Origin: Sedimentisphaerales bacterium
GTDB taxonomy: Bacteria > Planctomycetota > Phycisphaerae > Sedimentisphaerales > Anaerobacaceae
Reading direction: 5' to 3'
Length of the DNA stretch: 64,000 bases
Assembly (NCBI GenBank): GCA_963814265.1
Contig: CAWFCJ010000043.1
Location: 32,338 to 96,337, forward strand
Shown here: piece by piece, positions 1 to 64,000 of the stretch
How the letters are laid out: each line of letters opens with the position of its first letter
How positions within the stretch are numbered: position 1 is the stretch's first letter
Notes under the pieces: generated by a model
Told to the model about the DNA's origin: nothing
What the model saw: the letters and a program-made list of their open reading frames with translations, nothing else
Database searches by the model: none
Position numbers and translations under genes: made by a program

Positions 1-54
1 CTGGGGGTTGAAGTAATAGACGAGAAACAATTTCAGGAAATGATAAAAGATTAG
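1..54 (+). CDS. 3' end of a gene entering from upstream (partial); BRCT-like tail, possibly NAD-dependent DNA ligase
   Basis: Frame-1 reading is open from the window edge to TAG at 52-54. The tail LGVEVIDEKQFQEMIKD resembles the C-terminal BRCT end of LigA-type proteins. It is too short to be sure. Confidence 0.2.
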   Translation: MGVEVIDEKQFQEMIKD

Positions 55-85
55 TTACACCCGCAACGACCTTACAAAACGAAGA

Positions 86-646
86 ATGATAATGAGCAAG
101 AAAATCATTGCTATTGTTGGCAGCTATCGCAAGGGCAGAATCATTGATAGCGCTGTCTCCGCAGTCCTGCAAGGCGCACAGGCCAAAGGAGCTAAGACAG
201 AAAAGATATACCTTGTCGACAAGCATATTGAGTTTTGCGACAACTGCAGAAAATGCACTCAAAAGAACGTTGATGGGCCAAGAACCAAGTGCGTGCACAA
301 TGACGATATGGAGCACATACTTGATGAAATTGATATCGCCGATGGGGTTGTGCTTGGAGCACCTATAAACTTCTTTACTGTCACCGCTATTATGAAGAGG
401 TTTATTGAAAGGCTCTTGCCATATTGTTATTGGCCGTGGGGCAAGCTAACACCGAGGCATCGAATAAAACAACTAAATAAAGAAGCGGTTATTGTTACCT
501 CAAGCGGCTGTCCTGCGTGGCTTGGCAGGATCATCTTTCGGGGTGCACAAAGTATCTTGAAAGAAGCGGCGAGGTGTTTAGGGGCAAAGGTAGTGAAATC
601 GCTTTACTTTGGAACAACGTTTGCCAAAAGGAAAACCAGAAGCTAA
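86..646 (+). CDS. NAD(P)H-dependent FMN reductase / iron-sulfur flavoprotein-like (flavodoxin fold)
   Basis: 186-aa ORF. It has KIIAIVGSYRKG at the N-terminus, a CDNCRKC cysteine motif and DDM..ADGVVLGAPINF, typical of the FMN_red/Isf family. The start could be 86 or 92. Confidence 0.7.
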   Translation: MIMSKKIIAIVGSYRKGRIIDSAVSAVLQGAQAKGAKTEKIYLVDKHIEFCDNCRKCTQKNVDGPRTKCVHNDDMEHILDEIDIADGVVLGAPINFFTVTAIMKRFIERLLPYCYWPWGKLTPRHRIKQLNKEAVIVTSSGCPAWLGRIIFRGAQSILKEAARCLGAKVVKSLYFGTTFAKRKTRS

Positions 647-698
647 GTGAAAAGGCCGTACTTACAGCACGTAAGGCAGGAGAGAAACTCGTGTCTTA

Positions 699-1847
699 AT
701 GAGTAGTCAGGATGTGAAATTCATGCAGGCCGCGCTGAGGTTGGCGCGGCGCGGCATAGGCTCGGTTGAGCCTAATCCGGCGGTTGGTTGTATCATCGTA
801 AAGGAAGGCCGGATTATCGGCAAAGGCTGGCATAAGAAATTCGGCGGCCCCCACGCGGAGATAAACGCCCTGCAGGACTGCAAAACGCTCGGCATCAATC
901 CGCGGGGAGCGACGATGTATGTCACCCTTAAGCCGTGCTGTCACTATGGGCAAAACCCCGCCCTGCACCGAGGCGATAATCGCCGCCGGGTATGGCAAAG
1001 GTATTGGTGGCGACAATTGACCCATCGCAGCACGCCAACGGCAAAGGCATCAAGCAACTGCGTAACGCAGGAATCCAGGTGCAGACCGGCGTTTGCGAAG
1101 CCGAGGCAAGACTGCTCAACGCACCTTTTATCAAGTTTGCTTCCACAGGCAAGTGCTGGGTGATATTGAAATGGGCACAGAGCATCGACGGCAAAGTCGC
1201 TTATGTCGCTAACGCGGCCAGCGAGCGATGGATTTCCAACGAGCTAAGCAGAAAAGACGTGCAGCGGTTGCGCCGGCGGGTGCAGGGCGATACTGGTGGG
1301 CATAAATACGGTAATCGCCGATGACCCGCTGCTATCCCCCCGTCCGAGCAAAGGCAAAAAACCAACCAGAATCGTGCTGGACACACATCTGAGAATGCCT
1401 CTGACTTGCCGGTTGTTAAGCACCGCAAGGAAAGTGCCCGTTTTGGTCATAACCAGCGAGGCAGCAGACAAGGCGAATTTGGAAAAGGCAGATAAGATAG
1501 CACAACAAGGCGCTGAAATATTGCCCGTTCCAGCCTGTGAAGGTCGATGCGACATAGAGTTTCTGCTCGAAGAACTCGCCAAACGCGGGGTTGCTCAGCT
1601 ACTTGTCGAAGGCGGCCCAACAGTTTTAACGTCATTTTTGAGACGGCGGCTTGCCGACGAAATCTGCATTTACATCACGCCGAAGATATTAGGTTCGCAA
1701 GGCAGCCTCGGCATCTCCGAGCCAATGGCCCAATTGGGCGCAGCAACCAGCCTTCATTACATTGACGTTAAGCGTTTTGGCGATGATATCCGCCTGAGCG
1801 GCTTGACCGAAGAGAGCCTTCGCCGGATTTCAACTGCCCGGCGTTAA
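699..1847 (+). CDS. ribD: Riboflavin biosynthesis protein RibD (pyrimidine deaminase + reductase); frame broken three times as sequenced
   Basis: Deaminase motifs HAEINAL and KPCCHYG are followed by the reductase part (ILKWAQSIDGK, LLVEGGPTVLTSF). The protein continues across track ORFs 699-, 992- and 1296-. Deleting one G from each GGG run (948-950, 988-990, 1285-1287) restores a single frame. Confidence 0.85.
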
Positions 1848-1882
1848 ATGCAGAATATATTTTGACAAAAAAAAGAAAATAC

Positions 1883-1910
1883 TTGTCTGTGCAGCTAAAA
1901 GCCCTATAAT
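1883..1910 (+). promoter_or_regulatory. Sigma70-like promoter for the RRM gene
   Basis: TTGTCT (1883-1888), a 16-nt spacer, then consensus TATAAT (1905-1910), about 70 nt upstream of the ATG at 1981. Confidence 0.45.
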
Positions 1911-1980
1911 CGCCTCTGTGCTAATCGGAATTCCGATGCCGGTTTTTAAGGTAGCCCGAAGATTAGAAAGGAAAACAAGA

Positions 1981-2298
1981 ATGAACATTTATGCAGGGAA
2001 TTTGTCTCGCGACGTAACCGAAGACGACCTGCGCCAGGCGTTTGAGGCCTTTGGCCAGGTCGAATCTGTCACAATCATAAAAGACCGATTTACCGGCGAA
2101 GCGAGAGGCTTCGGATTCATTGAGATGCCTTCTAAGGACGAGGCCCAGACTGCGATTAGCCAGATGAATGGCAAGAACTTGAGGGGGCAGGCGATCAAAG
2201 TTAGTGAGGCTCAGGCTCGTAAGGAAGACCATCGAGGAGGTGAGGGTAGGCCAGAACAAGGCGGCGGCGGTGGCGGCGGTGGCAGACGGCGATTCTAA
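1981..2298 (+). CDS. RRM-type RNA-binding protein with a Gly/Arg-rich tail
   Basis: MNIYAGNLS (RNP2) and RGFGFIEM (RNP1) motifs, with a C-terminal GGGGGGGGRRRF. The internal ATG at 1981 is preferred over the track start at 1918. Confidence 0.85.
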   Translation: MNIYAGNLSRDVTEDDLRQAFEAFGQVESVTIIKDRFTGEARGFGFIEMPSKDEAQTAISQMNGKNLRGQAIKVSEAQARKEDHRGGEGRPEQGGGGGGGGRRRF

Positions 2299-2690
2299 AT
2301 GCCGAGTAAGCACCATCGGCAGTGGAAAATCAAAATTCTGGAAGCCCGGCTCGCCGGGGGCGTGAACTCTTTTTTGCAGAAGGAAGCCTTTTCGCGGCTT
2401 TGCCGGACCGCGCTTACCCAGTCACGCAATCTCAAGCTGTGTAACTAATTTCTGTCGCATTGCGTAACAGTATTCTGGGGGGTTACAGGCCAGTGCGTTA
2501 GACGGTTGCGGTTGCGCGGCTCGTCACGGTTGCGCCAAACGTAAAGCATTGTTAATCCGCCGTACGTCTGGCGGACTGATGACGTAACCGTCAGACATCA
2601 GTGCCAAACGAGCAGCGCAACCGCCAGACGAAAGTTCGGGTCTGCCACAAAATCTGGTCACATATATCTGAAGTGTGCGGAAAATTATCC

Positions 2691-2719
2691 TTGACTTGCA
2701 GCTTCGCAGGGGGTATATT
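2691..2719 (+). promoter_or_regulatory. Sigma70-like promoter
   Basis: TTGACT (2691-2696), 17 nt, TATATT (2714-2719), about 50 nt upstream of the ATG at 2768. Confidence 0.5.
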
Positions 2720-2767
2720 CATTGTAGGCTATCTAATTCCGTCTCATGATAAGTAGGAGAAAAGGTC

Positions 2768-3574
2768 ATGAAAAATCCTACAAGATTTATCCGGCACGCG
2801 CACGGGGGATTTACGCTAATAGAGCTTCTGGTGGTTATCGCTATCATTGCATTGCTGATGGCGATAATGATGCCGGCACTGCAGAGGGTCAAAGAGCAGG
2901 CCAGGAATTCGATTTGCAGGTCCAACCTCAAACAGTACGGGCTGGCGGCCAGGATGTATGTGGACGATTATGACGGCTCCCTTCCTTATTCGTTTTCCTG
3001 GCTGTACCAGGATGGCGGTGGAGGCTGCCGATGGCATGACGCCAGCAAGAATCTCGACTCACACCCCGCGCTGGGCGGGTGCCTGTGGTCATATCTGAAG
3101 GATCAAGACATCCACCTTTGTCCTACGTTCAATCTTGTTGTCAAGCAGATGGGCTGCTACCGTTGCAAGGGTTCGCCAATTCCCATACAACCTCAGTATG
3201 GTTACGGTATGAATTCGTACCTGAACGGCGATGCATGGAATTACGTGCCTACACAATACCATACAGCCATCAAGAGCATCAAGAAAGAGAACAACGTCAA
3301 GAACCCTGCTGGTGTGTTTTTCTTCTCTGAGGAGAATAGCTGGGCTATTTCAGGCCTCAGCGGCGCTGGGATTAATGACAACAATTTGCGTTCCACGCCT
3401 GACTGCAGGACCGATTGCTTCGCCACCTTTCATGGTGCCTCGGGCGGAGACTTCAACCAGGGCTTGGCCAACGCCGTGTTCGTGGATGCGCACATCCAGT
3501 CGGTCTCAGCGTATCCGGCTGGAAACACATTCAAGCTAAGCTGGCCCAGTGGAGGCCCATTGCCCAAGTGGTAA
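2768..3574 (+). CDS. Prepilin-type N-terminal cleavage/methylation domain protein (DUF1559 / H-X9-DG-like pseudopilin family)
   Basis: The N-terminus [25 protein letters not shown] is a type IV pilin-like signal. The C-terminus [19 protein letters not shown] matches the H-X9-DG-type ending common in Planctomycetota. Confidence 0.85.
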
Positions 3575-5214
3575 GATTCACGGTTGCCAATTGCTTGCCG
3601 GCCTTATTATTGCCATTGTTAAGCATCTGGCCGGCGGGAGCAGCGCAAGAATCGTACAACCTTACCTTCTCGACCTACCTGGGGGGCAGCGATTGGGATC
3701 ACGCCCGCGACGTCGTTGCGGATGCCCAGGGCAATATCTACGTGGTCGGCGGCGCCGCTTCTGCGGACTTTCCCACCACGCCCAGGGCTTATCAAAGAGC
3801 GCTGCGTACGGGCGGCTCGCAGGCCTTTGGCCCGTGTGACGTGTTCGTGGCCAAATTCAGCCCCGGCGGTACCCTTATCTGGTCCACTTATGTCGGCGGC
3901 CCAAATTATGACCGCGCTTATGCGGTAGAAGTAGACGGGCAAGGCTATGTCTACGTGGCCGGTCGCGCAGGCCCAGGCTTCCCGGTGAAAAACGCCTTTC
4001 AGCCCGACTTCGACGGCGTGGACAACGGCTCATACGGGATGCAAAATGCCTTCGTTCTCAAGCTTACCCCCGACGGCTCAGACTTGGTCTGGTCAAGCTA
4101 CGTGGGCGTCTCGACGCTATGTCGCGACCTGGCGATTGACCCAAATGAGGACGTCTACGTGCCGGGCGGACGCTGGAATACGACTAAAACGCCGCCGGCA
4201 GCGTGGTTTGCCAACGCCTACTGTAAAACCCCTCCGGGCGGCAAGTCGGATTGCGGCGCAATCAAAATAAAGGGCGATGGTTCAGGCGTATTGTGGGCTA
4301 CCTGGCTGGGCGGGTCCGGTGAGGATGAAAGTGCTGCCTCCATTCGTGTGGGCCGCAATGGATATGTCTATATTGGAGGTTCCACCTTCTCAAGCGACTT
4401 TCCCACCACTGCCGGTGCTTGTGATAGAACATACAACGGCCAGGCTGATTTCTTTGTGGTCTGCCTGACACCGGATGGTTCCAATCTCGTTTACGGCACC
4501 TATCTCGGCGGCCCAGGCAATGAATGGATCAGCACACATAATCTGGCTGTAGATGATCTTGGCAACGCATACGTGGCGATTCCCACTGGCTCACCGACCT
4601 ACCCGACAACTGCGGGAGCGTACCAGAGGACTTTTCGTGGCGGCAATACCGATTGGGCCGTCACGAAGCTCTCGCCGAGCGGCGCTCTTTTGGCAAGCAC
4701 CTTTATCGGCGGTAGCGCCGGCGAAAACGCCGATGGCGTCTACGTGGACGCATCAGGCAATGTGTTCGTCACGGGCGAGACCCAGTCCACTGATTTTCCG
4801 GTCACACCCAATGCCTACCAGTCGAGCAGCCGTGGTTCGAGTGAGGCCGTTCTGGTCAGACTCTCCGCAGACTTCAGCAAACTGCTGTATTCCACATACA
4901 TGGGAGGCGGTGCCAACGACAACGGCCGTTCAGGGTATCTCGGCGCGGACGGCAGCCTGTATTTGACGGGGTCAGCGGACGGCCCCGGTTGGCCTGTCAA
5001 GAACGCACTGCAGAGCACGTTTGCCGGCGGAGGAGGAGACTACGGCAACGGCGATTGCATCCTGGCTAAATTTACGCCCGCCAACTTGATTACAGTAGAT
5101 CCCGGCATCACTTACCAGAGACGAGTCGGGCGACGCCGAGGCGAGCACCTCAGATGGCGCATCGCTACCGTTAAAAGCAGAAGCATTGTCATGCTTGCTG
5201 GTTCCGGAACGTAG
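3568..5214 (+). CDS. Secreted SBBP (beta-propeller) repeat protein
   Basis: About seven repeats of 'YLGGS..D.A..V.VD..GN.YV.G.T.S.DFPTT'. An in-frame GTG at 3568 precedes a signal-like segment [19 protein letters not shown]. The part of the track ORF upstream of 3568 overlaps the preceding gene. The 3' 100 nt overlaps a convergent gene, so the true stop is uncertain. Confidence 0.7.
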
Positions 5215-5957
5215 GTCCAGCTTACCAGCCGCTGCTCGGCCAACCCGGAACCCGTTGCCGCGGTGAAACCGACGTATGCCGTCGGCTGTCCGAGGATCGA
5301 GGATAGGTCAAGCGGACGCGATAGGCTCGGCTCGGCCGGATACACTCCGGTTTGGTTCACCCTAACCTGCAGGGTCGTTCCATCGTAGTCCACCCACCCA
5401 TACCAAAGGCCCACGTCGTCAAACGGGGAAGCCACGTCCGCCGTCCAGGGCGATCCTGCCCCATGGTCGACCGCACCATCGACCAGCATCCCAAGGTGAT
5501 TGGATGATGGGTCGTGGTTAGGCGCATCGGTCACGTTCTGCCAGATGTCGAATTCGACGGCGGCACTTGGCTGAACACCCTTGTACCCAAGTCCATCGCC
5601 GGCAACGCCCAGACTGGCTGGCCCATCAACGCCGGATTGAACCACGAAAGCAAATCCGTCGGCCCCCCGCTGCCCAGCGGTGTCCAACGGACCGATGTTG
5701 GGGGTGCTGATGCTGAACGTGAAAGAACTCCTGAAGGCCGTGACATCGACGGCGTCTTTCCAAAACGCGCTACCTCTCTTTAGCGATGGGTCGCTGGGCG
5801 TCAGACGAAGCACCCAGCCCTCCGTCGTGCTGACCGCCGCGGCCTCTCCGTTCAGTTGCAAGGCCTCCGTGCTGGAGAAATCACTAAATTGGATGATTGC
5901 CGCCCTGCCGCTTGTGCACACCCCCACTAACAACGCCAGAAAGCAAATACGAATCAT
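5112..5957 (-). CDS. Legume-lectin/ConA-like domain protein with a PEP-CTERM sorting signal
   Basis: GGAGGAGG RBS before the ATG at 5957 and the signal peptide MIRICFLALLVGVCTSG. The lectin-like core has GADGFAFVVQ, AVEFDIWQN and SNHLG. The C-terminus [24 protein letters not shown] is a PEP-CTERM motif. Confidence 0.75.
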   Translation of the reverse strand: MIRICFLALLVGVCTSGRAAIIQFSDFSSTEALQLNGEAAAVSTTEGWVLRLTPSDPSLKRGSAFWKDAVDVTAFRSSFTFSISTPNIGPLDTAGQRGADGFAFVVQSGVDGPASLGVAGDGLGYKGVQPSAAVEFDIWQNVTDAPNHDPSSNHLGMLVDGAVDHGAGSPWTADVASPFDDVGLWYGWVDYDGTTLQVRVNQTGVYPAEPSLSRPLDLSSILGQPTAYVGFTAATGSGLAEQRLVSWTYVPEPASMTMLLLLTVAMRHLRCSPRRRPTRLW

Positions 5958-6164
5958 TTCCTCCTCCTTTCCGTGACCTATAAACACTCCTTTTTGAACC
6001 CCACAACACGAATACGTACCTACGCGGGGGCTCACACAACAAACGAATACACCCTTATTATATTATATATACTTGAGCAACACTTTTTGTCAACAAAATT
6101 GTTCTCGAACTTCGGCGTTTTTAACAAATAGACGACGGGTAAAACTGGATGCCAACGGGTTCTG

Positions 6165-7018
6165 TCAGTACTCTTTGAAGGTTCTCATCCACTCGGGCCA
6201 GTCGCTGGGTCTACAGCCGCCGCCGACCGTCCAGGGGCCGTTTACGTTAAACTGTCGGTGCCACTTGAGCTTCCAAAGCTGCTTAACTCCGACCTTCCTG
6301 ACAGACCTGTCGAAAAAGACATGATTCACGGTCCCACTGCCGTGCCGGTCGATGCAGAAGTGCATCATTTCCCTGCCGGCGTTTATCCATTGGCCGTTGG
6401 ATTGCGGCGGGTCGCCAGGCGTACCATTCTCAGACGGCCCGCCTCCTCTCCACATAGTATCGGCAAACAGCGGTATATTGTCTGCGCCTCTGACATGAAT
6501 AGTCCGCCAGTTCCACTTGGTCGGGCGACCTTGAATCTCCGTGATCTCCGCAGACGGATGATAAATCCAGTCGTTTGCCCCATAGCTGGCTTCCTCACGC
6601 CGGTCACCTGTCCCACCCGGGCCCATAACGTAGGTGTTAAAGGGACCGCCGTTGTCGTCTCCGCTGGCCAAGCGCTTGGTGGCCATTGGGCACCTGAGAA
6701 TCTCCGACCTTGTCTCATAGAGCGGCCGCAGCGCCAGTACCCATTCCCCGCGTCTCCAGTTAACGCTGCCAGACGTACCGAAATAGCCGTCATTGTCGTC
6801 GCAATACATTGACCATATCACGCCCCACTGCTTCAGCAGGGCTTGGCAGGCAACGGTTCTTGCCTGTTTCTTTGCCAGGTTCAGACTCGGCAGCAATATG
6901 GCCATCAGAAGTGCGATGATCGCTATTACAACGAGAAGCTCTATCAACGTAAATCCGCCACTCGCCCGCCGCCAGTTTGGGGGTAAATCTGGCGGATAAA
7001 TGCCTTTTCCTTGCCCAT
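6165..7018 (-). CDS. Prepilin-type N-terminal cleavage/methylation domain protein (DUF1559-like); one homopolymer frameshift near the 5' end
   Basis: ATG at 7018 with GGAGG 7 nt upstream gives MGKEKAFIRQIY. Adding one base to the G5 run (plus strand, 6979-6983) joins it to ..[32 protein letters not shown] in the track ORF 6165-6947. Confidence 0.8.
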
Positions 7019-7126
7019 AACTTCGCCTCCTATACGTACCGGTACTCCGCCTGAGCTAACACCAGTATACTCTATGCGGAATTGTCCTACAAGGTGAAAC
7101 TTGGCCGATTGCTATACAAAGTTTTC

Positions 7127-7156
7127 TTGACGGACAAGCGGCTGATTTGGTATAAA
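7127..7156 (+). promoter_or_regulatory. Sigma70-like promoter with an extended -10
   Basis: TTGACG (7127-7132), 18 nt, TGgTATAAA (-10 at 7151-7156), about 65 nt upstream of the ATG at 7222. Confidence 0.5.
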
Positions 7157-7221
7157 GAAGGTAAATGTGCGGTGCAGGTATTCAAGAGTTTTAGCATCAA
7201 CCTTTTTGAGGGAGGAATACT

Positions 7222-10200
7222 ATGTGTAGAAGACTAACTTACTCAATTTGTATCGCTCTGGTGCTGGGCCTGGTCGGTAACGCCAACGGGCAGCTCGGTA
7301 AAGGCAAGATCCTGTTCGAGTGGTTCGAGGGCACCACGGGCGGCAACATAGACCAGCTCGTGGACGGCAGGAATCCAAACTATCCGAACAACCCCACGAC
7401 ATACGAATGGCGGAGCAGTTTCCTGGGGCCGGTCAACCGAAGCGACAATTTCGGCACGCGCGTCCGGGGTTACCTTTACCCCCCTGCCGACGGCGATTAC
7501 ACATTCTGGATCTATAGTGACGACCACAGCCGGCTCTGGCTGAGCACCAACGATGATCCGGCGAACAAGAAGCTGATCTGCGAAGTGATCGGCAATACCG
7601 CTGTGAACGAGTGGACCAAGTATCCTGAGCAAAAGTCCACTGCCGTCACGCTGAAGGCCGGCCAGAGGTACTACATCGAGGCGCTGCACAGGGACGGCAC
7701 GGGCGGCGACAACCTCGGCGTCGGATGGGGAGGGCCAACCATCGGAGCAGGTCCTGTGATCATCGACGGGGCATATCTGGCAGCGTATTTGAGAGCCGTC
7801 GATTTTATGGCCGGCAATCCCGATCCAACGGACGGCGACAAGGACGTGACCTCACCGCTGGTCCAGTGGACGGCGGGACTGACCGCAAGTTTGCACGATG
7901 TGTACTTCGGCACTAATCCGACGCCGGGACTGGCTGAGTTCAAAGGCCGACAGAATTTTCTAGTGTACTTCCATACACCCGGCCTTATGTCGGGCACTAC
8001 CTACTACTGGCGGGTCGATGAGGTTGAAGCCGATGGCACTACGATATACACGGGCAAGGTCTGGAGCTTTACGGTTCCCGTCCTGGCTGCCCATGACTCC
8101 AGCCCGGCTGACGGTGTCGCATACGTGTATACAGATGTGGACCTGACTTGGGGTGCAGGTTTCAGTGCAATCTTTCACGATGTGTACTTCGGCACTAACA
8201 CGAGCGATGTCACTACCGGCGCCGCCGGCACGTTCAAAATCAAACAGACAGGTACAACCTACGATCCTGGAGCCCTTACGCCGGACACTACTTATTACTG
8301 GCGGATCGATGAGGTCGAGGCCGACAACACTACCAAGTACCCAGGCCAGGTCTGGAGTTTCAGAACAAGACCCGTTATGACGGTTAGCGATCCGAATCTT
8401 GTCGCTTGGTGGAAACTCGATGATGTGGGCAGCGGTAATGTGATTGATTATTCGGGCTATAATCGTGACGGCACAATCTATGGAAACCCGCTGTGGGTGG
8501 CCGGGTATGACGGCGGCGCGATGTCGTTTGCCGGCAGCGCCGATTACGTAAGCATAGTCGGCTACAAGGGCGTCCTGCGAATCTCGGCAGACCTGCAGCA
8601 TGCTTTTACCTGCACGGCCTGGGTCAGAACGAACGGCAATGGTGAGATTATGGGCTGGGGCCAGCCTTCCGGACGGCAGAGAGTGGAATTCCGCGTGGAC
8701 GGCAACCGCCTGCGCGTGGAGCACGGCAGCGGCGATATAAGAGGCGACACCCCCCTGAACGACAGTCAGTGGCACCACGTTGCGGCGGTTGTTCCAAGGG
8801 GTGCGGCGATCAGAAACGTTTTGCTCTACATAGACGGGCGACCGGACCCCATGCGAACCACGAGCACTCCGGATAACCTATTCAACATCACATCCAACTA
8901 TGATGTCACATTAGGCCGTCGCTACAACGCCGCCGAAAGGTGGTTCACCGGTCTGATTGACGATGCACGCATCTACGACAAGGCGCTGACACAGGCTGAG
9001 ATTCAGCAGATTATGATTAGGCCCGACCCCTTACTTGCCTGGAAGCCGAGCCCACCTAACGGGCTGCCGGCGGATGTCGAGCACGCCACGCCCCTTAGCT
9101 GGTCGCCCGGAGATGGTGCGGTTCAGCACGATGTGTACTTCGGCACCGATCAAGCCGCTGTTACCGCCGCCGATAAATCCGACACGACCGGCATATATCG
9201 AGTCCAGCAGACTGGGACCAGCTATACGCCCGGCGAAGCGCTCCAAGAGGGTCAGACGTACTACTGGCGGATTGATGAGTGCAAGGCCGACGCCACAATT
9301 AGTAAAGGCAGAACCTGGAGCTTCACGCTGGCCGACTATCTTATCGTGGACGACTTTGAGGCCTACACCGACGATGTCGGCAGCAGGATATTCCAGACCT
9401 GGCTGGACGGCTGGGGATTCAGCCAGCCGGCGCCCGGCTATCCCGGCAACGGAACCGGCTCGGCTGTAGGTTACAGTCAGGCTCCTTTTGCCGAGCAAAC
9501 GACCATTCGGAGCGGCAGGCAGTCGATGCCCCTTCAATATGTCAACGATGGCTCGACCGGCAAAACTCGCTATTCAGAGACAGAACGCTCCTGGGCTGTG
9601 CCACAGGATTGGACCAGAAAAGACGTTAAGGCGCTCACGCTGTGGTTTAGAGGCCTGACACAGTCGTATGGCAGCTTCGGCTATGACCCAGCGACAGGTC
9701 TTTATACGATAACTGCCCGCGGCACGGACATCTGGAATAACAAAAGGGCCAGGGAGTGGGGCCTGCACGATGAGTTCCACTATGTTTATAAGCGACTTTC
9801 CGGTGCCGGCACTATCGTAGTAAAGGCGCTGCGGGTCACGAACTCCAACGCCTGGGCAAAAGCGGGCGTTATGATTCGCCAGACGCTGGATGCCAACTCA
9901 GTGCACGCGATGATGGCTATTACCCCCGGTCAAGGCGTTGCCTTCCAGTACCGCGCTACTGCGGGTCTGGACAGCACGACGAATTTGCAGCAGACCGGAA
10001 TCGTCACACCACAGTGGCTCAAATTAGATCGCAGCGCTGCCGGCGACTTCACGGCCTATTATTCCGCCGACGGCAGCACGTGGACACAATTGGGTACGGC
10101 TATTAACATCGTCATGCAGGGCGATGTATATGTAGGGCTGGCCCTGACCAGTCACGCTGCCGGTACAACCTGTGCAGCCGAATTCTCCGATGTGACTCCT

Positions 10201-11382
10201 ACCGGCGCGGTTACCGGGCAGTGGCAGTCGCAGGACATAGGCATAATCAGCAACACCGCCGAGCCATTGTATGTGGCACTGGCTGATAGCACCGGCAAGG
10301 TTCATGTGGTGAACTACCCGGATGTCAATTCAGTGCTATTGACCGGCTGGCAGGAATGGAACATTGACCTGCAGCAGTTCAAAAATGCCGGCCTAAACCT
10401 TGCGAGCATCAAGAAAATGTATCTTGGCCTCGGCAATAGAACCAGTCCGAAGGCGGGCGGCACGGGTTACTTGTACGTCGATGACATCAGGCTTTATAGG
10501 CCCAGGTGCGTTGCTTCGCTGGCAAAACCCACAGGCGATTTCAGCAACAATTGCACGGTTGACTATCCGGACCTCCAGATAATCGCCAACAACTGGCTGA
10601 CCAGCGCCTACGATGTTACGCCCATAGGCGCCAGTACCGCGGGTCTTATCGCGCATTACAAGCTGGACGGCAACGCCAACGACAGCGTTGGTACCTACAA
10701 CGGTGCCGCGGTGGGCAGCCGGAACTACGTCGCAGGTAAGGTTGGCCAGGCAATCGACCTGGATAGCATTGGCGACTTTGTGGCGACCACAGCTACTCCT
10801 GCTATGCTCGGCATCGACGGCAATTCGCCTAAGACTGTCACCGCCTGGGTGTACACACGCAGCTTCAGTGGCGGCGGCATCTTCGACATGGGCGACAATA
10901 TCAACAGCCAGAACTTCTCGCTAAGAACGTTGACTCAGCCCAACCGTTGGCGGGCACAGCGTTACGGCTATCCGATCTATGACTTCGACTTCACGTATCC
11001 TTCCGCCAATGTTTGGGTGCATTTTGCCCTGGTGTACGAGGGCGCTGCCGGCGGAGATAAGAGCTGGGCGTACGGCAACGGCGAACTGGCTGGAAGCCAG
11101 ATAGCCGCCCTGAACACCACAAATGGCCGGCCCTTTGCAATAGGTGTGTGGAGCAATTACTACTTTGACGGCCTGATTGACGACGTGCGTATCTACAACC
11201 GAGCGCTATCCCAGGCTGAGGTTGCCGGCCTTGCAGGCAGGACCGGCACGTTCAGCCAGCCGCTATATCTGCTGCTGACGCCGCAGGATGCTGCCGTGAA
11301 TGCGCACGATGACGGCACGATCAATCTGGCGGACTATGCTCTGCTGGTAGATATGTGGCTGGATGAACTGCTCTGGCCGTAG
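7222..11382 (+). CDS. Giant secreted PA14 / LamG multidomain protein with dockerin-like C-terminal motifs (1386 aa, uninterrupted)
   Basis: Signal peptide, then a PA14 domain (GDYTFWIYSDDHSRLWL..GQRYYIEALHRDGTGGDNLGVGW). Three ~90-aa 'HDVYFGT..TYYWRIDEV..VWSF' modules follow. There are two LamG domains (LVAWWKLDD..LIDDARIYDKALTQAEI and LIAHYKLDGN..LIDDVRIYNRALSQAEV), a CBM-like 'IVDDFE..LYVDDIRLY' domain, and the tail DDGTINLADYALLVDMWLDELLWP. Confidence 0.85.
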   Translation: MCRRLTYSICIALVLGLVGNANGQLGKGKILFEWFEGTTGGNIDQLVDGRNPNYPNNPTTYEWRSSFLGPVNRSDNFGTRVRGYLYPPADGDYTFWIYSDDHSRLWLSTNDDPANKKLICEVIGNTAVNEWTKYPEQKSTAVTLKAGQRYYIEALHRDGTGGDNLGVGWGGPTIGAGPVIIDGAYLAAYLRAVDFMAGNPDPTDGDKDVTSPLVQWTAGLTASLHDVYFGTNPTPGLAEFKGRQNFLVYFHTPGLMSGTTYYWRVDEVEADGTTIYTGKVWSFTVPVLAAHDSSPADGVAYVYTDVDLTWGAGFSAIFHDVYFGTNTSDVTTGAAGTFKIKQTGTTYDPGALTPDTTYYWRIDEVEADNTTKYPGQVWSFRTRPVMTVSDPNLVAWWKLDDVGSGNVIDYSGYNRDGTIYGNPLWVAGYDGGAMSFAGSADYVSIVGYKGVLRISADLQHAFTCTAWVRTNGNGEIMGWGQPSGRQRVEFRVDGNRLRVEHGSGDIRGDTPLNDSQWHHVAAVVPRGAAIRNVLLYIDGRPDPMRTTSTPDNLFNITSNYDVTLGRRYNAAERWFTGLIDDARIYDKALTQAEIQQIMIRPDPLLAWKPSPPNGLPADVEHATPLSWSPGDGAVQHDVYFGTDQAAVTAADKSDTTGIYRVQQTGTSYTPGEALQEGQTYYWRIDECKADATISKGRTWSFTLADYLIVDDFEAYTDDVGSRIFQTWLDGWGFSQPAPGYPGNGTGSAVGYSQAPFAEQTTIRSGRQSMPLQYVNDGSTGKTRYSETERSWAVPQDWTRKDVKALTLWFRGLTQSYGSFGYDPATGLYTITARGTDIWNNKRAREWGLHDEFHYVYKRLSGAGTIVVKALRVTNSNAWAKAGVMIRQTLDANSVHAMMAITPGQGVAFQYRATAGLDSTTNLQQTGIVTPQWLKLDRSAAGDFTAYYSADGSTWTQLGTAINIVMQGDVYVGLALTSHAAGTTCAAEFSDVTPTGAVTGQWQSQDIGIISNTAEPLYVALADSTGKVHVVNYPDVNSVLLTGWQEWNIDLQQFKNAGLNLASIKKMYLGLGNRTSPKAGGTGYLYVDDIRLYRPRCVASLAKPTGDFSNNCTVDYPDLQIIANNWLTSAYDVTPIGASTAGLIAHYKLDGNANDSVGTYNGAAVGSRNYVAGKVGQAIDLDSIGDFVATTATPAMLGIDGNSPKTVTAWVYTRSFSGGGIFDMGDNINSQNFSLRTLTQPNRWRAQRYGYPIYDFDFTYPSANVWVHFALVYEGAAGGDKSWAYGNGELAGSQIAALNTTNGRPFAIGVWSNYYFDGLIDDVRIYNRALSQAEVAGLAGRTGTFSQPLYLLLTPQDAAVNAHDDGTINLADYALLVDMWLDELLWP

Positions 11383-11400
11383 GAGGAAAACCCCCAAATA

Positions 11401-11424
11401 AATCCTTCGACCCGGCTCAGGACG
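11401..11424. repeat. Copy of the dispersed 'PVLSxVEG' palindromic-unit arm (reverse orientation)
   Basis: AATCCTTCGACCCGGCTCAGGACG. The 21 nt at 11401-11421 are identical to 50193-50213. The reverse complement resembles 53388-53411, 25319-25342 and 33494-33522. Confidence 0.6.
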
Positions 11425-11430
11425 GGTTTG

Positions 11431-11516
11431 GGGGCTAAATATTTAGCCCCGCAACTTGTTGCGGGGTTCGGATGCACCAAATCGGGGTCCATGCCGATGC
11501 GTATGGACCCCGATTT
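11431..11516 (+). terminator. Array of three perfect hairpins downstream of the giant gene (likely a terminator region)
   Basis: GGGGCTAAATATTTAGCCCC (11431-11450); CCCCGCAActtgTTGCGGGG (11447-11466); AAATCGGGGTCCAT-N10-ATGGACCCCGATTT (11479-11516). Confidence 0.5.
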
Positions 11517-11539
11517 GCGTCGAATCCCCTGAATTTGTC

Positions 11540-11569
11540 TTGAAATAAAGGCCGATAATATGGTATAAG
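11540..11569 (+). promoter_or_regulatory. Sigma70-like promoter with an extended -10
   Basis: TTGAAA (11540-11545), 18 nt, TGgTATAAG (-10 at 11564-11569). The architecture matches the promoter at 7127. Confidence 0.45.
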
Positions 11570-11646
11570 TAGTTGTCGATTTTCGCTCCTCGGGCGTTGG
11601 GCGGGCGAAATTGTCAATCTTCAGTTATCTTTGAAGGAGGCACGTC

Positions 11647-14600
11647 ATGTACAAAAAACTTCTTTTTGTGTTTTTGGTGTCCCTGATGGCTGTCAGTACC
11701 GCTGTCGCCGAGCTGGTTGCGCACTATCGGCTCGATGAAGGCACCGGCACAACCACCGCAGATGCTTCAGGCAAGGGCCATACCGGCACGATTCAGGGCA
11801 CGCCCACCTGGGTGGATGGACCGCCCGGCTATGGCAAGGCACTATACTTCAACGGCCAAAATCCAACCAGCGGGTGGGTCAACTGCGGAACCTGGAATCC
11901 TTCCGCCGGAACGGGACAACTGAGCGTTGCCTTCTGGGCGAGATGGGATGGGTCCATGGGCTCCGATCAATATCAGGGCCTGGTCAGCAAGAGAGACGAC
12001 TGGGACTCCACCGGCAGGCGCACTTAGCATGTGGGAAATTGAGATCGACGCCACCACCAACGTCGTGCACTTTTTCCGGGGCGGCAGTTACCCATCAAGC
12101 GGCGGTTATGTTATGCCCGTGGGACAATGGGTGCATATAGCGGTAACTTTCAACGGAACCACCGCGATCTTTTATGTCAACGGAACCAGACAGGCAGCGG
12201 CAGTTTCTCATTCGGTCCGAAAACCGATGCAGTAGTCACCATCGGATGCGATAGTGGTGCCAGCGGCTGGAACAGCTTTAACGGCAGCCTTGATGAGGTG
12301 CGCCTGTACAATACCGTGCTGCCCCCGGCTGAGATTAAGGCCCTTGCCGCCAAGTATGGCGCCACCAACCCCAACCCGGCAGATGGGGCGAAAATCAGCC
12401 AGACCTCCGTGGCGCTTAGCTGGACGGCGGGAGCTTTTGCCGAAACGCACCACGTGTTTTTTGGCGACAACTACGACGCCGTGTACAATGGCGCTGCCTC
12501 TACCGACAAGGGCATCCAGGCCTTTACCGTTTATTGGGTGCCCGATCTGCTGATAGGCAAAACCTATTACTGGCGTGTCGATGAGGTTAGTGCCACGCAC
12601 GCCGGTAGCCCCTGGAGAGGCGCGGTCTGGAGCTTTACCATTCCTCCCAAAACCGCCTGGCAGCCAAATCCGGCTGACCTCTCCAAATACGTGGATACCA
12701 GCGTGACTCTAAGCTGGTCTGCAGGCCTTAACGCGATTCTGCACCACGTATATCTCGGCACCAACTTTGATGCGGTCAAGAACGCTGACACATCCGACAC
12801 AAGCGGCATATACCGCGGTCCTGTGGGAACGCCAACAACTTATACGCCCCCAACGCTGGCATTTAACACCGATTATTACTGGCGGGTTGATGAGTTCGAT
12901 GCCGTTACCCCCATGAACAAAGGACCTGTCTGGAGTTTTACCACTACTCCGCCCGGCCTGGGCAAGGTCCGGCGCGAAATATGGGAGAATATTACCGGCA
13001 GCACTCTAGATGCGCTCAAGAATAACATCAACTTCCCAAGCAACCCAACCTTTGAGCGATGACTTGACTTCGTTCGATTCGACAGACCGTGGCGACAATT
13101 ACGGCGGTCGGCTTCATGGCTGGCTACACGTGCCGGTCGCAGGCGACTATACGTTCTGGATCGCTAGTGACGACCAGGGCGAGCTCTGGTTGAGCACCGA
13201 TGATGACCCAGCCAACGCAGTTCTAATTGCCAGTGTGCCTGATTACACCGGCGCCCACCAGTGGGAGAAATATCCCAGTCAGCAGTCCCAGCCGATAACG
13301 CTGCAGGCCGACAGGTACTATATTATGGCGTTGTGGAAGGAAGGCGAAGGCGGCGATAATTGTTCGGCTGCCTGGCAGGGTCCCGGCATCCCGACACGAG
13401 TGGTAATTGCGGGCACTTATATGAAGCCTTTCGAGGCCTTATGGGCGCTTGGCCCCAAACCGGCCAATCGGGCAACCGATGTGAGCCAGACGACTACGCT
13501 TGGCTGGAAGCCTGGAGAGAAGGCCGCCAAGCACGACGTATACTTCGGCGCCAGTGAGCAGGCTGTAACCAATGCCAATACCACAACTACGGGCATTTAC
13601 CGAGGCAGGCAGAATCTTGATGCTACCAGTTATGTGCTGCCCGAAGCTCCGCTGGAATGGGCAAAGACCTACTATTGGCGTATCGACGAGGTCAACGGCG
13701 TCGACCTCTGGGAGGGCGCATCTGGAGATTTACCACCGCCAACTTTATCGTTGTCGATGATTTTGAGCAGTACACGGACGATATCGCCAATAGGATATTC
13801 AGGACCTGGCTGGACGGATGGGGTTACACCGAACCTGTCGCTGGGGTATCCAGGCAACGGCACAGGCTCCGCTGTGGGTTACGGTCAGGCGCCCTTCGCC
13901 GAGCAGACCATCATCCATAACGGCAAGCAGTCGATGCCGCTGGCTTACGACAATACTGGTACGGGCGGCAAGGCACGTTACTCGGAGACACAACGCGAGT
14001 GGGCCACGCCGCAGGATTGGACCACAAAAGGCGTAAAAGCGCTGACCCTGCGGTTCCATGGCGATCCGAATAACGCCGCGGAACCCTTGTACGTAGCTGT
14101 CAAAGATAGTCTCGGCAGAACAAAGGTCGTCAACTACGCAAATCCCGATGCCGCCCTGTCGAACAACTGGCAGGAGTGGAACATCGACATGAAAGAATTC
14201 GTTAGTGCCGGGCTCAATCTATCCGGCGTGAAGACGATGTATATCGGCCTGGGCAACCGGGTAAGTCCCAAGGCAGGCGGCACAGGCACAATATACATTG
14301 ATGATATTCGGCTGTATCTGCCGCGATGTATTCCTTCGCTGCTAAAGCCGGCCGCCGATCTGAGCGGCAACTGCGTGGTCGATTATCTTGACCTGCAAAT
14401 GATAGCAAACAACTGGCTCGCTACGGGAGCAGCACCCAACGACGCTAAGCTGGTCGCCCGCTACACGCTTGACGGCAACTTCAATGACAGCTCCAGCTAC
14501 ACCGGCTTGCAGAATGGCGACCCTCGCAACGGCGCAGCCATAATCAGTGATGCGGTAAGAGGCCAAGTGGCACACTTCGACGGTGCTGACGACTTCGTTG

Positions 14601-15151
14601 ATTGTGGGACGTTTAACCCGTCGGCGGCAACAGGCCAGCTCACTGTCGCGCTGTGGGCCAAGTGGAATGGGCTATCCGGCTTGTACCAGGGGTTGATCGC
14701 CAAGAGAGACACTTGGGCTGCCGCTGATATGATGTGGCAGATCGAGGCCAACATCAACGATGGCACGCTCGGTTTCTTCCGCGAGGGCAGCAATCCACCT
14801 GACGGTGATCCTGTCCTGCCGATAGGCGAATGGGCGGCACGTTGCCGCCACCTTCAACGGGACGACCGCCACATTCTATGTCAATGGCGGGCCACAGTTT
14901 CCGGCAGCTTCTCGTTTGGCTCGGATACCCAAGCGACTGTTGTGTTCGGCGCTTGTGAGCAGAACGGCGGCAATCCCTTCAATGGAGACCTCGATGAAAT
15001 TCGCATCTACGACTACGCTCTATCGGCGGCTGAGGTCTTCTACCTTGCCGAGCCGGCGGTTGATTTGAACAACGATAACAAGGTCAACTTCAGCGACTTT
15101 GCCATCCTCGCGGATGCCTGGCTCAACGAGCTGCTCTGGCCGCAACCATAA
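11647..15151 (+). CDS. Second giant LamG / PA14 secreted protein, a paralogue of 7222-11382; frame broken at least six times as sequenced
   Basis: Signal peptide MYKKLLFVFLVSLMAVSTAVA. The protein continues through track ORFs 11647-, 11927-, 12127- and 13010-, in the order LamG, two 'TYYWRVDE' modules, PA14 (GDYTFWIASDDQGELWL), one more module, the 'IVVDDFE..IYIDDIRLY' domain, LamG, then the tail DLNNDNKVNFSDFAILADAWLNELLWP. Two internal frameshift pairs compensate each other (about 13713/13845 and about 14836/14897). Confidence 0.8.
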
Positions 15152-15210
15152 AAGAGTAAGGTATGCCCAGCATACCCTACCGTTCTGATGACAGAGTTCC
15201 AGCAAATGCG

Positions 15211-15240
15211 GGGCCTGTATCGACCAGTCGGTACAGGCCC
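15211..15240 (+). terminator. Hairpin followed by a T-rich tract, downstream of the second giant gene
   Basis: GGGCCTGTATCGAC-ca-GTCGGTACAGGCCC forms a stem of about 13 bp with one mismatch, followed by TGTATTGTTTGCTCTGTTT. Confidence 0.6.
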
Positions 15241-15272
15241 TGTATTGTTTGCTCTGTTTGGCCGCATCGGCC

Positions 15273-15301
15273 TTGACAAAGACAGTGATAAACTGTATAA
15301 T
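15273..15301 (+). promoter_or_regulatory. Consensus sigma70 promoter
   Basis: TTGACA (15273-15278), 17 nt, TGtTATAAT (-10 at 15296-15301). It implies a ~125-nt leader with an 8-bp hairpin (GCCTAAAG..CTTTAGGC) before the ATG at 15435. Confidence 0.6.
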
Positions 15302-15434
15302 AGTTACGTACTCGACCTGATTCGGGAGGAACAACCAGCGTGAGTTAAAATGAACTAAAATGCCTAAAGTGAGCTGAAGTTGGAATCATAACTTTAGGCA
15401 CTTTAGTCACTTCAAACTTTGGGCATTCGACCAA

Positions 15435-17111
15435 ATGACGCACAAGGGCATCGTTTTCACAGTCTTGTTGGCACTGCTGCGGCTGGGCTGCGGCAAAGCA
15501 TGGGCAGGGACAACAACGCCATACCAAGCCGAACAGGTGGTTATGGGCTGGCTGGCGAGCGATGCGCAACCCCTCGGCGCAACTATCGGCAGGCACATCA
15601 AGAAGACAGAAATTTTCGCTGACAATGATGGTGAGCCACTCTATTACGTTGTCTACCTGCGGCCGACCGGCTTCGTGATTGTATCGGCAGACGACCTAGT
15701 CGAGCCGATTATCGCCTTCGCGGATGACGGAACTTACGACTGCTCCCCTGCCAATCCGCTCGGAGCGTTGGTTGCCGGCGACCTGAGCAGACAAGTAAGG
15801 TCTTGCCGGGCGCACCGCAGCCTACAAGGCAAGATGCTGACGGTTCCGCACCAGCAGAAAAAGTGGAGGCGTTTTATCCGACTCGCCGAGACTTCCAGTG
15901 ACAGCCTCACCATTATGAGCGCAGCCACAATTCCTGATATTCGCGTTGCCCCGCTGCTGCAAAGCAAGTGGTCTCAGGGCGATGTCTGCGGCCAAAATTG
16001 TTACAATTATTACACGCCCAATCACTATTACTGCTGCTGCGTTGCCACGGCCATGGCTCAGCTAATGCGTTATCACCAGCACCCTCAGGCAGGGATAGGC
16101 ATCCACGACTTTGGGATTCAAGTCGAGGGAAAACCGCAGACGGCACTTACGCGGGGCGGCAATGGGTCAGGCGGCCCATACTACTGGAGCGATATGTCGC
16201 TCGTACCCAATTGTCAGACAACCGACACGCAGCGACAGGCCATAGGAACCTTATGCTACGACGCGAGCATTTCCGTCAACGTGGACTACGGCCCCGACGG
16301 CTCAAGCGGCGAAGCACTTAAGGTCAAAGACGCACTGATAGGCATCTTCAAGTATAGTAATGCCGTCAACGGCTATAACAACAATGGCAATATCGGGCCC
16401 GGCCTGCTCGCCATGATCAACCCTAACCTCGACTACGGCTATCCCGTGATTCTCGGCATCTGGCACGAAGAACGCGGACATGCTGTTGTATGCGACGGCT
16501 ATGGCTACAGCGCCGCCACCTTGTATCACCATCTTAATATGGGCTGGGCGGGTATTGATGATGCGTGGTACAACTTGCCAAATATCGACGCCAGCAGCAG
16601 CTACACCTCAGTGGCTGTTTGCCTGTATAACATCTTCGTGTCTGGCACAGGCGAGATTATCAGCGGCCGAATCACCGACATTTCTGGAGCTCCTATTAGT
16701 GACGTTATAGTGACAGCAGAATCTATCGGACGTGTGTACACAGCGACAACCAATGCCCAAGGTATCTACGCGCTGGCCAAGATTCCATCAGCAGCGACAT
16801 ACACCGTGGGTGCGACTAAAACAGGCTACCTGTTTGACGAGCAAATGGTGACAACCGGCAGGTCGCGCCAGTTGTTCAAAACCTCGGGAAATAAATGGCA
16901 GGTCGACTTTATAGGAACGGCTGCACCAGACTTAGATGGTGACGGTCAGGTTAATGCCGCGGACTTTGCCATTTTTGCGTCGGCCTGGTTGACCGCACCA
17001 GGGGATGCCCGCTGGAACCCCTGCTGTGACATTAGCGATCCTACTGACAACTTTGTCGATACGCTGGACCTGATCACATTCGCCGATACCTGGCTGGCAG
17101 GCGCTGAATGA
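15435..17111 (+). CDS. Peptidase C10 (streptopain-like cysteine protease) with an N-terminal Spi-type propeptide, a CarboxypepD_reg-like domain and a dockerin-like tail
   Basis: Propeptide-like PLYYVVYLRPTGFVIVSADDLVEPIIAF. Catalytic Cys context SKWSQG..CCCVATAMAQLMRYH and His context RGHAVVCDGYGY. Also ISGRITD..GIYALAKIP..GY and DLDGDGQVNAADFAIFASAWL. Confidence 0.85.
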   Translation: MTHKGIVFTVLLALLRLGCGKAWAGTTTPYQAEQVVMGWLASDAQPLGATIGRHIKKTEIFADNDGEPLYYVVYLRPTGFVIVSADDLVEPIIAFADDGTYDCSPANPLGALVAGDLSRQVRSCRAHRSLQGKMLTVPHQQKKWRRFIRLAETSSDSLTIMSAATIPDIRVAPLLQSKWSQGDVCGQNCYNYYTPNHYYCCCVATAMAQLMRYHQHPQAGIGIHDFGIQVEGKPQTALTRGGNGSGGPYYWSDMSLVPNCQTTDTQRQAIGTLCYDASISVNVDYGPDGSSGEALKVKDALIGIFKYSNAVNGYNNNGNIGPGLLAMINPNLDYGYPVILGIWHEERGHAVVCDGYGYSAATLYHHLNMGWAGIDDAWYNLPNIDASSSYTSVAVCLYNIFVSGTGEIISGRITDISGAPISDVIVTAESIGRVYTATTNAQGIYALAKIPSAATYTVGATKTGYLFDEQMVTTGRSRQLFKTSGNKWQVDFIGTAAPDLDGDGQVNAADFAIFASAWLTAPGDARWNPCCDISDPTDNFVDTLDLITFADTWLAGAE

Positions 17112-17230
17112 CCCGCCGTTATTAGGTTCCAAACACGCTTTGCGAAATATTGAATTGGGCGTTTTTTGCTTGCATTTCGGGTAGCTTTAGATACATTTAG
17201 CAAGCAAAAGTATCGACCGGAGATTTAACG

Positions 17231-18025
17231 ATGATAGGCAAAAAGATAAGACTCGAAAGAATAATCGACCGCAATTCCCACAAGACCGTAATTATTCCGA
17301 TGGATCACGGCGTCACGGTAGGCCCGATCGAGGGGCTGGCAGATATGCGAACGACGATCAGCAGGGTCGTGGCCGGCGGGGCAAACGCCATCCTGATGCA
17401 CAAGGGTATGGTCCGGGCAGGTCATAGAGGCACGGGCAGAGACGTAGGGCTGATCATCCATCTGTCAGGAGGGACATCCATGAGCCCTGACCCGAACGCC
17501 AAGCAACTGGTCTGCACGGTCGAAGAGGCAATCAGACTCGGGGCCGACGCGGTCTCCGTCCATATAAATCTTGGCGCCGAGACCGATCAGGAAATGCTCC
17601 GGCAGCTCGGCGAGGTCAGCGGGAAATGCGTGGAGTGGCAGATGCCGCTGGTTGCGATGATGTACACGCGAGGCCCAAAGATAAAAAGCGAATATGATGT
17701 CAGCAATGTCAAGCACGCAGCCAGGGTCGGAGCGGAACTTGGCGCGGATATTGTCAAGGTTGTGTATACCGGCAGCATCGAGAGTTTTGCCAAAGTCGTG
17801 GAGGGTTGCCCGGTGCCGGTAGTGATCGCAGGTGGGCCGAAAATGGATAGCGACAAGGACATATTCAAGATGGTTGAAGGTGCACTCAAAGCCGGCTGCG
17901 CAGGTGTTTCGATTGGCAGAAACGCCTTTCAGCACAAAACGCCGGAGAAAATGGTCGCCGCCCTATGTAAGATGGTCCACCAAGGCGCCAGCGTCGAACA
18001 GGCAACTGCAACATTAAACGAATAA
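17231..18025 (+). CDS. aroA': 2-amino-3,7-dideoxy-D-threo-hept-6-ulosonate (ADH) synthase / class I aldolase DhnA family (archaeal-type DHQ pathway, step 1)
   Basis: [42 protein letters not shown] and the Schiff-base lysine context [11 protein letters not shown] are characteristic of the MJ0400-type family. Confidence 0.8.
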
Positions 18026-18612
18026 TTGTTTTTAGCCCCCAGTATTACTGGGGGTCTCCCTGTCTTTGACGTGTTACGACAAACCCCTCCCCGAAAAACT
18101 GCCGCTCATCTTCTCCGCCCACAACAAACCCGTCCGCTTCTGTAGCATCTGGATAAGACCACACTGACGTATATCTAAAAGAATAAGTCACACGCCACGG
18201 AATTGTTTAGCCGTCGTCGGTGCGACGACGGCCTACGCTGTTGAAAACGGGCTTTTTTATGTGTACCAGCATGCTGAACTTCTACGTCCACGAAGACCTC
18301 ATCATCGCGAAAAATATATTATCAAAAATAAGTAGAGAGCATACCTGGAAAGCATAAATAAATTGAGAAAGTGTTACAGGCACGAACGAGTCCAGATTTA
18401 GCTATTGTAACTGTGATTTTGACGCGATGTGAACATCTTACCAGGTTTCGTAGGTTTTCTTACCTTACGAATTATTAAGTCATAAAATTAAAAATAAAAG
18501 AGGTTTCTGCACTATAAAAGTGTCACGAGAAGAATCTCAAGTTTCTTCACGATAGAGTAGAATAGTAGCAGAACACCTAAGATAAAATAAAGAATTGTAG
18601 CAATGCACACAC

Positions 18613-18960
18613 CTATCCATAAAGGTGCTTCATACCATGACTTGTCCTCAGCCGATCGAGACAAGGCAGCAAACTTTCTATATCTTGTAAATTCTTAACT
18701 GCACGTTTTTCTCCATCCCTCACACCATAAATGTGTACTAGAACTAACACTCCAAATATTGCTGAAACAATAAATCCGAGAGATAGTCCTAAAGCAGATT
18801 TGTCCGCGAGGTTAACTAATACAAGTCCGGTAAGGCCCAAATAAGCAAATGGAACTTGCCAAAGTCGAGAAGTATACCATCTAGATCTTGAATTAAGTTC
18901 CGATAGTTGCTGTATCAAGATATTTTTATCACAGTTTGTCCTCTTATCTTTCTCTTCCAT
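18613..18960 (-). CDS. Hypothetical small two-TM membrane protein in a low-GC islet
   Basis: The internal ATG at 18960 gives 115 aa. It has an N-terminal amphipathic helix, then two hydrophobic helices (VPFAYLGLTGLVLVNL and LGLSLGFIVSAIFGVLVLVHIY), then a charged tail. No family was recognised. Coding status is uncertain because the region is AT-rich. Confidence 0.3.
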   Translation of the reverse strand: MEEKDKRTNCDKNILIQQLSELNSRSRWYTSRLWQVPFAYLGLTGLVLVNLADKSALGLSLGFIVSAIFGVLVLVHIYGVRDGEKRAVKNLQDIESLLPCLDRLRTSHGMKHLYG

Positions 18961-19185
18961 AATTCTAAACCTATGTTGAAAAGATTTTATCCTTTCCTCT
19001 GTATCTGACCTTAAAAATCCAAAATGCGGGGAAGAATTTGGTCTGTTACATCGACTTTTTTTCTTTTTGCTAATATACGCATTACTATTGCAAAATTCAC
19101 TTACGATTATACCCACCTCCGCCCCAGATCGTCAAGCACGAATTTCGAAATCCGAATCTCTACCCAACCGGGGCAGCGAAATGTA

Positions 19186-19214
19186 TTGACAGGTGCCTCT
19201 AATCGCAGTTAAAT
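19186..19214 (+). promoter_or_regulatory. Sigma70-like promoter for mntA-hepT (and probably aroB')
   Basis: TTGACA (19186-19191), 17 nt, TTAAAT (19209-19214), about 40 nt upstream of the ATG at 19257. Confidence 0.5.
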
Positions 19215-19256
19215 CTTGGCAGAAAAAGCCCGGAGAGAAGTTATTTTGGTATTGCT

Positions 19257-19544
19257 ATGGACTCATACGTTAAGCATATAAGGCAGTGCATAGTTCCGAT
19301 TCTAAAGCGCTACGGCGTGAGCAAAGCTGCTCTATTTGGCTCGACCGTTAGGACCCAGAGGCGGCCAGACAGCGATATCGATATACTTGTCCAGATAGAC
19401 ACAGACATCAGCCTGCTTGAATTTGTGGGCCTGAAACTTGAACTGGAAGAAGCACTGAATACGAGCGTCGATCTGGTGGAATATGACACCATCAAACCCC
19501 TTATCAGAGATAGGATTCTCAAAGAACAGCAGGTGATTCTATGA
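19257..19544 (+). CDS. mntA: MntA-type nucleotidyltransferase antitoxin (MNT domain)
   Basis: LFGSTVRTQRRPDSDIDILV matches the GS-X10-DxD minimal nucleotidyltransferase motif. 95 aa. Overlaps the next gene by ATGA. Confidence 0.85.
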   Translation: MDSYVKHIRQCIVPILKRYGVSKAALFGSTVRTQRRPDSDIDILVQIDTDISLLEFVGLKLELEEALNTSVDLVEYDTIKPLIRDRILKEQQVIL

Positions 19545-19888
19545 CCAGAGATGTGCGACTGTACATCGAGGATGTTCTCGACAGCATTGCAAAGATTGAG
19601 CGGTATACGAAGGATATTAACGAGAACGATTTTTTAGCTGATACCCAGGCTCAGGACTCAGTCCTTCGCCGACTCGAAATAATAGGCGAGGCAGTGAAGA
19701 ACATACCCGATGACTTCAGGAACAAGTATCCCCAGATTCCGTGGAAAAGAATTGCCGGCCTGAGAGATATACTAATCCACGAGTATTTCGGGGTGAATCT
19801 CCGCCGGGCATGGAAGGTGGCTAAAGAGGATATCCTTAGTCTCAAACAAGAAATTTTGAAAGTCGCAAAGGACCTAAGCTCATTATGA
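19541..19888 (+). CDS. hepT: HepT-type HEPN (DUF86) toxin
   Basis: RLEIIGEAVKNIP and the R-x4-H motif in GLRDILIHEY. 115 aa. The stop TGA (19886-19888) overlaps the ATG of aroB' (19885). Confidence 0.85.
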   Translation: MTRDVRLYIEDVLDSIAKIERYTKDINENDFLADTQAQDSVLRRLEIIGEAVKNIPDDFRNKYPQIPWKRIAGLRDILIHEYFGVNLRRAWKVAKEDILSLKQEILKVAKDLSSL

Positions 19889-20880
19889 AAAAACTGTGGG
19901 TAAACGTTGTTCCGTATAAAAAGGAAGTTGCCATAGCTGCGCTGGAAAGCGGTGCTGAGGCAGTGGTGCTGCCGGACGGTAAAAGCGAAACTGTTCGCCA
20001 GTTCGGCAAAATAAAAACCGTCGAAAAAAATGGCGACATTAAGCCGGGCATGGATGTCGAGTTCATAGATATAGCCGGCAAAGCCGACGAAGATAAGGCT
20101 GCGGCGGTACCGGCCAAAAAAATCGTAGTTCTGCGAATGCTGGACTGGACAATTATCCCAATTGAAAACTTGCTCGCCCGGCGAGGCAAAAATATCATGG
20201 TGCAGGTTGAAAACAACAAACAGGCCAAACTTATGACCGAGATTCTCGAAAAAGGAGTTGATGGCGTCCTGCTAAATACTACCGATGTGAACGAAATCAA
20301 AAAGACTGCGGAAATTATTCACGGCATAAGTGAAAAAATTCCCTTGTGACAGCTACAATTACAGCCACCAAACAGCTCGGAATGGGCGACCGGTCGTGCC
20401 TCGATACCTGCACACAGATGACGCTCGGCGAAGGGATGCTCATCGGCAATACCGCTTCGGGCTTTTTTTTAGTGCATTCCGAATCCATCGACAATCCTTA
20501 TGTTGCATCTCGGCCTTTCCGCGTCAACGCCGGTGCCGTGCACGCATATACCTTGACGCCGGGCGGGAAAACCAAATACCTGGCGGACCTGAAAGCCGGC
20601 GACGAAGTCATGCTGGTAAATTGTCAAGGCAAAAGTCAAACCGCCTATTTAGGCAGAAACAAGATCGAAAAACGCCCAATGATGCTCATCGAGGCAGAGG
20701 GTGAAGGCCAGCCGATAAGCTTGGTCATGCAAAACGCTGAGACAATTCGGCTGGTTTCAGCCCGATGGCAAGCCGGTTTCGGTTACCACTCTAAAGCCGG
20801 GCGACAAAGTGCTCGCCCACATCGAGAAGGCCGGCAGACATTTCGGCATGCAGGTCGATGAAACACTGATAGAAAGATAG
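19885..20880 (+). CDS. aroB': 3-dehydroquinate synthase II (archaeal type, DHQ pathway step 2); two frameshifts as sequenced
   Basis: [28 protein letters not shown].. and ..[32 protein letters not shown] are typical of the MJ1249 family. The frame changes at the A6 run (20333-20338) and returns to the original frame near 20758-20763, ending ..[17 protein letters not shown] with TAG at 20878-20880. Confidence 0.8.
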
Positions 20881-20927
20881 TGCAGTAAACATAAGTTAAA
20901 ACAAGCCAGCAGTTACGGAGGTAAAAA

Positions 20928-22546
20928 ATGAAGCCGCCAGAAACTGACAAGTCACACGCAACTCATTCTAAGATAGTTGGCTGTCACGCCCATAAAAAGG
21001 AACATCACTGGCTAAAATACATGTTTCCCATAGCCGGGCTGATGTCACTAATATGGTTTTTAATCCGAGTGATACCGAAGCCTTCGCGGGCAACGTATCC
21101 GTGCCAGCGAGTAGCGTTTCCGCTGGCGTCAGGATTCATAGCCTGGCTGCTGGGCTTAGGCGCTGCCAGCGTAGTATTCAGAAAGGCCAGGCTAAATCTT
21201 GCCCGTAGACGGTATCTGGTTGGCTTAGTGTGCATCGCTGTGGGCGTCGCTGCGATATGGTTCGCCCTCTGGCACCGCCGGCGAAAAGCTGGCGCATGGC
21301 TGAGCCGCAGCCGGCAAATCAGCCGATGGGAACCGCCAAAGGCATCTATCCAGGACGGGTCGTCTGGGTGCACGACCCTGATGCGACCGACTGGAAAGGC
21401 CCGGGCGATGGGCATCCGTGGCAGAGCAGCCATACTGATCAAGCCGCAGTGTGCCAGATGATGTCACGGGCGATCTGTGAGCTGACTGGCGAAGCCAGTG
21501 ACGCAGCGGCGTGGGACAGGCTTGTTCCGATACCACAACAAAGCCCGCGGCAAAGGCGACATCGGCTACAAGCCGGGCGAGAAAATCGCTATCAAGGTGA
21601 ACTTTGTCGGCTTCATCTGGACCCACGGCAGGCGTCAACACAAGACACTTACAATCTGGAAAGCACTGGCAGGACTACATGAACACCTCGCCGCAAATGA
21701 TTGTCGCCCTGCTCGAGCAGCTTGAACACCGTCGGCGTCAAGCAAGCGGACATCGCCATCTGCGACAGTCTGGCGTATTTTGCCAACGAGTACTATGACA
21801 TTCTCCACAAAGAGTTTCCGGACGTAGTATGTATGGACTGCGGGCAAATTCGGCCGAATCAAGATGAAGCATCTGCCGTTCCGCTCTACTGGAGCTGCCG
21901 GCCCAAGGATGTCCAGCAGGACTACGTGCCCAAGGCTTACGCCGAGGCCGAGTACCTGATCAACTTCGCCAATCTCAAGGCCCACACCGGCGCGGGCGTG
22001 ACGCTCTGCGCGAAGAACCACTATGGCTCGTTGTTCCGCTGGCCGGCCGAGAAAGGCTATCACGACATGCACAAGCGGCTTCTCCAAGGCAGACCAGGCA
22101 TATACCGCGACTCTGGTGGACCTGATGGGCCACGCCCACATCGGCGGCAAGACCGTGCTCTACTTGCTCGATGGGCTCTACTGCGGCATGCACCCCATCG
22201 ATCTGAGACGCCCCAGGAAGATGGACTTCGCCCCCTTCAATGGCGACTGGACTTCGAGCCTGTTGGCTTCGCAGGACCCGGTGGCGATCGACTCGGTCGG
22301 CTTCGACTTCCTGCTAGGCCGATACGACCGGATGCCCGCGCAGCAGCGGGGTCGGACGACTACCTGCACGAGGCGGCCCTGGCGGACAATCCGCCTTCGG
22401 GGACATTCTACGATCCGGACCACGCCGACAACGTCAAGCGACTGGCCAGTCTCGGCGTCCACGAGCACTGGAACAACCCGAACGAGAAGAAATACTCCCG
22501 CAATCTGGGGACGGGCAATGGCATCGAACTGGAATTTAGAAAGTAG
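20928..22546 (+). CDS. Membrane-anchored DUF362 domain protein; frame broken many times as sequenced
   Basis: The N-terminal TM segments sit in ORF 20928-. The protein then continues through ORFs 21230-, 21498-, 21604-, 21701- and 22023-. Recognisable pieces are GIYPGRVVWVHDP, KPGEKIAIKVNF, YLINFANLKAHTGAGVTLCAKNHYGS, GKTVLYLLDGLY, QDPVAIDSVGFDFL and the end ..NGIELEFRK. Confidence 0.65.
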
Positions 22547-22599
22547 AATACAGAATACAGAATTCAGAATTCAGAACTCAGAACTCAAACCTCAAAACA
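22544..22599. repeat. Eight tandem 7-bp units, (T/C)AGAAYW degenerating to CAAAMYW
   Basis: tagaata cagaata cagaatt cagaatt cagaact cagaact caaacct caaaaca. The array starts on the stop codon of the DUF362 gene. Confidence 0.9.
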
Positions 22600-22608
22600 A
22601 CGCCTCTT

Positions 22609-24254
22609 GTGTTGTCTGCCTTCTGCTGTGCCTGGCAGAGTTGGCGTCTGCCGGCGTTACGATTAAACCTGGCCCTTTCAACGATTCCATGCTTCGATGT
22701 CTACGAAATCGCTCTGGAATTCGACTCGCCGCCAGAAGCGAATCCATTTACCGGGATCGAAGTCAGAGCAATGTTTACGCCTGAAGGTGGGACGCCGGTT
22801 CTGGTGGAGGGTTTTTGCGACGACCAAGCCGGGCGTATTTTCCGTGTACGATTTTGTCCCTCTCTGGCGGCTACTGTGTATAGATTCTCGCTTACAACCA
22901 GCGCAACTCCTGGCGAGGAACACACAGGTTCTTTTCGAACTACCGAACCGCAGGCAATGGAACCTGTACTTGTGAATGCGGAGCACCCGAAGCACTTCCA
23001 ATTTTCCGGCTCCGGCAGGCCCTTCTATCATCTTGGGTTCACCGCCTATCACCTATTAGACCCGTCAAATACGGATGGGCAAATCCGGGAACTGCTGGAC
23101 TACTGTGTTCAAAACGGTTTCAACAAAGTGCGATTCCTTCTGACTGGCTATCCAAGAGATACCGATACGCGGAGCAAGGAGCAATATACATTTGCGGGCG
23201 ACGCGTGGAAGCTGCCAAACTATGCGCTCCGCCGGGCCAAGTCAATCCGCTGCCGGCCTGGCTCGGCAATCCGCACGGATACAACTTCACACGCTTCAAC
23301 GTAGCCTACTGGCAAAAAGTGGACCGGGCGGTGCAGGCAATGAGGCAGCGTGGAATCATCGCTACGTGCATCGTTACAATTGAAAAACAGAATCTGCCGC
23401 AGGAATATGGGGCACTCACCGAACACGAGCAGCAGCTCTACCGGTACGCAGTCGCCCGGCTGGCAGCATTTTCAAACGTCTGGTGGGACCTCGGAAATGA
23501 GCATAATGAGTATCGTAAGCAAGACTGGGCGCCGCAGATAGGCCGCTTGGTCAAGCAGTGGGACCCATACGATAGATTGTGCTCCGCTCACGGATATGCC
23601 GATTGGCTGTACGATAATCAGCCCTGGGCGGATTTTATCATCACGCAGCAGTACGGAACATGCGTGGAGGTCAACCGCTGGGCTCTGAAATACCGAGACA
23701 TTCCTAAGCCCTATGTGAACGAGGAGTATGGTTACGAAGGAAGCCTCGATAAGCCAGGACACGGCATGAACCCCGACTGGGTCAGAAAATGCCACTGGTC
23801 AATCGCTATGGCTGGTGGATATGGTAGCTACGGTGACTGGACGCCGGGTTCAGCCTTTTACACCGGCCATATAGGAAGTGGGAAAGCCCCCGCCCAATTG
23901 CGTCATCTACGCGAGCTATTCGAGTCCCTCCCCTTTCCGTCAATGCGCCCGCAGAATGACCTGGTCGCAGGTGACGCATTCTGTTTAGCCAAACCTACGG
24001 AAGTGTACCTTGTGTACTTGCCCAACGGCGGCGAAACGCTGCTGCATACCGAGCCTGCCGAAAAAGGCTACACGATTACGTGGCTCGACCCCAGAACCGG
24101 AGAAAAAACAAATTCGTCAACGGTGTCGCAAGGAGAAATAGCACTGCGTGCGCCTCCCGCCCGTGCAGGGGCAAGCTTGCCCCTGCGAGAGCAGGGGTCG
24201 AATGATTGGGCCGCGATAATCAAAGTAAATCCCACATACGGACGGCGGATTTAG
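22609..24254 (+). CDS. DUF5060 + clan GH-A-like (DUF4038/GH5-like) glycoside hydrolase; at least two frameshifts, 5' end unresolved
   Basis: FDVYEIALEF..PFTGIEVRAMFT is DUF5060-like. The TIM-barrel part has WWDLGNEHNE and VNEEYGYE, candidate acid/base and nucleophile Glu residues. A signal-like CVVCLLLCLAELASAGV lies in another frame at about 22600-22660. The second junction is near 23215-23235, between ORFs 22609- and 23205-. Confidence 0.6.
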
Positions 24255-24288
24255 GCCAGAGAAACTACTTTCAGGGGTGATTTTGCTA

Positions 24289-24316
24289 TTGACACTTGGC
24301 AGATTCACAGTAGATT
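24289..24316 (+). promoter_or_regulatory. Possible sigma70-like promoter
   Basis: TTGACA (24289-24294), 16 nt, TAGATT (24311-24316). AGGAGG at 24331-24336 lies 8 nt before the GTG at 24345. Confidence 0.4.
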
Positions 24317-24344
24317 CTATGTCAAGCTGAAGGAGGTAGGGTCC

Positions 24345-24578
24345 GTGAGGAGGATCGTCGAACTCGGCTTTTTGAGCGACAGAGATTTGTCGATTTTTGT
24401 TCGGCTAATCGGCAGTAGACGTTGTCTGCCTATTTATCGCGGCGGCTTTTGGGCTTGCTACGAGTGTCCATTTCAGTCTGATGACCTGCAAATCATGGCG
24501 GCGCATATTATGCGCATCCACGAACCTGCCCCGTTGAGCAGCGAAGAGGAACTGTGCGAAGAGTACCATAGGGTCTGA
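24345..24578 (+). CDS. Small hypothetical protein with a canonical C2H2 zinc-finger spacing
   Basis: 77 aa with a GTG start behind a strong RBS. CYEC-PFQSDDLQIMAA-H-IMRI-H gives C-x2-C-x12-H-x4-H. Confidence 0.45.
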   Translation: MRRIVELGFLSDRDLSIFVRLIGSRRCLPIYRGGFWACYECPFQSDDLQIMAAHIMRIHEPAPLSSEEELCEEYHRV

Positions 24579-24619
24579 TACGGCAGCCAGCGTTTCAAAA
24601 CAGTAGTTCAAAAAACCTG

Positions 24620-24772
24620 CCACAGAGGACACAGAGTTCACAGAGAAATAGAAAAACAACCACAGATTTCACAGACCTGAGGTTTTTTTACCGCTGAGAG
24701 CGCGGAGACCGCAGAGAAAACGCCCTTTATATTCTTCGTCTCGGCGCTCTCGGCGTGCTCTGCGGTTAATCC
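24620..24772. repeat. Cluster of 'CTCTGYGG / CCRCAGAG' short dispersed repeats (3-4 units, both orientations)
   Basis: ccacagaggacacagagttcacagagaaa (24620-24648); ccgctgagagcgcggagaccgcagagaaaa (24691-24720); tctcggcgctctcggcgtgctctgcggttaatcc (24739-24772). Confidence 0.7.
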
Positions 24773-25258
24773 AAGTAAATCCGCGTCTAAAAAAAGGTGA
24801 TCGAAAAGCATTCCGCGTTGCCGTAAAGATAGCGACCCAGATTAACACGACTCAGAATTTGAATTATCCGGAATTTAGTAAAATTGGCATTTTTCGGCTA
24901 TTTTTCAGAGACCATAGCCAATATCCGTTCAAGAACGCGGTTTAGGAGTCATACTGTGGGGAATAGGTAAAATGGGCAAGAAAAAACAGGGTAAAAAAGC
25001 ACGAAAAATGAGCAGAAACGCACAGAAATTAGTCGAAATTTGCAAAAACCGCGCGTTTTGAGCAGAAATTGACAGAAATTTACCACTTTTTACAAATTAA
25101 CATTTTGTCAAAGTGGGGCAAATAGGTAAGGCTATAGGCGGTGGATGGTGACTGGTGACTCGTCATTCGTAACCCGTTACTCATTCTGTGCTGGGCATTT
25201 CAGGATTTCAGTTTCTCACACGTTTTTCCACCCCCCTGCTCAAATCGCAGAGAATTCA

Positions 25259-25298
25259 AGAGAACGCAGCCACAGAGGACACAGAGGCCACAGAGATA
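25259..25298. repeat. Unit of the same 'CCACAGAG' repeat family
   Basis: gagaacgcagccacagaggacacagaggccacagagataa, near-identical to 24620-24648. Confidence 0.7.
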
Positions 25299-25318
25299 AT
25301 AAATACATAGAAACAGAA

Positions 25319-25342
25319 CCTGTCCCGAGCGCAGTCGAGGGA
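25319..25342. repeat. Copy of the 'PVLSxVEG' unit arm
   Basis: CCTGTCCCGAGCGCAGTCGAGGGA, followed by a partial duplication (gcaatcgaggga). Confidence 0.5.
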
Positions 25343-25543
25343 GCAATCGAGGGAACTAATTAACGCGGCAAGAAAACCTGTCTGCCGACAGGCAAGATTA
25401 GCACTTACAAAACAGTGGAAATCCGTGTAAATCCGTGTCCAGGATCAACAAAAAATGGCGGGATTCGTCGAAATATCCTTGCAAAATCAGGCGCCCTTGA
25501 ATTAGAATTAGCAAAGCTCAAAGGCTTAAAGGAGGAAATTCAA

Positions 25544-28018
25544 ATGACTAACTCAATTCTGACGAGGTTTGTTGCCCTGTCTGCACTGCTTGTTTTATGC
25601 CCTGCCAAAAGCCCGGCTAAAGAGTACGTTCTGAGGTTAGCCCCTGCGGAAGCAGGGGTCGAACTTCGATTCGTGCCGCAAGGCGAAAAGGGTTATGTAG
25701 TTAAACAGCCTAAGCGAACAGCAGGAATCAGCGCTTTAGCCGGGACGCTGTTTCTGGAAGAAGGCCAAGTCCAGCCAATTGGCGGCCTGGACCGCCACGG
25801 TATCTGGATAGTGGAGAATGACGGCCCTGCATCCAGGAACGATGCGGTCATGGCCGAACTGATCCACAACGGAGCAGCCGAATATGTCGCACCGCTATTT
25901 TCATCAAACGGCGAGACCGTGGCTATCATTCCAGAGATTGTTGTCCGTGTAAAGCCCGGCAGAGCGATTGAGCAAGTTCAGGAGCTATGCAAGACCGCCG
26001 GCTGCGCTATCAAAAAGCCTATGGAGTTCACCGAACAGGAGTATCTGCTGCAGGTCCTCGGGCCGGATGCTGAGGCTGTATTCGCTGCCGTAGAACGACT
26101 CAGTCAAGCTCCAGAAGTAGAATGGGCTTGCCCGAACACCGCATCTCGGCTGCGCCTGGCTGGACAGGCTGTCTCCGCTGGCGACCGTTTTTGTGGGCCG
26201 GATGGACAGGGTGCTGCTGGCGGTTCTGCCTCGTCAGGCGTGATCCCCAACGATGAGTATTTCCCCATGCAGTGGCACCTGCACAACACAGGCCAGTCCG
26301 GCGGCACGCCAGGTGCCGATATCCGTGCCCCAGAAGCCTGGCAGATCACTACTGGAGACCCGAACATCGTGGTCGCCGTGATCGACTGTGGTGTGGATAC
26401 GCACCACCCCGACTTAGTCAACAACCTTGTACCTGGGTACGACTTCTGGGAGGATGACAATGTGCCGGACCCGGTCGCGACCTCGTGGGCGGATGCCCAT
26501 GGAACGGCATGTGCCGGGCTCGTCGCTGCTCAGGGTAACAATGGTATCGGGGTTACAGGAGTTACATGGAACTGCAAGATAATGCCAATCCGCATATCGA
26601 GCGCGACAGGCTGGACGGGCGGCGATACGATAGCCACTGCAATCCGGTGGGCCGCCAATCACGGTGCTGATATCCTCAGTAACAGTTGGATGGAGGGCAA
26701 GAGCCCCGCACCCATCCTTCACTCCGCGATCGTGGACATAACCAAAGTGGGTGGTATGGGTCGCGGCGGAAAGGGATGTCTTGTTCTCTTCGCTGCGGGC
26801 AACGATTCCGGTCCTATCCAGTGGTATCCCCAGAAATATCCCGAAGTCATTACCGTTGGTGCGACAGATCCTTCCGACGTTCGTTGGCACTACAGTAACT
26901 ATGGGCCGGAACTGGACATGGTTGCCCCCAGCGGATGCTGGATCAACCGTTGTGCCGTGCCCACGCCAATGTGGACGACCGACATAGTCGGACGAGGCGG
27001 ATGGGATCAGGACAACATATTGGATGTGAACATACTGGACTACACTGATGCAATGGAAGGCACTTCGGGTGCCTGTCCAGTTGCCGCCGGTGTGGCAGCA
27101 CTGATTCTCTCCATCGAGCCCAATCTGACCAACGACGAGGTTCGGCACTTCCTTGAGCGGTCTGCGAAGGACTTAGGTGATCCCGGTCAGGACGACTACT
27201 ACGGCTGGGGCCGGGTCGATGCGCGGGCGGCACTGGATATGGTCTTAGCTAAGCGAGCGGACTTGAACGATGACTGGAAAGTAGACTTCAGGGATTTCGC
27301 AGTGTTTGCTCAGTGTTGGAAGACAGATGATTTGCGGGGTGATATAGGCCCTATCCCACGACCTGAGGGCGTTCTGGATGTCCAGGACCTTGCCCTTTTG
27401 GGTGAGTATTGGCTGAAAGAGATTCCGGAATTGCGTTTGATCGCACACTGGAAACTCGATGAGGCGGAGGGCTTCGCCGCCCATGACAGCGCTGCCGTCC
27501 ATCATGGCTTCGTCATGAGCACAAATCCTCTCTGGCGGCCCACCGGTGGCAAGATAGCCGGTGCGATGGAGCTTGACGGCATAGATGATTATGTTAGCAC
27601 GCCCTTTGTCTTGGACCCTGCAGCCGGGGCGTTCACCGTCTTTGCGTGGGTCAAAGGAGGCGCCGCAGGCCAGGCGATTATATCTCAGACAGGGGGGCGG
27701 GCTGGCGGCAGCACCTGGCTTGGAATAGACCCATCGGCGGGAATACTGATGACCGGTTTAATGTCTCCCCAGCCCCCATTACAGTCCCAATCCATTATCA
27801 CTGACGGGAAATGGCACGAAATTGGCCTGGTTTGGGATGGTTCGCGTCGGCATTTGTGCATCGATGGAGCAGAGGTTGCAGAGGATAGTCAGAACTTAAT
27901 CAGGGTATCTTCGGATGGCGGCTTGTACATTGGTGCCGGCAAGAATCTGGAGGCAGGCAGCTTCTGGTCCGGCCTGATCGATGATGTCCGCATCTACGAC
28001 CGGGCGATTACGCCGTGA
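25544..28018 (+). CDS. Secreted S8 (subtilisin-family) serine peptidase with a dockerin-like segment and a C-terminal LamG domain
   Basis: AAGGAGG RBS before the ATG at 25544 and the signal peptide MTNSILTRFVALSALLVLCPA. Catalytic triad contexts are VAVIDCGVD (Asp), HGTACAGLVAA (His) and GTSGACPVAAGVAALI (Ser). Also DLNDDWKVDFRDFAVFAQCW and LIAHWKLDEAEG..LIDDVRIYDRAITP. Confidence 0.9.
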   Translation: MTNSILTRFVALSALLVLCPAKSPAKEYVLRLAPAEAGVELRFVPQGEKGYVVKQPKRTAGISALAGTLFLEEGQVQPIGGLDRHGIWIVENDGPASRNDAVMAELIHNGAAEYVAPLFSSNGETVAIIPEIVVRVKPGRAIEQVQELCKTAGCAIKKPMEFTEQEYLLQVLGPDAEAVFAAVERLSQAPEVEWACPNTASRLRLAGQAVSAGDRFCGPDGQGAAGGSASSGVIPNDEYFPMQWHLHNTGQSGGTPGADIRAPEAWQITTGDPNIVVAVIDCGVDTHHPDLVNNLVPGYDFWEDDNVPDPVATSWADAHGTACAGLVAAQGNNGIGVTGVTWNCKIMPIRISSATGWTGGDTIATAIRWAANHGADILSNSWMEGKSPAPILHSAIVDITKVGGMGRGGKGCLVLFAAGNDSGPIQWYPQKYPEVITVGATDPSDVRWHYSNYGPELDMVAPSGCWINRCAVPTPMWTTDIVGRGGWDQDNILDVNILDYTDAMEGTSGACPVAAGVAALILSIEPNLTNDEVRHFLERSAKDLGDPGQDDYYGWGRVDARAALDMVLAKRADLNDDWKVDFRDFAVFAQCWKTDDLRGDIGPIPRPEGVLDVQDLALLGEYWLKEIPELRLIAHWKLDEAEGFAAHDSAAVHHGFVMSTNPLWRPTGGKIAGAMELDGIDDYVSTPFVLDPAAGAFTVFAWVKGGAAGQAIISQTGGRAGGSTWLGIDPSAGILMTGLMSPQPPLQSQSIITDGKWHEIGLVWDGSRRHLCIDGAEVAEDSQNLIRVSSDGGLYIGAGKNLEAGSFWSGLIDDVRIYDRAITP

Positions 28019-28027
28019 GGACAATGA

Positions 28028-28059
28028 TTAACCGCAGAGAGCGCAAAGGCCGCTGAGAA
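28028..28059. repeat. Unit of the 'CTCTGCGG' repeat family (reverse orientation)
   Basis: ttaaccgcagagagcgcaaaggccgctgagaa. The reverse complement matches the units at 29151 and 29328. Confidence 0.7.
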
Positions 28060-28069
28060 TAAAGACCAA

Positions 28070-29124
28070 AGGGGGGTATCCGCTTAAAGCAAGCTGCCTT
28101 GAAGAGACCCCTATATGTTGTGCTTTCTCTCAACAATCTGTTTGTACGGCAAGGGCGGTGTCATAACGGCCTGTTGCATAAGACGATAAAACAGCATACC
28201 TCGTGACCGAGACGTACGACGGTTGAAACGGAACGTGTATTCATCAAGGTAATACTCAAGATGTTTTCCACTGACCGACCCCTGATGCGTGCTCAACAGC
28301 CAGCGTTTGACCAAAGCGGCAACGCGATGAACACCAGGCATACTGATGTGGGCCGGATTGCCAGTGTCTGACAGAACAATCCTGTCGTGTTTGTAGCCGC
28401 ACCTCGACAGTCCGTTGTAGCCGCGCCATCCATCAGTCAGAATCTCGGAACCTTTCTCGGCAACATCGCAGACGAAAGGTACAAGGCTTTGGCCGGAGAC
28501 ATCAGGAATCCGACGCATCCGCACGCGTCCAAGCCCCTTTGGCGAATGGACTTCCAGTGTAATAACCACAACCTCCTTCTTTTCGCTTCCGCGTCCTCGT
28601 TTGCCCTCAGTATCGTGGCCACCAATGTAGGTTTCATCCACTTCAATACGACCGCAGAGGCGGTCCCTGTCGGGACGGACCATGGCTTGCCTGAGCTTGT
28701 GCAACCACGTCCAAGCCGTTTGATAGCTCCCGAAGCCAAGAACGCGTTTCAGACCGAGCGCGCTGGCTCCGTCCTTCTGGCTGGTCACAAACCACATGGC
28801 GGCGAACCACGTTCTCAACGCTGTTCGCGTCCGATCAAAAATGGTTCCCGCCGTTACCGACACCTCACTTCCGCACTGCCGACAGTGAAGGTAACCGCGA
28901 CTCGTCGTCCATGGCTTTGCCTTCGTTCCGCACCGGGCACATTCAAATCCCCGGGGCCAGCGGCAACCCATAACATAACGGCGGCATGCTGCCTCATCGG
29001 CAAACCACTCCAGAAACTCTTGGTAGGTCCGCGGATAGTCCTTACCCGCGACCGGATATGCTCGGGCATCCATACAGAGATATACTACATGTAGGAGCAA
29101 CTTGCGTCAAGTAGATACCCCCCT
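28070..29124 (-). mobile_element. IS1595-family (ISXO2-like) insertion sequence with inverted repeats and an 8-bp target-site duplication
   Basis: Left end AGGGGGGTATCCGCTTAAAGCAAGCTGCC against the reverse complement of the right end AGGGGGGTATCTACTTGACGCAAGTTGCT (23/29 identical). It is flanked by direct AAGACCAA at 28062-28069 and 29125-29132. Confidence 0.85.
28111..29073 (-). CDS. IS1595-family transposase (zinc-ribbon + ISXO2-like DDE domain)
   Basis: CRWPRGFECARCG..HCRQCG is the zinc ribbon. Also IEVDETYIGG, ILTDGWRGYNGL and YLDEYTFRFNRR. ATG at 29073. Confidence 0.9.
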   Translation of the reverse strand: MDARAYPVAGKDYPRTYQEFLEWFADEAACRRYVMGCRWPRGFECARCGTKAKPWTTSRGYLHCRQCGSEVSVTAGTIFDRTRTALRTWFAAMWFVTSQKDGASALGLKRVLGFGSYQTAWTWLHKLRQAMVRPDRDRLCGRIEVDETYIGGHDTEGKRGRGSEKKEVVVITLEVHSPKGLGRVRMRRIPDVSGQSLVPFVCDVAEKGSEILTDGWRGYNGLSRCGYKHDRIVLSDTGNPAHISMPGVHRVAALVKRWLLSTHQGSVSGKHLEYYLDEYTFRFNRRTSRSRGMLFYRLMQQAVMTPPLPYKQIVERKHNI

Positions 29125-29150
29125 AAGACCAATATTTCAAGTCCATATTA

Positions 29151-29182
29151 TCTCTGCGTTCTCAGCGGGCTCTGCGGTAGAA
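29151..29182. repeat. Unit of the 'CTCTGCGG' repeat family
   Basis: tctctgcgttctcagcgggctctgcggtagaa. Confidence 0.7.
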
Positions 29183-29279
29183 AAAAGGAGCGGCGAGGCC
29201 TCAGTCTGGTTAATTGTAAATTTTCGATTGTCAATTTTCAATCCGGCTCTGGTCGGGATGGTCCTAAAAAGGGCTTTTG

Positions 29280-29361
29280 CCGCCGAGATCGCGGAAATCG
29301 CGGAGAAATGCGTATTTCTTTGTCCAGTCTCTGCGTTCTCAGCGTGCTCTGGGGTTAATCC
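29280..29361. repeat. Two units of the 'CTCTGCGG' repeat family in opposite orientations
   Basis: ccgccgagatcgcggaaatcgcggagaaa (29280-29308) and tctctgcgttctcagcgtgctctggggttaatcc (29328-29361). Confidence 0.7.
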
Positions 29362-29376
29362 CGGTGAAGAAAACTC

Positions 29377-29540
29377 GTAACCGTTCACAGTGGCAAATCG
29401 GCGTTTTTATGTCATTGCGAGGCCTTTAGGCCGAAGCAATCTCAACCTTTTGTAGGGCAAAGATTGCCGCGCTCGGCTCTGCCTCGCTCGCAATGACAAA
29501 AAATGGCCAAAATTCAACATGTTACCCTGTGAACGGTTAC
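29377..29540. repeat. 164-bp nested inverted-repeat (MITE-like / structured) element
   Basis: Outer arms GTAACCGTTCACAG (29377-29390) and CTGTGAACGGTTAC (29527-29540). Inner arms TTTTTATGTCATTGCGAG (29404-29421) and CTCGCAATGACAAAAAA (29487-29503). The centre carries small hairpins GGCCtttaGGCC and GCAATCT..AGATTGC. Confidence 0.6.
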
Positions 29541-29568
29541 AAAAACTCTAATTTACCGGACTTTTTTC

Positions 29569-29597
29569 TTGAATTCTTACTCTTGATTGCGTACAAT
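29569..29597 (+). promoter_or_regulatory. Possible sigma70-like promoter for the lipoprotein gene
   Basis: TTGAAT (29569-29574), 17 nt, TACAAT (29592-29597). It implies a leader of about 190 nt that contains a repeat unit at 29739-29765. Confidence 0.4.
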
Positions 29598-29738
29598 CAT
29601 TTTAGTATGGAGGAGCGGCAAGGAATGGTCTCCGTTCCTATCACGCTCTGTTGTGGAAAACGTCAGCCAACCGCGGCAGTTCACCGCAAAGGACGCCGTG
29701 CCAGAAGAGCAAAACCAGGGATGGGAAAAGAGCAGGCG

Positions 29739-29765
29739 ATCTCTGCGGACTCAGCGGTAAAGAAG
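29739..29765. repeat. Short unit of the 'CTCTGCGG' repeat family
   Basis: atctctgcggactcagcggtaaagaag. Confidence 0.6.
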
Positions 29766-29790
29766 TGTTTAGAGAGGAAGGGTATCGAAA

Positions 29791-30627
29791 ATGGCAAGAA
29801 AGAAAACATTGGCGCTAATAATGGTAATTAGCTTGGTCTTGGCCGGCGGCTGCAAGCAGTTATCCAGGATTGAAGATAACCAGCTCGAGCTGCACAGGGC
29901 GCTGGCTGCCAGTGCCAAGCACTTAGCAACCAGCTTGGTTCGCGTGGAAGAAAACCAGGGCAAGATGTCCGCGGCGATCGAGCAGTTGCAGGCCAGCGCC
30001 AACCGAACCGACAACAAGGTGGCCGGTCTTGCAGCAGGCCAGGAGAAGTTGCACGCGGCAATTGAAGATGTGCAGGTCGGTACTGAAAAATGCGCTGCTG
30101 AGATAGCTGCCACAAAGCAAGAGCAGAAGACGTTCCAGGCTGCTCTGGGCGAGGCGCTCAAGGCCGGCAGGGATGACTGGACTGCTCAGATAGCCAAAAT
30201 TGCACAGGGCCAAGGTACACTCCAGGCAGCGATTGCGGAGGTGAAAAGCGATGTCAAGAAAGTATCCGGCAGTGCAGAAAGCTTGCGGCAGGATACGGCG
30301 CAGTTGCGGTCCGCCGTCGGCGGACTGCAAGCCGGCACAGAGAATGTGGCCGGCATAATAGATATAGTTGGCCAGAAGCAGCTCAAGTTCGAGGAGAAAA
30401 TCCTGGCTGATATTCGGGCGATTTCTGCTGCCGTCGAGGCCATCCAGCAAAGACAAGCTAAACTATCTGAGCAAGTCGGAGGCGTGCAAAATAATACCGA
30501 TCAGATGCGCGAGAGTATGATAGCCGTTCTCAAGCAGCTAAGAAGTGAGCTGTCGCGAATCAGCTCAGAAATAGGCTCGGCAAAGCCGGGCGAAGCGGGA
30601 ACATCCGCCAGCGAGGGCCAGAAGTAG
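29791..30627 (+). CDS. Coiled-coil lipoprotein, function unknown
   Basis: Lipobox LVLAGGC after MARKKTLALIMVIS. The rest is Ala/Gln/Glu-rich with a recurring 'AAIExxQ' motif (SAAIEQLQ, HAAIEDVQ, QAAIAEVK, SAAVEAIQ). Confidence 0.65.
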   Translation: MARKKTLALIMVISLVLAGGCKQLSRIEDNQLELHRALAASAKHLATSLVRVEENQGKMSAAIEQLQASANRTDNKVAGLAAGQEKLHAAIEDVQVGTEKCAAEIAATKQEQKTFQAALGEALKAGRDDWTAQIAKIAQGQGTLQAAIAEVKSDVKKVSGSAESLRQDTAQLRSAVGGLQAGTENVAGIIDIVGQKQLKFEEKILADIRAISAAVEAIQQRQAKLSEQVGGVQNNTDQMRESMIAVLKQLRSELSRISSEIGSAKPGEAGTSASEGQK

Positions 30628-30702
30628 GCTAAAACCCGGCGAGTCAACGCTGGCAGGCAACCTCGCGGACAATGTAAAACAAAATGAGCGTTTCCTCAGG
30701 TT

Positions 30703-30746
30703 GGCTTTTACGGTGTGACAGCATGAGCTAAAGCACCGTAAAAGCC
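30703..30746. terminator. Strong hairpin between convergent genes (probably a bidirectional terminator)
   Basis: GGCTTTTACGGTG (30703-30715), an 18-nt loop, then CACCGTAAAAGCC (30734-30746). This is a 13-bp perfect stem, T-rich downstream. Confidence 0.6.
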
Positions 30747-30815
30747 CCTGTTATTTCTGGCGGTCAGGTAAATGGCGGAGCACCACCCCCCGCCGCAACG
30801 ATTGCGCACAATCAG

Positions 30816-31541
30816 TTAGCAGCTCAGTTCCATTAGATACACGTTGTCTTGTTGGCTTGTCCTTTTTCCAAGGATGTCGAAGTGTTCACCCTCGTCGCAG
30901 GAAAGCAGCAGATCAATCTCGTCCCCTTCAAAAACCTCGGCTAAATAAGTGACCTGTGCAGAATGGATGCTGCCTTTGAATTGGAATGTTCGTTTCAATG
31001 CGTCCACAGCCCATCGCACATATTCGGTGTTATTTGCGTGCCCATTCAGGTCAATCGAACTGTATGGCACACGCACATGCTCCATTTCGCTATAGCTACT
31101 GCGTGGTTCTAATCTGGTCAGTTTTTCTGCTATCGTTTTTGGCCCGCTTTCGGGCAGGGGCAGGCCGAGCCGCAACAAGTTCTTCGGGCGATTCTTTTGT
31201 CTATCTAATACCATCCACTCGCTGCCGGCTTTGAATAGCTCACAGCCATGCGGGTCTTTGCCGAGGAATTCTCTGGTAGCTACAACACGGCTATGCCCGC
31301 TCGGCCAGGTTGTGATGGTCACTTTCTCGTTCCACCGCGGCAAGCGATCGATCTCTATTCGCAAGTTCGACAGAACCCAGCAACTGTTTATCTGATTCAG
31401 CCTGTCGTATCCAAAGCCGAGTTGTCCCGCGTGGACTGCTGCCGCTTCCTGCAAATGCTGCATAAGGACATTCAGCTTGATGCTGCCGTCCGCCTGGCAC
31501 TCGTATGTCTTGACCGTAAATGTATCTTCCCTGACCTGCAT
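30816..31541 (-). CDS. Acyl-ACP thioesterase (FatA/B-like hotdog pair)
   Basis: 241 aa. YECQADGSIKLNVLMQHLQEAA, SCWVLSNLRIEI and IDLNGHANNTEYVRWAVDAL are typical of Pfam Acyl-ACP_TE. Confidence 0.8.
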   Translation of the reverse strand: MQVREDTFTVKTYECQADGSIKLNVLMQHLQEAAAVHAGQLGFGYDRLNQINSCWVLSNLRIEIDRLPRWNEKVTITTWPSGHSRVVATREFLGKDPHGCELFKAGSEWMVLDRQKNRPKNLLRLGLPLPESGPKTIAEKLTRLEPRSSYSEMEHVRVPYSSIDLNGHANNTEYVRWAVDALKRTFQFKGSIHSAQVTYLAEVFEGDEIDLLLSCDEGEHFDILGKRTSQQDNVYLMELSC

Positions 31542-31587
31542 GTTTTGTCGGCGCTATGTTATGAACTGAACTTTTGCAAAACTCTTG

Positions 31588-32296
31588 TTATGAGATTACA
31601 AGCCTGCGTTTGCACTCGTCGAGGATGTCTGCGGTTCGGCTGGCGCCGACTCTAGTCACGCCCAGAGCGCACACGTGCAAGAGTTTGTCCAGGTCACGTA
31701 TGCCGCCGGCTGCCTTTATCTGGACGTGGCTGGGCGAATGTTGCCGCATCAGTTTGATGTCTTCGATGGTAGCCCCGCCTGAGCCGTAGCCCGTTGACGT
31801 CTTTACCCAATCGGCGTGTAAGCTCGCCGCAAATCTGGCAGAGCTTGATCTTATGCTCGTTATCGAGATAGCAATTCTCAAAAATGACTTTCACTTTTTT
31901 GCCCCGCCCGTGCGCTAAATCGATGAGAGGTTTTATGTCGGCACGCACATAGTCCCAGTCACAACTGATAACTTTGCTGATATTGACGACCATATCTATT
32001 TCTTCGGCGCCATCATCCAGTGCTTGTTTTGCCTCAGCTAATTTGATCGTAGTGGCGTGGCCTCCGTGCGGAAAGCCGATCGTGGTTGTGGGCAAAACTT
32101 TGCTGCCCTTCAGGATTTCGGCGCAGCGATTCAGATAATACGGCATGATGCAAACGCTTGCCACATCGTACTGACGCGCAAGCTGACAGCCTTGCTCAAC
32201 TTCTCTGTCGGAGAGCGCTGGATTCAGCAACGAGTGGTCGATCATTTTGGCGATATCCTGGTACGTGTAGTCCAGGGTTCCTTGTGCACTCATCAT
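31588..32296 (-). CDS. deoC: Deoxyribose-phosphate aldolase; one frameshift as sequenced
   Basis: IDHSLLNP, ASVCIMPYY, IGFPHGGH and EIDMVVNI lie in ORF 31694-32296. ADWVKTSTGYGSGGATIEDIKLM and QIKAAGGIRD lie in ORF 31588-31881. The junction is near 31800-31830. GGAGG lies 5 nt before the ATG at 32296. Confidence 0.85.
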
Positions 32297-33729
32297 CTAT
32301 CCTCCATTGGATCGCAGGCGGATTCGAGCGTATCGTAGATTCGGGCTGTCGTCAGCGGTTCCGAAAAGGTCGATTATGTCTGATGGTTTCGACCCGCCGT
32401 GAGGCGTATTGGTAAAGAAATTGTGAAATGGGTGACCTATGTCGATGCGGGAAAGCCTCATCGTTGCTGAATCGGCAGGTATTCGCCCGATATAGTTGCC
32501 AAATCCACACGGATTGTCCCCGGTCTCCGTACCTGCAACGATGGCATAAAGTTTTTCGTGCGGGGCCAACATGGAACCGGGCCGAACGCCGGCTCAAGTC
32601 CTGACGATCCCTCAGACATCTCCGCGAGCGTCTGGTGCAGAACAACTTTGCCGTCTTTGATCACGACATATTCCAGATCGTGCCGTCATAGGTTCGCCTG
32701 GAAAATACTTGTCCCGAATAAACTCATATTGATGTGGCGTTTTTAGATAAAGCAGATGAGCTGCCCCGGTCCTGTCAATGTACAGGTCAAGATTCTGAAT
32801 ATGCCCGCACGTTTTTTCGGCGGAGTCGATTTCGATTGGCGCACTAAAGTCGCCGTCCTGATATTATCGCTGTACGTGTAGAACAGCCGCCGGAAGACAT
32901 AGTCCCATTCGCGTTTCAGTTTCTCGAATTTGAGCTTCCGCCATTCTTCGACCGGCTCGACGATATCGCCAATCGCCATTACGTGGGCCGAACCATCCCG
33001 CAGAGCAACCTGGGGATAGCACGCCCTGATCGGAAATTCGATTTTTCCCTTCGGGTGCCATCTGCCTTGACTGTCGCGGTAAGAAACGAATTGCTCGCTC
33101 GGTTTTGGCATTGATGTTCACCAGCAGCAGCTCACCGTTCGCTCCGTCGGCGGCAAAACCTCTGATACGAATGGTCGGTGAAATAGCTTCCTCTGTCCAG
33201 ACGGGCTCGTGAATTCTGGCCGTCCCATCCAGATTCGCGGGGTCGAATTCGAGCACCAGAGGCTCGACACCGGCCATATTGAGTGCCGACAGGCTCGGTA
33301 GACGGATTGACCGAGAGAAAGAGAGGTCCCTGTTCGAAACAATAGCAATCGGGCAGGGTTCGCGCTGCCGATATTCTTTCTCGGTCTGCATCATCGCCAG
33401 CCATCCGACGATCGCCGCCACAACTGCCAGCGGGTATTGCACAGCGGCGGAACATCTTTGCCCGTTTCGATAACCGATAGATAGACATCCTCGCCCCTTC
33501 GGCTTCGCTCAGGGCAAGCCTGCCGGGCAATGACCGTAGAGCCGTAGCACCACAATGGCCCGGCTCCATTGTTGGCAGATGTGTATAGCGTCACCACCTC
33601 CTCAGCCTGAACCGTGCATCGCACTTTGTCGGCTGCTGTCTCTGTTTGCTTTATTGGTACTGCCGCCCGACAGGTGCAGGAGCTGACGATTGCCCATATC
33701 AGCAGGAAGGTTTTCCCTTGCGATGTCAT
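32297..33729 (-). pseudogene. Secreted hypothetical protein, heavily frame-disrupted as sequenced (at least five frame changes)
   Basis: The signal peptide MTSQGKTFLLIWAIVSSCTCRAA is in ORF 33391-33729. The sense continues through ORFs 32864-33442, 32743-33111, 32458-32664 and 32297-32572 (..APHEKLYAIVAGTETGDNPCGFGNYIGRIP..). No family was recognised. Confidence 0.45.
33494..33522. repeat. Copy of the 'PVLSxVEG'-type unit lying inside the disrupted CDS
   Basis: CCCCTTCGGCTTCGCTCAGGGCAAGCCTG. It is read in frame on the minus strand as ..RQACPERSRRGE.. Confidence 0.5.
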
Positions 33730-33846
33730 AGTTCAATAGGATACCAGCTTCTGTAGGAGGTTGCCTGCAAAATGTGGTCGTCGCGGCGCTTTTTTGTTTA
33801 TTTCGCAGCGACAGCCAGATAAAGTGGATGTGTTCGAGGTGAAAAT

Positions 33847-33900
33847 GTAAAACTTAAAGCGTAAAGATTTGGAATTCCACAGTTTTTCGTTTTTAGCTTT
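33847..33900. repeat. GAATTC-centred palindromic intergenic repeat (copy 1)
   Basis: GTAAAACTTAAAG..TTTGGAATTCCACAGTTTTT..TTTTTAGCTTT. It aligns in the same order with 43584-43651. Confidence 0.55.
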
Positions 33901-33936
33901 CGGCTTTGCCCTGTTCAGCTATGGGAGGTAACTACT

Positions 33937-36900
33937 ATGAAAGGCGTCCGAGTGAATTCCTTAGCGCTTTTGCTCGCTGCGGCATTTTCGTTGACTCTCC
34001 CCTGCGCAAGCTCGGCAGAAGTCAAAGCCTGGGAGGGCACGATCACGATTCCCACCTACGGATGGGAAGAAGACATCAATCCTAAGCTCTGGGCTTTGGA
34101 GGGCCAGGTCAAGTTCTCCACGACGGTCAAAGGCTCCATCGTCTACCCTTATACGATGCAGGACCACCTGTCCCGGACAAAGGTAGGCAGAACCTACAAG
34201 GCCCTGTTCCTGGAGAACGAGTACCTGAAGGTCACCTGCCTGCCGGAGCTGGGCGGCCGGCTGCACTCGGTTTTGGACAAGACCGACGGCCAAGGAGATG
34301 TTCCACCTCAACCACGTGATCAAGCCGAGCATGATCGCGATGCGCGGGGCCTTCATCAGCGGCGGCGTCGAGTGGAACGCCGGGCCGCAGGTGCACACCG
34401 TCACGATCGTCTCGCCGGTCGATGCAGTTCTGGGCGCAAAACCCGGACGGCTCGGCGTATCTGGAGGTCAGCAACCTGGAGAAGACCCTGCGGACCCGCT
34501 GGACCGTGCGCGTGACGCTGCATCCGGGCAGGGCCTACCTCGATGAGCAGATTCGCATCTTCAACCCCGTGGATGCCATAAACCCGTACTACTTCTGGAA
34601 CTGCACGGCGTTCCCGTGCCGGGCGGGCACGCGCTTCATCTATCCCATGACGCTCGGGACCGACCACAACGGCGTCAAGTTCTTCTCCTGGCCCATCCAT
34701 GAGGGCAGGGACCTGTCGTGGCTGAAGAACTACGAGACCTCGTCGTCGATCTTCTCGGTGGACTGCGCCTTCGATTTCTTCGGGGCCTACGACGTGGATG
34801 CGGACCGGGGCGTCGTGCAGGTGGCGGACCACTACGAGCTCAGCGGCAAGAAGGCCTGGACGTGGGGGACCTGGGACTTCGGCCTGGTCTGCCAGAAGAA
34901 CCTGACCGACGACGATGGGCCGTACATCGAGGTCCAGAGCGGGCCGCTGCCGACGCAGTCCGACTACGGCATGCTGCTGCCGAGGCAGCAGGTCGCGTGG
35001 CGGGAATGGTGGTATCCGGTCCACGGGCTGGGCGAAGGCTTCGAGTTCGCCACGAAGGACTTGGCCGTCCAGACGATTCGCGACAGGGCGGCAAGCTCCA
35101 GTTGCGGCTGCATCGCGACCGGCCGAGTTCTCCGGCGGCAGCCTGTACGCTTATCCCGAAGGCGGCCAGGAGCTGCTCACGAACAGCCATGTCGACCTCT
35201 CTCCGGCTGGTCCCCAAGTAGTCGGCGCTGTCGCCGGCTCCGCAAGGCCCCGGTGGACGTGACGGTCAAGACGCGAAGCGGAGAGGTCCTGGCTTCCTTC
35301 ACCACTCCTTTGCCGATTCCCAAGATTGATCCGCCGCAGCCCGCCGAGCTTCATGAACAAACCCGATGGGCAGCTGACGCTCGAGGAGAAGTATCCTCAA
35401 GGCCGAAAGTACGACCTGGCGACGAATCGCAAGAAGGCCCGCGAGTACTATGAAAAGGCCCTGGCGGAAGACGCCAGTATTCGCCTGCACTGCGGGCACT
35501 GGCCGTGCTCGATACCGAGGCCGGTCTGTACGAGGATGCATCGAGCGGCTGCAAAAGGCCCTGGATCGGGATCCCGCGCGACGGTTTGGCCTGGTACTTC
35601 CTGGGCGTAAGTTACTTGAAGCTAAAAAGTACGCCTGAAGCGCTGAACTGCGCTTCCCAGGCGGTCAGATGCCTGGGCACCAGCCTCTCTCGGCTACGAC
35701 CTGGCCGGTCGCGCTTACATGCGTCTGGGAGATTACGCAAAAGCCGTCGATGCCTTTGAGAAGGCCAAGCTGCTGAATCCGCAGGATACAAAGGCAAGGG
35801 ACCATCTGCTGCTTGCCCTGTATGCTGTGGGACAAAGGCAGTCAGCCTACAAACGCGCCGGGCAAATTATTGCCAAAGACCCGACGGACCTTGTGCCCAA
35901 AGCACTTATGGCTCTGGAAGGCCAGAAGCAAATGAGCCGCTTCGTGCGACAAGTACGCGATTTTGTCGGCGAGGCAGAATTTGAAATGTTGCAGACCAGC
36001 TTGGTCTTTGCCGAGTTGGGACTGTTCGATGAGGCAACAAGGCTGCTGCGTGCGACTTGCGTTGAGGCTGTTCCGCAAGAAAAACAAGGTCCTTTGCCTT
36101 TATACTACCTGGCTTATTTTATTAGCTTGCAGCAGGCGGATGAGACGCCTGCCAGGGCCTACCTAAAGCAGGCTGCTGCCACCTATAAGGACTATGTCTT
36201 TCCGTCCTGCCCGGAAGAGCTTGAAGTGCTGCAATATGCCGTCCATGAAAATCCTGGCGACGCATACGCACATCTTCACCTGGGCAATCTTTACGGGCAT
36301 CTTGGCCGGCTGAATGAAGCCGCTCAGCACTGGCAAAAGGCCGGTGACCTAAATCCGTCGCTGAGCATTGCGCTGTCGCAATCTCGGCCTTTATGCCTGG
36401 GCGGTGGAAGAAGACCTGGCAAAAGCTGAGCAGCTCTACCGCAAAGCCATCGCCGCCCGCCCCAAAGACCAGACGCTGTATCGTGACCTGGCGGATATTC
36501 TGCTGGCAACAAGGAATCGGCCCGAGGCAATAAAGGTTCTGGAATCGACCCAATATGATAAAATGCGACGCGCGGATGTCATCATTATGCTGGCACAAGC
36601 TTATCTGGATGAGCAGCAGGTATAATGATTGTATTGATTTGCTCGAATCGACGCCGTACTTTGTCAACTGGGAAGGCCAGACCATCACCTGGGACATCTT
36701 CCACAAGGCGCATATCGAGCGAGGCCAGCAGCGTTTTGAGGATGCAAAGTTCGAGTCGGCTTTGCAGGATTTCCAGGCCGCTCTGACGTATCCAGCCAAT
36801 ATCGGCGTCGGCCGGTCGAACAAACCTCAGGAAGCGGATGCCCAATACTGGAAAGGAAAGGCGTCGCAGGCTCTTGGCCGACTGGATGAAGCACGGTCAG

Positions 36901-36992
36901 CCTGGCGGGAAGGTGCCGGCGGAGTGGAAGGTTCCAGCCAGCAGAATAAACACCGCGAACTCTGCAAAGAGGCCCTTGCCGCCCTAAAGTGA
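33937..36992 (+). CDS. DUF5107 domain + TPR-repeat protein (about 1020 aa); frame broken many times as sequenced
   Basis: Signal peptide, then TIPTYGWEEDINP, YPYTMQD and LENEYLKVTCLPELGGRLHS. It continues in ORFs 34298-, 34422- (FNPVDAINPYYFWNCTAF..), 35326-, 35505- and 35719-. TPR-like parts follow in ORFs 36368- and 36555-, to the stop at 36990-36992. Confidence 0.7.
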
Positions 36993-37034
36993 TCTGGCGG
37001 CGAGTGACAGGGCTGATTAGCCGAGAACTTGTGG

Positions 37035-37871
37035 CTATTTGAAGATTTTTTTCATTGCCCGGGCGGTTTTTTCGGGCCGGCCCGGCTGAAAAGGCAGCAT
37101 CTCTGCGGTGACATAGCCATCGTAACCGATATCGGCCAGAGCCTTCTTAACCGCTGCGAAATCCACGTCACCCTCCAGCAAATCAACAAAGCCCTCCACC
37201 GTGCCGACCGACCGCTTGAAATCCTTGATGTGCACGCGCTTGATTCGCTCGCCCAGGATGCGGATCCAGTGGTCTGGATAGCCGGTCAGTAACACGTTGC
37301 CCACATCAAAATACGCCCCAACAAATTTCGAGTCGAGACTGTCGATGAAGTCGCGCATCTCCAGCGGGCTGAGCAAGAACTTGTTCCAGACGTTTTCGAT
37401 ACATAATGTTACGCCGGTCTCTTGGGCAGCCGGCAGAATCTGTTTGACCGCTTCGGTCGCACGCTGGTAGCAGACATCGTAGGGGATTACCTCGGCATCG
37501 GGCAAAAAGAACACGTCCACCGCGCCGGGCACAAAAAGATACGCATCAGTGCCGAGCCATTTGGCTACCTGCAAGGCCTGGCAGGTAAAATCAACTATCT
37601 TTTTTCTGACGCTGGCCTTGTTCGCGGTAGGCGAACAGGTCCAGCTTTCGCCCGAGGCGACACTGGAGATCTCAATGCCGATTTTTTGGGCGGCGGCCAC
37701 AATGTCTTCACACTGAGCCCGCGTGGCCTGGTGTGTGAGGACGCCTTTGCTGGCAATGGCAAGCTCAATCGCTTCAAATCCAAGCTCTCTTGCATCCCGC
37801 ATCGCCAGGGCTATTGGCTTTGTCGCTTCCAGTCCACCCTCGAACATCCAGTAGCTTGCACTTATCTTCAT
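37035..37871 (-). CDS. Sugar phosphate isomerase/epimerase (xylose isomerase-like TIM barrel)
   Basis: MKISASYWMFEGGLE.., FEAIELA, LCIENVWNKFLLSP, YFDVGNV and HIKDF. ATG at 37871 is preferred to the track start. Confidence 0.8.
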   Translation of the reverse strand: MKISASYWMFEGGLEATKPIALAMRDARELGFEAIELAIASKGVLTHQATRAQCEDIVAAAQKIGIEISSVASGESWTCSPTANKASVRKKIVDFTCQALQVAKWLGTDAYLFVPGAVDVFFLPDAEVIPYDVCYQRATEAVKQILPAAQETGVTLCIENVWNKFLLSPLEMRDFIDSLDSKFVGAYFDVGNVLLTGYPDHWIRILGERIKRVHIKDFKRSVGTVEGFVDLLEGDVDFAAVKKALADIGYDGYVTAEMLPFQPGRPEKTARAMKKIFK

Positions 37872-37941
37872 CTTAAAAATGAGTATAATCAAGATATTAG
37901 AGTTTGAAAAGATTTTTCTGGTGACATTTGAGGAACCGAAA

Positions 37942-39990
37942 ATGGGCGAAAAAATTGAACGGCGATCGCTATTACATGAGATCGTCCTGGCTCTACTGTT
38001 CTTTGCAACGCCGGCGGTCGCCGAGGCGGGACTTGAGTTTCCCGGCCCGGCGCCTGGCGATGCGCAAGGTTTTGGCCAACAAAAATGAGCTTATCCTCGA
38101 AAACAACGTGCTCTCTTGCACCTGGGATGTTTCGCAAGGCCGGGTCAAGCTCAAGAATGTGACGGATAAGAAAAGCGGTATGCGGAGCATACCCTACAGC
38201 CTGGAGACTGAATGCCTTCAACTCATTTTGCAGGACGGCCGGATACTGAAAGCCTCCGAATTGAATATCGTTGGCGAGCCGGAGTTGACCAATTTGCAGC
38301 CAAACCGAGAATCGTGCCGGCTGGCGGAGCGGTTCGGCGGAAAACAGATCACTGTAAGGCTGGTTTCCTCCGATGGAAACCTCGGCATCCAGTGGCGGGC
38401 GATTTTGCGAGATGGCTCAAACTATGTCCGGCAACAAATGCTTCTAACAGCGAGCGATAAACCGATCAACGTAAAGGAAATAGAGCTGGTGGAGCTGGCA
38501 GCCCCGGGCGCTAAGGTAATGGGCACGGTGGATGGCTCGCCCGTAATCGTGGGCAACATGTTCTTCGCACACGAGCATCCTCTATCCAAAAGCCAAATTC
38601 TGCCGGGTGATCCGCCAACTCTACGTTGTATCGTACCCTGTGGGGCGGTAATAAGGCCGGGACAACACTGGGTGCAGAGCTCGGTTATCGGTGTTGTGCC
38701 CGAAGGACAGCTCCGGCGCGGATTCTTGTATTACATCGAACGCGAGCGGGCCCAGCCCTACAGGCCGTTCCTGCATTATAATAGTTGGTACGACATCGGC
38801 TATGGGGGCGAAAAAATCCAGCAGCGGGATTTTCTGCAGGTGATCGAACTATTCGGCACAGAGCTGGTCAGGCAGCGAAACGTGGCTATGGACTCATTCG
38901 TCCTGGATGACGGCTGGGACAACACCGCTTCATTGTGGCAATTTCACGAGGGATTTCCTAACGGTTTTATCCCGCTGCAGCAAGCGGCCAACAAATATGC
39001 TTCGACTTTGGGGGCATGGCTTTCTCCCTGGGGCGGCTACGGGCAAGCCAAGCAGCAAAGGTTGAAGTATGGCCAAGAGCAAGGCTTCGAAATAAATCCG
39101 AGCGGTTTCTCGCTGGCCGGCCCTAAGTATTATGCCCGATTCCGTGACGTATGCCTGAATATGATCCGCGAGTATGGACTCAACTACTTCAAATTCGACG
39201 GTATCGGCACTGGCGGAACCCTACCGGCGTACCTGCCGAATTCGCCCAGGACATCAACGCCCTGCTGCGGCTTATTACCGATCTGCGAACGGCAAGAGGA
39301 GATCTGTTCGTGAACGTCACGACCGGCACCTGGCCCTCGCCTTTTTGGCTGTGGTACTGCGACTCGACCTGGCGGGCAGGCTCAGATTGGGGCACGTTCG
39401 GCTGGGGCTCCAAGCGTCAGCAGCAAGTTACCTACCGTGACAACGAAACCTACCACAATGTCGTCTGCCGGGCGCCATTATATCCGCTCAACTCGCTTAT
39501 GACTCAGGGCGTTATGTTTGCCAATCACGGACTTCCAGATGAACCTAATGGCCTGGTCGAAGACATCCGAGATTTTTTTGCAAGCGGAACTAATTGCCAA
39601 GAGCTGTATCTTACGCCGTCCTTGTTAGACTCGCAGACTTGGGATGCTCTGGCTGAGGCAGCGAAATGGTCACGTGACAATGCGAATGTGCTGGTAGATA
39701 CGCACTGGATAGGGGGCGACCCAGCTAAGGGCGAGATTTATGCTTGGGCAGCCTGGTCCTGTCAAAAAGGCATCGTGTCACTGCGTAATCCTCACGATAA
39801 GACCGGCAGAATCACGCTCGACATCGGCAAAGCTTTCGAGTTGCCGGCGGGCGCGGCACAGAAGTACTCCTTGAAAAGCCCCTGGAAGAGCGATGCGGGC
39901 AAAGCACCGATTATGCTATCTGCCGGCCAAGAACACACGTTTGAACTGAGGCCTTTTGAGGTGCTGGTCTTCGATGCGACGCCGCTATAA
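37942..39990 (+). CDS. Secreted clan GH-D-like glycoside hydrolase (alpha-galactosidase-like 'DDGW' / 'KFDG' motifs); at least two frameshifts
   Basis: Signal-like MGEKIERRSLLHEIVLALLFFATPAVA in ORF 37879-. The body is in ORF 37928- (FVLDDGWDN, LNYFKFDGIG). It continues in ORF 39151- (NVTTGTWPSPFWLWY..). Junctions lie near 38050-38080 and 39215-39235. Confidence 0.65.
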
Positions 39991-41174
39991 GCGTGCATGT
40001 TATAGGCGGGAACCTGGTGGCCAGGCGAACCATCGTTTCATAGTTGGCCATCATTCTGGGCGTGATTTTCCGCCCGTTCGGGGCCGATGACGGCATCAGG
40101 ACGAAGCCCTTTCCCTCGCCGCTTGTCCCATCTATCAAGGCCCTGTCCACGACCTTCTCAAACTCAGCCGGCTCCGTACTCTCCAGGTCGGCAATCTCCA
40201 GATTTCCGAAAAGAACCAGGTCCTTGCCGTACCTGCGGCGGACATCAGCCAGCTCCACGTCGCCCTGTGGAGGCGGTTCGATAGGGTCAATTGCATCTAT
40301 GCCCATATCGACAATGTAGTCAAGGACGGCACGAATCCTGCCGTGGCAATGAATTCGGGCAAAACCGCCGTACTTTTGGATGATCTCGAACCATCGGGCC
40401 GGTGTACCGCACCACGTACTCTTTGAAAAGATGCGGCGGCAGGTAAGGCTCAGTGAGCATATTCCGGCCCGTATATCCGCCACAGGTGGCCGGGAAACGC
40501 CTTCGCTGCTTTCTCAGTCCTGGCGATATATATGGCGGGAGAGCTTTTCGAGCAGGCGATGGAAAAGTTTCTGCTCGGTCAAGGCAATAACGGTAAAGTC
40601 TTCCATACTGAAAAGAGACGCTGCTGCACAGATAGGGTCTTCCGTATCGACCATAACGATGCCACGGTCGCCGAGCTTTCTCTTCCTCCACCAGACCTGC
40701 CACGTTGACCTGCTCGGCGAAAACCTCATCGGGCAACTGCAAATATGCCTTCAGGTCGTCTATATTTTTGAGCAGGTGCTCCAGACGTCCACACGGTATC
40801 AATGTCAGGATTGCGGCGGGTCAGTGACGTGATGGTTCTACCGCCAACCTTCAGAGTCACCCGCTTGAAACGGGACCATCCTCTTCATATTTTTCTGTCC
40901 TGAAGAATTCGCTCGCCGGGTCTCGAGCCTCTGACTTGTGTGGGACTCGCTCGACTTCATGCGAGCGGGACCTGACGGGGCTGCGCATACGAATAAGATC
41001 GGTTTGCTCCTCCGCCAATTGTAGCAACGGCTGCCAGGATGGGTCGTTATAAACGTTGAACCTATCCGGATCGGATGGGTCGATCTGGAATCCGCCGATC
41101 TCGTAGAAGTTAACCGCCGGCCGGTCCACCGGTTCGCCGCGTAGAGTGGCCATCAGCCGTTCACGCCGCGTCAT
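39911..41174 (-). CDS. Uroporphyrinogen decarboxylase (URO-D) family protein (MtaA/CmuA-like methyltransferase or decarboxylase); several frameshifts, 3' end uncertain
   Basis: MTRRERLMATLRGEPVDRPAVNFYE in ORF 40857-41174. Middle pieces are in ORFs 40514-40729 and 40320-40802. The C-terminal part ..IHCHGRIRAVLDYIVDMGIDAIDPIEPPPQGDV..GKGFVLMPS.. is in ORF 39911-40483. The last 80 nt overlap the convergent gene that ends at 39990. Confidence 0.6.
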
Positions 41175-41359
41175 TGCACCTTCTCGGCCTTGCCCATCTT
41201 TGCTCCGGCTGATTCCTGGGCATCAGCTTGCTTGCTGAGACTTTTGAAAAGCGCTCGGATATTCAGGAAACCGCCGACCAAAACAACTACTGCCAGAATA
41301 ACAAAAAGCCCAAGACTAATGAGAAAGAACCACGACCAGAACTGTATCCAGAAATTCAT
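41171..41359 (-). CDS. Small single-TM membrane protein, translationally coupled (ATGA) to the URO-D-like gene
   Basis: 62 aa, MNFWIQFWSWFFLISLGLFVILAVVVLVGGF followed by a charged tail. The stop overlaps the ATG at 41174. Confidence 0.5.
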   Translation of the reverse strand: MNFWIQFWSWFFLISLGLFVILAVVVLVGGFLNIRALFKSLSKQADAQESAGAKMGKAEKVQ

Positions 41360-41442
41360 TTCTGGTTGCTCCTAACCCGGACTAGCCGGAATCAAATAGG
41401 TGTATGATGAGTTCTCAAAAAATCGAAGTTGGGCATACTTTG

Positions 41443-41474
41443 AAAAGCAAAAATGCGGCAGCCTTTTTGCTTTT
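41443..41474. terminator. A/T-stem hairpin, probably a bidirectional intrinsic terminator
   Basis: AAAAGCAAAAA-tgcggcagcc-TTTTTGCTTTT, with 11-bp perfect arms. Confidence 0.5.
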
Positions 41475-41510
41475 CAAACCATCAGAGACCAACATCAGAA
41501 CATCGTTCTC

Positions 41511-41552
41511 TATTATTTGAGCACATCCCCAGCCGGATTTGCTCAAATAATA
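41511..41552. other. 13-bp perfect inverted repeat (operator-like or hairpin) downstream of the symporter gene
   Basis: TATTATTTGAGCA-N16-TGCTCAAATAATA. Confidence 0.5.
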
Positions 41553-41611
41553 TATGTCCAACTTCAATTTTTTGACCATCTTGCGCACAATTTCATTGCT
41601 CGGGGACTAAG

Positions 41612-43132
41612 TCAGGCCGAAGCACGACGATCAGGAAAAGCTAACGAACCAAGCACCATCAAGACAGTTGCGATCACAATAACGCTCAGGCCGACAATTT
41701 CGCTGGCAATGTTTATCCCCACCAACCGCTGTACAGGCTTCAATCCGAGAACCGCGCCAAAACCTGCAATCAGGGCAAGATAAGCTCCTACCCGGCTGGC
41801 CCGCTTCCAGTAGATTCCAAGAGCCAACACTGCAAATGCCCCCGTAAAGTAAATGGCCCCGGAAATCGCCATATAGTCCCACAAGTCCTCGCCTAAAGGA
41901 TACCACAGGCCCCAGACCAGGACGAAGATGCCGATACAAACGATGAATATCCGCACCAGCGTAATACGCACCTTCGATGACAGTCCATTCTTAAACCAGG
42001 GCGTCACCACATCCTGGGTAAGCACCGTGCTCCAGACCAGCAGGTAGCTGTCGTGGGTGGACATAAAAGCAGCCAGCATTGCTGCGGTGACGATTCCGAT
42101 AAGACCGGCGGGAAGTATCTGGCTTAAAAATACCGGCATCGCCATCAGCGTGACTTGTGGATCAGCCTGACCGCCGGCGGGGATGAAAATGTTTTTCAGC
42201 GCTCCGTGCTGGGCAATATAAACGAAAGCAGATATTCCCAGGAAGTACGGCAGCAGAAAACGCATAAGGAATCCGATGGAAGACCACATATAGAGGCGCT
42301 TGACCGTGGCGGTGTCTTTCGCGGCGCATGCCCGAATCACCGCAGTTTGCCAGACCGCGCAACTGACAAGGCCCAGAAAGAACATCCACACCACGTAAGC
42401 CAGGCCGAATCCTTCAGTGTCAAACGGGTCAAAACCGGCTCTACCTTTCAACAAGGATACCGTCTCAATGATGTTGTTCCAGCCGAGGCTTCTGACCGAT
42501 AGCAGTGTCGCAAGCAAAAGGCCGAAGGTCAACACCACAAACTGAACATAATCGAGCACCACCTCTGAAACCATTCCGCCCAAGACGGTATAGAGGATAA
42601 CCACCGCCAGCAAAGAGGTCATTATCATCTTAAGTTCAAACGGGGAGGTCAAGCCGGTAACACACGTGATGAAAACCGCCGCCGCTTTGATGAACATCCC
42701 CATATTCAAGATGCCGGACAAGGCCAGAATTATCCCGCCCAGAATGCGGACGTTGCGTCCGAAACGCTTCTCATAGAATTCCGGGATCGTCATCACGTTC
42801 ATACGCCGAAGCGGCACGACGATAAAGCCGGTCAGCCCAACCAGCAGCGTCACAATGGCGGCGGCCAAAGCAATATGAAATGCTGCAAAGCCTCCGACGA
42901 ATCCCTTCTGGGCAGAATACATAACCGTCACCAGACACAACTCGGTCGCGGTCATCGTGGCAGCGCCGAGAAACGTCTTCAGGCCGCGACCGGCGATGAT
43001 AAAGTCCGTGACGTTGCTGACATATCTTCTTACGTACACGCCGATGGCCAACACCGCGATCACGTAGCCGACCACGATGCACCAATCCAGCGCGGTAAAA
43101 TTCGTATGTATCCCGGCAGAACTTAGGTCCAT
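41612..43132 (-). CDS. Sodium:solute symporter (SSS) family transporter
   Basis: 506 aa, uninterrupted, with about 13 hydrophobic helices. The N-terminal ALDWCIVVGYVIAVLAIGVYV..DFIIAGRG is typical of SSF. Confidence 0.9.
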   Translation of the reverse strand: MDLSSAGIHTNFTALDWCIVVGYVIAVLAIGVYVRRYVSNVTDFIIAGRGLKTFLGAATMTATELCLVTVMYSAQKGFVGGFAAFHIALAAAIVTLLVGLTGFIVVPLRRMNVMTIPEFYEKRFGRNVRILGGIILALSGILNMGMFIKAAAVFITCVTGLTSPFELKMIMTSLLAVVILYTVLGGMVSEVVLDYVQFVVLTFGLLLATLLSVRSLGWNNIIETVSLLKGRAGFDPFDTEGFGLAYVVWMFFLGLVSCAVWQTAVIRACAAKDTATVKRLYMWSSIGFLMRFLLPYFLGISAFVYIAQHGALKNIFIPAGGQADPQVTLMAMPVFLSQILPAGLIGIVTAAMLAAFMSTHDSYLLVWSTVLTQDVVTPWFKNGLSSKVRITLVRIFIVCIGIFVLVWGLWYPLGEDLWDYMAISGAIYFTGAFAVLALGIYWKRASRVGAYLALIAGFGAVLGLKPVQRLVGINIASEIVGLSVIVIATVLMVLGSLAFPDRRASA

Positions 43133-43210
43133 ACTATCTCCTGCTTATGACAACCTGTACAGTAACCACCAGGTTCGCTTCTGGCGATTGGCATAGTCCA
43201 AATAACCTTG

Positions 43211-43570
43211 TCATTTCGTCAGTATCATCTTTATCGAAATCATAAGTAGAGCCAAGCCGAAAAGCCTGCGTAAGAGAGGCTCCGGCAGTCCCACAACAAT
43301 TTTTGCGCCAAGTAAGCCTCCGAAGAAAAAGCCAAGACATACAAAGGCTGCTATCTTCAGATCAACGTAGCCTTGATTATAGTATTGCCAGGCGGCCAGG
43401 AGACCGATAGGCGGAACCAGCAGGGCCAAGGTTGTGCCCTGAGCCTGGTGCTGCGAAAGGCCGAATAAAAAGACCAGAGCGGGTATTATTATGACACCGC
43501 CGCCCAGACCAAACATTCCGCTAAAAACGCCGGTCAAAAGACCCAAAAGAATGTAAAGGACTATGCTCAT
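43211..43570 (-). CDS. TauE/SafE family (sulfite exporter-like) membrane protein, short 4-TM form
   Basis: LLTGVFSGMFGLGGGVIIIPALVFLFG..QGTTLALL is the family signature. 119 aa. Confidence 0.75.
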   Translation of the reverse strand: MSIVLYILLGLLTGVFSGMFGLGGGVIIIPALVFLFGLSQHQAQGTTLALLVPPIGLLAAWQYYNQGYVDLKIAAFVCLGFFFGGLLGAKIVVGLPEPLLRRLFGLALLMISIKMILTK

Positions 43571-43583
43571 AAGAACTCCAAAC

Positions 43584-43651
43584 GTAAAACTTCAAAGGCA
43601 AAACTGTGGAATTCCATACTTTTTGGCCTTTAGCTTTAAGTTTTTAGCTTT
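43584..43651. repeat. GAATTC-centred palindromic intergenic repeat (copy 2)
   Basis: GTAAAACTTCAAAG..AAAACTGTGGAATTCCATACTTTTT..TTTAGCTTTAAGTTTTTAGCTTT. It overlaps the trpC stop codon by a few nt. Confidence 0.55.
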
Positions 43652-44456
43652 GTAGGCCGAACAGCTCAGCAAACTTTTGTTCTATATCCGTGCTTTCGCA
43701 CAAGACCTGTCCCACCAAAACCGCTCTTACGCCTATTGACTTCAGTTTCTCGACGTCGGCTCGTGCTCTTATCCCGCTTTCAGCGACAAGTTCACTTTTA
43801 CTATCCAGAAGTCCCGACAATCGGCTGGTTGTGTTCAAATCCACCTCCATTGTGGATAAATCCCGATTGTTGATTCCCAGAACGCTGTAACCCTTTTTCG
43901 GAAAGCCGACCAGGCTGCGGACTTTCAATAAGGTGTCAGCCTGGTGGACCTCCAGAAGCACTGTCAACGTCAGCTCCGCAGCAGCAATCATCATATCCAT
44001 CAGTTCGCCGGGTTTAAGGGCCTCGGCTATCAAGAGTATCGCATCAGCACCGGCGGCTCGCGACTCGTAGACCTGCCAGATGTCGATGATAAAATCTTTT
44101 CGCAAAACAGGCAGATTGACCGCCCTGGCAATCTCTTCAATATATTCGAGCCGGCCCTGAAAATACTTCTCATCGGTCAGAACACTGATCGCGTCGGCGC
44201 CGCACTTTTGGTAAGTCTCAGCAATCGCCACGGGGTCGAAGTCCTGCCGAATAAGTCCCGCCGATGGCGAGGCTTTTTTTATCTCCGCTATTACATTTAT
44301 GCCGCGACGGTTGGGCTTGGTCACCGCTTTGTAAAAATTGCGGCACTTGGGCATCGAGCGAACTTGATCTTTAAGTTGGTCCAGACTCTTTTGAGCCTGT
44401 CTGTGATTCACCTCCAGCCTTTTGTCAGCGATGATCTGGTCTAACATGTTCGCCAA
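43644..44456 (-). CDS. trpC: Indole-3-glycerol phosphate synthase
   Basis: VIAEIKKASPSAG, ISVLTDEKYFQG, LPVLRKDFIID, GADAILLI and GINNRDL are classical TrpC motifs. Confidence 0.9.
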   Translation of the reverse strand: MANMLDQIIADKRLEVNHRQAQKSLDQLKDQVRSMPKCRNFYKAVTKPNRRGINVIAEIKKASPSAGLIRQDFDPVAIAETYQKCGADAISVLTDEKYFQGRLEYIEEIARAVNLPVLRKDFIIDIWQVYESRAAGADAILLIAEALKPGELMDMMIAAAELTLTVLLEVHQADTLLKVRSLVGFPKKGYSVLGINNRDLSTMEVDLNTTSRLSGLLDSKSELVAESGIRARADVEKLKSIGVRAVLVGQVLCESTDIEQKFAELFGLQS

Positions 44457-44462
44457 AGCGGT

Positions 44463-44855
44463 CTACCCCGCGACCTTAACGTAGCCCATGCGCAGTTGGT
44501 TGAGCGTATTGGTCAGAACTTCCGTTTCTTCTTCGGTCAGGTTGCCTTTGGTTTTCTCCTCGATCATTTCGAGCATATCGATATTGTATTTTGCCAGCTC
44601 TAAGTCCGGCTTCCTTTTTCTGCTCGCCCTTCACTTGCAGCAGACCCAGGGCAAAGAAAGCCTGGGTGGCGAGCATACTTATCAAGGCAAGAAAATCTCC
44701 CTGGGGCAAAGGTCCTCGTCCGGCCTTTTGCGCCGCAGGTTTTTTCTTCTCGGTTTCTTCCTGAGCGGCTAATATCTCTTTTTGCGCTGAGCCTCTTTCT
44801 TCCAATCTTCATCGACGATGATCTTCTTTTCCTGTTTTTTTTGTTCGTCAACCAT
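44463..44855 (-). CDS. DUF1844 domain protein; two frameshifts as sequenced
   Basis: ATG at 44855 (MVDEQKKQEKKIIVDEDWKKEAQ..). The middle is in ORF 44476-44805 (GDFLALISMLATQAFFALGLL). The C-terminus is recovered in a third frame (LELAKYNIDMLEMIEEKTKGNLTEEETEVLTNTLNQLRMGYV), with the stop at 44463-44465. Confidence 0.65.
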
Positions 44856-44885
44856 TACTATCCCCTATACCCTGTACCCTATGCC

Positions 44886-45377
44886 CTATTTTTTCCTGCG
44901 GTACTTTTTCATATCTCTGTCGATGTCCCGCTTCTGGTCTCTTTCAGTGATTGCCTGTCGCTTGTCGTATTTTCTTTTGCCTGTGGCTAGTGCCATTTCT
45001 ATTTTCGCCAGGCCCCTGTTGTTGAAATATACCCGCAGCGGCACAAGTGTAAAGCCTCGCTGCTGGAGCTTGGTTGCTATCCTGTGGAGCTCCGCCTTGT
45101 GCAGAAGTAATTTTCTATTTCTGGCTGGCTCATGGCCGACTTGACCGGCTTGTTGATACGGGGCTATTTTAGCGCCGATCAGCCAGCATTGGTCGTCCCT
45201 TATCCTGCCGTATGAGCCGTCCAGGTCTGCCTGGGCGGCCCGCAGCGATTTTACCTCGGTGCCCAGCAGAGAAATACCAGCCTCGAACTTCTCAAGAAGC
45301 TCAAAATTTCGATAAGCCTTTTTGTTAACCGCTCTGGGAGCTTGCTCGTCTTTGTGCTTAGAGGATTTTACCGCCAT
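44886..45377 (-). CDS. smpB: SsrA-binding protein SmpB
   Basis: NKKAYRNFELLEKFEAGISLLGTEVKSLR, APY, NRKLLLHK, GFTLVPLRVYF and KIEMALATGKRKYDKR. Confidence 0.9.
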   Translation of the reverse strand: MAVKSSKHKDEQAPRAVNKKAYRNFELLEKFEAGISLLGTEVKSLRAAQADLDGSYGRIRDDQCWLIGAKIAPYQQAGQVGHEPARNRKLLLHKAELHRIATKLQQRGFTLVPLRVYFNNRGLAKIEMALATGKRKYDKRQAITERDQKRDIDRDMKKYRRKK

Positions 45378-45440
45378 TTGCGTTACGATAGCCGCAGCAG
45401 CAGTTTATTAGTATTTAGCCCTGGATTTCACCCAGGGTTC

Positions 45441-45860
45441 TCACCTTATGAACCGGATGGTTAAGGGATAGCGATAATGGAAACCATTGTTGGCCTTGAC
45501 CGCCGCAATCAAAAGAAAGACCACGTCTACGATGTATGCGGCAACCAACAGAGGAATACCGATACAAACAAAGCATAGAAGCGCGGCTACAAATCCGTAT
45601 ATTGACATAGATATCTGGAAATTTACCGATTCTTTGCCCTGCTCGTCAACAAACGGAAAATCATCTTTTTTGATTTGCCAGATTATCAGCGGTGCCACGA
45701 TGTTGCCGACTATGGGTATCAGAAGGACAGCAAGTCCTGCCAGGTGGCAGAACATCGCCCACATACGGGCGTCTTTATTGATTTCCTTGCTCGGCGAACT
45801 TGGCGGAGCAGCATCGACTTGAACTTGTTCAGGCTCCCGCGTTTGGTTTGTTTGCGTCAT
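45441..45860 (-). CDS. DUF4870 (Tic20-like) membrane protein
   Basis: ARMWAMFCHLAGLA..APLIIWQIKKDDFPFVDEQGKESVNFQIS. AAGGAG lies 7 nt upstream of the ATG at 45860, which is preferred to 45878. Confidence 0.7.
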   Translation of the reverse strand: MTQTNQTREPEQVQVDAAPPSSPSKEINKDARMWAMFCHLAGLAVLLIPIVGNIVAPLIIWQIKKDDFPFVDEQGKESVNFQISMSIYGFVAALLCFVCIGIPLLVAAYIVDVVFLLIAAVKANNGFHYRYPLTIRFIR

Positions 45861-46115
45861 GGTCAGGCTCCTTTGCATAACAGTAGAACTTTCGGGACAA
45901 TCCCATCTCTTTTAGCAGAGAGCACCTCAGCCGTCAAGAATAAAAGTGCCTGGCCGCCTCCAGCGGGCCAAATCGGATTTCAGGTTTCGAGCCCACGTTT
46001 AGCCATCGCCGGCACAGCGATGACAAAAGGCAGTTGCCAAAAGCCTCAGGCAGTAATAATATATTCCCCACGAAAACCGAGGTTTTGTTTGGTTATTGGA
46101 TACTCCGAGCCGCTC

Positions 46116-46895
46116 ATGACCGTGTCAGAAAATATTGTTCCAGCAGTGGTACTGACTATCTTGGCGGGACTTTCCACCGGCATAGGCAGCGCCATCGCTT
46201 ACCTGATCCGCAAGCCAAAGATAGCCTATCTTTGCTTCTCGCTGGGCCTGTCAGCCGGCGTGATGATATATGTGTCCTTTATGGAACTTCTGCCCGGCGC
46301 TTTGCAGAGGGTTGGCAAATTCTGGGGTATTACTGCCTTTTTTCTCGGCATAGTTGTCATTGGCCTGATAGATATCCTCACACCCGGAGCGAAAAATCCT
46401 CACAACTATCGGGGACTCGATGCTCCCACCGCCGCCCCACAAAACAACGACCTTATGCGCACGGGAATAATGACTGCGCTGGCCATCGCAATCCACAACT
46501 TGCCCGAAGGCGTGGTTACTTTTGCATCAACACTCAGTGACGTAAGGCTCGGCCTATTCATCGCCATAGCTATTGCTCTGCACAACATTCCGGAGGGAAT
46601 CGCGGTGTCTGTGCCCATCTTTTATGCCACATCGAACAGGAACAAGGCGTTCCTCTACTCATTTTTGTCCGGACTCTCCGAGCCTGCTGGTGCCGTAATC
46701 GCTTATCTGGCGCTGCTTCCATTTTTAACGCCGGCTGTTCTGGCAGCAACTTTAGCCTTTGTCGCGGGAGTGATGATATACATATCCTTGGACGAGCTGC
46801 TGCCGATGGCGCACCGCTACGGCTATGGACACGTTGTCATTTGGGGCGTGGTTCTTGGGATGCTGATAATGGCCATAAGTTTGGTTCTGCTGTGA
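46116..46895 (+). CDS. zupT: Zinc transporter ZupT (ZIP family)
   Basis: MTVSENIVPAVVLTILAGLSTGIGS.., AIAIHNLPEGV and IALHNIPEGIAVS. Only the last 260 codons of the 406-aa track ORF look coding. Confidence 0.9.
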   Translation: MTVSENIVPAVVLTILAGLSTGIGSAIAYLIRKPKIAYLCFSLGLSAGVMIYVSFMELLPGALQRVGKFWGITAFFLGIVVIGLIDILTPGAKNPHNYRGLDAPTAAPQNNDLMRTGIMTALAIAIHNLPEGVVTFASTLSDVRLGLFIAIAIALHNIPEGIAVSVPIFYATSNRNKAFLYSFLSGLSEPAGAVIAYLALLPFLTPAVLAATLAFVAGVMIYISLDELLPMAHRYGYGHVVIWGVVLGMLIMAISLVLL

Positions 46896-46951
46896 GACGC
46901 CCAATTTAGGTGCGACGAATTTCAGTCATGAGATTCTGAAAGGACTGTGTT

Positions 46952-48586
46952 ATGAAAAGGTTCAGAATTGTCGTGGTAGTTCTTGTTTGCTGGATTTTAC
47001 ATCTGGGTAGTAATCTGGCGGGGCCCCAGACACCAAATATAGTGCCCAGCCAGCACAGGCTTAATGTAGTTGTCGATGCCAGGCTTGAGCTTTTGGCAGT
47101 AGTACAATTATTAAGCAATTACGGTGAACGCCTCGGATTGATCACTCGATACGATTTCCCATATAAGCGCGATGTTGTAGAGTATTTCTCACCATATAAA
47201 AACCATCGCGCAGTGCAATTGTTCGCAGAGATGAGTAAGAGCGGTTTCAGCTTTGACGCCCCTCCTGCGGCTATGCTTTATCTTTCAGACCCGCCGGACC
47301 TGAATGCACAATTGCCTTTCACTGACTATCTAAGTAGAAGAGCCGGAGGCCAGAAACGTCTGAGCCAGTTTGTTACCTGCCTGCGTGATTTTGCCAACCA
47401 GACGAAGTTTATGGAGTTTTATAAATCACACCAAGGAGTCTATCAGCAGATCGTTACTAACGCATGGATGAAAATGGAAAGTGTCGATTATATTGGGACA
47501 TTAGAGAGTTACTATGGCATGAAACACCACAGCTACAATATCATTCTTGTTCCCTTATTTGTCGGCGGCTACGGTCACCGCGTGGAAAGGGCCGACGGCG
47601 CCTGTGACATCTATGATATCTGTGGGCCAATGAATATAGAGGATAATTTGCCGGTGTTTGGCACGGCAGAGAGCTTTAGAGACCTGGCCTGGCATGAATT
47701 TGGCCACTCCTTTATTGTCCCGACCATGAATAAGATTCACAGCGACATCGCTAAGTACTCATCCCTTTACGAGCCCATCTCGGATAAGATGAAGAAACAG
47801 GCTTACGCAAACTGGGAGATATGCGTCAATGAGCATCTCGTGCGAGCAGTGGCTGCCAGACTCGCTTATCACCAGATAGGCAAGGAAGCAGCGGAAAAAA
47901 CCCTTATATATGAGAGGACAAGAGGATTTTTTTATGTCGAGGCTCTTTGCAAACAACTTGAGAAATATGAGAACGAGCGTAACAAATATCGAACATTTGC
48001 GGATTTTTCTCCGGAGCTAATTGACGTTTTCAAAGAGCTATCGGAAAAGAAATTGGGCAGCGAGTTTTACTCTGTCCCATTCACCGGGACCATCAACGCC
48101 GTCGTTTCGGACAACAAAGCTGTTGTCCTAATCGTACCCACTAACGAAAACAACAAGACCATTCAAGACAAAATCCACGCCTACATCACGGCGATTCGTG
48201 ACAAATTCTTCAAAGACTCACCCATATTGACCGACAAAGAGGCTCTCAAGAAGGACTTATCAGGCAATTCTTTGGTTGTTTACGGCACACCGGCAGGAAA
48301 CATCTGGCTGTCAAAACATATTACTGAGCTGCCCGTTCGTATTGCATCCGATCAGATTACGGCAGAGACCGCTTATCCAGGTGAGCACTTGCGGTTTATT
48401 TCAGCCTGGCCGAATCCGCAGAACCCTAAAAAAGGAATTGTGCTTTATACAGCCCAGCAGGCTGAGGATGTGATGGACATCAATTCTGTTTTTCACGGGC
48501 CTACGGACTACGTGATCGCAAAAGGCAAAGAAATTCTGAAATCCGCAGACTATAATAGACAAAGTCAGCCCTGGACTTTCAAATAA
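46952..48586 (+). CDS. DUF4932-like secreted protein with an HExxH (HEFGH) metallopeptidase motif
   Basis: Signal peptide, then ELLAVVQLLSNY..YDFPYKRDV..YKNHRAVQLF and AWHEFGHSFIVP. The gene is lower in GC than its neighbours by eye. Confidence 0.65.
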   Translation: MKRFRIVVVVLVCWILHLGSNLAGPQTPNIVPSQHRLNVVVDARLELLAVVQLLSNYGERLGLITRYDFPYKRDVVEYFSPYKNHRAVQLFAEMSKSGFSFDAPPAAMLYLSDPPDLNAQLPFTDYLSRRAGGQKRLSQFVTCLRDFANQTKFMEFYKSHQGVYQQIVTNAWMKMESVDYIGTLESYYGMKHHSYNIILVPLFVGGYGHRVERADGACDIYDICGPMNIEDNLPVFGTAESFRDLAWHEFGHSFIVPTMNKIHSDIAKYSSLYEPISDKMKKQAYANWEICVNEHLVRAVAARLAYHQIGKEAAEKTLIYERTRGFFYVEALCKQLEKYENERNKYRTFADFSPELIDVFKELSEKKLGSEFYSVPFTGTINAVVSDNKAVVLIVPTNENNKTIQDKIHAYITAIRDKFFKDSPILTDKEALKKDLSGNSLVVYGTPAGNIWLSKHITELPVRIASDQITAETAYPGEHLRFISAWPNPQNPKKGIVLYTAQQAEDVMDINSVFHGPTDYVIAKGKEILKSADYNRQSQPWTFK

Positions 48587-48658
48587 CAAAAAATAGAACA
48601 GAAAACATCAGGCACGTTAGCTGCGCTGTTATTCGAATTTCACGGCAAAATTTGCCCA

Positions 48659-49579
48659 TTAACTCCATTGCTCTATCGGTTTTCTCAGGCGAGCCATCCA
48701 TCTTGGCGTATGCGTCAACCAATTCCAGAAGCGCCGTGCCGGCTCAACCTGCCCGTACCGGTGCGCAACATTAACAATTGCCGCGTCAAGACCGTACTCC
48801 ATCGCCTTTGCAACGTAAGCCCTGCAAATACCGATCTTCCGCCCCGGCAAATCTCGGACACAGTTGCTTACGCCGAGCACACAATGAACCCCCCGCATAT
48901 CCGGGTCAGTCCTTATCCTTTTTATTGTTTCAAATGTTCGGTAAGTGTAGCCTGGCACGCCCGGCTGCATAGGCATGTCGATCGCCAGCGGAAAAACCAT
49001 TGGGTCGAAGAAAATCTCCTCGCTTTTGAAGCCGTATTGCCCAACCGCCACATGGAAAATCTGCTTTGCCAGCTCGTGCAACTCAGCGACCGAACTTGAC
49101 ACGCCCGGACCAGCAGAGGCTTTTTCGCTGAGCAAAAGCCCGACGAAGGCAAAATCAAAATCCTTCTTCAGCAGCAGGATTTTATCCGCAGTATAAATCT
49201 TCACCGAGTTTACAAGTGGGGGCTTGACGCGCTGGGCAGTATTATGCCACTCTTTTAGGCCGGCTATCAGAACATCGTCGTTACTGCTGTCGATACAAAC
49301 CGGCACGCCCCCGCCCCACTTTCGTACCGCCGGGACATACTCGCGCATCATATCAACAGCGACCTGGGGCTCGTCTTCGCCAAACGCGTCAAGATTAACC
49401 GCTATATAATTCGCGCCATCACGGGCCTGCGATTTAACCAAGGCTCTAATGTAGTCGAACTGTTTGCTGGGGGCGGAATACGCATCTGTGCCCAGCTTAC
49501 TTAGCTGCTTCATTATCGTGCCCGTTTCCGGGATAGAGGCGTGGAGCGATTCGCCAATAGTGATTAGCTGCCGTTTCAT
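48659..49579 (-). CDS. Pterin-binding (DHPS-like) methyltetrahydrofolate methyltransferase family protein; C-terminus possibly frameshifted
   Basis: LITIGESLHASIP, ANYIAVNLDAFGED, VPVCIDSSN and VLGVSNCVR. An alternative frame after about 48710 reads ALLELVDAYAKMDGSPEKTDRAMELM, which looks more native than the track C-terminus. Confidence 0.7.
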   Translation of the reverse strand: MKRQLITIGESLHASIPETGTIMKQLSKLGTDAYSAPSKQFDYIRALVKSQARDGANYIAVNLDAFGEDEPQVAVDMMREYVPAVRKWGGGVPVCIDSSNDDVLIAGLKEWHNTAQRVKPPLVNSVKIYTADKILLLKKDFDFAFVGLLLSEKASAGPGVSSSVAELHELAKQIFHVAVGQYGFKSEEIFFDPMVFPLAIDMPMQPGVPGYTYRTFETIKRIRTDPDMRGVHCVLGVSNCVRDLPGRKIGICRAYVAKAMEYGLDAAIVNVAHRYGQVEPARRFWNWLTHTPRWMARLRKPIEQWS

Positions 49580-49697
49580 AATGCTGATTGTACAGAAACC
49601 AAAGTCTTATAGCAACCGCTGACCAAGTCGGCAGTAAGATGTAGTCTGCTACCTGTGTGTTTCAACTTTCCGTGCCCTCCGCATCTGATAGCTGTAA

Positions 49698-49952
49698 TGT
49701 GGATAACTTGTTGACAACTCAGGATTTATCGGCACAAATTGCTCTTTCCTGTGCTGGATATGCTTTCGCAGAACTCCAGAGCGGTCTTTCGCCCGCACAG
49801 ACAGATCGTAACTGCTTTGCCAAAAAGCGGTTACATTAACCATGCAGGACGCTGATAACGCTAAGGCGGAATTCTTTGTTCAAAAGAGCTTGGATGCCAG
49901 AATCTGCCAAAACCTGCAACACTTTATCGACAAATCAGGCCGTTGTGGATAA
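49698..49952. promoter_or_regulatory. Cluster of DnaA-box-like 9-mers
   Basis: Perfect TGTGGATAA (the complement of TTATCCACA) at 49698-49706 and 49944-49952. TTATCGACA at 49924-49932 has one mismatch. TTATCGGCA at 49726-49734 has two mismatches. Confidence 0.4.
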
Positions 49953-50180
49953 TGTGTAGAAAACCTTACCTGAATGTACAGATAAACCAGATTTTGTCTG
50001 GCTCAAAGCTTCGTCTCGCGGCAGTCAATTTAGCCGCATTTTTTACACATTTTAGGCATTATTCGCCGCTTACTCGATGCTTCTGGCCTCTGGAATAAAC
50101 TTGGGCGTAGGGCGTTTTCCTGGTAAAATGCCTGGTCAGCCCGGGAGCGACCGGCCCGGTTTAGCCCTGCGGACGACGGT

Positions 50181-50260
50181 ATTTAGCCCCGCAATCCTTC
50201 GACCCGGCTCAGGCCCGCCCCGAGCAAGGCCGAGGGGACAGGTTTATTGCGGGGTTGGCC
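50181..50260. repeat. Hairpin repeat (ATTTAGCCCCGCAA..TTGCGGGGTT) carrying an inserted 'PVLSxVEG'-type palindromic unit in its loop
   Basis: atttagccccgcaa (50181-50194) is identical to 11441-11454. aatccttcgacccggctcagg (50193-50213) is identical to 11401-11421. An imperfect partner arm ccccgagcaaggccgagggg follows, then ttattgcggggtt. Confidence 0.6.
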
Positions 50261-50274
50261 CGCAACGAGTGTGG

Positions 50275-51438
50275 ATGCAAGACGAGGAACAAACAAAGAT
50301 GGTTGGAGTTGCTTGTAAGCCGAACACTCAAGAGAAGCTGGAGCTGCTCAGTGCCGATGCCCAGTATGATCTGGCTTGCGCGTGCGGCTGTAGCAAAAGT
50401 GAACATCGCCGGCGAAGCGACCAGGGCAAATGGATTTATCCGGTAACACTTCCAAATGGCGGCAGGAGCATACTGTTTAAGACATTGATTTCGAATGTCT
50501 GCACCAATGATTGCAAATACTGCCCGCTCCGAGAAGATATGGATATCCGCCGATGCAGTTTAGGGCCAGACGAGACGGCAAGAGTATTTCTGGATTATTA
50601 TCATCAGCGGAAGGTTTTTGGGCTATTTTTGAGTTCGGGCGTTTTGGGCTCGCCTGATGCGACTATGGACAGGCTCAACGCAACTGCACATATCTTACGA
50701 AAAAAGTACCAGTTCAAAGGATATGTTCACCTGAAAATTATTCCAGGCGCTAGTGATGCGGCGATAGAACAGGCGCTTTCACTGGCAAGTGCCGTCTCAC
50801 TGAACATCGAAACGCCGGGCGAAAAGTACCTGGCAAAGCTGTCCGGCAAGAAAAAATATATTCCCGACATAATCGAGCCTATGAAGCTCATTAGCAGACT
50901 GACCGCCGCCGGGTCAAAATACCAGCGGACAAAGCAAACAACGCAATTCATCGTGGGGGCGGCCGGCGAATCGGATGCGGAAATCGTAAAGTATGTTTGG
51001 GCTTTGTACGACAGGCTGAAGATGCACCGAGTATATTTCAGCGCCTATCAAAAAGGCTTGGGGGATGCATCCATAGCCGGCGAACAGACCGGCCTGCAGA
51101 AACCAGCGGATGTTTTTATGCGCGAGCATCGGCTGTACCAGGTGGACTTTCTGTTTCGCAAATATGGCTTTGGGGAATCGGACATTATTCTGGATAATAA
51201 TAGAAATCTGCCCCTGACCATTGATCCGAAAGAGGCGTGGGCAATGCGAAATCCGGATGTGTTTCCGGTAGATATAAACCGGGCGTCGCTCTTTGAGCTT
51301 CTGAGAGTGCCGGGCCTTGGGCCGGTAACCGTAAAGCAGATTGTGCAACAGCGAAAAACCGCAAGGATACAACGAATCGAGGACGTAGGCAAAGCCGGAC
51401 TTAGACTGGAAAAAGCGGCAAAGTACCTGACTTTTTGA
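50275..51438 (+). CDS. Putative DNA modification/repair radical SAM protein (TIGR03916-like) with a C-terminal helix-hairpin-helix
   Basis: EKLELLSADAQYDLACA, the radical-SAM cluster CTNDCKYC and the HhH LLRVPGLGPVTVKQIV. The start is 50275 or 50299. The track ORF upstream of that translates a repeat element. Confidence 0.75.
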   Translation: MQDEEQTKMVGVACKPNTQEKLELLSADAQYDLACACGCSKSEHRRRSDQGKWIYPVTLPNGGRSILFKTLISNVCTNDCKYCPLREDMDIRRCSLGPDETARVFLDYYHQRKVFGLFLSSGVLGSPDATMDRLNATAHILRKKYQFKGYVHLKIIPGASDAAIEQALSLASAVSLNIETPGEKYLAKLSGKKKYIPDIIEPMKLISRLTAAGSKYQRTKQTTQFIVGAAGESDAEIVKYVWALYDRLKMHRVYFSAYQKGLGDASIAGEQTGLQKPADVFMREHRLYQVDFLFRKYGFGESDIILDNNRNLPLTIDPKEAWAMRNPDVFPVDINRASLFELLRVPGLGPVTVKQIVQQRKTARIQRIEDVGKAGLRLEKAAKYLTF

Positions 51439-51466
51439 ACTTCAACTTTTCTCGTCAAGAATCGGT

Positions 51467-52063
51467 ATGAGCGATTTAGCAGCCTTTCTTAGTACTAATT
51501 TGTATGCGTGGTTTATCCTGCCGGTACTAATATTTCTCGCCAGGATTGCGGACGTCAGCATAGGCACGGTACGACTGATATTTGTATCCAGAGGATTCAA
51601 ATATCTTGCCCCTTTGGTAGGCTTTTTTGAGGTCCTAATCTGGCTTCTGGCTATTGGCCAGATTATGAAGAATCTGTCCAACCCTGTCTGTTACATCGCC
51701 TACGCCGGCGGGTTTGCCACAGGCAACTATGTCGGTATGTGGCTGGCTGAGAAATTATCCTTGGGGTTGGTGCTGATACGCGTGGTCAGCAACAAGGATG
51801 CTCTGCCGCTGATGGAATTTTTCAAATCGCAGGACTATGGGGCCACCAGCATTGACGGGCATGGAACCACTGGCCAGGTAAAAGTAGTCTTCACCATTGT
51901 GCCCCGCCGGGAAGTGCAGCGCGTTGTCGATTTGATCAGAAAATTTGACCCGCAGGCATTTTACTCGATAGAAGAAGTTCGCCATGTTGAGAAGGGAGTA
52001 TTTCCTGTCAGAAAGAATTGGCTCAATCTAAGCTGGTTAGGGCTATTTCGAAAAGGCGAGTGA
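51467..52063 (+). CDS. UPF0316 / DUF2179 family membrane protein
   Basis: ILPVLIFLARIADVSIGTVRLIFVSRG, with a C-terminal DUF2179-like ..GATSIDGHGTTGQVKVVFTIVPRREV.. Confidence 0.8.
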   Translation: MSDLAAFLSTNLYAWFILPVLIFLARIADVSIGTVRLIFVSRGFKYLAPLVGFFEVLIWLLAIGQIMKNLSNPVCYIAYAGGFATGNYVGMWLAEKLSLGLVLIRVVSNKDALPLMEFFKSQDYGATSIDGHGTTGQVKVVFTIVPRREVQRVVDLIRKFDPQAFYSIEEVRHVEKGVFPVRKNWLNLSWLGLFRKGE

Positions 52064-52238
52064 ATCAACTTTTCTGGCTCTGATCTGGCGGTCAGAGGCT
52101 TTTGTACCGGCCAAACACAGTACTGACTGAGCACCACCACCAATTTGGGGAAATTTGTTGCAATCTGCGCTGTCGGTTGTTAGTATTCCGCTGAAACCAG
52201 TTATGTTTGAAATCTGTCGCCGGGGCAAGGTTTTAGAA

Positions 52239-52535
52239 ATGGCTGAGCCAACCGGAAGTGGTGCTAAAGGCGGAAAAGCCGCTGCCAGCAAAGAGATTCG
52301 GGACTTTGTAGATGGCCTGAGCGACGAGCATCGTATGCTGGTTGTCCTCAAGGCGCAATTGTATGATGGCGCGTGGGAGGCAATGCTGGACGACCTGCGA
52401 AATCGCTTGGCCGGCAAGCCTTACATATTTAAGCTGGTTAACCGAATACAGGACGACATAAAGCGAATTGAACAGATGCAGAAATTCGAGGCTGAGCAGC
52501 ATATTGATCTGGCTAACTACGTGGAGCTGCGGTGA
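52239..52535 (+). CDS. Hypothetical protein (98 aa)
   Basis: ATG at 52239. The helical, charged sequence ..LVVLKAQLYDGAWEAMLDDLRNRL.. matches no family I recognise. Confidence 0.45.
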   Translation: MAEPTGSGAKGGKAAASKEIRDFVDGLSDEHRMLVVLKAQLYDGAWEAMLDDLRNRLAGKPYIFKLVNRIQDDIKRIEQMQKFEAEQHIDLANYVELR

Positions 52536-52548
52536 CCTTTTTGAGGGT

Positions 52549-53688
52549 ATGAAAATGCTCAGAGAAGGGCGATGTGCACTATTCTTTACAGTGGGGCTGT
52601 TGGTTTTGTCTGCGGCAGCCGAAAACTTGGCGGCAAACGATGATTCGCACTGGCTTGTTTCCCCTGAGTTGCTCAAGCAAGCCAACCTGAAAGTAACGTG
52701 GCAAAATCAACTGCCGCTTAAAAAGGGCGAGGCCCTGGAGCGTCTGCTCCTTCGGGATAATTATATATACGCCCTCTCCGACAAGAATTTCCTGGCGTGT
52801 CTGGACAGGCAAAAGGGCAGCATAACATTTGCCCGGCCGATTGCGCCGCCTGGTTTTGTCGTGCTCGGCCTCGATCTCTATAAAGGTGACATTATATCCA
52901 TAATCGGCGACAACATCGTCGAGCTTGATTCCCGATTGGGCACTGAACGTAGGACCTGGCGGTCGGAACTTGCCGTAACGTGTCCGCCGGCTCGCAACAG
53001 CTCATTTTTCTACCTGGCGGGCACCGACCGGCGTTTGCACGCGCTGCACGCCGATAACAGGGTTCAGGTCTTCGCGGTGGCTGCCAAGAACGACTCGATG
53101 ATTACTTCGATTATCGCAGATGACAAGTTCGTCATCTTTGGGACCGATGCCGGTAACGTGATAGGCGTTGCGCCGGACAAGCCTTATCAACTGTGGCAAT
53201 TTGATGCTGGCGGTGCCATCGCCGGGCCGATAGTCCGAGACGGGATGTCGTTGTTCTTTGCCAGCAAGGATACAAACCTTTACAGGCTCGACATTGTTGA
53301 CACGTTTGTGACAAACCTCGCCTGGAAGCAGCAAATGCCGGGAATCCTCCAGAAAGAGCCGCGTGTTACTGCTGCGGCTGTCTATCAGCCTGTCCTGAGC
53401 GGAGTCGAAGGATATGCCGGAAGTGAGGGCTTGACGGCAGTAAACAAACAGAGCGGCAAGTTTATGTGGTCGCTGAAAGAAGGTGCTGACTTGCTGGCGG
53501 AGGCGGCAGGAAAGGCTTATGTTATCACAAACAAGAGAACCCTGGCGGTAATGGACAATGGCAACGCAAAGAAGTTGTGTGTGGTGAATTTCGCGGACGT
53601 CTCAAAACACGCGACCAATACGACGGATTCAAAGATTTATATTGCTGATAAACGTGGCCTGGTTGCTTGTTTAGAACCAATTGAATAG
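52549..53688 (+). CDS. PQQ-like / BamB-like beta-propeller repeat protein (secreted)
   Basis: Signal peptide MKMLREGRCALFFTVGLLVLSAAA. Repeats of the type 'YALSDKNFLACLDRQKG', 'FYLAGTDRRLHAL', 'VIFGTDAGNV', 'LFFASKDTNLYRLD' and 'IYIADKRGLVACLE'. Confidence 0.7.
   Translation: MKMLREGRCALFFTVGLLVLSAAAENLAANDDSHWLVSPELLKQANLKVTWQNQLPLKKGEALERLLLRDNYIYALSDKNFLACLDRQKGSITFARPIAPPGFVVLGLDLYKGDIISIIGDNIVELDSRLGTERRTWRSELAVTCPPARNSSFFYLAGTDRRLHALHADNRVQVFAVAAKNDSMITSIIADDKFVIFGTDAGNVIGVAPDKPYQLWQFDAGGAIAGPIVRDGMSLFFASKDTNLYRLDIVDTFVTNLAWKQQMPGILQKEPRVTAAAVYQPVLSGVEGYAGSEGLTAVNKQSGKFMWSLKEGADLLAEAAGKAYVITNKRTLAVMDNGNAKKLCVVNFADVSKHATNTTDSKIYIADKRGLVACLEPIE
53388..53411. repeat. Copy of the 'PVLSxVEG' unit arm lying in frame inside the beta-propeller CDS
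   Basis: CCTGTCCTGAGCGGAGTCGAAGGA is translated as PVLSGVEG. Confidence 0.55.
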
Positions 53689-53737
53689 AAAAGCCATGTT
53701 GACCGCATTATTAGGAAAAGATGGAGAAGGAGTTCAA

Positions 53738-55347
53738 ATGGATGTGAAAATTAAAACGGCATTGATAAGTGTTTCGGACAAGAGCGGTGTAGTGGATTTG
53801 CCAAGAAGCTGAGCGAGATGGGGGTAAAGATAATCAGCACCGGCGGCACCGCCAAAAAACTTGCTGAGGCCGGCATAAACGTTGTTGGTATTGAGTCGGT
53901 TACGGGCTTTCCGGAAATGATGGATGGCAGAGTCAAAACGCTCCATCCCAAGATACACGGAGCTCTGCTGGGACTGCGGGACAAGCCTGAACATAAGGCG
54001 GCGATGCAGAAACACAATATTGAGCCGATCGACTTGGTCTGCGTGAATCTTTATCCGTTCGAGCAGACCATTGCCAAGCCGGACTGCACCTTGGAAGATG
54101 CGATTGAGAACATCGATATTGGCGGGCCGAGTATGCTTCGCTCGGCGGCCAAAAACCATAAGTTCGTTACTGTGGTGACACAAGTCAGCCAGTATGGCAA
54201 AGTCATCGAAGAAATGCGAAAAAACGGCGGCGCGGTGAGCGAACAATTTCGCAGCGATTTTGCACGGACGGCCTTCGAGCTGACTGCTTCGTATGACGCC
54301 GCCATTGCAAAATATCTGGCCGGCCGGGCAGGCGTAGACTATCCGGAAAGGGTCTCAATCGCGCTGACAAAAGCGGCATCGCTGCGGTACGGTGAAAACC
54401 CCCACCAGACCGCGGCGTTCTATAAGCTGCCGCCGAGCGGCGAACCATCGGTCTGCAGCGCAAATTTGTTAGTGGGCGAGGTCGACATCAGCTTTAACAA
54501 CATCTTAGATGCCAACGCGGCCTTCGAGCTGGTCAAGGAATTTGAAGAGCCGGCGGCCGTGGTGGTTAAGCACCTTAATCCGTGCGGCTGTGCCGTCGAT
54601 GAAGATATTCTGGTCGCATACCGCAAGGCCTATGAAGGTGACGTGACAAGCGCGTTCGGCGGCATTATTGCTCTCAATAGGAGCGTTGACGTCGAGCTAG
54701 CCCGAACGATTATGGAGTCCTACAGTCGATTTGGCAAAGCGCTGGGGGCTGAGGGTTTCTTCGCCGAGGTGATCGTCGCCCCGCAATTCGAGCAGGAGGC
54801 TATTGAGATAATAAGGACGCTGAAAAGCTGGGGCAGCAGAGTTCGGCTGCTGCAGACCGGGCCTATCGACAGAAAAAAGATTGACCGCGGCGAATACGAT
54901 GCTCGCTGCGTGATTGGTGGAATGCTCCTTCAGCAGAGGGATTTAGCTGGTTGGGAGCCGGACCAATTGACGTATCCGACAAAGGCCAGGCCGACCGCCG
55001 ACCAGCTTGCGGATTTGAGGATGGCCTGGCTTACCGCCAAGCACACCAAGAGCAACACCATAGTGCTGGTCAAGAACAAAAAGATTATCGGCGTAGGAGC
55101 CGGACAAATGAACAGGGTCGAGTCCGGCCTGATCGCCTTCAGGCATGCCGGCAAAGAGGCTAAGGGCTGCGCTATGGCATCCGATGCGTTCTTCCCGTTC
55201 GCCGACAACGTTGAAAATGCCGCTGAGGCGGGCGTAGCTTGCATTGTTCAGCCGGGTGGCTCGAAGAAGGACGATGAGGTCATCGCCGCCGCCGACAAGC
55301 ACGGCATCGCTATGGTCTTTACCGGCAAAAGACACTTTAAGCACTAA
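53738..55347 (+). CDS. purH: Bifunctional AICAR transformylase / IMP cyclohydrolase PurH; one frameshift near the 5' end
   Basis: GGAGAAGGAG RBS, then ATG at 53738 gives [20 protein letters not shown]. Adding one T to the T-run near 53795 joins it to [36 protein letters not shown].. (track ORF 53818-55347). Confidence 0.9.
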
Positions 55348-55366
55348 GAGAAAGAGGTTACAGGCT

Positions 55367-55579
55367 ATGCGGTATAGAATTCTGATAGAGCAGGATGAAG
55401 AGGGAATATTTGTCGCGGAATGTCCTTCTTTACCCGGATGTATTTCGCAGGGAAAAAGTCGAAGAGAAGCGCTCCAAAATATTGGTGATGCTATTAGAGG
55501 ATATTTGGAGAGCTTAAAGAAGCACAACGAGCCCATTCCGCCATCAATTGAAGAAGAGATTATTGAGGTGGCAATTTGA
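55367..55579 (+). CDS. hicB: HicB-family antitoxin (UPF0150)
   Basis: MRYRILIEQDEEGIFVAECPSLPGCISQGKSRREALQNIGDAIRGYLE is the typical HicB N-domain. 70 aa. Confidence 0.85.
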   Translation: MRYRILIEQDEEGIFVAECPSLPGCISQGKSRREALQNIGDAIRGYLESLKKHNEPIPPSIEEEIIEVAI

Positions 55580-55806
55580 CGAAATTACCCGTCCTCTCGG
55601 GCAAACAGGCGTGCAAGGCGCTGGAAAAGATTGGTTATTCAGTGGACCATCAGACGGGCAGCCATATCATTCTCAGGCAGGAAAGTCCACCTCACCGGAG
55701 ATTGACTGTGCCTGACCACAAAGAAATTGCGAAAGGTACTTTGCGGGCTATCATCCGACAAACTGGATTAACTCTGGACGAATTCAAGGAGTTGACATCC
55801 CGCTAA
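55576..55806 (+). CDS. hicA: HicA-family mRNA interferase toxin
   Basis: LSGKQACKALEKIGYSVDHQTGSHIILR. TTG start overlapping the hicB stop. 76 aa. Confidence 0.85.
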   Translation: MTKLPVLSGKQACKALEKIGYSVDHQTGSHIILRQESPPHRRLTVPDHKEIAKGTLRAIIRQTGLTLDEFKELTSR

Positions 55807-55818
55807 AATGGCATAAAT

Positions 55819-57172
55819 CTACCTTTCTGTACCCAGAACCGTTACCGTAGGAGCAAGCTGAAGCAATCGTTCTTCTCGGGTCATCCGGTCACGCCACCGT
55901 AGTGCCTCTTGCAGGTTTTGCCTGGCGATGTCGGCTTTCATCGACAGCAATTCATACTCATCTGCTTTGGTAAGTAGTTCTCTCGCCTCGTGTAATTGTG
56001 CCTCTATGTTGGAAAGTCGTGCCTCATATTGAGCCTTCTCTATAGAAAGATCAGACAGTTGTTTATTAAGAGATGCTATCAGGTCCCCGCCCGTAGATTT
56101 GGTCAACTCTTCGCGGCGCTTTGCAAGCTCTATTCGGGCCCTGGCCAGTTTTTCTTCAGCATCCGCAAGCTCAGCCTGTGAAGTACGTCCAGTTTCTACA
56201 AGTTTCTTGACATTCTCTAAGCGTAGGGCTTGTAGCTCAAGCAGCCGTTGCAGCTCATTAGTAACAGGGTCGCTTTTGAGCTTCTCTGTCGCTTTTGCTT
56301 CGGCTTCGGCTATTTTCCTGGTTATCGCCTCTATGGTAACCGATTGCGAAGCCTGCTTCATTGCTATGGACGGGAGTTCTCGCCGTAGTCCTGAAATATC
56401 GCCAAGAACATCCCCACGAGACAGCGGCCCGGAGCCTGATAATTCCCTCAGTTTCGCCTGCAACTCCATCAGCTCATTCTCCGCACGGGCGGCTTCATCA
56501 TTCGCCAGGTGGATACGCGCTTCAACTCTACTTCTAAAATCGTCCGCGGCGATGATGAGGACTTCGCCCATATTCTTTATAACGGCGTTCATAAACTCCT
56601 CGGCAGCCGGTTTGACGGACTGGTTGATTACCTCTTCGCGAAGGTCAACCTCCAGTCGTAAGAAAACTGTTGACTCGTCAATGAAGACCGGCTCTTGCGC
56701 AGTGGCTGTTCGGCCCAGGCTGAAAGGGGGTTTAGGCACACCTTCTACTCTCCCTTTCGTGGCTTCTATCAGGGGTTCGTAGGGAGAAAGAGATTCGCCT
56801 CTCGGTTTCGTCGAAGTCCTGGGGACTGATCTGCATCTTTTCCCCGTCTCTATCAGAAGGCAATGTCTCCGCAACCCTTCTTCTTATAGCACCTGGTTCC
56901 CAGGACAATTGCTCAATTTTCAAGAGGTCGTCGACAAATCGGACGCCCAATACATCTTTCGCGGCTTTACCGCTGACGCTGGAGCTGCGCAATAAGTAAC
57001 TGATCATGTCATAACTGAGCGGCAGTACTTCCGGAGCGCAGCTCACCCTGAGCAGGCAGCTTGCGGTACGGGTGCTCGGGACCTCGGATTCGACCCTCGC
57101 TCTGGCTGAAACAGCAGCTAAAAAGACGGCGACCACAAACGGGATTATGAATTTTACAGTTTTCATATCCAC
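55819..57172 (-). CDS. Secreted coiled-coil protein, last gene of the ECF sigma operon; one frameshift
   Basis: Signal peptide MDMKTVKFIIPFVVAVFLAAVSA in ORF 56732-57172. It joins ORF 55819-56874 near 56800-56870. The rest is a long heptad-like region (ELMELQAKLRELS.., LELQALRLENVKKLVETG.., ARLSNIEAQLHEA..). Confidence 0.6.
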
Positions 57173-57179
57173 TTCCTTT

Positions 57180-57743
57180 CTAAATTTGCCTGTTAGGTTG
57201 GCTTTCTTGGATTTCCGATAATCGTTGCCGGGCTACGGTAGCCCATCGGCTCTGAGGGAAAAGTTCTACTACCCGGCGGTACATCCGGCTGGCGGAATCA
57301 ATTAACTTGAGCTCGCGGTACATCTGGTCGGCCTGATAAACAAGGATAAAGCCCGTCTTGTCAACTTGCGTCTGGATTTCTTCCAGCGGGTCCGGGATGC
57401 TTGCCAGCTCAGCGTATAGTTTGTCAAGCTGGCTCTGTCGGCGTTCACTTTCCAGGACTTCCTCGATTAGCTTCAGCGTAGCATCGGTTCGCAGTTGCAG
57501 TTGCTTGACCTGCATCTGCAGCGCGGCGATTCTTTCTTTCTCGCGCGATTTGTCTGCCGCGGTCAGAGCACAAAATCCAAGTGCAATCAACACAACGCCC
57601 GCTCCGAAAAACGTCGCTAACCGCCTGAAGCGCCTCTTCCTGGCACGACCGCGGATCGTGGAAAGCTCGACAGAGACCGCTATGGGAGGACCCAGCGTTC
57701 GGTCGGCATCTTGCAGCAAATCCTGTATTTTGTCTTCTGTCAC
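57180..57743 (-). CDS. Putative membrane-anchored anti-sigma factor
   Basis: It lies immediately downstream of the ECF sigma gene after a 3-nt gap. It has a short cytoplasmic N-terminus, one TM helix (LATFFGAGVVLIALGFCALTA) and a coiled periplasmic part. The assignment is by position only. Confidence 0.45.
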   Translation of the reverse strand: MTEDKIQDLLQDADRTLGPPIAVSVELSTIRGRARKRRFRRLATFFGAGVVLIALGFCALTAADKSREKERIAALQMQVKQLQLRTDATLKLIEEVLESERRQSQLDKLYAELASIPDPLEEIQTQVDKTGFILVYQADQMYRELKLIDSASRMYRRVVELFPQSRWATVARQRLSEIQESQPNRQI

Positions 57744-57746
57744 AAG

Positions 57747-58301
57747 TTATTCCTCTATTAGCTCGGCCAGTTCTTCCCGTAAGCGTTTTCTGGCACGGGT
57801 TAGTCGCACTCCCAGGGCGTTTTCAGTCACTCCGAGAATCTGGCAAATCTCTGCCGTAGACAGCTCCTGCAGATACCGCAGCACTATAGGCTCTCGATAT
57901 CTGGCCGGCAAGCCTCTTATAGCCCGGCTGATACGCTCGACAGTTTCTCTATCGGTCAATCTTCTATCCGCAGCCGACGCTGTCCTGGGACAAAACCCGG
58001 GCACTTTTTTGTGTCGCAGGAGTATGCGTTTATATCGGTAGCTACGGCATTTATTTATCGTTATGGTAAAGAGCCAGGTTTTCAGACTGCATTGGCAGCG
58101 AAACTTTTTTAAGCCGAGATACGCAGCCAGAAAGACATCCTGAGTCACGTCCTCGACTTCGCCCGGCCAGCCGAGCAGACGATTAGCCAGCACCGCGACT
58201 TCAGCGGAGTACTGCCGGACGATTCTTTCGAAGACCGATTCGTCGCCCTGATTGAATTTCTTGACGAGAGACTCGTCATCGTTAATCTCGGCCATGACCA
58301 T
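57747..58301 (-). CDS. ECF-type RNA polymerase sigma-70 family factor
   Basis: Region 2 is VEDVTQDVFLAAYLGLKKF..LKTWLFTITINKCRS. Region 4 is LPARYREPIVLRYLQELSTAEICQILGVTENALGVRLTRARKRL. An ATG at 58301 or 58295 is preferred to the GTG at 58316. Confidence 0.85.
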   Translation of the reverse strand: MVMAEINDDESLVKKFNQGDESVFERIVRQYSAEVAVLANRLLGWPGEVEDVTQDVFLAAYLGLKKFRCQCSLKTWLFTITINKCRSYRYKRILLRHKKVPGFCPRTASAADRRLTDRETVERISRAIRGLPARYREPIVLRYLQELSTAEICQILGVTENALGVRLTRARKRLREELAELIEE

Positions 58302-58470
58302 TATATTAGACCGCACATTAGGCGGAGACTTACAAAAAATCCCGGAAAAACCAAAAGGCGATACTTGTCGACCATGCAGGCAAAAAACCCAATAGAACCT
58401 GAGTCTCCGCGGCAGTTGATCTTGTATAGTGCTACTTTAGCGGTTTTCCCCAGAAAGCGCATCTTTGTTC

Positions 58471-58508
58471 TTGACCGAACTGATCCTGGTGTGTACAGTG
58501 TAATTACA
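58471..58508 (+). promoter_or_regulatory. Promoter with an overlapping palindromic operator for mazEF
   Basis: TTGACC (58471-58476), 17 nt, TACAGT (58494-58499). The perfect palindrome TGTAATTACA (58499-58508) follows directly. Confidence 0.45.
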
Positions 58509-58549
58509 TATAATATATGGATATGCAGGTTTTCTTTGTGAGTGGTGTA

Positions 58550-58807
58550 GTGAAAACCAATATCGTAAAAATAGGCAATTCGCAGGGAATTCGTATCCCG
58601 AAGCTTTTACTTCGTCAACTCCAGTTGACACGGGATGTAGAGTTGACAGTGAAACACAACCAATTGGTAATCAAGTCGAGCCAACATCCACGCCAGGGCT
58701 GGGATGAGCAGTTTAGACAGATGGCTGAGAGACGAGACGACCGGCTGTTAGACAAAGATGCGGTAAGCCTAACCCAATGGGACCAGGATGAGTGGCAATG
58801 GAAGTAA
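58550..58807 (+). CDS. mazE: MazE/AbrB (SpoVT-AbrB fold) antitoxin
   Basis: VKTNIVKIGNSQGIRIPKLLL..VELTVKHNQLVIK. GTG at 58550 is preferred to the track start at 58517. Confidence 0.8.
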   Translation: MKTNIVKIGNSQGIRIPKLLLRQLQLTRDVELTVKHNQLVIKSSQHPRQGWDEQFRQMAERRDDRLLDKDAVSLTQWDQDEWQWK

Positions 58808-59130
58808 AACGCTTTGATGTCTACCTGGTCAACCTGGACCCAACTGTAGGCAAAGAAATAAAGAAGAACCGTCCCTGCCTGGTAATATCGCCTGACGAAA
58901 TGAACAGGCACATTGCCACCATAATTGTCGCTCCGATGACGACCAAAGGCGGGCAGTATCCAACACGGGTGTCGTGCCACTTCCAAGGAAAGCATGGTCA
59001 GATAGTGCTTGACCAATTGCGGACGGTGGACAAAGTCAGATTGGTTAAAAAGCTTGGACGAATAGGCTCAAAAGTGCGACAAACAGTGCATAGCAGTTCT
59101 TGGCGAGATGTTTGTAGATTAGCCCACTGA
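58798..59130 (+). CDS. mazF: MazF/PemK-family endoribonuclease toxin; C-terminus possibly frameshifted
   Basis: MEVKRFDVYLVNLDPTVGKEIKKNRPCLVISPDEMN..IVAPMTT. The start overlaps the mazE stop. An alternative frame after about 59088 ends ..AVLGEMFVD with a stop at 59120-59122, which looks more native. Confidence 0.85.
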   Translation: MEVKRFDVYLVNLDPTVGKEIKKNRPCLVISPDEMNRHIATIIVAPMTTKGGQYPTRVSCHFQGKHGQIVLDQLRTVDKVRLVKKLGRIGSKVRQTVHSSSWRDVCRLAH

Positions 59131-59503
59131 GATGATAAGCACAGCACACACTGCCTTTCTGACATAATCTCCGCAAGGGCGGTTCCCGATGCAGGCGATT
59201 CTACAAATGCACAAGGTTCTGGAAAGTTGGTTTGACGGAGGACTTGATTCTCGGTATCGTAATCACAGGTGAGCAGAATCGCCTGGCCTGATTGACTATG
59301 CGGTCAGTAGCATACGTGGTAGGCAGGCCAAAACATAGGACGCAAATCACCACCATCATCGCAGTATGAGTAAAAAGGGCTATTTCACATATTAGGAAAG
59401 AGAATGCAAGAAAATGGCCAGATTCAGCCGATAATATGAAATGAGGTATACCGACATGACAAGCAGAAAACCTTCGGCCAGAAAAAAAACAAAATCAAAG
59501 CGG

Positions 59504-61014
59504 ATGCAATTGAGCATAGAGGTGGAGGACTTTGGGCCCATAAGTCGTGGGAAGGTGGCACTTAAACCTCTTACCTTATTCATAGGCCCTAACAACTCGG
59601 GAAAGTCCTACCTTGCGATGTTAGTTCATTCCGTATTTGAGGCGTATTCCCCAACAGGCCTGCTGAGGCGTGGACCTCTCTACATGAGGCGAGGCTTTCT
59701 TACCAGGGGACTCGATATTGGTCTGTTTTCCAAGCAGTGGCGGGAACTAAAAACGTACCTTGGCGACTCAAGTCAAGGGCGAAAAGTAGACATCCCGCAA
59801 GAATTCATCCAAAAGATAACCAGGAAGGTTTTGCGAGATATACGAGAGCAGGCTATCTGAAGAAATCATTCATTCATACGCTTGCAAGTTACGCGAATTG
59901 GTCCGTGTTGGAAAAAAGTCATTTGGCCTCAAAATCGGACTCGATTCCCACATGGCCGAGCTAACATACCGAAAAGGAAAGATGTTGGAGATGATCGCCT
60001 TTCCAGAAGTGGACTTAAAGATAAGTATCAAGGGAAGCGCGTCATCTGGTTACATAAGGAGTAGGGTGAAAAATGGTCAGGTTATCCTCGAGCTCGGTGA
60101 AGATATCTGGAAACATGATGACTTTCCTCTCACTAGTATCATCCTCGACATTTGTGTGTCCAGGATGTCGGAACTAGTTCCGATGTCATGTTTCTACCTT
60201 CCAGCCGCGCGGTCGGGCATACTTCAGGGTCACAAAGCACTCACTGCGGGCATAATGAGGAAAGCACCTTTAGCAGGTCTGGAAAGGATGAGAAATCCCG
60301 GCATTCTCGGGAGTCGTCTATGATTTTATATCATCTGTGATCACCTTGCCTGAAAAAAAGGGGCGATTTTATAAACTCGCACGCGATTTTGAGAGAGAAC
60401 TAATCAGCGGAGAAATACTTATGCAGGCTGGGGGTGACCACCCATATCCTGAGATTAGATACAGGTTCAAGAAAATAAATATTCCACTCCACAGAGCGTC
60501 CTCCACGGTGTCCGAGTTGGCCCCGCTGTTCCTCTATTTGAAGTATCGGATCGAAGCCGGGAGCATTCTAATAATAGAAGAGCCGGAGGCACACTTGCAC
60601 CCTGCAAGCCAGAGGATTCTGGCTAAGTTCATAGTTAGGTTGCTCAGGCAAGGCGTTTACGTCACCATTACTACTCACAGCGAGTATTTGTTGGAGCAGT
60701 TAAGCACTTTTATACTCCTCAGTAGGATAGATCCCGAAAAACGCGCAAAATATAAATACACACAAGATGATTTCCTCCAGCCGGAAGAAGTGGGTGTATA
60801 CGTGTTTAATTATGATTCCGAGAGCGGGGGTCAAACAATAACGGAAATTCCAATAACAGAAGAAGATGGAATCTCTCAAGAAGAGTTTTTAAGAATCCAC
60901 GAAGCCCTTTATAACGAGAACCTTCATGCTTCGAAGCGACTTGGCTGGCGAAACATAAGGAGTAAGAGACTTCTCTATGCCAATGCTGGAGTGTATTCGG
61001 ACCAATTTCTCTGA
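59504..61014 (+). CDS. ABC-type (AAA_15/AAA_21-like) ATPase, candidate defence-system component; two frameshifts as sequenced
   Basis: Walker A is LFIGPNNSGKSYL. The Q-loop-like motif is FYLPAARSG. The signature-like motif is SSTVSELAPLFLYL. Walker B is SILIIEEPEAHLHP and the H-loop is TITTHSEYLLEQL. A DUF3696-like tail reads VGVYVFNYDS..ITEIPITEEDGISQEEF. The sense runs through ORFs 59441-, 59898- and 60337-, with junctions near 59838-59845 and 60292-60305. The start could be 59441 or 59504. Confidence 0.8.
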
Positions 61015-61435
61015 GGCGGTTGTCCCACGCTGCTCTGATATGGGCTGCACTCTCGAACTCGATGGCCTACCTAACTCAGTCGTATTGAAGGGGGAGAAAA
61101 TCACCACAGACCGTAAAATATGCGATTGCCTCGTGTTTGCGGTACATAATGGTGTACTTATTGGGGTGGTAGAACTGAAAAGCAAGACTGTACATGCGGA
61201 TGAAGTAGTCGAAAAACTTACTAATGGGACCGAGACTGCCTTACAGGTATTAGACAGATGCGGTAACAACTGGATGAAGCCGCAAGTTTATAACCTTGTT
61301 CTCGCCAAGAGGTGGGATGGTTCTGAATATAGGGTCCTGACCAACAGAAAGGTTATGGTAAGGGGGAGAAAGTATCTAATTCTCCCTAAAAGGTGCGGGG
61401 TTTCCTTCTCCGGAATCATATCAAGTTTACCGTAA
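60977..61435 (+). CDS. Small PD-(D/E)XK-like (restriction-endonuclease-fold) protein, partner of the ATPase
   Basis: 152 aa. KICDCLVFAVHNGVLIGVVELKSKT gives D-x14-E-x-K on two predicted consecutive beta-strands, followed by a helix and another strand (VYNLVLAKR). AAGGAG at 60957-60962. It overlaps the ATPase 3' end by 38 nt. Confidence 0.5.
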   Translation: MPMLECIRTNFSEAVVPRCSDMGCTLELDGLPNSVVLKGEKITTDRKICDCLVFAVHNGVLIGVVELKSKTVHADEVVEKLTNGTETALQVLDRCGNNWMKPQVYNLVLAKRWDGSEYRVLTNRKVMVRGRKYLILPKRCGVSFSGIISSLP

Positions 61436-61543
61436 TTCCTTGGCGTAAGGTCCGCGCACACTCGTGAATAGAGCCGTTGCGGCGTGCATGTTCGATACAA
61501 GTCAATTCGCAGGTGGGATGCATGTAACCCACAAGATACACTA

Positions 61544-62743
61544 TCACCTGGTGGTCTTCGGTTTCAGTCCGGCGGCTTTGCGAAGCTTGGCGACCATGTC
61601 GGTTTTTTCCCAGGTGAAGTTTGGATGGTTTCGGCCAAAATGGCCGCCGTGCGAGGTGTCCGCGTAAATCGGTCGGGCAAGCTTCAAATGCTCAATCATT
61701 CCCTTGGGCGTCAGCGGGAAAAGCTCCCTCACGATCTGGCTTAGCTTCTGCTCGCTAATCTTGCAGGTTCCTTCGGTGTTGACAAGCACAGAAACAGGCT
61801 CGGCTACCCCTATGGCATAAGATAACTGGATTTCACAGGCATCAGCCAGGCCGGCGGCGACTACGTTTTTGGCTACATATCTTGCCATATAGCTGGCGCT
61901 GCGGTCGACTTTGGTGGGGTCTTTTCCGCTGAAGCAGCCGCCCCCGTGCCGGCCCCAGCCGCCGTAAGTATCGACCATAATTTTACGCCCGGTGACGCCG
62001 CAATCGCCCTTGGGGCCGCCAATTACGAATCGGCCAGTCGGATTGACGTGAAATACAATGTGTTTGTCTACGAGGCGCTTTGGAAGAACAGGCAAGACAA
62101 TCTTCTCGATGATTTCTCTGCGTAACTGTCGGTGTGAGATTGTCGGCGCGTGCTGAGCAGCTACGACCACCGTGTGAATGCGTTTTGGCTTGCCATTCTG
62201 ATATTCGACCGTCACCTGGCTTTTGCCGTCCGGCCGCAACCAGGGAAGTTTTTTACTTTTACGTGCCTTTTCAAGCTGAGTTGTTATAGCGTGAGCCAGT
62301 TGAATCGGCATAGGCATAGAAGCCGGCGTTTCTCTACGGGCGTAGCCAAACATAAGTCCCTGGTCGCCGGCGCCCTGCTCCTTGTGCAGGCCTCGGCCTT
62401 CAGTGACACCCCGCGAGATATCCGGACTTTGCTTTCCAAGCGAAACCATAACGGCGCAGCTTTCGCAGTCGAATCCCAGTGCCGGGTCGTCATAGCCGAT
62501 CTTTCGTATCGTTTCGCGGACAACAGTGGGGACATCCACAACGGCCCTTGAGGTAATTTCGCCCGCAACTATAACCAGGTTGTCCTTGACCATTGTTTCG
62601 CAGGCCACCCTGCTTGCCGGGTCCTGCGCGAGCATCGCATCAAGGATTGCATCCGATATATGGTCGGCGACCTTGTCGGGATGGCCCATTGTCACGGACT
62701 CGCTGGTAAAAAGATAGTTAGCACCGGTCATTTTTTTCCCCAT
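61544..62743 (-). CDS. metK: S-adenosylmethionine synthetase
   Basis: [68 protein letters not shown] and [19 protein letters not shown]. Confidence 0.95.
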
Positions 62744-62776
62744 TTGCGTTTCATCCTTTCAGACCAACACACGAAC

Positions 62777-62805
62777 ATGATAGGAGCTGTTTGCAGCGTA
62801 GTCAA
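62777..62805 (-). promoter_or_regulatory. Sigma70-like promoter for metK
   Basis: On the minus strand: TTGACT (62805-62800), 17 nt, TATCAT (62782-62777). The leader is only about 30 nt. Confidence 0.5.
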
Positions 62806-62807
62806 GC

Positions 62808-62836
62808 TCAAAAGGCCCGGTGCAAACTGCCGGTCC
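62808..62836 (-). terminator. Possible intrinsic terminator of the DUF547 gene
   Basis: The minus strand GGACCGGCAGTTTGCACCGGGCC forms an imperfect stem followed by TTTT. Confidence 0.4.
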
Positions 62837-62851
62837 TCGTAACTTAATTAA

Positions 62852-64000
62852 TCAGGGTTTTCTTGCACTGTCGTTAAGCGTCCAGTCGTATTTCATATAT
62901 TTGACCGAATAGTTCCCCACTTCAAGATAGGAAACGCTGCCCTGCGGAATATACCTGCCGATAAAATTCAAAACGGCGCCGGTTGCCGACTCCTGGTCTT
63001 TGAACTTTTTGTCGGTGCCATATTTTTCAAGAAATTCGCTGCCGTACCAAGTTGGCTTGGACTCAAATATGGCTGATAGATACACTGTCTGCCCGGCTCG
63101 GTCAATTTTGAAACCGTGGGTGCTGGACAAAAACTTCTTACACTGCTCGTCCAACTGTTTGTCGAGCTTGTAACCATAGTACGGCTCATTCCGCAGAACA
63201 GGACTCGAAAAACTGGCACGAGTCAAGGCCAGGAATACTCGCGGCTCTTTGAACTCTTTTCGGAAAAACTGCTGTTCAATCGCCGAGAGCGTAAACTCCT
63301 CGTCCATCACCATGAATTTGTAATCGGTCCATATACCTCTGATGTGCAGTATGCTGTACGGTCCCCAGATGATGCTGGTCCACCTCGGAGCTTTGATAGG
63401 ATAATTCTCGACAATTACGTTGAGCATCTGGATGTTGTAGGCGTTAATCCAGAAGGCGATTTGGTCCTCTCGCGGCCAGGACTTGTATTCGTTCGGATCA
63501 AGCACATCAAATTCACCCAGCAACTTTTTCAACCGCAACCTTTGTCTGCGAAGCCCGGCATAGTCCACCATCCCATCCGCGTAGACGTACTCGCTCAGAA
63601 TCTCAGCGCATTTGTTGTGGAAAGAGACTTTTGCTACAGTTTCCACCGCGTTCGGTTCCACGGGATTAACCCCGGCACTTGTGCCGGGGGTAGCCCCTGC
63701 CGCCAGCGGCAGGGCTAACCGATTGGGTTCTGCCGCCCGCGTCTCGCCCGGATAAGATTTTACCTCGTTGGGTTCGGCAATCTTTGGCTCGGCGGCATTA
63801 GGCTCGGCGGTTTCAAGCCCAACCGTGTTGGGCTCTGCTACGCCTGATTCAGATTCGCCGCCCATAATTACCGGCGTTTCAACTTCGACCAGGGCGACCT
63901 TTGCCGGTTTGACGTCGTTCGGCTCCGGCTGCGTAGATTCTGCCGGCGGCGTTTCCACTTCTTTGCGTTCAGTCGGAGGAGGCGCCACATCAACTGCATG
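62852..64000 (-). CDS. DUF547 domain protein with an N-terminal 'AEPN' repeat region (5' end beyond the window)
   Basis: The C-terminal part DYAGL..FWINAYNIQMLNVIV..FLALTRASFSSPVLRNEPY is typical of DUF547. The N-terminal part has repeated (A/V)EPN motifs. The ORF is open to the window edge. Confidence 0.75.
   Translation of the reverse strand, partial: HAVDVAPPPTERKEVETPPAESTQPEPNDVKPAKVALVEVETPVIMGGESESGVAEPNTVGLETAEPNAAEPKIAEPNEVKSYPGETRAAEPNRLALPLAAGATPGTSAGVNPVEPNAVETVAKVSFHNKCAEILSEYVYADGMVDYAGLRRQRLRLKKLLGEFDVLDPNEYKSWPREDQIAFWINAYNIQMLNVIVENYPIKAPRWTSIIWGPYSILHIRGIWTDYKFMVMDEEFTLSAIEQQFFRKEFKEPRVFLALTRASFSSPVLRNEPYYGYKLDKQLDEQCKKFLSSTHGFKIDRAGQTVYLSAIFESKPTWYGSEFLEKYGTDKKFKDQESATGAVLNFIGRYIPQGSVSYLEVGNYSVKYMKYDWTLNDSARKP

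Follow-up and report, generated by a model that had tools for sequence, protein, structure and literature searches.

Two adjacent genes at positions 59441-61435 of the 64,000-nucleotide stretch of DNA analysed here (the window) raise the question of whether an ATPase and a very small protein together form an anti-phage system of a new kind. A sequence-only reading had proposed that they do, as a sensor-effector pair in a combination for which no name was recognised. The genes concerned and their neighbours are the following.

55244-55579: HicB
55576-55806: HicA
57747-58316, minus strand: ECF sigma factor
58517-58807, plus strand: MazE (Pfam MazE_antitoxin PF04014, 3.3e-07)
58792-59130, plus strand: MazF (Pfam PemK_toxin PF02452, 7.8e-29)
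59441-60958, plus strand: OLD-like ABC ATPase gene, PD-T4-4_A-like, in its ancestral extent of ~505 aa (ORFs, Pfam, PADLOC, tblastn)
59441-59860, 59898-60323 and 60337-61014, plus strand: ORFs of the ATPase gene as sequenced (ORF list)
60977-61435, plus strand: 152-aa small protein, predicted minimal PD-(D/E)XK nuclease, ORF intact
61544-62743, minus strand: metK

Locus organization

MazEF, HicBA, the ECF sigma gene and metK all lie where the sequence-only reading had placed them, and the AT-richer islet that it described is borne out by the GC profile (0.45-0.48 over 58.25-61.5 kb versus 0.51-0.57 in the flanks). The MazE and MazF genes are adjacent and overlap, and both encode the expected Pfam domains; MazEF is a neighbouring toxin-antitoxin (TA) pair outside the ATPase-nuclease module, and neither of its proteins has a match at the syntenic loci L039 and L041. 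These two loci repeat the gene order of the window (ECF sigma, ATPase, nuclease, metK, DUF547), with ATPases that are 71% identical and metK 75-77% identical. As genomes with so low a metK identity share it, the fixed site between the ECF-sigma operon and metK looks more like the result of prolonged vertical inheritance than like a mobile island. Scans of 58.0-61.8 kb for promoters, terminators and repeats gave nothing above background, flanking repeats were absent, and Rfam returned no match in the window.

An OLD-like ABC ATPase

The ATPase carries the following motifs, all on the plus strand (residue number of the first position in brackets).

59585-59608: Walker A, GPNNSGKS, with K55 (residue 49; alignment with homologues)
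60195-60218: Q-loop position, YLPAARSG (residue 253)
60499-60519: signature-like motif, SSTVSEL (residue 354)
60565-60588: Walker B, ILIIEEPE (residue 376)
60589-60603: D-loop, AHLHP (residue 384)
60670-60687: H-loop, TTHSEY (residue 411)

All six ABC-ATPase motifs are thus present as claimed. They occur in order, with an arginine at the Q-loop position, as in the OLD-like clade of ABC ATPases, and are kept across homologues in an eight-sequence alignment. Walker A and Walker B are ~327 residues apart (starts 49 and 376), close to the ~330 given earlier. The frame-corrected protein matches AAA_15 (1.9e-22) and AAA_21 (1.7e-15) in Pfam, the latter in line with the family first suggested, and PD-T4-4_A (PDLC04033) is the best of 121 PADLOC families (7.3e-43, 145 bits), ahead of PDC-M47A (8.8e-31) and AriA (1e-24); GajA (8e-14) and Old (7e-12) are further matches, and PDB entry 6p74 (class 2 OLD) matches at 8e-4. 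The DUF3696-like C terminus of the sequence-only reading has to be given up: PF12476 was not among the Pfam matches of the ATPase at E<=1, nor does it figure in the Pfam domains precomputed for the 120 homologues listed. Neither protein of the pair has a TOPRIM match in Pfam. Homologues of the ATPase number ~1300; in a tblastn search of phages only partial matches, to Vibrio phage AAA proteins, were obtained.

The small protein is a putative nuclease

Four further features, again on the plus strand, belong to the second gene.

60957-60962: AAGGAG ribosome-binding site, overlapping the restored ATPase stop
61124-61126: putative catalytic D50
61172-61174: putative catalytic E66
61178-61180: putative catalytic K68

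The 152-aa ORF and its ribosome-binding site are found as first described, and the ORF is not a product of chance: it has hundreds of homologues, and its pairing with the ATPase is kept wherever this can be judged. Our search found 52 homologues, and the family as a whole comprises 1136 clusters at 50% identity, which are unannotated. Pfam, PADLOC and NCBIfam gave no meaningful match for the small ORF, the family profile, run against PDB sequences, picked up chance matches to ribosomal proteins only, and plasmids gave no match by tblastn.

The acidic-lysine motif that had been noticed stands, with a spacing of D-x15-E-L-K in place of D-x14-E-L-K. Its residues are conserved in 135 sequences (D50 in 134/135, E66 in 134/135 and K68 in 131/135), and C19, C24, C49, C51 and C140 are conserved cysteines, several of them to the same degree as the catalytic triad (97-99%). 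In a confident AF2 model (pLDDT 93.5), D50 sits just ahead of a strand (51-56), and E66 and K68 lie within the next (60-68), which is followed by a helix (74-95) and another strand (103-110). A conserved D...(D/E)-x-K on adjacent beta-strands of an alpha-beta-beta-beta-alpha-beta core, the pattern of the PD-(D/E)XK superfamily, is therefore found in this family. The best Foldseek match is 2p14 (R.BspD6I small subunit; E 4.8e-3, TMq 0.36), and the top 40 are almost wholly nucleases of the REase fold, all of them weak (none at E<=1e-3, TM ~0.35); R.BspD6I small subunit, Bse634I, BsmI, Cas4, NucS, McrC and Can2 are among the matches. Judged by residue conservation and predicted fold, the small protein is very probably a PD-(D/E)XK nuclease, as had been suggested.

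Three apparent indels in the ATPase gene

The ATPase gene in the window reads as disrupted by three indels, one more than had been counted.

59836-59839, plus strand: frameshift 1, loss of 2 nt (GA) from a GAGAGA run by comparison with L043 (blastn, translation)
60290, plus strand: frameshift 2, one extra G, GGATGAGAAAT versus GGAT-AGAAAT in L042 and L043
60919-60920, plus strand: frameshift 3, one extra A, GAGAACC versus GAGA-CC; the base is missing in L012, L042 and L043

When P0222 and P0224, two intact homologues, serve as tblastn queries, the gene yields three HSPs in three frames. At the first site the restored peptide is RKVLREIYES, where homologues read RKIFREIYERRL; at the second it is GLERIEIPAFSG. 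A TTTT run at 59829-59832 was considered as the first site and excluded, as L043 places the GA deletion a few bases downstream. The ATPases of L012, L042 and L043 terminate in ...SDLAGET. It is because of frameshift 3 that the ATPase frame in the window runs on to 61014 and appears to overlap the nuclease gene by 38 nt, so that the overlap described earlier is a by-product of the lesion; the restored ATPase likewise terminates in ...SDLAGET, at a TAA (60956-60958) 18 nt before the nuclease ATG, as in all intact homologues. Programmed frameshifting is implausible, since the three sites are separate and unlike in kind and the frame is open in relatives. Two scans of metagenome contigs for close relatives across the frameshifts found none.

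Two relatives bear most directly on whether these lesions are real. In L043 (94% identical), the ATPase is open through all three sites and intact over the 382 codons covered. L042, which was assembled independently and matches the window at 99.84% identity over 1860 bp, is without the extra bases at 60290 and ~60919. The module might then be intact and functional in the organism, with the three frameshifts arising from assembly errors or strain mixture: two of the three differences between the window and L042 are indels, an unusually high share for real variation, and the restored frame retains every motif and has no other lesion. We regard this as unlikely. The coverage of L042 excludes frameshift 1, and L042 carries a nonsense codon of its own in the ATPase (CAA to TAA, 60877-60879), so that the gene seems to fail in the population anyway. 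Furthermore, the remaining ORFs of 260 aa or more in the window, 36 kb in all, show no break (one of them is 1386 aa long), at least three indels within 1518 bp would have P ~3e-4 under a uniform assembly error rate, and long homopolymers are absent from all three sites.

Of the lesions taken singly, the two single-base insertions could be assembly errors of the window, being missing from the 99.84%-identical contig. Near-identical strains carry differing ATPase knock-outs, with the nuclease gene untouched.

Conservation of the pair and its genomic setting

At all six loci that were looked up, the ATPase gene immediately precedes the small gene on the same strand. The same upstream position was found in 23/23 judgeable loci of a GTDB search seeded with a 12-sequence alignment (24 loci in all, the last being left out because its upstream sequence is only 198 bp long). 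The pair is therefore conserved as neighbours, as expected of the sensor-effector type that had been proposed, and an adjacent, co-directional A-B operon of ~2 kb, as in PD-T4-4, is found in the window and in both of these sets. A conserved third gene was sought among ~290-aa downstream ORFs at several Methanosarcinales loci and rejected, since these are orthologous among close relatives only and bear no relation to the ORF that follows the pair in L017, which is MNT-HepT-like.

The hosts are distant bacterial phyla and many Archaea, in a patchy distribution, and bacterial and archaeal ATPases are up to 77% identical, which points to horizontal transfer between domains. Certain looked-up loci sit amid TA, CRISPR or GmrSD genes. 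Around the pair in 20 GTDB loci, most genes are of the housekeeping kind, with only two type II methyltransferases and one homing endonuclease among 80 ORFs. Evidence for the expected enrichment in defence islands is mixed at best.

The housekeeping neighbours, together with the shared chromosomal position in L039 and L041, could also suit a function outside immunity, in which the pair would be a vertically kept module for nucleic-acid maintenance or repair, or some other housekeeping ATPase-nuclease. This we consider improbable. The patchy occurrence and the cross-domain identities argue for frequent horizontal transfer, some loci do lie amid TA, CRISPR or GmrSD genes, the gene is so dispensable that it could be broken here, and the closest characterised relatives, PD-T4-4 (PMC9519451) and WonAB (PMC12137116), have both been experimentally validated as anti-phage systems.

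Identity and proposed mechanism

The two genes at 59441-61435 form an operon of the PD-T4-4/WonAB class of anti-phage systems, that is, an OLD-like ABC ATPase with a small PD-(D/E)XK nuclease. The pair belongs to a divergent branch, found mostly in uncultured organisms and rich in Archaea, with an ATPase closest to PD-T4-4_A; by profile comparison, its predicted nuclease is related to PD-T4-4_B and WonB, and is shorter and rich in cysteines.

Among the relatives, mechanistic data exist for WonAB alone, the 'OLD-ABC ATPase + novel REase' operon of Vibrio cholerae and others (Adams et al. 2025, PMC12137116). It acts through abortive infection, with ATPase-dependent nuclease toxicity and translation arrest; since DNA remained intact, its target is probably RNA of the translation machinery (PMC12137116). 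Overproduction of WonB is toxic, and the toxicity is lost when WonA is deleted or inactivated (PMC12137116). If the present pair worked in the same way, the ATPase would dimerise via its ABC head, with the nuclease borne on the C-terminal extension of the ATPase. The nuclease would be licensed by a cue from the phage that is coupled to the binding or hydrolysis of ATP, and would then cut nucleic acid and abort the infection.

Since WonB needs active WonA, and since the ATPase reads as broken and the nuclease ORF as intact, the analogy suggests that the module in the window most likely does not function and is at an early stage of decay. The sequence-only reading had itself allowed that real frameshifts would make the pair a decayed relic, which is probably true of this copy. 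That the nuclease is instead the toxin of a TA-like couple, merely neutralised by the ATPase, is very improbable: the Pfam label of AAA_21 ('putative AbiEii toxin, Type IV TA system'), MazEF beside the locus with HicAB near and the toxicity of excess WonB would suit it, but the dependence of that toxicity on an active ATPase rules out simple sequestration (PMC12137116), and a broken antitoxin next to an intact toxin ORF would be lethal in a simple TA system.

Taken together, we favour, at a probability of roughly 0.7, a pair of the PD-T4-4/WonAB class on a divergent branch, with WonAB-like action and a copy in the window that is probably decaying. A bolder version, to which we give somewhat less than even odds, would make the ~500-aa ATPase with its ~150-aa cysteine-rich mini-nuclease a distinct, unnamed and functional branch of this class, widespread in Archaea and uncultured bacteria and passing between the domains, with a cysteine-coordinated metal site missing from PD-T4-4_B and WonB, and would see in the knock-outs the selected disarming of a system that is costly and toxic to its host, rather than neutral decay.

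For the window, the outcome is that its candidate novel system is probably an inactive copy of a known type. For the small-protein family, a large group that had neither a Pfam match nor detection by a PADLOC B model is now tied to the PD-T4-4/WonAB class, which is itself extended to many archaeal lineages. Intact orthologues are at hand (L039, L001 and L002), and the near-identical genomes offer a natural series of ATPase loss-of-function alleles.

Comparison with known systems

PD-T4-4 of E. coli ECOR58, described as 'ATPase, nuclease' (Vassallo et al. 2022, PMC9519451, Table S1; PMC10952713), shares with the present pair the order of an ATPase gene and a small nuclease gene and the overall size (1973 bp in ECOR58, 1995 bp here as sequenced). 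PD-T4-4_A scores 180 bits (1.8e-53) on the intact L001 homologue, and the 145-180 bits of the present branch compare with 332-410 for bona fide members. Against the PD-T4-4_A of an E. coli plasmid pair identified by PADLOC as PD-T4-4 (A 3e-123, B 1e-43), 95% of the window ATPase can be aligned, with 25.6% identity (E 1e-16); the window ATPase is ~45 aa longer than PD-T4-4_A.

The nucleases are more distant. At E<=1, PADLOC gave no match of the window small protein to PD-T4-4_B (four models), PDC-M47B or PDC-M29B, and homologues P0002, P0036 and P0052 had no PD-T4-4_B match at E<=0.1. Profile-profile comparison by hhalign, over ~50 core columns, relates the small-protein family to PD-T4-4_B at 86.8% (E 4e-6) with a 35-sequence alignment and at 94.3% (E 1e-7) with 135 sequences, and pairs D50 with D89, E66 with D106, K68 with K108 and N83 with N123. 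The two proteins have in common the core C-D...(D/E)-L-K-S...(Q/E)-x2-N and, in their AF2 models, an identical order of secondary-structure elements. They differ in length (152 aa versus 190-206 aa), in a ~35-aa insert ahead of the D-bearing strand and invariant TLD and NKS motifs found only in PD-T4-4_B, and in the highly conserved C19, C24 and C140, which are extra in the present nuclease. Hosts differ as well, with uncultured bacteria and many archaea here and mostly Enterobacterales, plus one Aeromonas, among the PD-T4-4_B homologues found. The Foldseek list for the AF2 model of PD-T4-4_B was noisy.

WonAB, whose type is equivalent to the PADLOC candidate PDC-M29, likewise pairs an OLD-type ATPase that has an arginine at the Q-loop position (PASRS in WonA, PAARSG here) with a nuclease of ~140-150 aa. 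Both nucleases have C-D...E-L-K with a similarly placed catalytic lysine (K71 in WonB, putative K68 here), and hhalign relates the small-protein family to WonB/'novel REase' at 87.2% (E 3.9e-6); the small-family HMM scored <=7.9 bits on seven WonB/novel-REase sequences. WonA is shorter (~390 aa, with shorter inserts, versus ~505 aa), PDC-M29A matches the window ATPase at 2.7e-11 (rank 17th) versus 2.8e-26 for WonA, and PDC-M29B had no match to the small protein, so that the WonA and WonB profiles do not both recognise the pair. In the WonAB-type entries seen in Tables S4/S5 of PMC12137116, the nuclease often comes first, whereas the ATPase does here.

PDC-M47, an untested PADLOC candidate, provides the second-best family for the window ATPase (PDC-M47A). 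Of three homologues of the small protein scanned at E<=0.1, P0036 alone matched PDC-M47B, marginally (E 0.021) and within the catalytic core, and a literature search for PDC-M47 found no publication describing the system. PARIS (AriA/AriB), Gabija (GajA) and P2 OLD have ATPases from the same OLD-like clade but use a TOPRIM nuclease, fused or as AriB, in place of a PD-(D/E)XK-like partner. Septu (PtuA/PtuB) shares the plan of an ABC ATPase with a separate small nuclease; PtuB is an HNH nuclease, and NCBIfam PtuA matches the window ATPase at 5.7e-4, far below the cut-off. The combination that the sequence-only reading had taken to be unnamed is thus already the known architecture of PD-T4-4 (PMC9519451, PMC10952713) and of WonAB (PMC12137116).

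A disrupted ATPase gene followed by an intact small ORF

The ABC-type ATPase is spread over three successive + strand ORFs, each in a different frame, with a 152-aa ORF directly after them. The neighbours named in the sequence-only reading are all confirmed:

55244-55806, HicB and HicA
57747-58316, minus strand, ECF sigma factor
58517-59130, MazE and MazF
59441-59860, + strand, ATPase ORF 1, part of the split ABC-type ATPase
59898-60323, + strand, ATPase ORF 2, part of the split ABC-type ATPase
60337-61014, + strand, ATPase ORF 3, part of the split ABC-type ATPase
60977-61435, + strand, small ORF, 152 aa
61544-62743, minus strand, metK

With its frame corrected, the ATPase hits Pfam AAA_15 (1.9e-22) and AAA_21 (1.7e-15); its Walker A begins at residue 49, its Walker B at residue 376. 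All the ABC motifs initially listed are found in it; the proposed DUF3696-like C-terminus is not borne out, the Pfam scan of the corrected protein giving no DUF3696 match. GC content is 0.45–0.48 across 58.25–61.5 kb, versus 0.51–0.57 in the flanks. Three stretches of the window longer than 1.1 kb (2299-3414, 24255-25414 and 40484-41611) lack any ORF reaching 120 aa, and Rfam at gathering thresholds reports no RNA family in any part of the window.

Lesions in the ATPase gene

Comparison with intact homologues and three related contigs reveals three lesions instead of the two breaks originally counted:

~59836-59839, 2-nt GA deletion (lesion 1)
60290, extra G (lesion 2)
~60919, extra A (lesion 3)

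Removing lesion 3 gives an ATPase C-terminus of ...SDLAGET and a TAA stop at 60956-60958, 18 nt 5' of the small-ORF ATG, with the AAGGAG site overlapping the stop codon, a layout that is the same in every intact homologue. The 38-nt overlap between the genes, previously taken at face value, is thus not a genuine operon feature.

It is very unlikely that uniform assembly error produced all three lesions: three indels within 1518 bp have a P of ~3e-4 under a uniform error rate, and the window has 36 kb of uninterrupted ORFs of 260 aa or longer, one of them 1386 aa long. Among the related contigs, L043 (93.9% identical) keeps the frame open across the three lesion sites within the 382 codons that it covers, and L012 (95.6% identical) lacks the third lesion. 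L042, an independent assembly 99.84% identical to the window over 1860 bp, differs from it (60215-62076) at three places only, all within the ATPase and each frame-altering or stop-creating; the nuclease ORF, intergenic spacer and metK show no differences. Two of the three are indels on the window side, L042 having neither the additional G at 60290 nor the additional A at ~60919. The third is a CAA to TAA change in L042 (60877-60879), with loss of the conserved last 31 ATPase residues.

Either near-identical strains bear different ATPase knock-out alleles, or the two single-base insertions in the window stem from assembly error. The pattern of differences suggests alternative loss-of-function alleles within one population. 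Because the L042 nonsense codon cannot be an indel-type sequencing error, this population appears to be losing a working ATPase gene under either reading. This copy is probably a decayed relic, although the two insertions absent from L042 could be assembly errors. We put the probability that the window copy is truly inactive at roughly 0.7.

The small protein is a probable PD-(D/E)XK nuclease

Pfam, PADLOC and NCBIfam give no match for the 152-aa protein. A word-indexed search returned 52 homologues, and a profile search at E<=1e-3 gave 1136 clusters (50% identity), 488 of them at E<=1e-10. Conservation computed over 135 sequences is 99% for D50 and E66, 97% for K68 and 98% for an acidic residue (E or D) at position 40. 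Five cysteines, encoded within 61031-61396, are conserved in 83–97% of the family (C19 and C24, 97%; C140, 90%; C51, 85%; C49, 83%) and may form a Cys-coordinated structural Zn or Fe–S site.

The AlphaFold2 model is confident (pLDDT 93.5, pTM 0.90) and places D50 just before one strand and E66-x-K68 in the next, after which come a long helix and a fourth strand; this predicted topology is that of the PD-(D/E)XK core. Foldseek matches are weak (best E 4.8e-3, TM ~0.35; none at E<=1e-3), although almost all are restriction-endonuclease-fold proteins, including R.BspD6I small subunit, BsmI and Bse634I, then Cas4, NucS/EndoMS, McrC, Can2/Card1, Hjc and HamA, and herpesvirus UL24 in the viral library. 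Given the conserved D50/E66/K68, the core topology and these lists, we accept the earlier nuclease call as probable.

Conservation, spread and genomic setting of the pair

At six of six independently looked-up loci, one from a Thermoproteota archaeon, the small gene is directly preceded by a same-strand gene for a 430–506-aa AAA_15/AAA_21 ATPase. The same holds for loci from GTDB species representatives, where the ATPase ends ~10–60 nt before the small gene in 23 of 24, the 24th having too little upstream sequence to judge. The two genes are one unit, as had been supposed. Archaeal hosts include Methanosarcinales, Archaeoglobus, Thermofilales, Micrarchaeota, Woesearchaeota and Nitrosopumilus; other hosts include Planctomycetota, WOR-3 and Deltaproteobacteria. 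Bacterial and archaeal ATPases reach 77% identity, which implies that the pair moved between the two domains.

Across the homologous loci L015-L038, the nuclease is consistently less conserved than the ATPase; at L018 the identities to the respective queries are 51% and 77%. In Nitrosopumilus sp. UBA526 (L033), the small gene is followed on the same strand by a second, paralogous ATPase (4811-6148; 33% identity to the query ATPase), so that the nuclease is flanked by an ATPase on either side.

Two syntenic loci, L039 and L041, share the window's gene order (ECF sigma, ATPase, small gene, metK, DUF547), with ATPases 71% and metK 75–77% identical; the pair is an old resident of the window's own lineage. 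Neither locus has a MazE or MazF match, and the sigma-to-ATPase gap, where the window has MazEF, is only ~370–420 bp. It follows that either the window's lineage acquired MazEF or that of L039 and L041 lost it. Against L012 (window 60357-61910), the ATPase 3' part and small ORF differ at 24/1017 nt (2.4%) and the adjacent metK segment at 36/366 nt (9.8%; Fisher P 3e-8), most of the metK changes being synonymous. By this comparison the module appears considerably more recent than its metK flank, and may have been recently recombined or exchanged among relatives.

The argument for a defence-island setting is weak. Some loci do have TA, CRISPR or GmrSD neighbours: ParE, PIN, HepT-MNT, Cas6 and Csa3 at L005, a CRISPR-Cas locus ~5 kb from the pair at L008, GmrSD and a DUF3696 ATPase at L010, and an MNT-HepT-like ORF at L017. 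Against it, the 80 neighbouring ORFs scanned systematically in 20 GTDB loci are mostly housekeeping, with only two type II methyltransferases and one homing endonuclease. The L010 genes directly 3' of the pair (8549-11684: a DUF262-type GmrSD_N gene, an AAA_15/DUF3696 ATPase and a 311-aa ORF) look like a distinct cluster of defence type added next to the module.

Relation to PD-T4-4 and WonAB

The pair was first described as an unnamed combination. This is wrong, because PD-T4-4 and WonAB share the ATPase plus nuclease architecture. PD-T4-4 is a validated two-gene system ('ATPase, nuclease', 1973 bp; PMC9519451 Table S1/S2), its nuclease classed as PD-(D/E)XK (PMC10952713; bioRxiv 2025.07.10.664194). 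One introduction (bioRxiv 10.64898/2026.07.10.737580) calls this effector an HNH nuclease, a label at odds with the other sources and with the PD-T4-4_B sequences examined (D ... D/E-L-K), which point to PD-(D/E)XK; it looks like a literature slip.

By PADLOC ranking the window ATPase is nearest PD-T4-4_A (7.3e-43), followed by PDC-M47A (8.8e-31) and AriA (1e-24). In a bona fide PD-T4-4 pair on E. coli plasmid NZ_CP051743 (PADLOC A 3e-123, B 1e-43), the ATPase is 25.6% identical to that of the window across 95% of the latter's length, and the nuclease reads ...NKSCDLVIV...VVVLDLKSK...QIENS against ...KICDCLVFA...GVVELKSK...EKLTNG in the small protein. Profile–profile comparison of the small-protein family with PD-T4-4_B gives a probability of 86.8% (E 4e-6) with a 35-sequence alignment and 94.3% (E 1e-7) with 135 sequences; the latter gives 87.2% (E 3.9e-6) with WonB and the 'novel REase' (Tables S4 and S5 of PMC12137116). 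AF2 models of PD-T4-4_B and the small protein share the same helix and strand order end to end, PD-T4-4_B having a ~35-residue insert. On the ATPase ranking, the profile matches and this shared order, we assign the pair to the larger family of ABC-ATPase sensors with nuclease effectors described in PMC12137116. WonA and WonB themselves are detected as PDC-M29, and the window nuclease fails the PD-T4-4_B, PDC-M47B and PDC-M29B models of PADLOC.

Mechanistic data for the class come from WonAB only (PMC12137116, sections 7-9). Defence needs both genes, is lost when the Walker A, Walker B or H-loop of WonA is mutated and in WonB K71A, and acts by abortive infection; WonB is toxic only with active WonA, and translation stops with genomic DNA intact, suggesting that the target is RNA. 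If the present pair works in the same way, its ATPase would detect infection and then switch on the nuclease. A broken ATPase would then leave the system silent and the nuclease ORF harmless, and an intact nuclease ORF beside a broken ATPase fits such a requirement.

The ATPase–small protein pair is thus real, with the corrections made here, and is filed as a divergent variant outside PD-T4-4 proper. Its novelty is modest: a probably decaying window copy, and a large, Archaea-rich branch whose nuclease, detected by no PADLOC B model, is shorter and cysteine-rich, whereas PD-T4-4_B and WonB retain, of this cysteine set, only the Cys beside the catalytic Asp.
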